Below are positions 1 to 64,000 of a DNA stretch of 64,000 nt, one piece after another. The position numbers were made by a program, and so were the translations under genes. The stretch lies in assembly GCA_964234715.1 (NCBI GenBank), contig OZ174280.1; one strand, written 5' to 3'. The DNA comes from Podarcis melisellensis. Taxonomy: Eukaryota. Position 1 is the first letter of the stretch; every line of letters starts with the position of its first letter. Under the pieces are notes generated by a model. It ran no database searches. It had not been told where the DNA came from and saw nothing but the letters and a program-made list of their open reading frames with translations.

Positions 1-338
1 ATCTGAATTGAAATGGCTATTGACTATCCACTGTCTTCACTTTTCCATAGCTTTTATATGTTATGTTTTTTCTTTCTTTAAGTGAAGATGTACCAGAACC
101 ATATTTTAAAAGGCAATGGGTGAGAATTCCTTTTCCTTCGAGTTTGGACATTTTAAGGTAGAATCATAGAATTCTATGAAAATATGAGTAATACACTGCA
201 GAATTGGTAGGGGCCACTAAGAACCAAATCAATCCTTCTGAGCTGAGATGGGTATCTCCTGTGCTCCATCCTTTCATTTGTCCAGCACCGGGGATATTTG
301 GATGATGTAGTTGCTTAGCTTTTCATATCTTACAAAGC

Positions 339-461
339 CAGTGTGGGGGACCTTTGGCCCTCCAGATGTTGCTGTACGACAACTCCTATCAGCCCCAGCA
401 AGGGATGATGTGAGTTGTGGTTCAGCAAACAATTGGAGGGCCAAATGTCATCCCTTCACTG
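339..461. mobile_element. Short palindromic non-autonomous DNA transposon (lizard hAT-type MITE), degenerate
   Basis: CAGTGTGGGGGACCTTTGGCCCTCCAGATGTTG...GGAGGGCCAAATG...CACTG inverted arms; same family as 25200, 33065, 48742 and 57664. Confidence 0.7.
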
Positions 462-1650
462 CCGCCCACACCTGCTATAAAGAATTATTCATTGTGTAAA
501 GCACCTTCCCTCCATCTTCAGGCTCCATTTGTAGCAAATGAATATTGAAGGTGGAATCCCTTCCCATTGGCACTGCTGTTTTAAGTGCTCTGCTGCTTTA
601 ATTACCTTGGCTTAGGCTAGCCTATTCTGTCTGGTTATCTTGGTACACTGTTACCTCTCCTGCGAAACTACGGTGCAGCCAGATTTCACATTTTAGTGCC
701 ATGAAAGAGGAGGGAGCTCATCTTTAGAGAGGCAAACATCAGGCTAAGGAGGGTGGTTCAGGCAAATGCTGCCTGCATCTGATCACTTCAGACTTGTGCT
801 GAAGTCTCGAGGGGCAGTGATGAAAAGCTAGAGACTACTGTGAATCATAGTGAATATATGATCAACCTTGAATTTCTGTGGCTTTTTATGTAACCTTTGC
901 AGAAAACTTGATGTAAATACAGATTACATTCCTAGTTCCATCTTCTTGAAATCTATTCCACTATTGTATGGCATTGGCTGTGGTCCTTCCTGATATCCTT
1001 CACTGAGGTGAATAATTTAACTGTGATTTGATGAGGAGTCTGAGCCACCAAACCTTTGCACGTTCATGCTTGCTCTCTCTTTCTCAGAGCCCTAGGTGAC
1101 CTTTCTCTTGTACCTTTGGCCCCAGATAGCTGTCTGGTTCCTTTCTGGCAGCTACAGGGTGGCCACTTGGCCTTGCAGAATGGCTGCAGGCCATTGACTG
1201 ACTTGAATGTGGGAGATCCCTTTGCCTCCAGCTCCTCCTGCCCACCCCCTTTTCCAGAATCTGACTTACATTTGGGCAGGCCAAATGAACTCTGTTCTTC
1301 CTTTTTGTTGAAGTGATCTCAGACCTGAGCATATGTGCTTCCTCTCAGTTCCTTCATCAGGATGGTGTCTTAGTATTTTGTTTTTCAATTTCACACCTCT
1401 AATACTACAAGTTCTGATCCCGGAATTGGCTTGGATCCTTCTAAGCCAAACAGAGTGCGCTCCCAAATGTCCTCCATGAAGCTCAGGGAGGGCCTCTTCA
1501 TTCCATTTGTCTGCCTCTGTGTTGCAGTGTCAATAGATACCTTAGCTAAGGGCTTCATCTCTGTATAAGCCATGGAATAAATTCTCATGCCTGGCAACAC
1601 CTCAGTTCAGTCAGAGGGAGCATGTTATAGCATCAACCCAGGTGGGGATA

Positions 1651-1760
1651 GGTTTATTTTGTATATGAATGATTTTTAATGAATGCAATATTATTCCTTG
1701 CAGATGAGCAATAAATCATTACGCAAAATCTAAATAAAATGATTAGAAAAATACCTCTGG
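1651..1760 (+). other. Putative 3' end/polyadenylation region of the upstream gene (AHCYL1 expected by mammalian synteny)
   Basis: AT-rich block with two AATAAA hexamers (1710-1715, 1733-1738). No coding exon is recognisable in 1-4400, so identity rests only on recalled gene order. Confidence 0.3.
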
Positions 1761-4165
1761 CTTGAGTTTTTAAATAATCTTCTAAATAATCAGTGCCACA
1801 GTTTGCGCTGTCCAAGGAAACAAGTTGCCAGCACACTTTCAACTGCAAGATTCCAGTTTTATTCCATCCACAGAGCAAATCATTTATCTCATAGGATGTC
1901 TGTGGGTTGAGAAGATATACAAATCCCTGATGTCAGAGCTCAAGGAAGAGCTTGGTATCTCTGCTTCTCTTCCTCCCTGAAGTAGACTTTGCAGCAGGAA
2001 TGGAGAAACCCTACTCTGTGAGTCAGATGTGGCCTGTAGTTAGCCCTTCAGGGGTGCTCAGTGGGAAGCAGCTGAGGGGGGAAATGCCATGGTTTTTTAA
2101 AACATAACAAAACATACCAAAAATATACACTATGCAAATATGGGTAAGTCCTAATGTTATCAGTCTTTATGAGAAAACAAAATTCTGTATAAATTAACTA
2201 GGGTAAATGCTTTTGTTGGGTGAAATGCACACTTTCAAAATGTTCCTCTGAAGTAAGATCTGTTGGAAGAAGATCAAAGTAAATTTTAAAAATGTTTCAG
2301 CAGAAAGGTAGATTACTGTTCCTTGCAAAGATGAAAAAAAAATGTCCAGGCAATCTGCAGTTGCACGCATGCAATTTTCAGGATGCAGATGGATTTTGAA
2401 ATTTTAGGTTTCAAATAGCTGTAAGACACAGCTTTGCAGTTCCTCTGTACTTTAAACATTGCTTGCATTTCTCTGATGGAATTACTGATTACTCTTTGCC
2501 TTTTGCACAATTAGCATAGAGACAACAGTGAATAGAAGCTTTACTCTTTTAAAACTTTTTTTTAAAGCTTAGGAAGAAAATGGAAATTTGAGTGGAGTTG
2601 CTAAGAAAAAAGCCCCTTGTTTTCATAGGAAATACCATCTTGTATGTCTCTGTATATGTTAAGAATGTGTGATTGGTGTGTTGATATGGCCCCAGCCCTA
2701 CTTTTCAGGAAGGGAATAACTGCCATTAAGTTAGCATTAGAAACTCTGTTGAAATAGAATCCTATATCCAAGCTTCCAGAAGCAAACACACTTCTATGGC
2801 TGTCTAGCCACACTGGATGCAAAACAAACCTAAGCTTGTTCCCATTGCTAATAAAATAGTGATAGTGTTAGGCTTTCCATGCAAGCTTTAGTTGTTGAGA
2901 TCACATTAACACAACCTACACTGAACTATTTGGTTTTTAAAAATAAATAAATGGTACGTAACATTATTTCTATCCCTATAAGTCCACAGTCCATAAAAGA
3001 GTGTATGGATATACCAGACATCTTGATCTTGCTTGCTGTAGTCCAAGAAACTCTTCTCATTGTAGTGGGCAGAGGCAGTTCATATTGTTCCCTCATTTAC
3101 TTCTTTCTTGTGAACACATTTCACATCTTTAATGCTTTCTGTTTGTTAAATTGTTGTGACTGAATATGGCCTAAAGCATTCTGCAATTATCTACAATCCT
3201 TTTCCACAATGGACCATCCCTGATTCCATTGGACCCCCTCAATGTCAGATGTTCCTATTGCTACCACACCTTTCTGTTCTGCTTCTGTATGGCTACTAAT
3301 ACTTTAGTAGCCTGGTCATGTGCATACTGGTTGGTGGTCCCCAATATTCTCAAGTAGCAGGCAAGTGAAAGGCCATCCCACCAGTGCTACATTACAGATA
3401 TGCCAGTGATGCTATCACAAGTGTATATTTCAAGCATTTGCGGCTTTTGCCAATGTTTTTGATAAGGTAAGATTGTACAGTACTTTTATTAATGTCCTTA
3501 CAACTACCCTACTGCAGGTTTTTTTGTTTGTTAAAAATCAGCTCATTAAAAGATTAAACAAGCCAAAGGTAAAAGTGATAGGATCCACATAGTGTTCAAG
3601 TAGGTTTTCTTCTGCACATGAATAAATACTAGCATGAGCTGGAACGTAGGGCTCAGCTTGCAGAGTGTTAATAATGAATGTCCACGGTGTCTCCCTCTTT
3701 CCAAGTTCAAGATGCTGTTAAAGTAGTAAGCAGGCAGATCTTAAAAACATGCAGCAAACTGTTAACACTGAATAGTGGTTTGCCATGGAAACTATTTAAA
3801 TACAGTGCTGCATTGCAGTATTAAAGGCACTGATGACCTATGCGTTTGGATTCATAGAAATTTGGTAAGGCACTGTAAGACTGCACTAAGAAACATTAGG
3901 CCTTTTAAGCCCTATCTCAAAGGCACACTGTTCTATTTAAATAGAATGCATGGATAATCGTAAAATCCTTATTGAGCTGCTTCACAAGTGCAACCCTAGT
4001 TGCTGTAATAGATTTTTCCAACATGTGCATGTAGGAGTGAGTGATCCAGAAAGTGTGTCGCAGATGTGCGTCTGGGACCCTTTTTGAAATGTCCAGTTTC
4101 TCTTTCTTGCCCTTCCTTTATTTAGATGCGTACCGGTAATTTTCAGAGCGCTTGCCAAGTTCCAA

Positions 4166-4250
4166 CGAGAGTCTTGTGGCACATAACGAATTTATTGTGC
4201 CTTAAGCTTTTCTATTTGAGTCTCCTCTGTCAGATGTACGAAGTGTCCTC
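4166..4250 (-). mobile_element. Degenerate Penelope-like pseudo-LTR fragment
   Basis: GAGTCTTGTGGCAC...AATTTATT...TAAGCTTT...TCAGATG resembles the recalled sauropsid Penelope terminal sequence with a decayed hammerhead core. Confidence 0.5.
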
Positions 4251-4479
4251 AGTTGGCATGAATATATGCGTAAGTGGGGGAAATGTGAACAGTGGAATCG
4301 AATGACGGTGAAATGCAGGAAGTGCCTTCTGTATTGCACTGCCGTTTGATTCCGGCGTTCACAATTTTTTCTCTCCGCCCCTGCGTACAGCCTGTGTTTC
4401 TTGCACCCTTGTGCACTTGTCCATCATGAAGCTGCTGCTTTTGAGATGACGATTTGAGAGCTAAACCCTTCTGCATAAG

Positions 4480-5200
4480 CGCGCTTCACTTGCACCGTCT
4501 GTGGGACTTTACGTGACAGCTCCCGGCTATAGCCAAACGAGCCTCCGTCGCCTTGGGGACCATTTCACAGGCTTTACAAAAACCGGAGAAATGCCAGCTT
4601 TCAGACAGCGCCGCCTTTAAGAGGATAACGCGACGCAACCAAGATGGCTGCCGCGCCAGGTCACAAGAGTCCTTTGATCCGCTGGCCATTCTCAATCTGT
4701 TCCTGTCGTTTCCATGAAACAAGAGCTTCTCATCTTAGCCAAGCCCATCCGCCACGCTCAAGATGGCGTCGCTTCCTGCGAGAACCTAGCGCTGCCTCGG
4801 CCCAGTTCGCGCGAGAGCTGCCGGCGCGTCGAGATGGAGCCGGGCGGCGGCGGCGGAGGTCCGGGCTTGCTGATTGTCAACAACAAGCAACGGGGCGCGG
4901 GGCTCGGGCTGGCGGCGCCGGCGACGCCGGGGGTGAAGGGCCGAGAGCCCAACCGCAACCAGCGCAAGGACTCGGAGGTCAGGCGGGGCGGCGAGGGGCT
5001 CCGGGTGGGGGGAAGGACGTGTCCTCGCCCACTCGCCGCTTCCTACCCAAGTCTCAAGGAGCCGGGAGGAGGGAGGGAGCGGCTCTCTCTGGGTGACTCC
5101 GGCTTCCCTCACCTGTCGGGCCTTGCATGTCACCAGCGGTTTAAAAATAGAGATGAAATAGACGGGGGAGGGGGGTCGGGATGTCCCTGCGCTGACAGTG
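4480..5200 (+). promoter_or_regulatory. STRIP1: STRIP1 CpG-island promoter
   Basis: Sharp CpG/GC enrichment around exon 1; two YY1-type AAGATGGC motifs (4641-4648, 4760-4768); no TATA box seen. Confidence 0.85.
4834..4977 (+). CDS. STRIP1: STRIP1 exon 1
   Basis: MEPGGGGGGPGLLIVNNKQ...NRNQRKDSE | GTCAGG donor. Confidence 0.92.
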
Positions 5201-5752
5201 GACGTGCAATGGTTAGTCTCCACCCAAGCCTTGGCTTCCCTCCCCTCCTTTACTCACGCGAAGCCATTTCCCAAATAAAGGCTCTTTCCCATCCCCATAC
5301 GAATAGGAGCCTGCCGTGGTCACAAGGCAGCTGCTTCCTCCTCCTGCAAAAAGTGCAACTTTTGGGAAAACCCTCCCCATCCTTCTGCCTTTTGTTTGCA
5401 GCGCAGAAGCTTGCTCACAAGTAAGCTGCCCTGTGCCCAGGGGCCCTTACGCTCGAGTAAGGGTTGCCTGTAGGGTCCTATCTGTATACATTTACTTGGG
5501 AGTTAAGTTCCGTGGGTTTTGTAACTCTGAACAGATCTTGTCCAGGTTGCACGGCAGTCTGCGAAACTTGAGTTCCAGGCAAGCCTTAAAAGTGCGAAGT
5601 TGCCGAGCAATGTGGCAAAGCAGGTTTCAGGGAGAGGAGCATTGCCGTAGTCATCTGCAAGTTACCATAGTAACAGTGAAGCTGCGTGGGGAAAGTCGAG
5701 AGCCCTTTCATGCTGAGCCCAAGTTTTATTTTAAACTGTCCTCTTCACCCAG

Positions 5753-5822
5753 GGTTATTCGGAATCTCCAGATTTTGAGTTTGAATATGCAGACACAGAC
5801 AAGTGGGCTGCTGAGCTGTCAG
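5753..5822 (+). CDS. STRIP1: STRIP1 exon 2
   Basis: cag|GYSESPDFEFEYADTDKWAAELS|gtaaac. Confidence 0.95.
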
Positions 5823-6942
5823 GTAAACTGTGAACTGCTTTACTCTAATATTGTGCTTTGTTTTGAAACAGTTTCATTTTATTATAATGGATGTTGCTAC
5901 AAAGTAAAAATCAAGCCTATGTGAAAATTCAACGGTTTTGTTTGAGTTGCTGCTTCCTATATTCATTGTTAGTTGCTTTCAGGTTTTATCTTGTGATTAC
6001 CGCTGTGTGAGGAAAGTTGTTTCGAGTGGAAGTGATATCCACATAAAAGCTCTCAGTTTATATTTTCTGACCCACCCTGGATAATTTTTTAATGAAGAGC
6101 AAGTTAGAGGTGTTCTAAATAAAAAAAATAATTCTGCTATAAATAAATAGTGTGTCTTAGATTTTGCTTTAAGTATACATATGTACTTTTGAATATTCAG
6201 TCAGTATTATGTGTTCCTATTTTACTTCAATAGGAGAGATGTGCAGACATTGCCCAGACTCATCTATCATGTTCCGCTTGTAAAACCCAGTGCAAGGACA
6301 ACTGCTAGAGCAGTGGGGCTTCTCCACCTCCACTGTGAGCCCCCTGCACCTTCCCAAATTCACTCAGAAAGGTATCCAGCAATAGGAGATATCCAGTAAC
6401 AGTGCAGGGAGGGAGGAAAGGAAAGATGGTTCCATCAGGCAAGCAGAAATCCTTTCACTGATGGAACAATTTCCTTAGCGCTACGCAGAATCCTACCCAT
6501 TAGGCTTAACCATTGCTTGTTCTGTAACTACAGTTAAGTGTTGCTTACACCTGAATACCTACATCATGGTTAAGGGTTGTCTGCAAACTACTTATGTTAA
6601 GTAATGAGTCTGAAGTAGGTTTGTAAACCATGTTTTGTATTAACCATGGTACATCTACATCAATCAGTTTAGTTCTCCCTGCATCTCCACGATCTTTTTT
6701 CTTGCAAAGTTATGAGCAGGCCTCATTGGTGTGGTTCCCACCCTACAGGGGCAGGGCTTAGCTTGAGAAAGCTCACCCATGGTAGCAATTTTCAAATAAT
6801 GCCATCTTCTCTAACACTCTGTGTTATGAACATTCTTCCACTTGTCATGACAAATAGCTGTCTCCAGTCATGTTGCTTTAAACCGTGCTCAGGTATTGTA
6901 TAACATATAACTTGGTTTTGTGTATTTATTATCTTATGGCAG

Positions 6943-7017
6943 AACTGTACAGTTACACTGAAGGTCCGGAATTCCAGCTCAACAGAAAATGCTTTGAGGA
7001 AGATTTTAGACTGCATG
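6943..7017 (+). CDS. STRIP1: STRIP1 exon 3
   Basis: cag|ELYSYTEGPEFQLNRKCFEEDFRLH|gtaaga. Confidence 0.95.
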
Positions 7018-7211
7018 GTAAGAGTGATGTATTGTCTTTTTGCTGTGAAAATGTCTTGTAGAGTTGCTTTGTGTGTGCTCTAGAAATTGGTCTTTGTGTG
7101 CTCAAAATGTAAGATTTTTCTCTTTGTGATAGAAATAAAATATGAAAGGATTGATTGCTAAATCAAGTATGTTCTTCCATCTTTCCATGAAACTTTGCTT
7201 TTATTTTAATC

Positions 7212-7260
<49 letters not shown>

Positions 7261-7630
7261 TTGTATACCTCCCTTCATCCAAAGATGGTTCACAACATAA
7301 AAATACAAAACGTGAGCACAAAATACATACCGTAATAAAGAACCCCCAAACAAACCAATAACACCCCTCCAAACCAATGACACATTTAAAAAGGTATAGA
7401 ATGTTTCAACAGCCATAGCCCCGGTTATAGAGAAACCTTTTCATCTGGTGCCTAAAGGTATGTAATGAAGGCTTCAGGCAAACCTCTCCATGGAGAGCAT
7501 TCCACAAATGGAGAGCCACTGCAGAAAAGGTTCTTTCTCATGTTTCCACCCTGGACCTCTCATGGAGGAGGCAAACAAAGAAGGGCCTCAGGTGATGATT
7601 GCAGGGTCTGGTATTGTGGTCCTGAGCCAT
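7212..7630 (-). mobile_element. L2-type LINE 3' fragment with (TAT)n microsatellite tail
   Basis: (TAT)n run at ~7212-7258 followed by TTTGTATACCTCCC... sequence similar to the L2-like 3' ends at 8683 and 37050. Confidence 0.55.
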
Positions 7631-7954
7631 TTAATTGTATTTTAAGCAAATCTTGAGTTTTTGGAAGCAATGGAAGGTATTTAAGGTAAATGAGAGGGCC
7701 TGATATCATAGCATAGGATCCTTATTTATGAATTTTCTGAATGTTCTAGTGTGCCAGTCTGAAGGGTGCTTACCACAGCTTTTAACTCATAAGAAATGCA
7801 AGGGCTTTTGGGTTCTTATGAATTCAGCCTGACCCCCCAGACTCTTCTAAAGCAAAGTTGCCCTGTGACTTGTGAGGCTAAAGCTCCCTGATCTTTGAGG
7901 GTCTGTTTTGTAGTTTCAGAAAGCAGCCTTATATCAAACTGTTTGACTTTACAG

Positions 7955-8089
7955 TGCTGGATAAAAAATGGACAGAGTTGGACACCGATCAACATCGTAC
8001 CCATGCCATGAGGCTTCTTGATGGCCTGGAAGTCACTGCTCGGGAGAAAAGACTGAGGGTAGCCCGAGCCATCCTCTATGTTGCACAAG
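7955..8089 (+). CDS. STRIP1: STRIP1 exon 4
   Basis: cag|VLDKKWTELD...ARAILYVAQ|gtatac. Confidence 0.95.
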
Positions 8090-8682
8090 GTATACCTTTA
8101 TTACTGCCAGAGGAAATTCTCAGTTATGAAATGTTTGCTAGTTGCTGTGTAATGTCTTCATGGAATATTTATTAACATGGTACTTGAGTGAAACCAAGCC
8201 TGTTTTTTGAAAAAGAAAGAAAGAACAGAGATGAAGGAAATTTGTTTGTTACTACCTTTATTGCATAAATGACTGAGAGCAGTATCCTGCTAAATAGATC
8301 CACTAGTGCAGAGATTTCCACTTGTACAATGAAACCTCCTCCCTCTCTGCCAAATATGTGTGCCAAATCTGTTCCAGAGAGTTGAAGAGAAACCCAGAAC
8401 AGATTTAGGAGGTATGCAAGGAGAGGAGAGGATGGAGAACTTCTGTTGTACAAGCAAAAATCCTTGCACTAGCAGATCTATTTAGCTGGATACCACCCTT
8501 ACTCAGTTTCATTTTTATTTTTAGTTGTTTGGGGCTAGATTCTAGACTTACAGTCACTTTTCATAGTAAACCAAGATGGTTGTCCATCTTTGCTCATAGT
8601 GTGCCTGAACATCAGAGCTGACAGAGGCAGCAGTTTGTAGTTGACTATCACATATGTAGATATAATTAACCTGAGTAGTTGC

Positions 8683-9563
8683 TATTATTATCATCATCAA
8701 AGTTATATCCCACCCTTCCACTCAAAGGAGCCCAGGACAGCAAGCGCACAAATAATGAAACATTTAAAAGCAATTCCAATTGAAATGCAACCTGTAAAAG
8801 GCTTGCTGAAAGAAGAAGGTGCCAAAAAGACAACAGAGGCGGTCCCTGTGTAATATTTAATGGGAGGGAATTCCAAAGAATGGGTGCCACATCACAAAAG
8901 ATCTGATTCCTATATTTTGCAGAATGGTCTGACCCCCATGCTCAGTTAGTTATCTGCATGAGGCCCTCACCTACAGAGCAGTTATTTGTTAGGTAAATAA
9001 GGGGCAAGGCGATCTTTTGGGTATCCTGGTCCCAAGCTGTATAGGGCTTTATGCACCAAAACCAACACCCTGAACTTAGCCCAGTAACTAATTGGCAGCC
9101 AGTGCAGTTCTTTTAGCAGCTATGTAAGATGGTGGCAGTAGCCTGCCACAGTGAGCAGTCGAGCCATCTCATTTTGCACTACCTGCAGCTTCAGGACTAG
9201 CTTCAAGGGTTGCCCTGCATAGAAAACATTGCATTAATTCAGCCTGCAGATTACCAGCACATGGGTGACAGTGGCCCAGTCCCGAAATGGCCATAGCTGT
9301 CGTATTGGCCAAAACCGGTAGAAGGCACTCCTGGCCACTAAGAGCACTTGGGCCTCTACTGACAACTATGGATCTGGGAGCACTCCTGGATGAGCCTGCT
9401 CTTTAAGTGAGAGTACAACCCTATCCAAAGTAGGGAGTTGGCCAATTATTAAGAACCTGCCACCCAAAACACTTCCATCTTGCCAGGATTCAAAGTCAGT
9501 TTGTTGGCCCTCATCCAGCCCACCACCAAGTCCAGGCAGTGGTCCAGAGCTTGCATGGTCTCC
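8683..9563 (-). mobile_element. L2 (CR1-group) LINE 3' fragment, degenerate RT C-terminus
   Basis: Minus-strand peptide ALDHCLDLVVGWMRANKLTLNPGKMEV is typical of the L2 ORF2 'WM..NKL.LNP.KTE' motif; simple-repeat tail near 8683. Confidence 0.8.
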
Positions 9564-9953
9564 ATATTAGTACAGATGCATGATATTGCATTAGTGACAT
9601 ATTTCCATTGCACCAAATATTCAGGCAACAGAGGTTGTTCGGTGGGATTATCCCTTGAGATGTTGGTGTGATCAAGTGCCATCAAGTCCCACTGGAAGCC
9701 ATGTTTCGTTTTATAATTGTGTAACACTCTTGTTCTCTGTCCTGCAGCAGGTTCCAGATGCTGCAGGAAGCTGACATTCTAGCCGGTTGTTTTCATAGTA
9801 CTGTATTATAATTTTTGTGTTATTTTAATTTTGTGAATTCTCTGCCCTTAGGCATAAGAATCAGGAAAAACATATCAGTTATGAAGAACAATAACATGCT
9901 TTATCTGTAAAATGGAGAGCAAATTGGTATGATTTTTGTTTTTGTGGCTGCAG

Positions 9954-10074
9954 GCACATTTGATGAGTGCAGCTCTGAAGCTGAAGTTCAGTCCTGGATG
10001 CGATACAACATTTTCCTTCTGCTTGAAGTTGGCACATTCAATGCTTTGGTGGAACTTTTGAACATGGAAATTGA
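9954..10074 (+). CDS. STRIP1: STRIP1 exon 5
   Basis: cag|GTFDECSSEAEVQSWMRYNIF...LLNMEI|gtgagt. Confidence 0.95.
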
Positions 10075-10916
10075 GTGAGTTCCATGTTGCTGCAGAGTTG
10101 GGCCTCTGAGAGGAATGTAGGCTGTTTAGATAGCCTGGTTATGATCTGCCCCACCAGGGTATATATTTTTACAGCTTGTGAATGATCAGATGCCAGATTC
10201 ATTCTGGTATTCATCCAATTTTTATCTGATTCCATAGAAAGCCCTAGAGTTTAGGACTGGAGTATTAAGGCAGTAGGGTAACACTGCAAGTTCTTTTCAC
10301 CTACCTTTCCAGTATCTGATTAAGAAATGCTATCTTTCTGGTAATGGAAATAAAACAAGTAATCTAGAATAATTTTAATTTTAATTATTCATTTATAATA
10401 ATTGTATTAATATTATTAATGATACTATATTATAATACTTTGTAGTGCCAAACAAGAATCACTTACTTTTGAGGATGGCGTTGTTGTTCTTGCAGCTAAA
10501 AACTAAAACCGGTTCGATAGAAAGATTAGTATATACTGGACTCAGATGAATGCCTCTCTAGCCCACTCCTTTGATCTCAGTAGGATCAAAAATGTTCCTA
10601 CTCAGTTATCTAAAAAAAAAGGAACACAAAGTTTTATAGAATGTCTAGTAATTTGGTTCTATGGAGCAGATGCTTCTCTCGTAGTTGAATTCAGTCCAGT
10701 TTGTAAGATCTCATAGCAACTGTTTTTGGCAGCTGCTGTTGGATATGTAAAGGAATTAGAGCATGTGCAGAGTGGTGCCTAGCTGCAGAGAAAGGCCACA
10801 GGATATGCAAACTGTACGCTGCTGTTTTCATGTTATAATCTTAATGTGTAAAAAAAGCCTTTGATCCCAGATTGTAGGCAGCAAGAGCTAAGTTGATGTT
10901 GCTTCTTTTCTCTCAG

Positions 10917-10985
10917 CAACAGTGCTGCCTGCAGCAGTGCTGTGAGGAAGCCTGCCATCTCCCTGGCTGACAGCACCGATCTGAG
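10917..10985 (+). CDS. STRIP1: STRIP1 exon 6
   Basis: cag|NSAACSSAVRKPAISLADSTDL|gtgagg. Confidence 0.95.
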
Positions 10986-11187
10986 GTGAGGAATATTGGC
11001 ATATAGGCCACAGGTGTGATGAGATTTCCCTGTGAAGGACTCATGAGTTTAAAAGAATGCTTTGCTTTCCTTTCCTCCGCAGCCTTTCCTCTATTTGCAT
11101 ATTCTCTTGTGTTCTTTTGAATCATGGCATTTAGAGGTGGAAAGGACCTTTTACACCATATAGTGCAACTACAGCATAGCCTTCCAG

Positions 11188-11498
11188 CAGGGGTGGTAAT
11201 ATTTTTTCAGCCCGAGGGTCACATGCCAATAGTGGACAGGACAGAGGAAAAAGTGGGCAGAGCAACTAATGTGAATTTGTATACCTTTGTATACCAGGCA
11301 GTTTCTTCACACACATCCTTCTGTCTTCCATCCACGGAAGCAAGAAGCATGATCAGAGTTCAAGGGACATATTCCAGCTAGGCAAAACACTTAAGGAGAG
11401 GCCAGATGAGGGTTTATGGCTAAGGAAGAGACTTGAGTACCTGACAGAAAGGCCTGAGAAACTGCATGTGGCCTCAGGTCTGAGGTTGCCCATCCCTG
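11188..11498. mobile_element. Non-autonomous hAT-like DNA transposon
   Basis: Termini CAGGGGTGG...CCCATCCCTG; target-site duplication eroded. Confidence 0.55.
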
Positions 11499-11678
11499 CT
11501 TTAAGTATCTACTTGAATACTTCTCTGACATTTGCGCAAGAATGAGATTTATAGATTTGATGCAGCATACTGTTGTGCCTTAAGTTGTCTGCATTGATCT
11601 AATGGACTTGGGTGTGTGTATGAAAAGATAGGTAACCAAACCCAACGCATAGAGTATGTTAGGAAGAAACACTGTGTA

Positions 11679-11839
11679 CAGTGGTACCTTGGGTTACATA
11701 CGCTTCAGGTTACAGACTCCACTAACCCAGAAATAGTGCTTCAGGTTAAGAACTTTGCTTCAGGATGACAACAGAAATCAGTTTCAGGTTAAGTACGGAC
11801 CTCCGGAACGAATTAAGTACTTAACCTGAGGTACCACTG
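11679..11839. mobile_element. Tc1/mariner (pogo/Tigger-like) MITE
   Basis: TA|CAGTGGTACCTTGGGTTA...TAACCTGAGGTACCACTG|TA: terminal inverted repeats with TA duplication. Confidence 0.88.
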
Positions 11840-12265
11840 TACTAGCTAACACTGTGTGCTAGTGGCGGTGCACAGTATAATCACCTCATCTGTAGTGAAA
11901 CCTCTATAGCTGGAAAATGGCGAGTTCTTCCAGGAGATGCTTGTGGTTTATGTAAAGATACACCCACTAGAATGAGTACAATTTTTTTTTTAGCAATACA
12001 GGTTGCTAAGCAACAGTCACCTTGGCAATATAGACTGGGAGCAGGAGGAAAATGCTGGCTTCTTTCTGTAAAACTTGTCATCTTCTCGTTGTGCCAAGCA
12101 TATAATGTTGCTACTTCTGATGAAGCCGGGGGGGGGGGGGATCACTTGTGCACACTTTGCTAGTCTAGCCCCCTCTCTCCTACCCCTGCAGTTTTGAATA
12201 AGCTGAGCCATATTGTCAGAGTTTGCCTTTCTAACCTGCTTGGTCTTTGCAATCCATTTTTGCAG

Positions 12266-12372
12266 GGTGCTGCTGAATATTATGTACCTTATCGTAGAGA
12301 CTGTCCGTCAGGAATGTGAAGGAGACAAGCCTGAGTGGAAGACCATGAGACAGACCTTTAGAGCAGAACTAG
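12266..12372 (+). CDS. STRIP1: STRIP1 exon 7
   Basis: cag|VLLNIMYLIVETVRQECEGD...FRAEL|gtaagg. Confidence 0.95.
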
Positions 12373-12657
12373 GTAAGGATTCTGTTGCTGCCCATTTTGT
12401 GTTTGTTAAGGCTGTTTTATAAGTCTCTTGATTTGAAGTAGGTATCAGTAAGCCAGTAAGGTGCAATTACTTTGTTGCAAGAAAAACTGCCTAGCCAGGT
12501 GTGGAAAGGTATCTTTTTTCATTTGAGCTAAATGGGCAGGATGTTTAGAATTAAACTGAAGCAGGGACAGTGTATACATAGACCAGAAGAAATACAGTGG
12601 TTATGGACAATATAACGGCTGTTATGTTGGACCTACTAGTGAATTGACGGCAGAGGG

Positions 12658-12703
12658 TGGGGTTGGAATATATACAGCTGATGGGGTTGGAATATATACA
12701 GCT
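12658..12703. repeat. 24-bp tandem duplication
   Basis: TGGGGTTGGAATATATACAGCT(GA) x2. Confidence 0.9.
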
Positions 12704-12756
12704 AGAACTGAGGCATCTGCATGTAACAAGGCCATCACCAATGTATTGCCTTTCAG

Positions 12757-12884
12757 GGGCACCTCTGTATAACAATGAGCCATTTTCCGTGATGCTCTTT
12801 GGAATGGTGACCAAATTCTGCAGTGGCCATGCCCCACACTTCCCTATGAAGAAGGTGTTGCTGTTGCTCTGGAAGACTGTCCTG
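12757..12884 (+). CDS. STRIP1: STRIP1 exon 8
   Basis: cag|[10 protein letters not shown]...[12 protein letters not shown]|gtaaga. Confidence 0.95.
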
Positions 12885-14483
12885 GTAAGAGGTTGTTGCC
12901 TACGAATAATTGGTCTTTTAACAGATTGCTTCTTTTGCTGTAACTAAAAACTCTGTCCCCTTGGGATATAACCAGGATTACACAAAGTGATGTGGTGCTG
13001 CTGTTTTAATTTCTTGACTGAGATCAGTTCAGAGACAAGCATGCTTAGCGTTTAAGCTGTAGGACATGCATAGGTCCAGAGTCATTTTTATTATTAAAAG
13101 CTCTATTGTAGCTAACCAATAAATGTAAACCACTACAAGGACGTCTGTGTGTTGTATGATAATACCCTAGGTTGAGTTTGTCACCACCATTGAAAAATCT
13201 CGTGGAAACTTTGCAATACACAGCAGTGGAGTTTTGGGGGTGGGGATATTATACCCACAGGCACAGGACCAGTCCCTTTTCATGCACTGTGCAGTGCACC
13301 TACAAGCTATGAACAGTGCTGGGTTGAAGCAGGATCTTAGATGGTGACTTGAAAAAAAAATCCCTTACTGATCTCTTCCATCACTGTTGACAAAACACAC
13401 AGGAGAGCTGCTCTGTAATTTGTTGGGCTTATTCAACTCCTTTCATATATGTCCTGGTAATGCCATTTGGTACATCCCTGTAGCAGTACTGCTGGTTTCT
13501 TATGCTGGCTGCTAGCTGAGTCTGGGTATCCTCAGGGCTTTTCGATTGCTTGAAAATAGCAGATGGCATCATGGATCCAAGCCTGAGCAAATCAAGCTGC
13601 CATTGACACATTGGAAGGAAAATCATTATTAATATGAAATGAGGCTTCTGGGTTGTTTTGTTTAAATTAACAAATTTATAGATATTTTGAAACTCGGAAG
13701 AAAGAGATGAATATTTTCTTGCTAACTAAAGTATCTTAGGAAGAGGTTCAGTTTACATGGGAATCCTAGGACTGACAAAGAAGCACACTTGCTGGCCTAA
13801 ATTTGAAAACCAGGCAGTCCATAATTTTATTTAATTATGAAATGTTTATCCCACCACACCAAAATGTTTTAATTTTTCATATTTAAATAAACGATTTCTG
13901 GATATTGACTAGAAAAGTTTCCCAGGTTAGTTAATAAATGGACTTGCAGTGCACTAATGCATAATCTTTTTAAAAAAGAGCACAGGAATAAAGAAGTTAT
14001 TTTAGTTGGTGACCTAATGAAACTCGTACTGCATACATTTGGCTTACCTTTTCTTTTTCTTTTTGAACTGCTGAAATGTATAGTTTAAAGACAGTGGTGC
14101 TACAACTAGGATGCTATAATATAATCCATTTGTGGATGATAAGGACATATTTTTCAGCTGACTAAATGATCATGAAATCAACAAAGTGCAATTTTGTTGC
14201 TAGTTTTCAAAGGACCTACTTCTGTGATCAGTTCAATGTGGTCCAGCTGCCACTCAGCTAAACACACCTATTTCAGATAAGCCTACCTGGCTTTTCCAGA
14301 GTTCTTGGTGTTCCTCTGGCTGCCGAGTAAAGAGCATAATAGTACAGATACCACAGACAGGTATCATATGCTACTGTTTAAACTAAAGTGGTCTTTCCCT
14401 GTCAGTGAGTGGATGAAAATTGCCCGGAAGTCTCATGTAAGCCCCTCTGAACTTCTTGAAGAAAGAGAAGGATATGTTAAATA

Positions 14484-14688
14484 CAGTGGTACCTTGGTTT
14501 TCGAATGTAATCCATTCCAGAAGACCGTTCAAGTTCGGAAATGTTCAAAAACTGAAAGCTCAATAGCCAACAGCTAGGCCTCAGGATCTTGCACTCAGCA
14601 GAAGCTGCATGGCATGTTCGACTATCGAGGCATGTTGGAAAACCAAAATGTTCATCAACGGAGATGTTCCAAAGCCGAGGTACTACTG
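14484..14688. mobile_element. Tc1/mariner (pogo/Tigger-like) MITE
   Basis: TA|CAGTGGTACCTTGGTTTTCGAA...CCAAAGCCGAGGTACTACTG|TA. Confidence 0.85.
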
Positions 14689-15003
14689 TATGTGTGTCTG
14701 CTAGGAATGTGGAACTCTCAGCTTCATGAGCGAGTGTCTTTAACTTCATTTGTTTGAAAGTTAGCTGTGAAAATGTTTCATATGAGCACAAAGACAGGTT
14801 TAAAATGCTATGTCCTTTGGTCTCTGCTGTGCCTTCTCATATACACAAATGGTTCTTTGAAGAATGATAGACATTCCTATAACTGCAGCAAATCCTCCAT
14901 TCCTCCGTCTTGGTTTACCTTTAACAAACTGGTTTTTGAAGGGTTTATGAGTGACCAAAGAGATAATGAAAGTGTATGACATGCAATTATCCTCTTGCCG
15001 TAG

Positions 15004-15186
15004 TGCACCCTTGGAGGATTTGAGGAACTCCAGGATATGAAAGCAGAGAAAAGGGAGATGTTGGGGCTCCCCCCACTTCCTGAGGATAGCATAAAAGTGA
15101 TTCGCAACATGAGGGCTGCCTCCCCTCCAGCATCTGCTTCTGATTTGATTGAGCAGCAGCAAAAACGGGGTCGTCGAGAGCACAAG
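15004..15186 (+). CDS. STRIP1: STRIP1 exon 9
   Basis: tag|CTLGGFEELQDMKAEK...RGRREHK|gtaagt. Confidence 0.95.
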
Positions 15187-15297
15187 GTAAGTCAGGGTAC
15201 AATCCGGGTTGGATGTAATCTTCCTTTGTTTAGGAAGACACTGAACTTAAGGAGAAGGCAGACTATAACATCATTTGCTGTGTGTGTATTCTTCCAG

Positions 15298-15515
15298 GCT
15301 CTTATTAAACAGGATAACTTAGATGCCTTCAATGAGCGAGATCCCTACAAAGCTGATGACTCCCGGGAAGAAGAGGAGGAGAATGATGATGACAATAGTC
15401 TTGAGGGAGAGACATTCCCTCTTGAAAGAGATGAAGTGATGCCCCCTCCTATCCAGCACCCACCGACTGACCGACTGACTTGCCCAAAAGGTTTGCCTTG
15501 GGCACCCAAGGTCAG
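15298..15515 (+). CDS. STRIP1: STRIP1 exon 10
   Basis: cag|ALIKQDNLDAFNERD...KGLPWAPKV|gtgagc. Confidence 0.95.
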
Positions 15516-15867
15516 GTGAGCACCTGTACAGGGTTGTTGTATTTAAAGCAAATCCCAGAACTGAAAGGCTCTCATCTTCAGCCTTAAACCAGTGCTCAAC
15601 TACTTGGTTAATGCGCCTGATAGATTACTGAATATGATAACTATAATGAAATACATGCTCCTGCTTCTCTCATTGACATTGTGATCATGTTTGGGAGCCT
15701 TTATGTCTTTGAGGATGCTTGAGATCAGAAGAGCCATTCTCATTTTTTGTGTGTCTAGAATATAAAGGAACTTCATCTCTCCAGGGCTTTGTGGTGAATG
15801 AAATATGTAATAAACTTGAGGAGCCCTAAAGTTCTGTCTGAATATGATTCTCTTCTCTTTTCTTCAG

Positions 15868-15933
15868 AGAAAAAGATATTGAGATGTTTTTGGAATCAAG
15901 TCGGAGCAAATTCATTGGCTACACCTTGGGAAG
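15868..15933 (+). CDS. STRIP1: STRIP1 exon 11
   Basis: cag|EKDIEMFLESSRSKFIGYTLG|gtgagt. Confidence 0.95.
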
Positions 15934-17130
15934 GTGAGTTAATGGAGCCCCAAATTTGTTGCCTCTTAGCTTGTTTGTAGTGGATCTCTTCTTACTATGC
16001 AGCTAATGTGTTGAGTAACTGGCGACATACACTTTTTCCTGAAAAAAGTAAAGACAGCAAGTTGTTCAGGCTTTGTTATTTTTTTAAACATTCACGCAAT
16101 CGTTTCTCATCCTGTGTTAAGCCACTACTGTGATACTGTTCGGACACTGAGTTTCTGCTGCCCATCTTGTCAGCTCCTGAAATCTCAGGAGGTCTGGGCA
16201 TGCAATCATACATGCATCTCAAAACTATAAATGCAGCTATAATGTTTTATGGTATTGTGCTGTAATTTGAGTAACCAAAAGGACTAAAATACTTAAACAA
16301 CAAAAAACACACACACGCAATATTGCTATGGACAGATGAAGAATAGGACCAGGAAAAGACTTAGGACACCCACCTTGTGTAGAGTTGCTAAATAAATTAG
16401 CATATCAAGTAGTAACAGACATTTTCCAGGCTTTTGGCTGGTACAACTAAAAGCTTAATAGGAATGGTGGAAACCTGCTATGCTAAGTCACAAAACCATA
16501 TTGCAGAGGGTACATATGAACTACAGATTGAATCCAGATAACCAAACTTTTTCCAAGTCTAAGAAATCATAATTCTTTCTTTATTATGTATTAGTGCTTC
16601 ATTTTAATAGGAAAAAAAATCTTAACTTTTAGATGCATCCAATTAGATCCTCCTATTTATTTTAGGTTCTGTTCCTGATGCATAACTAATTACACAAACT
16701 GAACATTCTTTAAAATCTAGCATGCTTTTATATTTTAAAGTTGAGAGGAAGGTTCCTATAATTTCCAAGCATTCCTGTTTTTTAGGTTGCTAGGTAGCCT
16801 GAGAGAATCATATCTGAACTTACTAGTGAACAATTTTTATTGGCTCAATAGGAGCAGGAAGCTCTTGCACAAATGAAAGCGATTTTTTTCTTAGACAATT
16901 TATCAGGACATGCCTAGCAGGTCTTATAAGCTGCCCTGTGATCCTTGGATGAAGGGTGGTACAGAAATTTAATAAAATAAAATAAGGTGCTATTTGAAAA
17001 CATTACAGAGAGAAGAGTGAAATCCCTTAATCAGATTGACTAGCTTCCTATTCACAATTTTACCAGAATAGCTCATTTGTATCACTTACAATATTTACTG
17101 GCTGACTGGTTTTGCTTTCACCCCCTCTAG

Positions 17131-17194
17131 TGACACTAACACAGTCGTGGGGCTGCCTAGACCCATTCATGAGAGCATCAAAACTCTTAAGCTG
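17131..17194 (+). CDS. STRIP1: STRIP1 exon 12
   Basis: tag|DTNTVVGLPRPIHESIKTLKL|gtgagt. Confidence 0.95.
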
Positions 17195-17362
17195 GTGAGT
17201 ACTCACTGTGTGGACTTCTTAATTTGCATGTGTAGAAGACATCTCATCTAATTGGTTACTGCTTGTCCAGGCTAAGAAATATATTCTAAGCAGAAAAAGT
17301 GCTTGAATTTATGGTGCTGCCAAGATGATGAGGTTAACTTTCTCTGCCTGGTCTCTTTATAG

Positions 17363-17434
17363 CACAAATATACATCTATTGCTGAGATTCAAGTACAAAT
17401 GGAAGAAGAGTATCTGCGTTCTCCCTTGTCAGGG
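17363..17434 (+). CDS. STRIP1: STRIP1 exon 13
   Basis: tag|HKYTSIAEIQVQMEEEYLRSPLSG|gtaagt. Confidence 0.95.
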
Positions 17435-17749
17435 GTAAGTATCATAGGGCAAATGTTCAAAAGGGGGAAGACGTGGTTTAGAAAGCATGTGCATGAAGAA
17501 GTGGAAGGAGAAAAGTGTGAATCTCTAATTTGGAACTGGACATTTGGCTGATCTTTGCTATCTGCATATGCTGTGAGTTGGTCAAAGAGTTGATCCCTCC
17601 TGATTCCTAACCTGCAAATCAGATTATTGGCTTTGGATCATGAGAACTCCACCCATGAGACACTCTTATTGGAAAGAGAGACTTAGGATCCAACCCTTAT
17701 GTGGTATGATGCTGTGCAGCTGCCTCTGGAAGGAGTTCTTTATTAAGGA

Positions 17750-17936
17750 AAAACAAAACAAATTTCCTTCCAGTAGCACCTTAAAGACCAACTAAGTTAG
17801 TTCTTGGTATGAGCTTTCGTGTGCATGCACACGAAAGCTCATACCAAGAACTAACTTAGTTGGTCTTTAAGGTGCTACTGGAAGGAAATTTGTTTTGTTT
17901 TGACTATGGCAGACCAACACGACTACCTATCTGTAA
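17750..17936 (+). mobile_element. Penelope-like element remnant with inverted 5' end (perfect 152-bp palindrome 17750-17901)
   Basis: GCACACGAAAGCTCATACC...TAAGGTGCTACTGG...GCAGACCAACACGACTACC matches the recalled lizard Penelope pseudo-LTR; flanked by the 14-bp direct repeat CTTTATTAAGGAAA (17738-17751, 17937-17950). Confidence 0.85.
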
Positions 17937-18052
17937 CTTTATTAAGGAAAGTTTTGCTGAGTTTCTGGATGAATGCTCTTAATATTCAGACTAGCTTAGC
18001 ATGCACTTGAGGTAGGAATGAATGATGCTATTATCTCTTTGTGTTAATAAAG

Positions 18053-18127
18053 GGGGAAGAGGAGGTTGAACAAGTTCCTGCAGAAATCTTGTACCAGGGT
18101 CTACTTCCTAGCCTGCCACAGTACATG
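18053..18127 (+). CDS. STRIP1: STRIP1 exon 14
   Basis: aag|GEEEVEQVPAEILYQGLLPSLPQYM|gtgagt. Confidence 0.95.
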
Positions 18128-18445
18128 GTGAGTTAGTTATAGTTTCCTCCTAATGTTCATTCCCAAGGCTTCAGCACACCCTTTTCCCATTTCTTAAACT
18201 CTAGCCTCTCTACCATTTTCAAGATGGGAGAAATAGCTAGACTCAGTTTGCATTTCACTGCTGGCTTATGCAAACTCCCATTCTGATATATATCTTCTTT
18301 GCTTGCCAGTATGTGACAAGCTATTTCCTTCAATGTTTCATGTTCATCTCTTCCCGTTATCTGTGTTTTTGAGTTTCCTTCTCCTCTTTCCTGTTCTTTG
18401 GCACTTCTGAAAACCTTCTTTGCTTCACTCAACTTTCACCCACAG

Positions 18446-18543
18446 ATCGCCTTGCTGAAGATCCTGCTGGCTGCAGCCCCCACCTCCAAGGCCAAGACCG
18501 ATTCCATTAACATCCTAGCAGATGTTTTGCCAGAGGAGATGCC
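18446..18543 (+). CDS. STRIP1: STRIP1 exon 15
   Basis: cag|IALLKILLAAAPTSKAKTDSINILADVLPEEM|gtgagt. Confidence 0.95.
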
Positions 18544-19425
18544 GTGAGTCTTATTCTTAGGGGGAAAGCATATGGTGAATGAAGGGCAAAGGCAATGAAT
18601 GGATGTTTACTTGACATTCAGTGGTTGGGCGTTGAGTGGGCGGGCTGACATTTATTTGTATATTTAGACATTCCTTTCCTGCTGTTCTTTATAAAAAAAA
18701 TTCCAAATGCTTTTCATATGATGGAAAATTTGATTGTCTTGATCCTTGCAAAATGATGTGTGCAGCCTAGAATTAAGAGATCTGGTAGCAGAGAAAAGAA
18801 GTGTTTGGACTGAACCTGGAAAGCTGTTTTAAAACAGGTCTCCTTAGAAATAGCAGGCCTCTTAAGTATGGAGAGGGATGTTAAGTTAGCAATCTCTTGA
18901 GAAGCTTCAAGGCAGCTTAAGTGGTGATGCTTGTGCTTCAATAGAAGACCTTTTTTCCTGAATTTGAATGTGTCATTAATACATGGACAGTACTTCTCCA
19001 TGTCTGGAGCAACAAAGATTTCATAAGATTGGTAAATAGGTTCTGCCACATAGCATACATGGGTTCAAGGCAGTACTTTTTTCTTTTAAACTTTTGTTCT
19101 GCACAGTTCATCCTGAAGTGCTTATGTTGGCAAATGGAGCCACACACAGCTTGTTGAATTCTTCATTTTATTGACATATTAAACAGAGTCAGGAAGGGCT
19201 TGAAGAAAAGTATTGAGGAGTTGCCATCTCTTCCTTGATCACCCATATATTAACTAAAATTAAAGCAACCTTCTTCACTGGCCTATAGAAAAGAGAGACC
19301 ATAAAGTGCTACTTAAAGGAGAATCGCCCTAAAATATAAATAATAGCATTAAGCACAGACAGATCTGCCCTACCACAGTCACCATCACAGGCCGTCGAAG
19401 CTAATATTGCTGCTTTGCCTTCCAG

Positions 19426-19552
19426 AACAACTGTGTTGCAGAGTATGAAACTAGGCGTTGATGTGAATAGGCACAAAGAAATAATTGTAAAGGCCATTTC
19501 TGCTGTTCTGCTTCTACTGCTTAAGCATTTTAAGCTAAACCATGTCTATCAG
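19426..19552 (+). CDS. STRIP1: STRIP1 exon 16
   Basis: cag|TTVLQSMKLGVDVNRHKE...LNHVYQ|gtaagc. Confidence 0.95.
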
Positions 19553-19661
19553 GTAAGCATGAAATGGCATGAGCAATCAGCATTGGAATTGAAAGAGAGA
19601 TTGAAGTGAATCTGGAATTTGCTTGGCTAACCATTCTTACCACATCTGTTTCCTGCTCCAG

Positions 19662-19762
19662 TTCGAATACATGGCCCAGCACCTAGTGTTTGCCAACTGC
19701 ATCCCCCTTATACTGAAATTCTTCAATCAAAACATCATGTCATATATCACTGCCAAGAACAG
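19662..19762 (+). CDS. STRIP1: STRIP1 exon 17
   Basis: cag|FEYMAQHLVFANCIPLILKFFNQNIMSYITAKN|gtaggt. Confidence 0.95.
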
Positions 19763-20348
19763 GTAGGTGGGAATATCTCTAGCACACCTGTATCCCAAAA
19801 TGCTATGACAGGAAATGTGACACACTATCTTTGCAGTGGGACACCTAGATGATATCCAGATGGGATATCTAAGAATAACTAGTTATCCTCCACAATTTTA
19901 ACTTGCAGAAAGGAAGATGTTTCATCCCACTGATAAACAAAAACCTGCTGAGAAATCATTCATCTCTACCAACACTACTACTTGTCTGTTAAATGGATAG
20001 CTTTAAAATGTGCTTGTTTGAAAAGACATTGAGTGACTTTCATGTAGATCCCATGGTCATGAGTGTTACTGAACTCAACAGACACCATTGTCCTAGTGGA
20101 CTAAAACAGTTGGTTGATCTGCTTATTTTTCTTGGCAGCAGGTAAGTATCTGGGATAGGTAGATATAGAAAGATGTTCATGCATGAAGCCTCTTGGTCAG
20201 TGCCAACTGAATAGCAGCGGGTGGAGATGATATCACAATCATTTTTCTCATATGTTTGAACCTGCAAGGGGCAACCATTTTGGACACGGTATATTTGACT
20301 AGATAGGTCATCCATTCTGATCCATTTGGGGTGTTTTGTGTTTTTTAG

Positions 20349-20415
20349 CATCTCTGTTTTGGATTACCCATACTGTGTGGTGCATGAGCTGCCTGAGCTG
20401 ACTGCAGAGAGTCTG
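20349..20415 (+). CDS. STRIP1: STRIP1 exon 18
   Basis: tag|ISVLDYPYCVVHELPELTAESL|gtgagc. Confidence 0.95.
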
Positions 20416-20540
20416 GTGAGCTAAACTGCCTGGACAGAAACATATATAGCCGAGGGGTGGAGATGGCATTGTCAATAAGGGGCAATTTCTCACTTTCCTT
20501 ACTTGGTAATATTTCCTTTGTTTTGCTTTTTTTCCTATAG

Positions 20541-20645
20541 GAAGCTGGAGACAACAATCAGTTTTGCTGGCGAAACCTGTTTTCTTGCATTAATCTACTT
20601 AGGATACTGAACAAATTAACAAAGTGGAAGCACTCAAGGACTATG
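20541..20645 (+). CDS. STRIP1: STRIP1 exon 19
   Basis: tag|EAGDNNQFCWRNLFSCINLLRILNKLTKWKHSRTM|gtgagt. Confidence 0.95.
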
Positions 20646-20784
20646 GTGAGTAGAAGGGCCTCCTCTCATAGTGCTGTTAAGGCTTTATTGATCATGTACC
20701 ATCATTTTGGCCTTAAGCAAATGGATGTTGACCAAGGCACAGATGAAGTCTTAGAAAACTGAGAATGTTCCTTTGCTTTCTCAG

Positions 20785-20989
20785 ATGTTGGTGGTATTCA
20801 AGTCTGCACCCATTCTGAAACGAGCCCTCAAAGTGAAGCAAGCCATGATGCAGCTTTACGTTTTGAAGCTTCTCAAAGTGCAGACCAAGTATTTGGGGCG
20901 ACAGTGGAGGAAGAGCAACATGAAGACCATGTCAGCAATCTACCAAAAAGTGCGGCACCGGCTCAATGATGACTGGGCTTATGGCAATG
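20785..20989 (+). CDS. STRIP1: STRIP1 exon 20
   Basis: cag|MLVVFKSAPILKRALK...LNDDWAYGN|gtatgt. Confidence 0.95.
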
Positions 20990-21194
20990 GTATGTCCTGG
21001 ATCTGTCTCTCCTCTTTCCACCCACTCAAAGTCTTTCATAAGCCTTTAACTGCTATGCCAAGCCAGTTCCCTTAAATCACCCATCTGCCTTCCTGTTAAC
21101 AGATCCCATCAGAAATTGCTAGGAGCGCATGGTGATGGCTCCACAGAGCAAGCTGAGGAATGTGCTTCCCCACCTCTAAATTGATGTTGCTTGT

Positions 21195-21310
21195 TAGACA
21201 GTGTGGTACAGTAACTATAGTGTTGAACTTAATACATGTTCAGATCCTTGCTATGAACCATATAGTGTAGTCTTGGACAAGTCACTGGGTCTCAGCCTTA
21301 AACCTATTTT
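21195..21310 (+). mobile_element. Old MIR/CORE-like SINE fragment, interrupted by the following MITE
   Basis: tRNA-like head and TTGGACAAGTCACT...CTCAGCCT core-like motif. Confidence 0.45.
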
Positions 21311-21313
21311 CTA

Positions 21314-21550
21314 CAGTGGAACCTCAGTTTTTGAGCATCTCGGAAGCTGAATGATTCGGAACACAAACACAGAAAACCTGGAAGTGATTGATTCTGTTTT
21401 CAAACGCGCCTTGGAAGTTGAACTGCTTCTGCTGCATGTTTTTCCATTTTGTCAATGGATTTTGCTGACCGCCCATTGATATTTAGTTTTGGAACGTTTT
21501 GGAAGTCAGTCTTCTGAAACGGATTACATTCGAAAACCGAGGTTCCGTTG
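21314..21550. mobile_element. Tc1/mariner (pogo/Tigger-like) MITE
   Basis: TA|CAGTGGAACCTCAGTTTTTGA...TCGAAAACCGAGGTTCCGTTG|TA. Confidence 0.82.
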
Positions 21551-21819
21551 TACTAGAGTGGCCATAAAGGACAAGATGGAGTCACTCCATACTTCTTCAT
21601 AGAAGGTTGGAGTAGAAATGTGAGATATTATTGATGTCTGTGTCTGCTGGGAAGTCCCTTTGCATCTCATCCCTAGAAGTTGTATTTCTTAAAGATCTGC
21701 CAAATGGGATGACATAATGCTGGACTGCCTGTATAACATTGTAGGGCGTTTTCATTGTGAGGGTATGACTGGAGCTCTTCTGCTCCTTCAGCTGATTGTT
21801 TGCTTCATGACTTTTGCAG

Positions 21820-22067
21820 ATCTGGATGCACGTCCTTGGGACTTCCAGGCTGAGGAGTGTGCTCTGCGTGCCAGCATAGAGCGTTTCAACTCTCGCCGTT
21901 ACGACCGGGCACATAACAATCCTGATTTTCTACCTGTGGATAACTGTTTGCAGAGTGTTCTGGGCCAGCGCGTAGAACTGCCTGAAGATTTCCAAATGAA
22001 TTATGACTTGTGGCTGGAAAGGGAAGTTTTTTCTAGACCCATCTGTTGGGAAGAATTGCTCCAATGA
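21820..22067 (+). CDS. STRIP1: STRIP1 exon 21 (terminal coding part)
   Basis: cag|DLDARPWDFQAEE...PICWEELLQ* (TGA ends 22067). Confidence 0.95.
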
Positions 22068-24030
22068 CGTTTGAGAAGAGGGAATCGGAGCTAGTACGTG
22101 TGCCCAAGGACAAGGCAGCTTCTCTTTGGTCAACCGGGCATAGAGAGAAGAGATAAAACTGGTTTTTCATATGGCTTGTAATCTGCAGTTCTTTCCTTCT
22201 CCTCCAGGTGGCGGCATGGATTTATACTGCTCTCAAGGTCCTAGCAAATATGGCTTTCCTACATCTTTTCGGCTGCTTCAATTACTGATTGGTTTAGAAG
22301 GTGCTAAATGGATTCAGAGTAGTTCACTTTGAGACTCAGATCAATTGAAAAACGCTGAGCAAAATACCAGTGTCAGCTTTGATGCTATTCACGTGATCCT
22401 TGTTGGGCTTCTGTCCTTTGACATTGGCCAGCTGTTCTGTTCCAAAAGTAGTATGGCAGCTTTTTTCTGCTATGCCCCCACTCTTATCCCAAAAGGACAG
22501 AACCCTTTCTCTGTTAGCTGCTAGGATGGAAAACAGTGGTGTGAATGAAAGGAGAAAAGATAGATGGTGCATACAGTTGTCCATACTAATAGGAAAAGGA
22601 GCTATCTGGAGTCCCATCTAGTGCATGTAGGGAGCTTGTATAATTGAGAGGATCGGGAGCAGGGAATAGGATGTGTTCATAGCAGCTGCTTCCACTCTCA
22701 TCTGGTGGCCCTTCACAGGGAAGGCAATTTAACTGGATCAGGGATGTTACCCTCTTTTGTTCCTGTAGTGGCACCAAACATCTAAACAACTGCTGATCAT
22801 GTCCCAGTATAATTGAATATTAATATCTATTTCTTTCCATTGAGCAATCTTCTGTTTTGAAGGCCACCAGGGAAAGAGAAACTCTTGACATTTTCCCATT
22901 TCCATCAATGTGCCATTCTTTCTTCCTTCGTTTGCTTGAAAGCCTCAATTTTTGAATAGCTTTGCTGCACAGATGTGCATGCCAATGTAGTTTGCTTAAT
23001 CTGACCCCTTGCCAGGGCACCTTGTTTGTGCCTGAACTTCTTGGTTAAATGTCGCATAATCCTAGTCTCCTCAGTCTGGATGTTGGTGACCCAGGCAAGT
23101 AACTCATCCTACCTTGATGCTCCATCCCAGTCTAGTTCACATAAACAGAAGATGAAGTGGCAAGCCTGTGTCTGGACTTTCCCACTGCAAGTCACACCCA
23201 CAGCCATCTGGAATAGTACTGTCAGTCCAGACAAAGGTTTGCCACTTCCAATGATGTTTTGTAAGAACCTAGTCTCTGGGTTCTTGCAAAGCAGGACTGT
23301 GAATGTGGTAGAAGTAAAGGCATTTACTTTAAGTACATAAGTGGACCTGACAATAAAGTAGGTGCTTTCACTTCCCTAGGAGATGGTATCTGCTCTGAGA
23401 AGACTCACAACCAAATCTAAGTGTAGCCTGTTGTATTTATAAACATTCAGGAACAGGCAAGTACAGTAGGTCATCACCAGGTGCAATACAGTAGAATGCA
23501 TTTTCCTATTTGTTTGTTTGTGCTTTGTAGTCTGATTATATGCTCAGGCTACAATTCTAACATATTTGGAAGAGAGCCCCATTGAACAGGCCTCCTGAGT
23601 AAATATGTTTAGGTCTGGGGTGCTACTGTGGGAGTGGGTGGGACTGCTCCAGCACTCCACATTGAGCCTTGATTACTTGTCCCCAAACACTCCCAGCTGT
23701 TTAACTTTCATCGCTGAGGTTACAGAGTGTCTCTCAGGCAGACAGCAGCAGGGACCAAGACACACAGTGTCAGCTTAGAATAAGTATCAAGTTTTAGCAA
23801 AGCCAATTCATTTGTTTTGAGCAAATGTCACCAGGCAGACATTTGCTCACAAATTGTAACGTAGCTACAGATGGGGCTCCAAGCTTCTTCAAGGTGTAAC
23901 ATACTGAGACCGTAGGGCTTCCCCCTCCCCATCTCTGCATTGTTAACAGTGTGATGGTGACATGATCATGCAACAGAAGCACATGGTCGCATAAAAGAAT
24001 GAACAAGCATTAAAAACAACAAAATGCCTA
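22068..24030 (+). other. STRIP1: Putative STRIP1 3' UTR
   Basis: Largely repeat-poor sequence after the stop; candidate poly(A) signals AATAAA 23352-23357 and ATTAAA 24009-24014. The true end is unknown. Confidence 0.45.
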
Positions 24031-24847
24031 TCAACTTACAGTGGCTACTTTTGTGTATGAATCCTGAGATCTGTACGTATCTCCTGGAAAGAAATCCAGA
24101 CAATTTCTGCTCACTGGAAATTAGGGACTTCAGTGGGTGAGTACAGCATCTTTCTGGCTTTGCCCTCCTACTCACAGACCTCATAGAGCCTGGTGGCAAA
24201 ATTAGCACCTGGGTGGATGTTGCCTCTTGACAGATGCAGCAGATAAATAACTCTTCTTCCCTGGGTTCAGTCAACCTGTCTCTTGGCTTACACCTCAGCT
24301 ATCTCAATTCCTCTATACCACAATGGGAGATAGAACTGGAGACATGGGGGGCGAAGACCTGATTAGCCTTCCTAGGTTGAATTGGCAGTATTTGGGGGAG
24401 GCCTGGTTGCATGGTGGTTCCTTCATATGTACTTGCTCAGCTTATCTGTAGAATTTCTAATACCGGCAAACATCTTTTTTACCTTCTGGAACACTACACT
24501 ATTGGATTTTGTGTTTAAATTACAGTGACAATGAAATCCAGCTATTATGGATAAATTATTCTGTGAGCACTTGCTGGTCTGTGACACCGCTGATGGGGAC
24601 AGCTGCATGATGGGGACAGACTGCAAACTTGAAAGCTGCCTTTCTCTCCCCCACAAGTGCATTGATGTCTGTGGATGGAGAGGAAGGATACTTGCATTTT
24701 CCTTAGTCATTTCAAGCAATCTGGGTTATGTACTACAGAAATGAACCAGGGATGTAGGCAGTTAAGATCCCTTCCAGCACAGTCCCCTTGCAGTAGTAGA
24801 TTTGTTCACTACTTAAAGTTTTAATAGAAGACTCTAACCAGGGAGAA

Positions 24848-25083
24848 GAGAGCTTTCCAAACTTTTTATATTGGTGACACCCTTTTTAGACAGGTATCAC
24901 TTTGCGATGTAGTAAATTCATTTTGCATCATTTCACAACACAGTAATTGTTTTACTAGCAAACCAGAGGTTAAACTTAACCTCTTTTTAGCCTCGGGAAC
25001 AGCATGGGGAGCATTCATGTGACACGCCGACACACTGCAGCCGACACACTGATGTGTCGCAACACACAGTTTGGAAAGCTCTG
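24848..25083. mobile_element. Non-autonomous hAT-like DNA transposon
   Basis: Terminal inverted repeats AGAGCTTTCCAAACT...AGTTTGGAAAGCTCTG. Confidence 0.75.
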
Positions 25084-25199
25084 TGGTAAAGTAAGGAATT
25101 GCAAACTGTGGACAGTATCCAGCTAACATGTCCCATCATCACAAGGATTTATACTTACCCCCTGCACATGCCCTGAAGGGGTTGTAGGAACCCCTAGAA

Positions 25200-25335
25200 A
25201 AGGCTTCCTCAACCTCGGCCCTCCAGATGTTTTGAGACTACAATTCCCATCATCCATGACCACTGGTCCTGCTAGCTAGGGGTCATGGGAGTTGTAGGCA
25301 AAAAACATCTGGACGGCCGAGGTTGAGGAAGCCTG
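25200..25335. mobile_element. hAT-type palindromic MITE with 8-bp target-site duplication
   Basis: AGGCTTCCTCAACCTCGGCC...GGCCGAGGTTGAGGAAGCCTG flanked by CCCTAGAA (25192-25199, 25336-25343). Confidence 0.9.
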
Positions 25336-26129
25336 CCCTAGAACATATTTAAGGGGCACACAGGTGGAAATCCTTGTGCTGGAGGGTTATGTTACTCAGG
25401 GTTACTTTAGATAACCCAGTTTTTTATTATTAACTCCTACTTAATCCTCAAAAAAACACACCAACAACACCTCAGGGCATCTCAATATAAATAATTTTAA
25501 ATGGCAGTGAACAGTTTTATGCCTTTTCTGTGTGATCTCTAATCTTTCTGAAATGTGTCTAGCAGAATTGCTCTAATAGTGTACAAAGTTAAATTCTTGC
25601 TAAGCTGCTCAGACTATGGTTTTCCTTGTTGAAAAACGAGAAGAGTCTCATAGCAGTGTAATTAGATAAGAAGAAAAAGTTCCCCTTTCTGGAAATGAGA
25701 CAGCGAGTTTATTCTATTTATTATGAAGATTTATGTTCTACCTTTTTACACAATACCTAAGTTAAGGTACTATCAAGATAAAAATACACCATAATACAAG
25801 AGAATGGGCAGTCACAAGTGGGGAGAGTGCTCTTTGACTCATGTCCTGCTTGTGGGCTTCCCATAGGTATTTAGTTGGTCACTATGAGAACAAGACGATG
25901 GAATGAAGAGCTTTTGGCCTGATCGAACAGGGCTCTCCTTACGTTCTTAATATCATATGAATCCTGCCCCTCAGTTGCTTTGTTTTCTACAAAGGTAAAG
26001 GCCCAGAGATGATGTATTGATGACTGGAATTCATAAGCAGGTTTTGAGAGATGAATTGATTCATCTAATAATACTTGGAGTGCAGACAAGGCACACTCAG
26101 GCTGCTCCTTTGGCCCAGAGGCAACTCAT

Positions 26130-26407
26130 CAACATTTTAGTGCACATTTCTCCAGATGTAGTGTTTTGTGTGCAACATTCCCCAGTATACACATTTTTGT
26201 ATGCTCACTTCACTAACATAGTGCGTTTCTATGCACACTTTCTCCTAATGTTTCTGTATTTTGGCAGACATCATTTCACTGCATTGCAAAATGCAGAGAA
26301 GTGTGAATTTCAAAGAATATCGATTTCAGTTTGTGCTGTATCAGGAAGTGCAAATTAGGGAGTAATCATATCAAAGTGCAATCTGAATTGAAATTATCCC
26401 CCATCCA
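26130..26407. mobile_element. Partial lizard interspersed repeat (hAT-like end ...CCCCCATCC), homologous to 35281-35707
   Basis: Shared ~30-bp internal 'CACATTTTTG..TGC' subrepeats and shared terminal region between the two copies. Confidence 0.6.
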
Positions 26408-26439
26408 AACTTCCCCCCTTTGTTCAACTGCTAAAGTTC

Positions 26440-26565
26440 ACAGTGACCGGCCGTGGTAGAATTATGACATCAGAGGAAAATCAGCCAATCGCTGCCTTCC
26501 TTTTTTGTCCCTTCGCATTCCCTCATTCAGGCAGGGCTTGATTTACTAGCCCATCGAACAAGGCA
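26440..26565 (+). promoter_or_regulatory. Putative UBL4B proximal promoter
   Basis: CRE-like TGACATCA at 26465-26472 and CCAAT at 26485-26489, about 80-100 bp upstream of the ATG; no CpG island. Confidence 0.5.
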
Positions 26566-27138
26566 ATGCTGCTCACAGTGAAGAGGCTGCTTGGGCAGCA
26601 GTGCCGCCTTCAGGTATCTGGTGAGGAGAGGATCTCTCTGGTGAAAAGCCTGGTGTGTGAAGAGCTCAATGTCCCTGAGAACCAGCAGACCCTGTTGTTC
26701 CAGGGGAAAGTGCTGGAGGGGGAGCACAAATTATCAGACTATCTCATTGGCCCAGAGTCCATCCTCTATCTGGTCATTAAAAAACCTGAGCAAGCTCATC
26801 CTGAGGCGCCCTCAAAGCCGACGGCTGCCCAGCCCCACTCAGTGTGGTATCGACTCTCGCAAGTCCTGGAGAAACATTTCAGAACTTCCGACGCAGTGAG
26901 GGTTCTCGAGCGGGTGCTGAACGACTACTACAAAGGCCTTGGCTTGCTGAGCCTGGAAAACATCGAAGAGTTAGCAGGGGACCTCCTAAGTCCCAAGGAA
27001 GGTGAAGGTGAACCGGTGGCTACAGGTGAGCAAAAGGGGCAACCCAAAACCCCAGTGTCTGAATCCAGGAAGGATAAAGCGACCCAGACTGAGCCACAAG
27101 AAATGCTAGGAGGAAGGTGGTGCTGGAAGAACTCTTGA
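26566..27138 (+). CDS. UBL4B: Ubiquitin-like protein 4B-like (UBL4A/GET5 family), single exon, 190 aa
   Basis: N-terminal UBL domain (MLLTVKRLLGQQCRLQVSG...QQTLLFQGK...LSDYLIGP) plus UBL4-family C-terminal domain (VWYRLSQVLEKHF...SLENIEELA). Intronless, located between STRIP1 and SLC6A17 as in mammals; ATTAAA at 27169-27174. Confidence 0.85.
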   Translation: MLLTVKRLLGQQCRLQVSGEERISLVKSLVCEELNVPENQQTLLFQGKVLEGEHKLSDYLIGPESILYLVIKKPEQAHPEAPSKPTAAQPHSVWYRLSQVLEKHFRTSDAVRVLERVLNDYYKGLGLLSLENIEELAGDLLSPKEGEGEPVATGEQKGQPKTPVSESRKDKATQTEPQEMLGGRWCWKNS

Positions 27139-28574
27139 GTAGACTTATTTAGAGAGGTCTAAGCGAAAATTAAAATAGTGATGGTGTATGGAACATGGAG
27201 CTGTGTCTTTATGTACCAAGGAGGAAGGAGGTTTAGTAAATGAAGATGACCATTTTTAAAAGGACCAGAGCTTCAGTTGGTATTGAAACTAGTGCTGTGC
27301 CAGATTTTTCACAGGCAAACAGTTTTGGCATGAAAGGGAAAGCTAAAAGTTCACTCAACAGCCCCTGAATGTGTTTACCCTTACTGACTGCTGCTTTGGT
27401 GCCATTCCCCCCCCCCTCCACCCCGCCCCAGGCATCTCATTTCTGGCTGTGTGATCCCAGCTAACTGGCTGCCTTGTTCCTAGTGTGGTGATGCCATGGC
27501 ACCACACAGCAAATCAGAGCTGGCGATGTCCAATTTTCCTAAGGCCAAATGAAGCCCTAATTTACACTCACTCTTGAGTGAAGGAAGCCTGCATTGCCTC
27601 AGTGCTCCCTGTGTTATCATACTGTACTGGCCATTTAATTGTCTGACAGAACAGTAAGGCAGGATGCATCAGCACCATTGTCTTGGCAGCAGGTTGATAT
27701 GTTCTGTCTTCTCCCACAAATAGGTTTTTTTGGGGGGGAGCCACACCCTGAAAAATCACCATAAGTGGGGCATTCTGAGGGAGGTGCAAAAAGACCTATG
27801 AATACAGTCCCCCCGTTTCAGACCTGCCTCTATCATAGGTTTATCTCCTCCACCGCTACCATCAAACTAGGCTTGTATCTAGGTACATGTAAGGCAGCAT
27901 GTGCTTCACTGATACATGGTCCTTGGTTCCATCTTTGGCATGGCTATTTAAAATACTGGTGTCCAAACAGTGGAAGATCTCTAGCAAGACTACATGAACT
28001 GGTTGAGCCTGAAAGCCCTGGTTGAGATGGACAATTGTCCTTGTACACCCTCTCTCTGTACATTGAATCAAACATCATTTTCTTAAAGTCAGTGTGTCAT
28101 ATGGGAGCATATGGCTGGCTGGCTTCCCAGGACCACAGGCAGGAATTCTAGCATTTCTGTGGCAGCTTCCCAATTTTGTGCTGGAGCTGAAGCAAACAGT
28201 TGAAGAACGATTCCCAGGATCCATTTTACATGTTTCCCCCAGCAAATGTATTGGATTCTGCATGAAAAGTGCCTGTTCCCCTACCTCCAAGTAGAGCTAT
28301 TCCACTCCACTTCCCAAGAAAGCAGTCTCCCAATTAGTAGTGGGTTGTTGTTTCTTCACATATACTAAGCTGGTATCAGCAAGCTGCTTCTGAAATGCTC
28401 GTTTTGACATGGTTCCCAGCTTGTCATTGCGTTCCTCCACTGAGTTAACTACCCAAGAACTAACCCAGAAGTGAAGGAATGTTTTCAGAACTGGAGATTA
28501 AAACTGACATTTCACTACAGAGGTAGTGGGGCAATTAAAGCACCAGACTTGTGAAGAGTGCTACACCCTGCTGT

Positions 28575-28932
28575 GGAGATGAGATTGCTGTCTTCAAACA
28601 TCTAAAAGGTTGCCATGCAGAGAGTGGAACAGACTTATTCTCTGTTGCTCCAGAGGGCAGGACCAGAGCCAATGGGTGGAAATTGCAGCGAAGCAGATCT
28701 TGCATAAAAATGAGGAGAAACACCCTAACAGTAAGCGCTGTTCAACATCGGAACAGACTGCCTCAAGAAGTGGGCGGCTGGGGAGAGGGGCGGATGGCTA
28801 TCTTTTGCGAGAGGAATTTGAGGAGGGCCTGGATCTCTCATGGATGCTGTAATTGCATCCTGCATTATAGATGTTACACTGAGGCAACAGGTTGGACTCG
28901 ATGACCTAAGGTCTCGTCTGACTTTTTGATTC
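28575..28932 (+). mobile_element. CR1 LINE 3' fragment
   Basis: Peptide GDEIAVFKHLKGCH...LFSVAPEGRTRANGWKLQ...TVSAVQHRNRLPQEV matches the CR1 ORF2 C-terminus; GGTTGGACTCGATGACC 3' UTR motif. Confidence 0.9.
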
Positions 28933-30364
28933 ACATGCGCATGACATCAAATTGTCTCATGGGGAGGGACATACTTTAAACATAAAACCCTACAAATGTT
29001 AAAATGGTATCTTCATGCCACCACATCTCTTGTCAGCCAAAGCCAAAAAGAGTTTTACATTGCTTTTGGGCTATATTAACGTAAGGGGGAGGATATTCCA
29101 CAGCTGAGAGATAGACATGGAGAATACCTCCTTGTCTCCTTGCAGTTCTTACCTGGCATATATATGGTAAATTTAGTCCATCTTAGAAAGTGTGATGGAC
29201 CATAATTAGAGCCAGGCTCAGGTATAGATGTTGAATCAAAGGTGTAATATGTGCCAGCAGCTCCAATAGAGCTGTTCAGATCAAAGGACGAGCCATAGTT
29301 TGTCTGAAGTGATTCAGTGCATGATGAAGTCTGCAGCCACCACATTTTGGACAACATTTGAGCTTGCCCAAACATTGATTGCTGAAGAGAATCAAGAAAA
29401 CTTAATTCTTTTTTATTCTCATCACTCAGTGACTGCAGAAGTCATCAAACCACCCTGAGATCTACAGATGGAGGATGATCTGCTGCTACTACTACTAAGT
29501 ACTGGAAAAAAGAGCAACTATGTTTGCAGAACCATAGTGTGTCTCCCAGCCCTAGGGTATTATTATTTTATGTCTTTTCATAAGAGAAAATTAATGCCCA
29601 TGTAGAAAAAGTGTCCCTTTGGTAATATATAAAGGGTTGCCTGAGTGTCATTTTTGCAACAGGTACATGCATGTCTGTCATGACTGCCCATCCCATGGAT
29701 CCACCTTCTCTAGACATTACAAAATGCACACCTTTTCCTGTATTGTGCAATGGCCACCCAGATGTTCTTGGACTCCAGCTGCCCTCATTCCTGACCCTTG
29801 GCCATGCTGGCTAGGGCTGATGGGAGCTGGGACTGACAAGAGGTGAATCTGGAGGATCACAGGCTCCCCCCCCCCCGCTATATGAAAATTGATTTTTCAT
29901 ATATGGAAAAGTAATATGGGAAGGAGCCAAAGATCACATATTTATGTAATATTGGCTGTTACAGCAAGAGTGCTGTGCATTGAACTTTTCCTAGGCATTG
30001 AAACAATCAAGCTCAGCACCATGCACCACTGGTCTAATAACAGCGTTGTAGGCACTCTGCCCTCCACTGTTCCCATCAAACCACCAAACATTCCTTTGGG
30101 GTAAAATTAAATTGGCAGTAACCAAGTGCTTAATTAGCATGCAGTAGTAATTCTGTTTGTAAACACCAAAGCCAGAGGAATGAAATTTGAAGTAGCCGTG
30201 GAAGGTGGAATTGTTTAATGAGATGAAACGCATAAAAAGGACTGAGGGAGAGAAAAATCTGTCAGTAATATAGCCAACACTGGAGCTAATATGTCTGCAT
30301 CTGTGCCTATATGAGGAACACGAAAAGTGGGAGCTTTGGCCAGGCAGTGTCCCCTCAACAAAGG

Positions 30365-31395
30365 GCTGTTGTATGTTGGCAGCAGGCTGCTCCACTAACT
30401 AGATGCTGCCTTCAGCCCCAGCTTCAGCTTCCTGACCAGACCTCAGGGCAGTTTCCCATCGAGTGCATTGCAGTGAGCTAATGTTGAGGTTACTGCTGCA
30501 TAGACCCCTGTGTGTCCAAGCTTTTCCTGCCCAGGAATGGTGGTCGCTGGCGTCCCAGCCAAAGGTGAGAAAAGGGACACAAGCAGTGATGATGGATCAA
30601 TGATGATTGTTGTTGTTTAGTTGTTTAGTCGTGTCCGACTCTTCGTGACCCCATGGACCAGAGCACGCCAGGCACTCCTGTCTTCCACTGCCTCCCGCAG
30701 TTTGGTCAAACTCATGCTGGTAGCTTTGAGAACACTGTCCAACCATCTCGTCCTCTGTCATCCCCTTCTCCTTGTGCCCTCCATCTTTCCCAACATCAGG
30801 GTCTTTTCCAGGGAGTCTTCTCTTCTCATGAGGTGGCCAAAGTATTAGAGCCTCAGCTTCACGATCTGTCCTTCCAGTGAGCACTCAGGGCTGATTTCCT
30901 TAAGAATGGAAAGGTTTGATCTTCTTGCAGTCCATGGGACTCTTCATGGATCACTGCCTTGCCGTGGCGAAGGGGCTTGAATAACTCAGAGAAGCTATGA
31001 GCTATGCCGTGCAGGGCCACCCAAGATGGACAGGTCATAGTGGAGAGTTTTGACCAAATGTGATCCACCTCGTCCTCTGTCGTCCCCTTCTCCTTGTGCC
31101 CTCCATCTTTCCCAATATCAGGGTCTTTTCCAGGGAATCTTCTCTTCTAATGAGGTGGCCAGTGATGATTACCTCCAAGCTATATACCTGATCCTAAGGG
31201 AAAACAGTCCTTTCCAGAGCAGCCAACTGATCTATCACTCAGAACCACAAACGGCTCACCCGCTGCTGGGCCCCATTCTTGCCAGGATTCAGTCTCAGTT
31301 TATTGGTCCTCATTCCACCCAGCGCTATATACACCAAGGTGCTTGTATGAAATTGCACAGCCTCACCTGATTCAGATGTTACGGAGAAATAGAGG
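30365..31395 (-). mobile_element. L2-type LINE fragment split by the BovB insertion (pieces ~30365-30593 and ~31170-31395)
   Basis: GCCAGGATTCAGTCTCAGTTTATTGGTCCTCATTCCA is homologous to the 9481-9520 L2 RT segment; the left piece resembles 9120-9330. Confidence 0.65.
30606..31161. mobile_element. BovB (RTE clade LINE) composite insertion: 3' end (-), 5' UTR piece (+), duplicated 3' piece (-)
   Basis: Minus strand GAGTCGGACACGACTAAACAACTAAACAACAAC tail; plus strand CATGGATCACTGCC...GGGCCACCCAAGATGGACAGGTCAT 5' region; 93-bp internal direct repeat. Confidence 0.85.
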
Positions 31396-33064
31396 GAAAT
31401 GGGGGAGAGTCATTTTGTTTGACTAAATATAGATCTTAAGCACCCTTCTGAGCACTTGCCTTTTCACGTGCTGAGAGACGCTGCTGTGGTATGGTCCTGA
31501 TTTAGGGTGATTCGAGAGGAAATGATGCTTTCATGACCACCGAAGGACAATGGTGAAGAAGAACATCACCTCCCTCCCTCCATCTGCTCATACTGCAGTT
31601 TAGTGAGCATTAATTGCCTTATGATGGGAAGAACGAGAGCACGCCGGACAGTAATAGTCTAATCCCTGAAAACCGACAAAACAAGGTCCTGTTGAGATGG
31701 AGAAGCGCGTGACGTCAAGGAGAGGCTTAAAATATACTCCCGGGTTGAGGGAAGAAATCACATGACAGTTGTGAAACATGAGCTGCCCTTTTGAAGCACA
31801 AACCTAGGCAGAAGATTAAAGGGTGTGAGGGCAGGAGAGTAAAATTGCAGCTACTAAAACATTGTTTCTTTTCCATCATTTTCTGAAGGCTCTGGCAGCA
31901 TCCAGGGAGCCAGAACAGAATTATTTCATTCAGTGTACGGCCTTTTTGTACAAATGGCTGGCTAACCAGTTCCCCATCTGCTTTGCTTAACTTCCCCAGC
32001 TAGGCAGCCAATGAAATAAAAGCCGGGAGCAGTTCCTGGAAAGGGATAGAATTGAAGGGACCAGCTGCTGGTTCATGTTTGACTGCTCCCTATTAGCTGT
32101 TGCAGCTGGTTGATGAATGGAGCTCAGAACTGCATCCTTCAGCTTGCTTGCTTATTTGCAATTAACTATGGACTGTTTGCCTCGGCTTGCTTATTGGCTT
32201 GACATTAAATCTATCCCTTCGTTTAGCTGAAGGCTTATATATTTTGTGAATTTTAGCCAGAATCATTAGAATTAGCGCTGTGTAAAAAACAAACAAACAA
32301 AAGCCTCCCAGTGTTTTTCAGTTATTCTCCATCAATAAATAAAGAATGATTTTCTCCTAGGTGGGGTGCTGGGTTTTTGCTGCACTTAACTTACTTTTGA
32401 GGTGGCTGGAGGGTATTTCTGTGAGTGTTGTTCTTTCATTCTCCAAATCATCTCCCTGGTGGTCTGCACTCTGCAACCTTCCCAAGTGCCCCTACATATG
32501 GTTTTGAGGAACTGCAGGATGGGAAGACAACAGGCCATCCAGGGGTTGTTCTATAATGGAAGAGGACATTAATTCATGTCCTCCCCACCCCAAAGCCACT
32601 TGTAAGTAAATGCAATCTCTTCTAAACCTAGAAGTTCCTAGAATTTCACCCTGAGATAAAAGGCATATGATAAACCACCCTCTTTCACAAGAGATAATGA
32701 TTATCTGGAAATGTAAAGGCAGGACTTGGCACAGGGCTAGTGAAAATGGGATCATCATATTCAAAAGCTGTGAGCCTGTAGTTGATGTGGTGGTGTCTAC
32801 CTCTCTCATTTGAACATAAGAACTCAAAAAGATATTTCATGGATCAGGCCAAGGGCCCATGTAGTCTGGCGTCCTGTACCCCCAGTGAACAACCACAAGT
32901 ATGTAGAAAGCCTGTGAGCAAGAACTGAATGCAACAGCACTCTCCCTATTTGTGATTCCCAGCAGAGACATACTTCCTCTGACAGTGGAAGTGGTGTGTG
33001 TGTGTGTCTTTGGACTTGTGTTTGTTGGGGTTCTGGGCAAGATGAGCTTTTGCTCTGACCCAGC

Positions 33065-33186
33065 CAGGGGTGGGGAACCCAGTGGCTTCCAGATGTTGCT
33101 GGACTAGGGCTCCCATCATCCCTTCTTATTGACCAGGCTGTGTGGGAAAGGTAGGTGCTGGAATCCAAGAACATCTGGAGGGCCAC
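33065..33186. mobile_element. Lizard hAT-type palindromic MITE (one end truncated)
   Basis: CAGGGGTGGGGAACC...CCAGATGTTGCTGGACT...AACATCTGGAGGGCCAC. Confidence 0.75.
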
Positions 33187-35280
33187 TAGATTCTAATACC
33201 TGAGCAAGGCAGTGCCACATTTGCATGCAAGTTGCCATGCTAAAATCTGCCCTGATAATGTAGGGCTTGTTCCCGCAGTCACATTCTGTGTGGTGTAGTT
33301 TCTTCAGCATCAGTAATGTGCCTCTGCAATGAACTTTGGGAAGCTGAACTAGTCCTGTGAATGCTTTGATGCTTGTTGCAGAATCTGCTCCCTACTTATG
33401 TCATGAAAAGTATTGTGGAAAGTAAGTCAGACCATGCATGAATTGTGACCAGGATACACACTGGATTCACTGGATACACTTTAATCTGCCAGGAAAGTTA
33501 ACGTAGTTTTGGCTTTCCTCTGTAAGAAATGGTTGTCTGAGTGAGCCCCCAGACAACTCTACAGAAATCCAGGGCATTCAAAGGTGGGGGCAATTTACTT
33601 CCGGAAAAAAAGACAGAGGCTCTTTTCTCTAGTCTAGGGAATAGTTCTTCCTAGTTTGTCCATAGGGTAAACCCAACCTTATTGCATTTTTCATTCAGCT
33701 GAAATTAGAACAGAGCACAGTACTAATTAGAAGTGTAGTCAATGCAGAGTAACATTACACGATTGCTTTCTACATCTTTCTGAGCTTAGTGCTTCTCAAA
33801 TAAATCGGCACTTGCTATTCCCGTAATGGCATCATGATGACTCATGTTCAGAGTGTAACTCTCTGTACCACCCCAGTTGTAAGTGTAAAGTGATTCCTCC
33901 TTTTGCCTTTATGTAGCAGCAAATTATTTCTCATTTTGTATGTCGGCATACCAGTGTTGCACTGCATGAATGTACACTAGCGTCAGGGGGCATTCCCCTT
34001 GCCTCTAGAAACCTCAGAGAGAAACAGCTGAAACCTGAAGAAAATCATCTTTGTCAACTCTCGCTGGCATTTTATAAGGCATCCTCAGGATCTCTAAAAG
34101 ACAAAATAACATGAGGGTGCAGATTCCAAAGGGGAAGCTATTTCCTTGCTTCCAGTCTCCTCCTCTCTGTACCATTGAAAAGGGGCTTAAATCCAGAGCA
34201 GGGAGGCATAACATTTTATTCCTAGCGTGTTAATGTCTAGCACACTGGGGCATCCATTTACTATGTTGCTTCTTCAGAAAGCACTAGCATGTCTGCTGCT
34301 GGGACAGCCATCTAAATGGGTTACTGACCTGACAAGGTGGGCTACTTCCTGGTCTTAAAGATGGCAGCTGAAGCCTGAAAAGGCGCAATTTAGAGAAAAC
34401 TCAGACAGTCACGATGTCTGCATCGTAACCAAAGAAACTGCGCTTGCTGAGCATTTCCCTGCTGCATACAACTCTCAAAGGGCTCATGGGATGAGGAGAT
34501 GGCAGCTTCAGCTCTGACCCAGTCTTGTTACTATTAAAACACCACCTTTTTCCTGAATGCTAGCCTGTTTCCTAAAACAGCAGCCTGCAAAATCCTCTCT
34601 CGTCAGCATCCATACTTGCCAAGATCAGTCTTTATCTCCTTGTGTTTTGACTTTCCTTTCCACAAAGACCCAAATGTTGATTTCTCCAAATTATTGCCTC
34701 CCCCCGCCCTCATCCTACCTTCCCTCTCCGTCATCTTGAAACAGCTATGAATGAATGGCTGGTGGTCATGTGATTCTGTCACCATGGAGACACATGGCAG
34801 CTGTAAGATGTAAGAATCAGGATCATAGGAGGGCGGCTGCATAACCAGCAAGTTATTTATAGGTTGCTGTTTGTGAATTTATGGAATCACATCTGTCTTT
34901 GAGCATCATGTTTCATATTCACTCTGATTCCGGTGGGCCAGGGCATTATTCTTTACAAGCGTGCATTATACAAATCCCCCAAGTCTATGAATTAATCCAG
35001 AGAAGGGAGGGTTCTCGGTAGCTTATACAATCTCTGAGCAAGCTTAGATCAGGCTGGTTTAAAATTCACATTAATTTTTTCATCATGAGATCCTCTCACA
35101 AACCTACTCAGACTTCTCAATACATGGGTCAAACCACATCTTTGAACATAAGCTGCTGATGGCTGCTCCATGAACACATGAAGGAAAAGTCATACAGCAA
35201 CCCATGATCGTTTCTTAAACAAAGAGATTTCTTTTTGGTTTTTCCAAAAAACCAAGGCGAGATGTGGGATCACCTATTAC

Positions 35281-35707
35281 AGGGTTGAATCTGAGAATTT
35301 TTGGTTGCTCGGTTTCTCATTTTTCAAATCTTAAATTCAGTTCTGCAGCAATCTTTGAATTAAAAAAAATTGTCATGAAAATTATTCAGTATTTTAATGC
35401 AAATTTCTCCTAATAAACACATTTTTGAATGAAATTTTAGCTGATGTACACATTTTTGCAAACATTCTTTCCAAATATGATGCATATTTGTTTGCTATTT
35501 TCACCAATATATTCTTTTTTATGCACACTTTAACCGCATATTTGATATTTTGCAAACACTGGTTGGTTGGGAACTGCATCACAAAATTTGGATGAGTGCA
35601 AATTTCAAAGTTTAGTTCTGTTTTGTTTCTTGCCTTGTTTTGGAAAGTGAGAATCTGATGGATTCCCCTCTAAATGTGAACTGAATCAATATTCTCCCCC
35701 ATCCCTA
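35281..35707. mobile_element. Lizard interspersed repeat, hAT-like non-autonomous element
   Basis: Ends in ...CTCCCCCATCCCTA; internal subrepeats; second copy at 26130-26407. Confidence 0.6.
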
Positions 35708-37049
35708 ACTATAGGTACCCATTTCTGCCCCCTTTCTTAGAAGGTGAACATAATCTATTCAGCCCAACCTTAAACATTTTGTTATCCCCTAGGTAAAATT
35801 GGGAAAATGTGATCCAGCAGGCAGAAAGTTGTATCTGGATCTGGAGAACTTAGCAGTATCCATTAGCTTTCTTTGGCAGAGCAAATAATAGTTTGGGGTG
35901 GGGACTGCTTATAGCAGAAAAATGATGGGAGAGGGTGAGGGGGAAAGAGTTAACCCACTGCTGGTTATTGCTGCTTTAACTTACCAGCCATGGGGAAAGA
36001 TGGGTGGAGGTGTCAGGATATTATTTTCTTAATTTTTGCTTTGCCAGTTCCATGCTTGCACAGCAGAGAGATGCAGATTGAACTCTTCTCTGGAGGCTAG
36101 ACCAGCTTAGGATCCAGTGGATCCTTGCTAGCCCAGCCCTGCCCTGCCCCCATTCTACCCTATTTAGGACTTAGGTCATCAGTAGTTTGTGCCATCAGTG
36201 GGCACAGTAGCAGCTTTTGTGGAACCAGATCCTCACCACCAGCAGCAGCAGTGCCCCAGCCGAGAGAAACACCTGGCTCCCTCCTGCAGCACATATCTGG
36301 GACTAGGATTGCTCTGCTCAGTAGGACATGAGCAGCAATAGGAAAGATGGCTTCACTTTTTAATGCTGCATAGCCTTTCTTCCTTAAATTGTCAGTGTAG
36401 AATCACGAATTTGTTAAACATCTAAATGAGCTAGGTTCTGCACAATGGACAAATAAGGTGATAGCCCTGCTGGAGCGTATTTTAGTGGGGACCTTTTTCT
36501 TACTTATAAAATAACCCCCTTTCCACCAAAAAGAGAAAGAGAGAAAAGAAAAGACTCCCACCAAACAGAATGAACCTCTTGTCACACCTAAGGCTGTCCA
36601 GCACTTTGCCCTAACTCAGACTCCTGCCTTCCACACTGCTTTAGAAAAAATATAAACAAGAAGAGAACATTTGATTTATGTCTCCAAAGACACAGAACTT
36701 GACAGTATTTTGTGAGATGTCTCAAGGGACATAACCCACTGTCTTAAGCACACAGGGAAAATTCTGATAAATTGCCATTTAAAAAACCAAGGAAGCCAAA
36801 TGTCAAAATATAAATAACTTTATTGGACAGGCAGGGTGGAGGTAAAAGAAAGGAAAAGGAAAGGTAACAACCATCTATAGATACCCAGCCCAGCAGATAA
36901 AATGGATAATGAAAATCTAACTGAGTCACCAATGTGCTATGTCCTTGGATGAAATCTTTACCCACAGGCAGTTATTCTTTTTAAATACCAGCACCATCAA
37001 GAAAGACACCCATATTGAGGTTATTGCAATATGGGTGCAAATGCATTTA

Positions 37050-37520
37050 TATTTAATATTTATTTGTTTATTAAACTTATATCCTGCCCTTCCACCCAAA
37101 GGAAGGAGCCCAGGGCAGCAACCAACAACTGATATAACAATAAAACGTCCTTATATTATTCCAGTAGAGATGTAGACTGGGAAAGATCTTGACTTAAAGG
37201 CTTGTTGGAAGTAGGTGCTGAAAAGACAACAGAGATGGCACTTGTCTAATACTTAATGGAAGGGAATTCTAAAGGATAGCACTAAGACACAATTGTGAGA
37301 AGCAGACCCTCCTGATAATGTGGCATCTGCAGGAGGACTTCAGCTGCACAGCACAGTGATTGGTTGGGTATATAAGGGGCGAGGTGATCTTTCACATATC
37401 CTGGTCCCAAGCTGCATAGGCTTTATACACCAAAACCAGCAGCTGGAACTTGGCCCAGTAGCTTCACATGTTGGCAATATCCTGTCCCAGCGAGCAGTTG
37501 AGCTGAGCTTTTATGCTCCT
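37050..37520 (-). mobile_element. L2-type LINE 3' fragment
   Basis: Collinear similarity to 8690-9170 (CCTGGTCCCAAGCTG.ATAGG.CTTTAT.CACCAAAACCA). Confidence 0.75.
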
Positions 37521-38046
37521 TGACCAGCCAGGAGCTCATGCAGGAGGCTGCAAGATTGAATGCACCCTCTCTCCAAGCTCTGCACCAGACAGGGAGGGGG
37601 CACTTGCCCCAGTCCTTGCAGCGCTTACCAACTGTCTCATCAGGGAGCAAGCAAAGTGCTCAGGAACTCGCTTCCTTCTCCGGGCTCCTGGTGCTGCAGT
37701 TTTTAATAGATTACAAAACAGATGAAATAAAGTTATTTCATTGACGGCCCTCATATTGTTATGTACAGAACAACACTGAGGGTGTTTAAACTATAATAAC
37801 AACAGCAACTTCGTACATTAGTGAAGTTGGTGTGTTATTAGATGCACAAAAATGGCACCTACGCAGCAGAATCATCTGCCATGGCTGGCCTTGGGCTAAT
37901 CACTTGTCTCTTAGCTTCAGTGTTCCTTGACTGAAAAAATAGGGTGTTCTTTGTCTGCCTTTGACCCGTTTTAGGGGTTGGTGTTAGAATTCCTGATCAG
38001 TAGTAGATTTGTACTTATACATGCAGGCTATCTCGTAGCTCAGAAA

Positions 38047-38401
38047 GGGGCGCGGGTGGCACTGTGGGTTAAACCACAGAGCCTAGGACTTGCTGATCAG
38101 AAGGTCGGCAGTTTGAATCCCTGTGATGGGGTGAGCTCCCCTTGCTCGGTCCCTGCTTCTGCCAACCTAGCAGTTCGAAAGCACGTCAAAGTGCAAGTAG
38201 ATAAATAGGTACTGCTCTGATGGGAAGGTAAACGGCGTTTCCGTGTGCTGCTCTGGTTCGCCAGAAGCGGCTTAGTCATGCTGGCCACATGACGCAGAAG
38301 CTGTACGCTGGCTCCCTCGGCCAATACAGTGAGATGAGAGCCGCAACCCCAGAGCCGGCCACGACTGGGCCTAATGGTCAGGGGTCCCTTTACCTTTACC
38401 T
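38047..38401 (+). mobile_element. Full-length Sauria SINE
   Basis: tRNA-derived head GGGGCGCGGGTGGCACTGTGGGTTAAACC, body CCAACCTAGCAGTTCGAAAGCA, (ACCTTT)n tail, 14-bp target-site duplication TATCTCGTAGCTCA (38029-38042, 38402-38415). Confidence 0.93.
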
Positions 38402-39549
38402 TATCTCGTAGCTCATGGGGCTCAGCAGGCAGTTGAATCCACTCTCCATGTGCACTATTACTTTGCATCTGGCTGAAGTTAAGTGGACCTTAGGGTTTTA
38501 GTGAACAAGGAAGTTGAACCCAGAAGCTTATAGTCTGCCTTTGTTGATTGGTGCATGAAACTGGCAGCATATTAGCAGAATATTTGGTTTATGGACAAGC
38601 TCTGCTGTCATTTGCACAGCAGTTTGGAATCAGAGCTGCCATCTTTTTATGTCAGAAGTGCCATTCCCCTGGAACCTGGGGATGGTGGCGGATCAGATAG
38701 AACCAATACAGAATCTGGCAGACTGGGGGGTGATGCCAGAATGAGACTTGGTGTTTTATGGCTGGGTCATGGTAGAATTTGGTCAGCCATGAGTGGTTAA
38801 TTACATCAATTGCTGCCGAACTTGGCCCCTCCCACTCTGCCCTTCGCCAGTGAGCAGACCTCCATTCTGGGGCCTGGGGGAGTAAGGATTGCACCCCCAT
38901 GCAGCAGAACCAATTGCCACAGCTGGCTCTCCCTCCTTGCTCTTGGTCACTGAAGGCCTCCAGTCCTGGGGGGAAATGATTAAGAAGCTCACAGCTGGAC
39001 AACAGACCATCAGTCGCCAGTAATGGGAGGGGGAGGAGTGAGATGGGATGGAGGGCAATGGGTGGGGACACTCATGACCAGATGAAAATAGACTTTGAGT
39101 GGAGGATATGCCACCTGAGCAGCGGAATGTGTAAGAGTGGCTAGGAATGTGATTACATTGCATCATTTTATGCAATGTGCTTAGTGGATCCTTCAGAATA
39201 ATACTGCCATTCTGCCAAAGGCGCTTTACCATTTAAAACACCAAAACAAGGACAAGTGGCCTCAGGGCATTGGTGCCACTTCAGGAGCTGATGATGGCAC
39301 TAGTTCCTTGGTTTGGGCTTCTTGCTTTCTGCTTTCCTCTCGGAGCACACAACTTTTTAGACAGATCCCTGTCTGTGTGGTGAAGATGCCCTGGCTGGAT
39401 CTTTTCAAGTGATCTTTCCTTTCGACTGCTCCAGAGGTTGGGCTCTCTGAGCTGGGAAGTTCCTGATTCTTCAGACCCAAACTCTGGGCCCTTGATAATA
39501 CTGCCTTGCCTATATGCGTCGGAACTCTTCTGATCTTCCAGGTGGCAGC

Positions 39550-40700
39550 CCGTCCATTCACACCACGGGCTGCTCGCGATTGCGGACACTTTCCCGCAGT
39601 GCCCAAGCGGCTCGCCTGAGGCATGCCGGGAAAAGCGCGCCTTTCACCGAAGCATCAGGTGTTGGTTGGCCCTGCCGGGGAGGGGCCTCGAGGGCCCGCG
39701 GGGCAGCAGCAGCGTCTAACCCCGCTCGGGCTCCCATGCCACCGCTCTGGGGCGCCGGGTGTGAGTGCGGGAGAGGCGGCTGGCTGCTCCCCCGCGACCC
39801 CCTCCCGCCGCCGGATCCCAGAAGGGCGGCGAGCCGAGCCCGTTGCCAGCCGAAGCCCCGCGCTTTCCCACTGACGCGCGTCGGCGAGTGACTCAAGCCT
39901 ACGTCACGCGCGCCCGGCCAAAAGACGCTCTCCTTGCCTGGGGAAAGGCGAGCCGCGCCAAGGTGCTCTCGCGGCGACGACGACGACGCAGCCTGCTCCG
40001 TGGGCTCTCGACGGCGACGAGCCGACGGACCTGACAGAGCTGCAGAAAGAGCGAGCCTTCGGGGAGGAGGAGGAGAAGCGGCGGCAGCAGCAGCGGAGCA
40101 ACTGGGCGAAGAGCGGCCACCTGGGTAAGCCGAGGCGCGCGTCAGGTCAGGGCGCGCGGCTTTGCCTTCCTCCCGTTGCCCAGCCGCCAGAGCACTTCCC
40201 CCGGCGAGTTGTCAGAGGTCCGCCCGGCCCAGCGCAGCCGCCTTCCGCCCTGCGTCCCGGAGGAGTTCCTCGACGGCGCGCCGACGGGGCGGGCAGCCCA
40301 CTGGTAAGGAAGGCAAGGAAGAGTGAGCCCTTTGGGGGCAGGTGCAGCGCCTCCTCGCGCCTTCTCCTTCGTCTTCCCTCTGTTTCTTCCCGGTACGCAG
40401 GTAGGATCTGCTTGTTTCGCTTTACCAAAAGGACACGGGGGGGGGGGGGAGAGGAAACTCCCGGTTGCTAGGCGAGGATGGAAAAAGGATCTCGCCTAGC
40501 AACTGGGGAGGAGGAAGGCAGGTGGACCAAGGGTGGAGAAAAGGGAAAAGGGAGCAAGGCGAGGAGGCGCGTCACCTGAAGCCTAAAAATAGCCAGCGAT
40601 GCGGAACGGAAGGAGGCACGTTTGGGCGAGATAGATTGGGGGGGGGGGGGAGAGAGAGAGACGAGCAAATCGCCCTTTGCTGAAGCCCGGAGGGATTGCC
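39550..40700 (+). promoter_or_regulatory. SLC6A17: SLC6A17 CpG-island promoter
   Basis: Strong CpG island ~12 kb upstream of the first coding exon; TGACG 39872-39876, AP-1 TGACTCA 39889-39895, CRE-like TACGTCA 39900-39906. Confidence 0.8.
39940..40124 (+). other. SLC6A17: Putative non-coding exon 1 of SLC6A17 (start approximate)
   Basis: Donor TGG|GTAAGC at 40125 inside the island; the first coding exon begins with an acceptor, so an upstream exon is required. Confidence 0.6.
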
Positions 40701-42032
40701 ACGATCCCTTCCGAAGAGATGCTTGGAGAGCTGACATTTTAAGTAAGTATGGGGTGGGGAGCGGGGTATATAGCTCGTCAGTGGCCATCCTGAAATCCAC
40801 GCAGCCTGAAGTGTGACCTTGATTGTAACATTGGGAAAGGAAGCAGAAACCACTCCGTCCTCATGAATAATGAAACGCCGGCGCTTGAATCCTGGCTCGT
40901 TTGGCCCCACCTCTCTCTGGGGCAATTCATCACAGAAGTTAGGGGTATAGAAGATGGGCCACAAGAAGCTGCATTCATTTGACTCCTAAGCTGTGGTTTA
41001 GGGTGGGGGAGAGGATGCTAGAGGTTTGTCTTGTTTCGTTTTTTAAAAAAAAAGCCTGGGCATTTGTGAAAATGTTGGCTGCATTGGAAAGCCAGTTCTG
41101 GATCTGCTTTTAGCCCTGGTGGAAAAAAAGTTGCCATTGTATTTGATATAAATCCTATGCATTGATTCTTCCTTTTTAGTATGCTCTTTTTGAAATGATC
41201 AATAAACCCTTTTAAAATACAATCCAAGTCATCAGCTATTGACGTACGCACTTGAATGGGGTTTGGAAGTGGAAAGTGACAGATCCAAATAGCCTTCCTA
41301 TTAAGATGCAGCTCTGACTGTAACATAACTGCCTTAAAAGATAGATTGTGTTTATGGTGTTTGCTCCTGATTTGCATTTGCAATTGGAAGCATGTGTGCA
41401 AAGCTCCATTAACACTTTTGCTTAAACCAGAGTGAATCTGGAGTCAAATTCTTATCTCCGGAGCTATGTGCAAGCTATGTGGGAATTTTAGTGCCCCAGA
41501 AGAAATGTTTAAATGGTGCCTACTGCACCATTTAATGGCACCATCCTCAGGCTGCTGGAGGATCATCCCCTGTCCCACCTCACCTGGTCCTTTTGCTTGT
41601 CAATCTCTGATAAGGCCTCCTTCACTACCATTCCAGGTCCTGCAGCTGGATGAACAGACCCCTTATTGGACTATCTGCTTTCCATTTCCTCCAATATGCC
41701 CTGCACTCCATGCCTTGATGTGCCATGACTTCTTAACCATTTATGGTTCATATCCAGCCTCAGCCCACTTTCCCACATCTTCCCTCTGCTCATTGCATCA
41801 GGTCCTCCAACCTCTGTTTGTTCCTTGTTGTGCATAAGCAGCAGAAGCACATGTGCCAAGAATTCAGGATGTACCTTTCCTCTTCTGCTGCAGCAACAAA
41901 AGTGCTGTTCCATATTAGTATGTTCCTAGATCTCCACCATGACTGCCTAATTGTAAGGCCAGCACGACATGTGACTCTCTCTACAAATGACATTGAATTA
42001 TTATGCAGCATGCCTCTATAACGTAATAATGA

Positions 42033-42204
42033 ACTTAGAAAGCTGACTTATATATCAAGCTTGATACTGTCCACACTAACTAATAGCGGCTCTCATGGGC
42101 TTCATAAAAGAGTCTTTCCTAGGCCTATCTGGAGATGCAAGGGATTGGACCTGAGACTTTCTGTATGCAAAGCAGATGCTCCGCCACTGAGCTATGGCTC
42201 TTCC
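42033..42204 (-). mobile_element. tRNA-derived squamate SINE (Squam3-like)
   Basis: Reverse strand GGGAAGAGCCATAGCTCAGTGGCGGAGCATCTGCTTTGCATACAGAAAG head; related copies at 45515, 52278 and 61848. Confidence 0.7.
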
Positions 42205-42573
42205 CCTGGTTTTGGCCCTTCCTGTTTGTGGACATATGTTTCACAGATCCTAAGGTTAGATAAAACTGTCAGATAATCCAGCAGGGTCTCTTCTGTTGCA
42301 CAGCCCATATGGATCTTCCCAGCCTGTGACTTATTTTTAGCTGCAGAGAAGCATCCTTTTAGAAGGGCATCTCTATCCATCTTGATGTTCTCAAGGGAAT
42401 AATAAAGTTTCCATTTGCTTGCCTGTCTTCTAGAAAGCTCATTCTCTGATGCTGAGAGTCAATAGGGACTCTCAGACAGAATGTTGGGTCTAGGAGTTCA
42501 GGGTTCCATTCCTAGCTTAGCCTCTGCGTGGCCCTGGGTCTGCTCCCCATTTCTAATGTGACAAGAATAATAG

Positions 42574-42688
42574 TATCATAGAATTGTAGAGTTGGGATGG
42601 ACCACAAGGGTGCAAGAATATCTTTGCCCAGCATGGGGCTCAAACCCACATGAGATTAAGAGTCATGCTCTACTGACTAAACTACCCC
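42574..42688 (-). mobile_element. tRNA-derived SINE with CR1-like 3' tail
   Basis: Reverse strand tRNA-like head (GGGGTAGTTTAGTCAGTAGAGCATGACTCTTAATCTC) and CCAACTCTACAATTCTATGA tail. Confidence 0.6.
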
Positions 42689-43149
42689 AGCAGTGATGGA
42701 ACTCGCAAGGTTGTGTGTGTGTGTATGTGTGTGCGTGCGCAGAAGGAGGATGAGAGATTTAAAATGAGTTTTAAAATGGCAAGGCACTTGGCGCAGCTAG
42801 AAGTGCCACATCCATTATTAATCATGGAGAATGCATTGCTGGTAGCCTCTGGGGGGGTCCTCCTGACATCATTCAGCAGTGCCATCTCTCCATCTGTCCC
42901 TCTCCTCTTGCCCTTCCTCAAGGGTGACCTTTTCTCTTTCAGCAGCTTTGGGCCTCACACCTGCATCGCTCTGCTCCTCCTCTGTCTTCATGTCTCCCAG
43001 GGGAGTTAGAGAAGCCATTTTTTTTGCCTCCTTTCTTTGTTATCACTACAGCAACCCTCCAAGATCAGAGAGAGAGGGGAGGGGAATGTATATCAGAGCA
43101 AGGGGAGGAAGTGGGTATGTATTGGAAGTGAACCGTATTCCTGCGGGTA

Positions 43150-43255
43150 CGTATTGGAAGTGAACCATAGTCCACGAAAGCTTGTGCCATTGTAAGTTTT
43201 GATGACCTAATTTAAAGGGCCACAAGACTGTTGCTTTTGCTGCAAGAGAGTAAGA
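43150..43255 (+). mobile_element. Degenerate Penelope-like pseudo-LTR fragment
   Basis: GAAGTG...GTCCACGAAAGCTTGTGCC...TAAAGGGCCACAAGACT resembles the sauropsid Penelope terminus. Confidence 0.6.
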
Positions 43256-45514
43256 TGGTGAATATAGTTTATGTTGGCAATGCTGTCTTCCATGAAGGTG
43301 CAACCCCCAGTTTTAATCCTGAGTCCCCTGCTACTGATTTCCATGGGAAAATCAGCTTTCTGTTTTTGTACTAAAGAACCAATTTGCCCTCTGGCTCTAA
43401 ATAGAAAAACTCCACCTTATGAATGTATTCACAGCATTAAGGGAGTCATATGATTACTGGCTTTCACTGCCTTCAAATACAGGGTCATATTGTTATGGCT
43501 TATATATGCTGCTATGATACCAAACAAGAAATGAACATGGCCTGTATTTGATGAATAGCCCCTTTTTACTCATTGTCTGGCCAATGATGGTGCAAAGTCT
43601 CATTCTTTCCCTCTCTCCTCTGAGATATGAAAACAAATGGAGACATCTATGAAAGTATTGATGTGGGGACACGAAGAGTTGAGATGTGTTTTGTAATTAA
43701 CTCCCTAGCTCTCTCTGATAGACTCCCAAATGCAATGCTGTGAAATAAGTCTTGCCTTGAGCCCCCCATAAGAGTGCTGTTGAGTAAGCTGTGACGTCTT
43801 TTATTACTAGTAATAAAATTATTAATAATAAAGGCCTACAAGCGGAATTCAACATGGCATTAATTGGGGTATCTGTGAGTGGGACGAGGTCTGCTTGCCA
43901 AGGGAACTCCCACGTGCTCCTGTTTTGGGTACCCCGCCCCCATCCTCCAGAGCAAAGATTTAGGGAGCACAAGGGGAGGAGAGGCAGCTTAATTCTTGTT
44001 CAGTGAGTGGACTTCACACAGCTGAATCTTGCCCGATAGCACTTTTAGGATTCTAAAGGTAGGTGACCACAGACCAGCTGAGCAGCTCTTAGGTGCAGCA
44101 TAAGTGCTTCTCTGCTGCCAAGTGGAAAGAGGCTTGCTGTTGGGATGTCCCACACAGTGGGGGGGGGGAGCAGGGGGGAAAGGATCCTTGGGTGTCTCTT
44201 TGTTGAGGATACACAGGATCCTAAGCACCCTCATTCATGTAACATGGCCTTAAGAGGAGCCCTTTGCCAGCCTGTACACTGCCATGCTTAATTTCCTCCC
44301 ACTGACTGCAATGGGGAAGGGTGGTGGGAAATGGCAAAGAGACCGGTAAGAAAAAGCAGTCTCCTGGCCCCCACCCTTGCCTGGCAGCAAGCTGTCAGGG
44401 TTTAAGAAGTGTTTTTAGCTCCACTGCAGAATCCTTCCCTCTCCCCAATAGGATTGTTCTGCCACCATGCAAATACACTATTTCCCCACCCCCAGCCCTG
44501 TATTCCAGCTCACAACAAACCTGTGCCATATGTTGTTATTATCCATGTTTTCAGAGGAATAATTGGGTGTGCCCAATACCCAGTGAATTCATGGCTCGGC
44601 AGGGATTTGAGCTCAAGTCTCTAAGGTCCAAGATTCTGGGCAATGGCCCATTTTTAGCAACCGATAGCAAGTCTTTGGAAAGAAGATCCATTATATTGTT
44701 AACAATGTTTAGGGCAATATAACCAACAGCAGCAACAAAATTCTCTGCCAATTTTGCTCAAATTCTTATTGAAAAATCACACCCCTGAATTGTCTGACTG
44801 ATGTAAATTTTTAAAGCAGGCCAATTTGACTATTTTTGCATGTTCTGTAGAATTGCTTCTGTTTTAGGTTATTACTGGGAGAAACAGAACAAATCCAGGC
44901 ACTGAAATTCCTGCTCAGCCCTCCTCCTGATATCTGATAGGGAAGTGCCACTCATCTACTTCCAAGCTTGTCTTCATAGCCTCTTGAGAGCTAGAAACTC
45001 TGTTTTCCCCATATGAAAGCTGCAGGTTTTTTAGGGTGCTGAATTTTGTGCCCAGTGTCATTTTTGCACTTGAGAGATACAATCACACCATTGAAGGATA
45101 TACGTAGCTCTGGCAATATCCATTCAGACACAAGGCCATGTGGGGTGAGTTTTGTGGGTGGTTTGTGTGCTAAAGGTCACCAGCATAAGGAACAATCCCC
45201 CTCCCCAAAGAAGCTGGAAGGTGTGAATAGAGAACCTGTGCTAACATTGCACATATTAGCATACAAAGTGTGTCTCTTGTGATACCTCTCTGCTATCCAT
45301 TGTAAGGCACCAGTGCGAGCTGGACAGTGGGCTCTGCTCTAAAGCAATTCTTACTCACTTCAGTGAGCGTTACTTGCAGAGGAGATTTTCCCTGTGAATT
45401 GTGCCTGAAATAAATGAAACAGGATAACTCAATTTATTTCTTCTCACTCCTTGGGTTAATTTCTATTATTCACATCCGTGCAGCATCAATGTAAGAAATT
45501 AGCATCAGTGGGAC

Positions 45515-45670
45515 TATAGAAAGCTGACTTACACCAAGTCAGACCATTGGTCCATTCTGTATTACACTAACAGTGGCTCTCCAGGGTTTCAGGCATGGGA
45601 CACCCCCCGTCCTGCCTGGAGATGCAGGGGGTCGAACCTGGCACCTTCTGCATGCAAAGCAGATGCTCTC
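45515..45670 (-). mobile_element. tRNA-derived squamate SINE (Squam3-like)
   Basis: GTCAGACCATTGGTCCAT...CCTGGAGATGC...CCTTCTGCATGCAAAGCAGATGCTCT. Confidence 0.7.
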
Positions 45671-46436
45671 ATGGCTTGACCTCACAAGAAACTGCACTAG
45701 GAAAACTCATTTTAAGACTGGGAATGCCAACAATAGCACAATGCCTCACATACAGAAGTGCCACTGCAAGCTGACCCAGTTTGGAGCAGCACTTTTTTGC
45801 CAACATCATCAGATGCCATGCATGAGCATGGCAAACACTAGTATCCCCAGGTGTGTCTACTGAGTATGCAGAGGGTTGCTGTGCAAGGATAACATGCCAT
45901 GGGAAACTACTCTCTTCAAATCTCTGCTCTCACATGCATTTATTGAGTGGCCTTAGGCACCCCCACCCTCAATCTGCCTTAGTCATATGTTTTATGGTGA
46001 TAACACACGCCTACTGTACATAGCTGAATGTAACAGCAGTTGCTTCTGGGCCTTGGGGTTCAAACTGTGTCTGCTAAATTCTCTTTAGCCCTCAGCTGCA
46101 TGGTTTAAGGCTGCTGTCTTTGCAACATCAGAGCAGCTGAGTCGAAGGCAGCCAGAGGACTGATGGCACATTACTTGCAAAGCCCCATGTGGACTTTGGA
46201 GCAGATCAGCCAATGGCATCATCAAGAGGGATGGCATGGCGGACAGCAGGATGGAGGAGGAGTTTGCAGGAACAGATGATATCAGAAGACAAAGAATATG
46301 TTTTATGGGAGAATAACCATGTAGCTCATTATGCTACAGGCATATAGCTATATTGTAATAATAATCTTTTCATGACATCTAACCTTGATTCAAGACTTGC
46401 TTCAAAACAGTTCATTTGATATTGGCACAGAATGAG

Positions 46437-46574
46437 AGAATTGTAGAGTTGGAAGGGACCTTGTGAATAATCTAGAGGAACCTCAATGCAGGAATATGCA
46501 AGTGTCCCATACGGGGATCAAACCTGCAGCCTTGGTGTTATCAGCACCATGCTGTAACCAGCTGAGCTATCCAG
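46437..46574 (-). mobile_element. tRNA-derived SINE with CR1-like 3' tail
   Basis: Reverse strand TGGATAGCTCAGCTGGTTACAGCATGGTGCTGATAACACCAAGG head and GGTCCCTTCCAACTCTACAATTC tail. Confidence 0.7.
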
Positions 46575-48499
46575 GCACAATCTTTTGGATCTGATGGTAG
46601 TAAAAGGTGTATTGGTGGTTGACTTCCCAAACCAAGCTGATGGTAAGAATGTAGGTCATTCTAAAAAGCTTACTATGCTTATATTTTGATAATTGGGATC
46701 AGTGAAGCTTTCTGATGGGCTACTGGCAAATATGAGGAGATGTATGGCAAAAAGAAAACAAAATAAAGTCCATGTGCTGATATGGCCTGCATGTGATATG
46801 CAGGCCATGCTATTGCAGTAAAACAGGAAGCTTACATTGTCCCAAAAGAAGGAAATTATGACACATGGAAAAAGAATTCTGTCCTTGGTGCTGAACGTCT
46901 CATCTATTTCAGCATTAGTGTTGAAAAGAGAAGCTGGTATCATATGCAGCACTATGTAACTGTCCTGTCGGCACAAGGATTCTGTTTGTACAACGGGACT
47001 TTGAACAGTCTGTTCTAGGGGTTCTTCCAACCTCCTGAGCAAATTGGGGGAGGCTGTGGGGTGCAAACAGGTCTTCTCTTTGTGTCCAAGAAAAGTACAT
47101 AAATAAGCTTTCCACTACACAAGTGGAAATTCTTGCGCTAATGGGATGGTTACGTAGCACTGTGCTGGTTACAAGTCTCATCTTTTTAACACCGTCTCTC
47201 TGTCTTATAATTTATAACTGTATGCTGAACTGGATGGAAGGATCAACACCAAGGACAGCAGCTTCCTCCATGTGCTCACAGGCCTTCCTTATTTACCAGC
47301 CTCCCCACCCCCCTTTACTCCAAGGCAGCCTTACCTTACAAAATCAAATATATTTACTTTGCCCTTGCATGAGGTGTGGAATAAGAAGAATCAGGTCTTC
47401 TGCCCAGGAACAACCTCTCCCAGAGATCTTGAAAAGCTGTTTCCCCTCAGACAGTGCCAGGCTAGATTCATCAGTGGTTTGCCTCAGTATAGCACAGCTA
47501 TACTTTCTGTACAGCACACTTTCTGTAGGTTTATACATTGCTGAGAAAGTTATTCTTTACTTGTGTGGGTACTGTTGGAGAGTCCCAGTTCTCCCCAGTA
47601 ATGTTTATGGAAACCAGCTCAGACAATAACTGTGAACTTGCAGAAGATCCAGCGAATTGCTTGTGGGTTTTAGAGAGCCTCATGAGGGGATAGGAATGCT
47701 TAACAGTGAGATATTTTAGACTGGTTTGCTTCTTCACCTCATTATTTCCTTCCTTTTGAGAACTCGCAGTTCAACCATCCGGTTCCTACTTCTATTAGAA
47801 ATGCTATTTTAAGCTGCCTGTTGCTAAGATACACTGTCAGTTCTATGCACTTGCTGTATCGGTTGTGTCTAAGAATGATATATCCAATCAGTTTAATTAG
47901 TTTCCCCAAATTAAAATATAATTTACAATAGGATTTAGTTTGGTAAAAACATGCCATTGTGTTCTCTCACTGCTTACAACAGTCACTTCAGGGATAAGTC
48001 ACCTTCAGAAAGTGCGTCCTTTTCTCAGTGCCCTCAGATCTCATGTTTCATGGCAGGATCACCACAGCATCAGGAGGAACCTTTTTCCCGGTACCTAGTA
48101 AACAGCTAAAACCTCCCTCAATCTAGAGCCCACAGGATGTGTTGAAAGGTTCTCATTGATCCAACCTTTTCTGTTGTCTTTTTTCCATATTGGCTTAAAT
48201 ATGACTTATTCTTGGTGTACTACACTTCCACAACATCACCTCAGTGATAAGGAAGACTTTCTACCACAGAGCCTTGTGACTTTCCCCAAGCCACAGAACT
48301 ACTGACCTGGTTAGGAACATTCGTTTCTTTGCAGCACATGAAAGGAGAAGGCCAAGCCAAATGAATCATTGTTCTTGCTATGATTACAGGTCAATAGCTA
48401 GCCAATTAGGTGAGGTGTCTGCAGTTTGATCCATAAGAAGTTGTGTACCATTCTCAAATGAAGAGTAATTTCAGATTCTCTTGCTTATTGGGATAGGAA

Positions 48500-48712
48500 G
48501 GATACAGTGTTGTATAATAGGAAGAGTGTTGAGTGTAGAACAGGGAGAGCTGGGTTCAAATCCCGACTCAGTCAGTGGCTTTACTGATGACCTTGCACAA
48601 ATCTTGGTCTTCCATACTCCACCGTGGTGTGATGAAGAACAGGAATAATCTCATGCACTGCACCTTGACCTTCTTGGACAGAGTGCTGGAAACAAGTGCT
48701 ATAAATAAACAA
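48500..48712 (+). mobile_element. MIR/CORE-like SINE, degenerate
   Basis: B-box GGTTCAAATCCC, TGACCTTG core motif, AATAAACAAAC tail. Confidence 0.55.
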
Positions 48713-48741
48713 ACATTGTCCCAAGCCTGGACTCTATAATG

Positions 48742-48853
48742 CAGGTTCCCTCAACCTGGTGCTTCCAGATGTTTTGAATCACAACTCCTATCTTCCCTAA
48801 CTATTAGCTCTGTGGCTGAGAGAGTTGAAGGCATAAGGTTGGGAAAGCTGCTG
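48742..48853. mobile_element. Lizard hAT-type MITE, degenerate
   Basis: CAGGTTCCCTCAACCTGG...CCAGATGTTTTG...ACAACTCC...AGGTTGGGAAAGCTG. Confidence 0.55.
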
Positions 48854-51800
48854 TAGTGGATTGCTGGGATGCAGCTACCAACATTCTGCTGTCTCATATT
48901 GTGTGTTCCAGTTTTTCTCCAGGGTGTTAGATCAAACTAGCAAATGGCCAAGGAAACTTCTGTTCCACTTGTTGCACAGAAATATTGCAGTTACAGGTAG
49001 CTATGGAAGATGACACCACACAGACACACACAAAGGGTTAGTAAGGGAATTATAGTGCCACATATTCAATGAATTAGTGGGTTCCTTTTCATTCATGGAT
49101 CCCAGACATTCACGACATTATATGTGGCATCTGGTGTGGAGTAAGTGCAGATGTGGGTCCAAAGGAACAATCAGAAGCTTGAACTGGACTCTGCTGATGG
49201 GTGGTGTGTGTGCGCACGCCCAGCTCTAAGAGGGCAAGGAGTTTCTATTGATGGGCAGTCAGGGCACTCCTTGTTCTGGGAGCATTTTGGAGGCATTGGC
49301 TGTATGAAAAATAATTCCCTCATGCGGCCAGTGCCTGAAAATGCATCATTCCCAGCTGGTGGGCAGCAGAAATAACTTATTTACTTTGGCCTATGCTCTG
49401 TCCTTCCCAAAGTTCCAGGCACAGAACTGGCTACACCTCTTGTGCTGTGGTTCCCAAATACCAACAACCAACTGGCTATTGGGTGTTTGGGAATCATGCA
49501 CAAGGGATTTTGACAGATGAGCCAAACAACACAGCTTTCAATCATGGGATTTCTGCAGTGATGTCACAGGTGGATTGTTCTGCCCATCTGTCAAAACTGG
49601 TCCCTGGAGCAGTAAAGATTTTCAACCCCTGTTTTACCATTCATACACTGCATCAAGATCAGCAAGTGTGCCAAAGTGCAATCAAACTTATATTGTTACC
49701 ACATACAGACCCATTCTATTTTATCAAGTGCATTTTTTGGATCAATTGACAATAATGATAATGGTTGATGGGATTTCTGTCGTCATGGTTGATGAGACAT
49801 TCAGTTACAGCTGCAATAGTTAAGAGTTACTAAGGCCTTTCACTGATTCATACTGCATTAATTTGAGACTCAGAACTCTAGTAGTTTGATACTGTGTGTT
49901 CTGGGGAGAAATTATTCTTACTTATATCAGCTTTTCACTCTGTATGTATTTTCATGATACTTTGATGGTTATTTTCTTCTTAAGAATGCCCTGAGACATG
50001 AGACTTTATTATAAGGGCATATGTGTGTGCTTGCCCATGAACCTTTCTCAAAATCAACCTCCCATTGACATTCTGTCTCTTCTGCATTTCTGACAGCATA
50101 GTGGTATTTGCATAGGCTGTCTGCCAGGATTCTGAAAGAAAAATCTTTTCCAAGCTGGGATCATGAGCTGCTTTGTTGTTGTTGTTGTTGTTACTGCCTT
50201 TCATGAGGAGCAACCACTGCATTCTGAGTGGTGCAATAAATAAATAAATATGGCCAGTGTGGGGACAATTATCATAGTGAGACTTTGTTGTCTGGTTTAA
50301 AAAGTATTCTTTGGCAAGTACATCCCATATAAGCAGAGTGAGCTATATCTACAACTGATAGCTCATTCTACATGAGAAAGGCAATAATGTATAGTCGGAT
50401 GTGGTTAAGGTAACTCCCATTCTATGGGACCTGAGGTGCAATTTCTCAGAAAACAAATTTCTGAGCAAGTGAAGGGGGAATCGTAAAGTGTGGTTTTAAT
50501 AACTAAACCTGATCTCATCTCCTTTGGGGTTAAATCATCTTTTGATGTGGACACAATGTCACACCATTAAAGCAGATTAGAGCCACCATTTTACTTATTC
50601 AAAAAATGAGGAGGAAAGGCACCCCCTTTTCTGCCCTGTTTTATAAGTACAACAGGGGTAAATCAAGAGTGTAACACGATCCTAAGAATTTACCCAAATA
50701 TATCATGACCATAAGAATAAGTGCAATCTTTGTATAAGTCATCAGTCACCTTTATGAAACAGGTATTGCCTTCAAGGGCCTTAGTTGCTCCTAATATTGT
50801 CAGGAATATGCTAATAAAAACTGTTTTTAAACAACCTTTTCATTGCCTTAGTTACACATGCTTTCAAGGAAACCAAATCCCATAAATCCTGAAATAGTTC
50901 AGTATAAGAATTTTGCAGAGTGTAAAACTGGCAGGGTTTCACTGGAGTCCAGGGGACTGGGCTGGTTTAGCTCTGTTGAAAGACAGCAGCCCTTGAATGG
51001 AGAGGCAGGAGTAATCAATGGCTTTGCATGCAGTGCCAAACATTTTGCAGATACTATCTGTTGTAAAACTGTCATGGGCAATTTAACCTACAATTCCTGG
51101 CCATCCCAGTTGCTCTGATAATGTCATCAGCCGAGAGATAACCTTGGTGCTTGCTGTTGTCATGGAAGAACTGCCGAAGCCTGCCCAGTTCTTTAGTGAA
51201 ACAATATTTTAAGCTAAATAGCACCTGACACATTGTTGGCACTAAGCACAGGTAAAACAGAAGTTATAGCACTTAGCTATTGCCAAACTTTCACAGATTC
51301 CAGACAACAAGGAGGAGAGACTAAGAAAGACAACCGGTTGGTGAGTTACAGTACCTTATAGGGTACAGCATTGTGAGAATGTAACCATTTCACAGCCCCC
51401 CCCCAGATATACTTACCCCTTCAGAAAAATTCTACTTAAGTCCCAATTTCTGCAGCAAGTAAAACTTCAGTCTCTATTGACTATGCAAATAGAGCAAATT
51501 TGCATATTTATTGAATTTATTTTCTTCTGCATGACCTATTCAGAGCACTGCAATTCTACCTCCTGTATCTCCTATTCAGTCCTACCTCCCCCCTGGAATC
51601 CAAGATTTCACCAGGCATTGCTTGCACACTTTCAAGGCTTGTGGACTAGAAGTTTGCTCTTTTAAAAGGAAAACTGAATTCTCAGGCAGATGCAATTTGC
51701 ATATTGCTGAATCACATGGCTCTGGATATTCAACAACGCCAAAGAAAGTAGAGAAGTGTAATGTTTTAATTCATTTGTTTTTTGTTTTTCAGATCTCGTA

Positions 51801-51916
51801 GATGACCAGGATCTGAGAGCTGACCTTCAAAACCTGCAGATTCCCCCTCCATCTTGGGCTTCCCTCTGCCCCCAAAATCCCTTCCTACATAGGAGTGGCT
51901 GAGCCAGACAGTCTCA

Positions 51917-52196
51917 ATGCCTAAGCACAGCAAAGTGACCCAGAAGGAACAAAGTACTGAGCATGTCACTGAATCAGTGGCTGATCTCCTGGCCCTTGAG
52001 GAGCCTGTGGACTATAGACAGAGTGCCTTAAATGTGGCTGGAGAAAATTGGAACAAGCAGCAGGATGTGGATGACACTGGTGAGGATCGGCCAGCGTGGA
52101 ACAATAAACTGCAGTACATTTTGGCTCAGATTGGCTACTCCGTGGGGCTGGGGAATGTCTGGCGCTTTCCATATTTGTGTCAAAAGAATGGTGGAG
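51917..52196 (+). CDS. SLC6A17: SLC6A17 first coding exon (exon begins at 51793 with 5' UTR)
   Basis: Acceptor ttttcag at 51792; MPKHSK...CQKNGG|gtaagt. Confidence 0.95.
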
Positions 52197-52277
52197 GTAA
52201 GTGAGCAAGGTAGTATAAAAGTCATCTGTTATGGACGCATGTTCTGCTTTCCTAATATAATAATACAAGAGGAAGGG

Positions 52278-52447
52278 AGCATAGGCTTGAAGGCCATAGG
52301 ATGCTATCTCAAAGTGAGGCAGACAATACACAGTACTGACCATGCTGACTGGTAGTAACCCTCTAGGTTTCAGACAGGATCCTTTCCTGGCTCTTCCTGG
52401 AAATTCTGGGTAAATCATGTGCTCAACCATTAAGCTATGGCTTTCCC
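52278..52447 (-). mobile_element. tRNA-derived squamate SINE (Squam3-like), degenerate
   Basis: GGTTTCAGACAGG...CCTGGAAAT...TGCTCAACCATTAAGCTATGGCTTTCCC. Confidence 0.5.
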
Positions 52448-55400
52448 TTCAATGGATTGTTGTAGTCACTAGTCTGCATGATCAGGCAGCTCATTATAGA
52501 GTTAAATGAAGAACTGTTATCCTGAATCTTATGACTTGTCCTAAGTTTATCTATTCTATACAAACCAAGACTACTCCGCCACCACACTCAGCAAGGAAGC
52601 ACTCCTTTCCTGCTTGATAGTGTGCAAGTTTTATTTACCTGGTCATCTTGAGTTCAGGTAACAATTTGTGATGGTGAAAGGCTGCCATTATTCTTGGACT
52701 GTGTCTTTTTTTTAAAACAGCTATGTATTTTCCTTGATTGTGCACTGCAAATCCATGCCTGAACCACACTGAACCATTATTATCTCAAAATATGTGAATA
52801 TATAAACAAGCCCTTGCTACAAAAGGCATTCCTCTATAGCTTGGTAATGATTTATACAAAGTTGAACTCAGTCAACTCTTCTATCTGTTTGAATTTGCCC
52901 TAGTTGAGCTGATTATGCACTGTTAATTTATTTCAGATTTACAGGTTGTGCTCTATTTCCTAACAAATTTGCTTTCCATGGTGTGATTCTTGCTCTCTGT
53001 GACATAGGATGATAATATTCCATTAATCTTTTTCCTTTTTTTAGCCACCAAGTTGCAGGAAAAGCAGATTAAAGGCATAATTGCAAAGGATGACTGTGTA
53101 AGGCATGTTGCCCTTTGGTTGGCTGCACAGATAGAGGTGACCACTGGTGTTTTCCCTCCTATCAAGTGCTGAGTCTTCAATGTGGTCAATAGAACATTAA
53201 ATGAATGGTTGTTGCACCTTGAAGGCTTACCTGCTTGCTATTAAGCTTATGCTTCCTGGATTATCCATGGATGAAGCAAAGTGCTGGCTGAGTATCAGTT
53301 GGGTGTAATGCAACAGGAATGGATTATTGATAGATAGATGCTTTTGTGATAAATGCAATTCCTTGGTTGATAATGTCCATATCGCTTCTTGGTCCAGCAA
53401 GCCTTTTCTGCTAAAAAATACTGCTGTATGTGAAAGTAGTAATTTGTGTGTTGTTTTCTTCCCAGTAATAAAGTGTGCATATGTCTGGCAGAGAGAACAG
53501 ATTTTCATTAGGAAAAGGGTGGTATTGGGCCAATTCTTTGGAACATTGTGTGCTCAAGAACTTACAGAATGCTGCTGCATGGGTTGAAAGCTTTTTTGAA
53601 AGCTGAACACCCAGGTTAGGGTTGCAATCGGGAACCTTCTAATTGTACCTGTAATCTTGTTACAAAACCTGGTTTTCCCATTATGTGTACTGATGGCTAC
53701 TGTGTGCCCTAAATGTGTAGGAAGCACCTGAGTTTCTCTGTCAGCTGACTTGTCTGTCTTTGGAACTGGAGTGCATTGCTTTGCTAGTGTAGATGGAATT
53801 TTGAAAGCCATTGCCTATTGGGGTCACCAGAGTCAGAGGCAATGATGTAATAAAAGACAAGGCAGTTCCAGGCTCCAGGGAAGGAGGTAGACAAGGACTA
53901 GAAGCAGATGACTGGGTCAAGAGGCCCCAGACTAGGCAGAAAAGAAGTTTGAGGCAAGGGAGCTGGGGTGGCTGCTTAGGGTAACGAACCAAACCAGTCA
54001 ACAGTTACATAGAACCAGCCAGGCCCTTACTGGTTCCTCTGACCTAACTTGGTTGGAGAGCAGCCATGCTGTCTCTGACCAGGACTGGCCCAATATATTT
54101 TGCTGCCTTAGGCAAAGGACAAGATGGCACCACACCATTTCCCAGAGAGAAGCTGACTGGACTGGCGGTACTAGCAATGGAGCAGTGTTCGTCATAATGC
54201 CTGAAGGCAGCAGGGTAGAGAAACGGCTCTGCCCTCTGACAGAAAGCACCACGGAGACGAAGCCAATCACTCACTTCTTCTGCTGTCTAAATTACATGAG
54301 ATGTGAAGTTGCATGTTTAAATAAGAGTCTTCAGTCTGGCTGCTTTTTCTTTAAAATAGAAGGGGCCCTGATCCAGAATGTCATCCAGATCAAGGCCCTG
54401 CAGTGGTTTTCTGCTTAAAAAACACCCTTACCTGTTTGCTCTTGGTCTCCACAGTTTCTGTTTCTTGGTATGCTGTGAAATGGTTGGTTTTCTTTATTAT
54501 TTTTTGAGGTCTTTTTCATATTTATTAATATTATTATGAGCCCTGCTGGAAATTATTTTAAATAGTGCCTTGGAGGAGTTTTATGCAGAGTACTGAGTTT
54601 GAGTTTACGGTAGCTTGTGCTAACAGTGGTTGCTTTCAGAGTCCTGAAATGCTTCGGGAGGAAAGGTGAGATATAATAATAATAATAATAATAATAGAAA
54701 TAGAAATAAAAATAAAAATAAATTAATTGTACCTAAGACCTTTTTCTAAAGGGGAAAAAAGAAACCTGGTTGTCATTTGCTTTGATCAGAGTCTTCCAGT
54801 GGATTCTTGTCAGGAGCTGACCCAGTTGTGTGAAGGATTTTTATATCTTTTTGAGAAGCTGTGAGTTGTGTCAAGAATTAACTCGGTGATGTTGTGCTGG
54901 GTGCACTTAATCATTTCCAGCCTGCTTATCTGACTACCCTGAATATGAAGCAGGATCAAAATCCTGCCTACACAGCTTTCCTGTCTTATTAGAATTATGA
55001 ACGTGCCAGGAATATTGATTTTTTTTTTTTGCTTTGAGTTTTTGGTCAACAGCTCAGATTTCCAGCATGAGAGTTTTTTGCCTCTCTGGCCAACTGTTTA
55101 TATTTCTTAGACTGCCCATTTGTTTCGTACTCTCTTCAACTAGCCAGAGATATATGGCCCTGCTATTTAAGTAGAGTCCTTTATGAAGCATTTTTATCTA
55201 GCCCTTCCAGGAATTGTTCTCTTTAATTGCATAGCTGGCACTGGAACAGCCATTGTGAAGGCAGAAAATAACCACACTGTATATACATTTATATATGGAG
55301 TGTTAAAGTGATCCTGTGCGTTGAAGTTGTATTAACCTCTCCCTCTATTGTCACAGCACCATTTTAAATTAGGAGACTTGCTTAAAATAATGTTTAGAGA

Positions 55401-55547
55401 CAAATGCTAACTGGAGCTGATGAGAGTTGGATGGACCATACAAGTAAGAAGTGATTGTCTCCTAGGAGCAGTCATGGTCACCTTCTCATGCTGGGACCTG
55501 TGTGATCAAAGACGGGCATCTCTAATGACCTTTTTCTTTCTTGTCAG

Positions 55548-55705
55548 GTGCCTATCTGGTTCCATATCTTGTATTGCTCATCCTCATCGGCATCCCTCTC
55601 TTCTTTCTGGAGTTGGCTGTTGGCCAGAGGATCCGCCGGGGCAGTATAGGAGTGTGGAATTACGTCTGCCCTCGGTTGGGGGGCATTGGATTTGCCAGCT
55701 GCCTT
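55548..55705 (+). CDS. SLC6A17: SLC6A17 coding exon 2
   Basis: cag|[11 protein letters not shown]...GGIGFASCL|gtaagt. Confidence 0.95.
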
Positions 55706-56534
55706 GTAAGTGCTTGTAGAAGGCTTGTGGTGGCTTTGGGATGATAGACAGGTGGTCTTCCATATGTACTGTCTAGCAGACATGTGCATAATAGACCCAT
55801 TTCCCACTGTAAAGAGAGCTTAGTTATTGCAGAATATAATTAGAAGATACCAGCCTGTGAAGGTGGTTGGTTAGAAGCTCAAGACTGATGCCTTGAAGAG
55901 TTCTTTCCCCCAACTATGGAACAGGATCAGACATTTACCATCAAGTTCTGATTTCTTTTGATTTCTCCACATGATCCTATATATATCTGAACTAGGATGT
56001 GCCCTTCAAGAATGTGCCCTAACTGATCCACTGTTCACACCTGTCAAAATAAACCTCTTTGTAGTTTAGTCCCGATGATTCACTCTGCAGAGGGTCAAGT
56101 GATGGGCAGGTGGTGCTAGCAAAAAGACCATTTCCCCTCTGGCATTGATACTGGAACTCAAGCTTAGCGCCACAACTCACTCATGCCCCCTAAGCACCAT
56201 TGTGCCATTCATCATCTTATATATAAACTGCTGGGATGGCAACCAAAGCCCCTTGATTGATGTGGCCCTGGATCACCTGTGCAAGAGCAACACTGCTTCC
56301 TTGATATCTGGCAATTTTAAGGGAAACAATCACTGGACATGCCCACATCACAGGACAGAGCAGAGTTTGAGAATGCATGGGGAGACAAGAGGAAAGAGAA
56401 GTCCCATTGCATAGCATTGGATATAACCCAGTGCATTTCAATGTTCCATTCTCCACCATTCATTTTAGTATCACTTTGTTTGGAAATACGTTTTGCTTTC
56501 CAGGATCCAAACATTTTCATTCTCCTGTTGCCAG

Positions 56535-56661
56535 GTCTGCTTGTTTGTTGGGCTCTACTACAATGTGATCATAGGATGGAGCATCTTTTACTTTTTTAAA
56601 TCCTTCCAGTACCCGCTGCCTTGGAGCGAGTGCCCCGTCATAAGGAATGGCACGGTGGCAA
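56535..56661 (+). CDS. SLC6A17: SLC6A17 coding exon 3
   Basis: cag|[15 protein letters not shown]...[10 protein letters not shown]|gtgagt. Confidence 0.95.
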
Positions 56662-57397
56662 GTGAGTCCTTTCTCTTTACTGCTTTGCATGTGGTAGAAG
56701 GGAAATGAGCCACACTTCTTTGGGTGATGAACGGTGTTCAGCTCTGTGACTTCTAATCTTCCAGAATCTTATAATTCAAATGTGATAGTTGTTGCAGTAG
56801 TAATCAATGTTGGCTGATGCCACACAGCACAGATGAGTGGATGCATTCATTTATCCTTTTCCATCATTGTGGGTCCCAAGGAGAAATAAGTCTTCACTTG
56901 CCTGTACTCTGTAGTTACTATAGTTAGGTAATTCAACATTACTTTCTCTAGGGGTGTTGAGAGTAGTGGCAGAGAAAGACCTTCCAGTCAACAACTTAAC
57001 AATAGTTCAGGTTTGTTTCCAGCTGATAGGGTGTGGGAATTGTGTTTGGGCATTGGTTGGCAGGAAATGGATACTTTCCAAAGAATGCTATAGAGACACT
57101 CTGGAGGTTAATGGAGCATTTAATAGAATGTGAACATCTCCCAGAATATATATAAATCTTTTATAGTGGGTGTAAATTGCCCCATTTATTTAACTTTTAG
57201 TTTCAGTGGCAAGATCTTGGATTCTTTTTCCTTTCTCCTAATGTGAACTTCGGCATCCTTCCTGAAGTGCCCTATGAATGCTTGTCTCTCCTACTTAGCC
57301 TTTAAATGCTGCCTTGCTTTGCTGTGGCACAGGTGTGTCTAAATGAGAAGTCAAAGCATGTAAAAAAAACAACTCCATAGCTTTTGTCCCTTTTCAG

Positions 57398-57579
57398 CCG
57401 TGGAACCAGAATGCGACAAAAGCTCTGCTACTACTTACTTCTGGTACCGGGATGCCCTGGACATCTCCAACTCCATTAATGAGAGTGGTGGACTTAACTG
57501 GAGAATGACTTTATGCCTCCTGGCCGCTTGGAGCATTGTAGGCTTGGCCATGATCAAAGGAATTCAGTCTTCAGGAAAG
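57398..57579 (+). CDS. SLC6A17: SLC6A17 coding exon 4
   Basis: cag|[17 protein letters not shown]...KGIQSSGK|gtaagt. Confidence 0.95.
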
Positions 57580-57663
57580 GTAAGTGTTGATGGTGGCAGC
57601 CCAAAGCAGAACAGAGATTGCCAGAACCTACAACAGGTGGACCCACTTATAAAGTGGTGGATC

Positions 57664-57784
57664 CAGGGATGGGAAACCTGTGGCTCTCCAGATGGTGCTG
57701 GACTACAACTCCCATCATCCCTGCCCATTGGCCATGTTGGCTGGGGCTGACAACGTCTGGAGGGCCACAGCTTCCCCATCCCAG
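57664..57784. mobile_element. Lizard hAT-type palindromic MITE
   Basis: CAGGGATGGGAAACCTGTGGCTCTCCAGA...TCTGGAGGGCCACAGCTTCCCCATCCCAG. Confidence 0.8.
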
Positions 57785-58250
57785 ACGTACAGGTTACAGA
57801 AGACAATAACTGCTGTATGGGACACAATCTTGTAGCCAGGAACAAAGTTTTCAGCAGCTTCCACACATCCTGAATGGTTCATGGGGCCCAGGTAACCACA
57901 ATGAAATAAGAAGCTAAGAAAAAGGAAAGGGTGAACACTTTTTCTTCCCAACCATCTTGTCCAGGAGGGCTTGCTCCATTTTGCTTGGCCTGTGCCTCAG
58001 AGCAGCCACCTGAAAGTAAGAATAACACGTGAGAGAGCCCATAGTTGAATGAATGAAGTCAGTGGTACCCGATAGCAATCAGAGGCACAGCTTCCTCTCT
58101 TTTGGGATACAGCTGCTCAGTTTACCTATCTTAGGGTAGATCCACATCAAACCAATTAGCAGTCACTTATTTCCCCATGGAGAACCACAGGAATTGTAGT
58201 TCTGTTTGGGGAGAGGGCTCAGGATCTCTAACAGTGAATTCATCAAAGTA

Positions 58251-58595
58251 CCACATTGGCCTGAATATAAGCCACACCTGAATATAAGCCACTCTTTTAA
58301 AATTGGAGGGGAGGTAATAAAAATTAAAAATACCCAAATATAAGCAGCTCCCTTCCTCACTGCTCCTGGCTGCATACTAGGGGAGGGGGCTGTGTTGCGT
58401 TGCCAGCGGCCTTTCCCCTTCCTTGCTCTCTCCCTTCCCAGTCTTGGGGGAGAGGATGGGGAACTACGCATGGGGCAGGCGCCACTTCACCATGCTCCTA
58501 GCTCCATACCATATGGTCGCGAATATAATCCACACTTTAACTTTTCATGGTTAGAATTTGGGCAAAAAGTGCAGCTTATATTTAGGCCAATACGG
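58251..58595. mobile_element. Tc1/mariner MITE nested in an older repeat
   Basis: TA|CCACATTGGCCTGAATATAAGC...GCTTATATTTAGGCCAATACGG|TA. Confidence 0.82.
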
Positions 58596-58768
58596 TATCT
58601 CACCAAACTACAGTTCCCAAAATGCTTTGTAGAAAGAAAAATACTGACAGAAGTTTCCAGTAGGGTAGATTTGGGCTTATTGTTCATCCTTAAGACTTCC
58701 TTTATATACAGTCTACTGCTGGATTATATAAAGGAGGATCTCCCGCTTTCTCTCCCTCTCCCACTCAG

Positions 58769-58879
58769 GTGATGTATTTCAGCTCCCTTTTCCCTTACGT
58801 GGTACTGATCTGTTTCCTGGTCCGGGGATTGCTCTTGAGGGGGGCGATAGATGGGATTCTGCACATGTTCACTCCCAAG
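58769..58879 (+). CDS. SLC6A17: SLC6A17 coding exon 5
   Basis: cag|[13 protein letters not shown]...LHMFTPK|gtaagc. Confidence 0.95.
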
Positions 58880-59484
58880 GTAAGCCCACCACACTCACCA
58901 TGTGCCTTTAGACCAGTCAGAGAAATGTCTCTTACTGGGAACTATAGCTAGCAAGAATCCTATGTCTCTGGTGATCATCACAATCCATGTCCTATGTTAA
59001 ACTGATGCCTCTGTGGCCCTGCCTGGATGGCACCAGAGCAGAGCAAATTTTACGTAGGTGTAGGTGTTGCTTTTTTAGACAATGGTGCTACTCTCTCTGA
59101 AACTGAAATGCTGAAGATTAATTGCTTTGGGCATGCCAGTCCAGGTCTGTTTCATTATTCTTCCTGCTTGGGTCAGAATTGTACCAAATTAACCAGGTTT
59201 GTCAAAGGACAGCTGCAAAATGGATCAACTCGTTAGCTGCTTAATTAATTCATTAAACAAAGAAGTAGGTGATTGAAATTATGAAGCTGGCATTAATCCT
59301 GATTAATTTTGAATAAGATATTCTAAAATACAAGCCCCAGTGTCCAAGTTCTCATTGTAGGTAGAATGATTAGCAGCCACACACCTTCCATTTGCAATAC
59401 TGTGCAGGCATCTCCATCAGGTTAGTCCAGATTCTTGGCAGCAGAAGGTCCCACCGGTATCACACTACACACAATCAGCATGCA

Positions 59485-59546
59485 ATGGATGCTTTAGCTG
59501 AGATTCCTGCATTGCAGGGGTTCGACTAGATGACCCTATGATTCTA
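59485..59546 (+). mobile_element. CR1 extreme 3' fragment
   Basis: GATTCCTGCATTGCAGGGGGTTCGACTAGATGACCCTATGATTCTA. Confidence 0.7.
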
Positions 59547-60282
59547 ATTTGGTAGGGCTCACTTTCCATGCCACAAACCATGGTGGACTGAAAAGGAGTA
59601 AAGTGCTTAATAGTTTGCTAGTACATTAGTTTGCAGAGAGCACTTGCATAGCTTGCTAGCATAAATGTGACTGTCCTGTGCAGTCTATTAAGTGCATTCT
59701 TTAAGCAGCAATCCATAATCAATAAGGTTAATCAAGCTTTTCTTGATAAAGGGGTGGGGGCTAATTCTAACTGGCAGGGGTCATTTTGAAACACTGAGTT
59801 TGTTTTTTCTCAACTTTCATTTGGACACTACCTGTGTTTTCAAGCTTTCTTCCATAGGAATCATAACGGATAGTGTTTTTTTGTTTTTGTTTTGCTTTTC
59901 TCTTTTAAAAGATCATGACATTTTTTTCAGGGAATGATATTCCATACCTAGCTGGGTAAACCCACAAAGTGCACAGGCAGTAAAAAATCTAAAATGCAAT
60001 GAAGAATAGGGCATTCACAGTTCTGCATCTGAGATCCATTTATTTCTATGGGACCTGATTCCCTTTCTATTGTGCCCTTAGGAATCAATAATTGAGTCAA
60101 CAGAGGAGAAAGATAGAGAGCTGTCTCTAGCATATGCACAAAGAACAGATACCCAGGCAATGGTGTGCTGTTCTCAGCTGCTAGTGTTATACATTTAAAT
60201 CTAAATGTGCCATATGTGTACCAAGCCGGGCATCTCTGATGCAGGATGGATGACTTGGCTTCCCTCTCATCTCTCCTTACAG

Positions 60283-60524
60283 CTAGATAAAATGTTGGAT
60301 ATCCAGGTGTGGCGGGAAGCAGCCACTCAGGTCTTCTTTGCCCTCGGACTGGGCTTTGGCGGAGTTATTGCTTTTTCCAGTTACAACAAGCAGGACAATA
60401 ACTGCCACTTCGATGCAGCCTTGGTCTCCTTCATCAACTTCTTCACCTCCATTTTGGCCACACTGGTAGTCTTTGCTGTGCTGGGCTTCAAAGCCAATGT
60501 CATGAATGAAAAATGTGTGGTTGA
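60283..60524 (+). CDS. SLC6A17: SLC6A17 coding exon 6
   Basis: cag|[27 protein letters not shown]...NEKCVV|gtaagt. Confidence 0.95.
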
Positions 60525-60825
60525 GTAAGTACTTGTTCCAGTCTCTCCCTCCCTCCCTCTCTCCCTCTCTCTTCCCAAAAGGCTTCTCTAGAGGGCACAA
60601 CCACAGCAGCTATCTATTTTTCAGGGTACCTTATAGTTACTTTAAAAAAGCATCCAGTGCAGTGGGTGCAATTCTGTTCTGGCCTGAAGCTTTGATAGCC
60701 AGAAACTGCAGTTTCCTTCTGGCCAGGTGGCAACCTAGAGTGCTCGCTGGAACTAGGAAAGCAGCTTTTCACCTTATTATTTTTGCAGAATGTGCTGTGA
60801 AGTAATTGGACTAAATCCTGCCACT

Positions 60826-61058
60826 TCATTCATTCATTCATTCATTCATTCAGTATTATTCAGTATTATTCATTCAGCTCATTCCTTCACAATTTCTTCC
60901 CCTCCATTTTATCCTCACGACAACCCTGTTAGGTAGGTTAGGCTCAGAGACTGTGACTGACTCACCCAGTGAACTTCATGGCTGAGTGGGAACCAGAACC
61001 CTGGTCCCCTTTGTCCTAGTCTGACATTCTTAATTAATCACTGCACCACACTGGCTTC
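60826..61058 (-). mobile_element. MIR/CORE-like SINE with (CATT)n tail
   Basis: ATCCTCACGACAACCCTGTTAGGTAGGTTAGGCTCAGAGA core followed by a tRNA-like head on the minus strand. Confidence 0.7.
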
Positions 61059-61175
61059 CATCAACTGCTGGGGTTCATTTTGCCTGTTTTGCTGGAAGAA
61101 GATGCCCTTCACCTGGGACAGGGTGAACAAGGCCAGGCAATGGCTCTGTAATGACCTTTAGCTTCTCCTCCATAG

Positions 61176-61368
61176 GAACGCTGAGAAGATTCTGGGTTAT
61201 CTGAATACCAATGTCCTCAGCCATGCACTCATCCCACCCCAAGTGAACTTCTCCCATCTCACGGCCAAAGACTACACCGAGATGTATGGTGTGATAAAGA
61301 CAGTAAAGAAGGATCATTTTGATAAGCTGGGCCTGGATCCTTGTCTACTGGAAGATGAGCTTAACAAG
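61176..61368 (+). CDS. SLC6A17: SLC6A17 coding exon 7
   Basis: tag|NAEKILGYLNTNVLS...DPCLLEDELNK|gtatgt. Confidence 0.95.
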
Positions 61369-61847
61369 GTATGTTTATAGCCAGACTTGCTTTACACAGT
61401 ATATTTATAGCTGGGCTTGCTTCTCATGGTCATTTTCGACCCTAGATGCTGGTTCCGCTCTTGTGCATCACTGAAGTCTCAGAGCGAGTCAACTTGCTTG
61501 GGAAGAGCACATGGTAGAGCTCTCTTGGGATTGTACCACTTCTGCATGGTGCAAGTGGGGGATCTCATGCTCATACGCACCCCATTTTCTTGTTAAAAAG
61601 CAACCACCTCTCATTGCATATAGAAAATTAACACCTTGCATATAGAAAATTAGCATATTAGGGAGAAGGCTAAGGCAGAAAGCTTGTGATTTCTGTTTAA
61701 GATCACTCTTGGTTGCAGTTCTTACCATGTGCTGATGAAGACTTCACTGACATAAGGAATAAGGAACCAAAGTATGTCAAAATCATTGCAAGAATTGAGC
61801 TTGTGAGAGGTGGCCGACTATAACAGTCTTATGGAACAGATGTGTTT

Positions 61848-62020
61848 GGGTGCTATGAATAGTAGAGCCTATGTTTCGTATGCTGAAGTTTTCAAGTTTA
61901 TTCCCCAGCATCTCCAGGTGGGGGTGGGAGTGTCCCTTGTCTGAAAACCTCAAGAGCATCTGATGCTGAGCTAGATGGACCATTGGTCTGACTTGGTTTA
62001 AGAAAGACTCCTGTCTTCCT
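61848..62020 (+). mobile_element. tRNA-derived squamate SINE (Squam3-like)
   Basis: CCCCAGCATCTCCAGGT...TGTCTGAAAACC...CTGAGCTAGATGGACCATTGGTCTGACT. Confidence 0.65.
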
Positions 62021-62330
62021 GAGATTACTGAGGGAGGTGAAACTGAGAAATGAATACATCATGTAATTTCTATGGGATACATGCATTGAAAAGTCACAAC
62101 TTTCTATGACTTCTCAGAACATGTACATATGTAGTGAAACATATGCTTGTGCAATCATTTGTATGCATTATGCATCATTTTCCTTATACCCACAATGGTT
62201 TGGCTGTTTGGTTCTGAGAGCCTGTGATTTTACAGATAGAAATCTATTTACATGAATACATGCACACCTGCTTTTATGATGTAATCTTCTGCCCAGAGTA
62301 ACATAAGCATCTTCTTTTGGCTGTGTACAG

Positions 62331-62523
62331 TCAGTGCAGGGAACTGGCCTTGCATTCATAGCTTTCACAGAAGCAATGACCCACTTTCCAGCTTCTCCTT
62401 TCTGGTCAGTGATGTTCTTCTTGATGCTGATAAACCTGGGTTTGGGGAGCATGATTGGGACCATGGCTGGCATCACCACACCCATCATTGACATGTTCAA
62501 AGTGCGCAAGGAAGCATTAACAG
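62331..62523 (+). CDS. SLC6A17: SLC6A17 coding exon 8
   Basis: cag|[20 protein letters not shown]...KVRKEALT|gtaagt. Confidence 0.95.
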
Positions 62524-64000
62524 GTAAGTTCTCTCTTGGGGAAACTCAAGAAACCATTCACAGAGTAGCACTGTTGTGCATGCAATGACATCATTTAGTT
62601 CTGGCCAAGACTTGTGCTACAAAATACGTTGCTGGATGGGATCAAACTGTAATTCTTAAAAGTCATGGCATAACATCAGAGCTGAAATATATTTGCTGTC
62701 CCCAAAAAGAGCAGAGGGATTTGGGGGTTAAGGGGTGCCTGTCAACATTGGAAAGATCACACACTGTGATAATGTGGCAGTATCTGGGGAACTGATAATT
62801 TTGGGTCATTTCATAAGACCAAACTGTGGAGGGTTTATGGGTGAGTAGATCTGGGCTGAGTTTGGAAAGTTGCAAAATGATTTTGTGATTATTTCATCAA
62901 ACCCCCCACATTTATCATACCACTACAAAGCTGATCCAAATGGCTGCTAGTAGCATATTCACCGTGCAATCCAAGAATGCTTTGATTACTTCAAAGTAAA
63001 TCACAGTGGTTTCAATGGATTGTAGCCCAAATGTGCCTCGGGTTATGAATTGAACACTTCATTGCATGCCAAACTCTGGTAGAATCAATTCAATGCACAT
63101 GTCCAAATTAGCAAGCTATGTAAAACCCAATTAAGCAATGCAGGGTATGAAGCACTGGTAACAAATTCCATTGCAGTGACAAAAGCAAAAACCAGCATTT
63201 AAACGCATCATTCAAAGCATCCACATCTGAAGCCTGATGTGAGCCTTGCAGTCAGGACCTGTCATTGCTGATAAGCTCAGTAAAGTTAAGTTAAGGAGGT
63301 GTTTCTGAGATATATAGTACCTTCTGTGATCTCCACATGCCTACCTGCCTAGATACTTGCAGATTTGTATGTAGCAGATTTTGTTTTACATTTCTCTACA
63401 GATTACATTGCATATTAAAAGTTTAAGAGCAATTTATAAGGCACTCCTATGAATGTTTACTTAGAAATAAGCCACACAGTGTTCAATGGAGCTTAATCTC
63501 AAAGAAGTGTGTCTAAGATTGCAACCTTAAACTTTTAAATAGTGAAATCAAGTACTTAAAATTCACTGAAACCAAATGTTGTTCTTGCCTTAACTCTGCT
63601 TCCCCATAGTGGCCAGTTGGGGCTTCTACGCTTAGGATAAAATTTCTTGCATAGAAGCCACATGTGGAAAGTTGGGTGAATCCCACATATAGCTTGTCAC
63701 ACATGTCTGTTTTACCATGAGTACCAAGTACAGGAGGCGCCAGTGGTGGCCTACTTCTGTCAGGCATATGCACATTAACAAAGTCGATGTGCATTCATTT
63801 ATCAGCAAGCTACATGCAGGATATGTGGCCTTGTGGGTAAGACATTTTGTCATGTCTGAAACTGGTTTTGGAGTTACTTTTTCTGCAGGACTGATATTAT
63901 AGCCATAGAGCAACAGACATACCAACTTGAAGCTCACTGACCCAACTCCATGATATAGGACAAACAGGGGCAACAAATGCATAATTTTTTGAAGTTGGCT

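Follow-up and report, generated by a model that had tools for sequence, protein, structure and literature searches.

A selected, intronless UBL4B gene at the mammalian address in a lizard, and the age of an "X-derived" retrogene

UBL4B is regularly cited as a retrogene that moved from the X chromosome to an autosome and compensates there for the meiotic silencing of the X. How old this gene is, and whether it could have arisen before there was an X to leave, are questions raised by a 64,000-nucleotide stretch of the Podarcis melisellensis genome (contig OZ174280.1 of assembly GCA_964234715.1, hereafter the window), in which an intronless UBL4B lies at 26566-27138 on the + strand. The occurrence of the gene in reptiles is already known, and the lizard UBL4B is an annotated, published member of a known family. 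NCBI uses the name UBL4B in more than 15 lepidosaur species, among them lacertids (five besides the present one), other lizards, geckos and an amphisbaenian; paralogs of 156 aa are annotated separately as UBL4A, and the tuatara homolog in UniRef carries no name. According to Yu et al. 2021 (PMC8267814), UBL4B is found "in reptiles and mammals", and the Anolis carolinensis UBL4B is listed there as gene 100554680, on chromosome 4, with one exon. They keep the label "X-derived retrogene", with an age of at least 170 My for which they refer to Yang et al. 2007, and do not discuss what a reptile ortholog implies for the dating. Among the papers searched, we likewise found none concluding that reptile UBL4B shifts the date of the retrogene.

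Gene, product and constraint

The coding sequence (26566-27138, + strand) is an ATG-initiated single-exon ORF of 190 codons plus stop, preceded by an in-frame stop 8 codons 5' of the ATG. Its product combines the two domains by which the UBL4 family is recognised, namely an N-terminal ubiquitin-like (UBL) beta-grasp domain at aa 3-73 (26572-26784; Pfam PF00240, 53.6 bits, E 2e-14) and a C-terminal TUGS (BAG6-tethering) domain at aa 94-139 (26845-26982; Pfam PF17840, 48.8 bits vs a cut-off of 27.7, E 7.8e-13), both matches being well over the curated cut-offs. A preliminary description of the locus had read it as an uninterrupted 190-aa single-exon ORF with a UBL and a C-terminal domain, and the ORF list and the Pfam ubiquitin and Tugs matches agree with that reading. 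Human UBL4A (PDB 7ru9) aligns with aa 1-147 of the lizard protein (E 1e-32), and the UBL4A C-terminal domain (PDB 4x86) with aa 92-144. An AlphaFold model, for which 15 lepidosaur sequences served as alignment input, displays a confident beta-grasp domain (pLDDT 81-92), three helices in the TUGS region (93-104, 107-122 and 130-141) and a tail that is disordered from residue 143 (pLDDT < 50); the closest known fold is that of the human UBL4A UBL domain (2DZI, rmsd 1.0, 56% identity). This tail (26983-27135, + strand), predicted to be disordered and without a UBL4A counterpart, holds the motif ATQTEPQ at aa 172-178 (27079-27099), whose A-T-Q-T core does not vary among the 15 lepidosaur proteins compared, including that of tuatara.

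The lizard protein is 94-97% identical to the NCBI "ubiquitin-like protein 4B" of Zootoca, Lacerta and Podarcis. Its best match is that of Zootoca vivipara (94-96% identity), whose 90% cluster also contains Lacerta agilis and three Podarcis species. The exact protein encoded in the window was absent from a collection of 15 billion proteins. Relative to Zootoca, Lacerta and Podarcis, the window protein carries a private deletion of three residues (LPQ) in the tail, in the region of 26998-27006 (aa 155/156), together with several tail substitutions.

We compared the coding DNA of eight squamates, i.e., the window, Zootoca, Rhineura, Elgaria, Tiliqua, Sceloporus, Anolis sagrei and Eublepharis. 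The single-exon ORF is intact in all seven species other than the one in the window, and pairwise Nei-Gojobori dN/dS values across the 28 squamate pairs lie between 0.10 and 0.27 (median 0.20), while dS between the window and Zootoca is 0.096. By region, dN/dS across the eight squamates amounts to 0.10 for the UBL domain, 0.09 for the TUGS domain, 0.29 for the linker and 0.44 for the tail. The preliminary description had called for dN/dS to be estimated across squamates and had held that disrupted ORFs in relatives with a ratio near 1 would refute its reading; with all eight ORFs intact and a median of about 0.20, the data came out on the other side. Taken together, this pattern of substitution indicates that UBL4B is functional and has been under purifying selection for roughly 200 My of squamate history. 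We also observed that the ATQT core is fixed although the tail is the fastest-evolving region of the protein.

Outside of the coding sequence, the eight squamates share an invariant upstream block, AGAATT.TGACATC ... CCAATC, in otherwise poorly alignable DNA. It is located at 26458-26495 on the + strand of the window and includes a CRE/ATF-like octamer, TGACATCA (26465-26472), and a CCAAT box (CCAATC, 26485-26490), the two elements being about 20 bp apart in all eight species. Both motifs lie 100-111 bp 5' of the ATG in seven of the eight squamates, the exception being Sceloporus, in which an insertion moves them to -167. Their conservation suggests that these motifs act as the UBL4B promoter, which may drive germ-cell (CREM-type) or ATF-type expression. 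On the other side of the gene, an AATAAA or ATTAAA is found 15-95 nt after the stop in every one of the eight species. The poly(A) signal that had been noticed in the window about 30 nt past the stop is an ATTAAA at 27169-27174 (+ strand), 31 nt after it and the sole poly(A) hexamer in the 660 nt that follow the stop. Rather than a decaying retrocopy, UBL4B is thus a conserved transcription unit of compact size. In the mechanism that we propose, this unit would comprise about 0.7 kb, with a short CRE/ATF-like and CCAAT promoter, the 573-nt ORF and the poly(A) signal.

Derivation from UBL4A

UBL4A is the partner of BAG6 and GET4 in the triage of tail-anchored proteins, its UBL domain binding SGTA and its TUGS helices binding BAG6. 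Squamates encode a separate UBL4A of 155-157 aa that is about 55% identical to the UBL4B of the same species. When the Zootoca gene was located by tblastn, its UBL4A was found in four coding exons spread over 6.5 kb, on a chromosome record other than that of UBL4B, with introns near aa 17/18, 51/52 and 119/120. UBL4B reads through all three of these positions, and the absence of all three introns is as expected for a processed copy. Exon counts of one for UBL4B and four for UBL4A are also given in Table S2 of Yu et al. (PMC8267814). The best explanation is thus that UBL4B is a processed (intronless) duplicate of the four-exon UBL4A.

One might instead consider that UBL4B began as a DNA-level duplicate of UBL4A which later lost all three introns, a possibility with which the surroundings of the gene are in keeping, as neither a poly(A) remnant nor a target-site duplication is visible near UBL4B and no A-run of at least 8 occurs between 26 and 30 kb. 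These hallmarks of retroposition are, however, expected to be missing after more than 250 My under either reading. A DNA-level duplicate would moreover have had to shed the three UBL4A introns at once, and the neighbours of UBL4A were not copied along, UBL4A and UBL4B being on different chromosome records. We consider such an origin highly improbable, and hereafter treat UBL4B as a retrocopy.

A more distant UBL4-like gene was encountered in a metagenome, at 2351-3098 of the 3.3-kb contig Ga0126362_10002930. It displays 36% identity and apparently contains an intron; presumably it derives from a eukaryotic microbe or an invertebrate and bears no relation to the question of UBL4B.

Genomic address and date of origin

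The window was described beforehand as holding UBL4B on the same strand between STRIP1 and SLC6A17. Upstream, this was borne out by the verified STRIP1 exons, which extend from 7882 to 22064 on the + strand. N1221-family exons were identified with Pfam at 7882-8172 and 9911-10075 (+), and the last exon (21693-22064) is about 91% identical to residues 756-837 of human STRIP1 (PDB 7k36, E 1e-48), i.e., the C-terminal 82 residues, and stops at the same residue. A CpG island at 4-5 kb is likely the STRIP1 promoter. The same arrangement is found in Zootoca and Eublepharis, where UBL4B is preceded on its own strand, at a distance of 5-7 kb, by the end of a gene encoding an N1221+DUF3402 protein of 822-824 aa. 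Downstream, five exons of an SLC6 (SNF) transporter gene follow each other in profile order (Pfam SNF; 51893-62585, + strand, running off the window), with the CpG island of this gene at 39-41 kb and no other gene-like ORF in the window between UBL4B and the SLC6 promoter. The strand and the transporter family therefore stand as described, and the name SLC6A17 is given by position and published synteny rather than by a direct ortholog test, the nearest solved relative of this gene being SLC6A20/XTRP3.

No homeobox motif is present in any frame of the whole window, and ALX3 is therefore absent, including from the gap between STRIP1 and UBL4B (22065-26565). This agrees with the loss of Alx3 reported in Anolis, chick and frog by McGonnell et al. 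2011 (PMC3166657), from the slot between Slc6a17 and Fam40a. Fam40a is the old name of STRIP1, and the Anolis synteny reads Slc6a17-[Alx3]-Fam40a (PMC3166657).

In mammals, the order along cattle chromosome 3 is KCNC4, SLC6A17, UBL4B, ALX3, STRIP1 and AHCYL1 (PMC7655849), and the order in mouse is Slc6a17, Ubl4b, Alx3, Strip1 and Ahcyl1 (PMC4244117). The synteny check suggested by the preliminary description thus gave a positive answer: UBL4B is found in the STRIP1-SLC6A17 interval in cattle, in mouse and in the window, and the lizard gene occupies the position between STRIP1/ALX3 and SLC6A17 known from the published mammalian orders. Apart from the known loss of ALX3, the lizard has the same order (STRIP1-UBL4B-SLC6) as cattle and mouse. 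The strand of mammalian UBL4B relative to its neighbours is one that we take to be shared with the lizard. Given the shared address and strand, a single old retroposition is the most economical reading. Judged by synteny alone, it is likely that UBL4B had a single origin in or before the amniote ancestor, and that the lizard and mammalian genes are orthologous.

Therian sex chromosomes and meiotic X silencing have been dated to some 180 My ago, later than the divergence of monotremes (PMC2276528). A retroposition before the mammal-sauropsid split would precede the therian X, so that the parent gene was, as far as anyone can tell, autosomal at the time. Potrzebowski et al. (PMC2276528) place a burst of gene export at about 180 My ago, in a dating scheme that also covers branches predating the X.

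The same address could also have been reached twice, if UBL4A gave rise to one retrocopy in the lepidosaur (or sauropsid) stem and to another in the mammalian stem, and both inserted into the same interval and survived there. The lizard gene would then be an analog of mammalian UBL4B and uninformative on its age. Such a coincidence has a low starting probability: for a second independent insertion to hit a target of roughly 30 kb within a genome of some 1.5 Gb, the prior would be about 1e-5 to 2e-5. In addition, the NCBI naming pipeline pairs the lizard gene with UBL4B and not with a "UBL4A-like" gene.

We further weighed this possibility by phylogenetic analysis, using an alignment of 53 rows and 157 columns under LG+C20+F+G4. 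It contained lepidosaur UBL4B and the UBL4A of fish, a caecilian, monotremes, marsupials, eutherians, turtles, an alligator, an ostrich and squamates, without mammalian UBL4B; great-ape UBL4A clusters (P0226 and P0227) were left out of all alignments. In the free maximum-likelihood tree, lepidosaur UBL4B forms a clade (100/100) on a very long stem (0.92) that carries a long-branch warning. The clade attaches at the base of the tetrapods, where the tree is unresolved, and is excluded from both squamate UBL4A (95/88) and sauropsid UBL4A (92/79); the latter exclusion is at odds with a separate sauropsid retrocopy. By the AU test, a clade of UBL4B and squamate UBL4A is not rejected (p 0.39). In a constrained test, UBL4A was fixed to the species tree and the UBL4B clade was placed on each of five stems in turn (lepidosaur, sauropsid, amniote, tetrapod and mammal). 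The five placements are within 1.6 lnL of each other and all belong to the confidence set (AU p 0.18-0.60), with the lepidosaur stem (lnL -4949.69) and the sauropsid stem, as expected of an independent retrocopy, nominally the best. With the placements so close and 157 columns to separate them, the tree that had been proposed as a check is too weak to decide the question. The preliminary description had held that a grouping with squamate UBL4A would argue for an independent retrocopy, and on this point the free tree places the clade outside, with the grouping not rejected by the AU test.

Individual character states offer a second view. UBL4B has V26 and S28, as does the caecilian, where all amniote UBL4A have L and R; fish UBL4A share V26 with UBL4B but have E at position 28. 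UBL4B also has H91 and V93 where all sauropsid UBL4A have P and I (platypus UBL4A also has H91), and its G19 can be derived in one mutational step from the ancestral E and in two from the sauropsid P. These residues suggest that the copy separated from UBL4A earlier than the substitutions common to all sauropsid UBL4A. Conversely, L2 and I23 are common to UBL4B and squamate UBL4A, as a separate retroposition in the lepidosaur lineage would predict. On balance the character states lean towards an old origin, on the strength of few sites with conservative changes.

The distribution of the gene among amniotes and other vertebrates bears on both the number and the age of the events. UBL4B is unlisted for chicken, painted turtle, Xenopus, zebrafish and gar in Table S2 of Yu et al. 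(PMC8267814). Our profile word search did not find UBL4B in turtles, crocodilians, birds or snakes; the same search returned the UBL4A of several snakes and the UBL4B of other toxicoferans (Varanus, Elgaria and iguanians), and UBL4B may thus have been lost in snakes. When the UBL region of a turtle UBL4A was used as the query, UBL4B was not among the best 120 of 300 matches, which comprised UBL4A of monotremes, marsupials, eutherians, ostrich, caecilian and fish. Multi-repeat polyubiquitins crowded the 150 matches listed for a full-length profile against 50% representatives, in which UBL4B appeared from two lepidosaur representatives, and mammalian UBL4B was absent from the matches listed in the word, profile and metagenome searches alike. 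Given the search negatives and the missing entries for chicken and painted turtle, a single origin needs at least one loss, in the turtle-archosaur lineage. Separate retropositions in lepidosaurs (or sauropsids) and mammals would need no loss to account for the absence of the gene from turtles, crocodilians and birds. Weighing this economy, the nominally best placements and L2 and I23 against the shared interval, the free tree and the older character states, we regard two separate retropositions as unlikely.

An origin even earlier than the amniote ancestor, in early tetrapods or before, is another way to account for the caecilian-like V26 and S28, and the tetrapod-stem placement is just 1.0 lnL below the best. 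A teleost gene labelled "UBL4b", with a human ortholog on chromosome 1, was moreover described in 2013 (PMC3890633), and could be an older or independent fish UBL4B-like gene. That gene adjoins acsl2, however, outside of the STRIP1-SLC6A17 block. Counting against so early a date are also the missing entries for Xenopus, zebrafish and gar, and the larger number of losses it requires, repeated in amphibians, turtles, archosaurs and possibly snakes. We consider a pre-amniote origin quite unlikely.

We thus favour, as a fairly likely history, one retroposition from a then autosomal UBL4A, more than 300 My ago on the stem of the amniotes, with the gene kept independently under purifying selection in lepidosaurs and mammals and lost elsewhere. 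The losses in this history would concern turtles, archosaurs and perhaps snakes, and the gene that persisted would carry a compact CRE/CCAAT promoter and, in lepidosaurs, a tail with the TQT motif. Of the initial proposal that the retroposition predates the X, the intact, intronless and selected gene at a shared address is upheld, whereas the sequence trees do not place the clade. Concluding from synteny that this "out-of-X" retrogene is older than the X is reasonable.

Proposed function and comparison with known systems

By analogy with UBL4A, the lizard UBL4B most likely still joins the BAG6 complex. Its TUGS helices would engage the C-terminal domain of BAG6 and its UBL domain would recruit SGTA, as the roles of these domains in UBL4A suggest, while the disordered tail with its invariant TQT motif is predicted to add a lineage-specific partner site. 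The lizard gene is presumably expressed in testis. If it is a true ortholog, UBL4B is older than the therian X by over 100 My and the "escape" explanation of its origin falls, which would fit the knockout puzzle. With an origin in the amniote stem, the initial selective value of the copy would have been unrelated to meiotic sex-chromosome inactivation, and its role in the therian testis would have been acquired later, by co-option. A dating before the X would amend the history of one gene, and does not reveal a new principle.

Among known systems, the closest is mammalian UBL4B itself, the "X-derived" post-meiotic testis retrogene, which like the lizard gene is intronless and encodes UBL and TUGS domains with a C-terminal extension. 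Both lie in the STRIP1(/ALX3)-SLC6A17 interval and bear the same NCBI gene name. Unlike in mammals, the lizard interval lacks ALX3, and the lizard parent gene is not on a therian X. UBL4A (GdX), of the BAG6-GET4-UBL4A pre-targeting complex, has the same domain order as lizard UBL4B but ends in ...MGFLD at about the equivalent of aa 150, whereas the tail of lizard UBL4B is about 45 residues longer, and the UBL4B clade differs from it by clade-specific replacements (L9, Q11, G19, T42, Q46, V49, E51, G52, I66, Y68 and K73). Feature look-alikes in the ESM Atlas were confined to UBL4A and Get5-like clusters, Get5/Mdy2 scoring 0.77. This yeast protein, a UBL protein linking Get4 to Sgt2, is a distant functional analog, but its UBL domain is flanked by Get5_N and Get5_C domains and it has no TUGS domain. 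Lizard UBL4B does not belong to the Get5 family.
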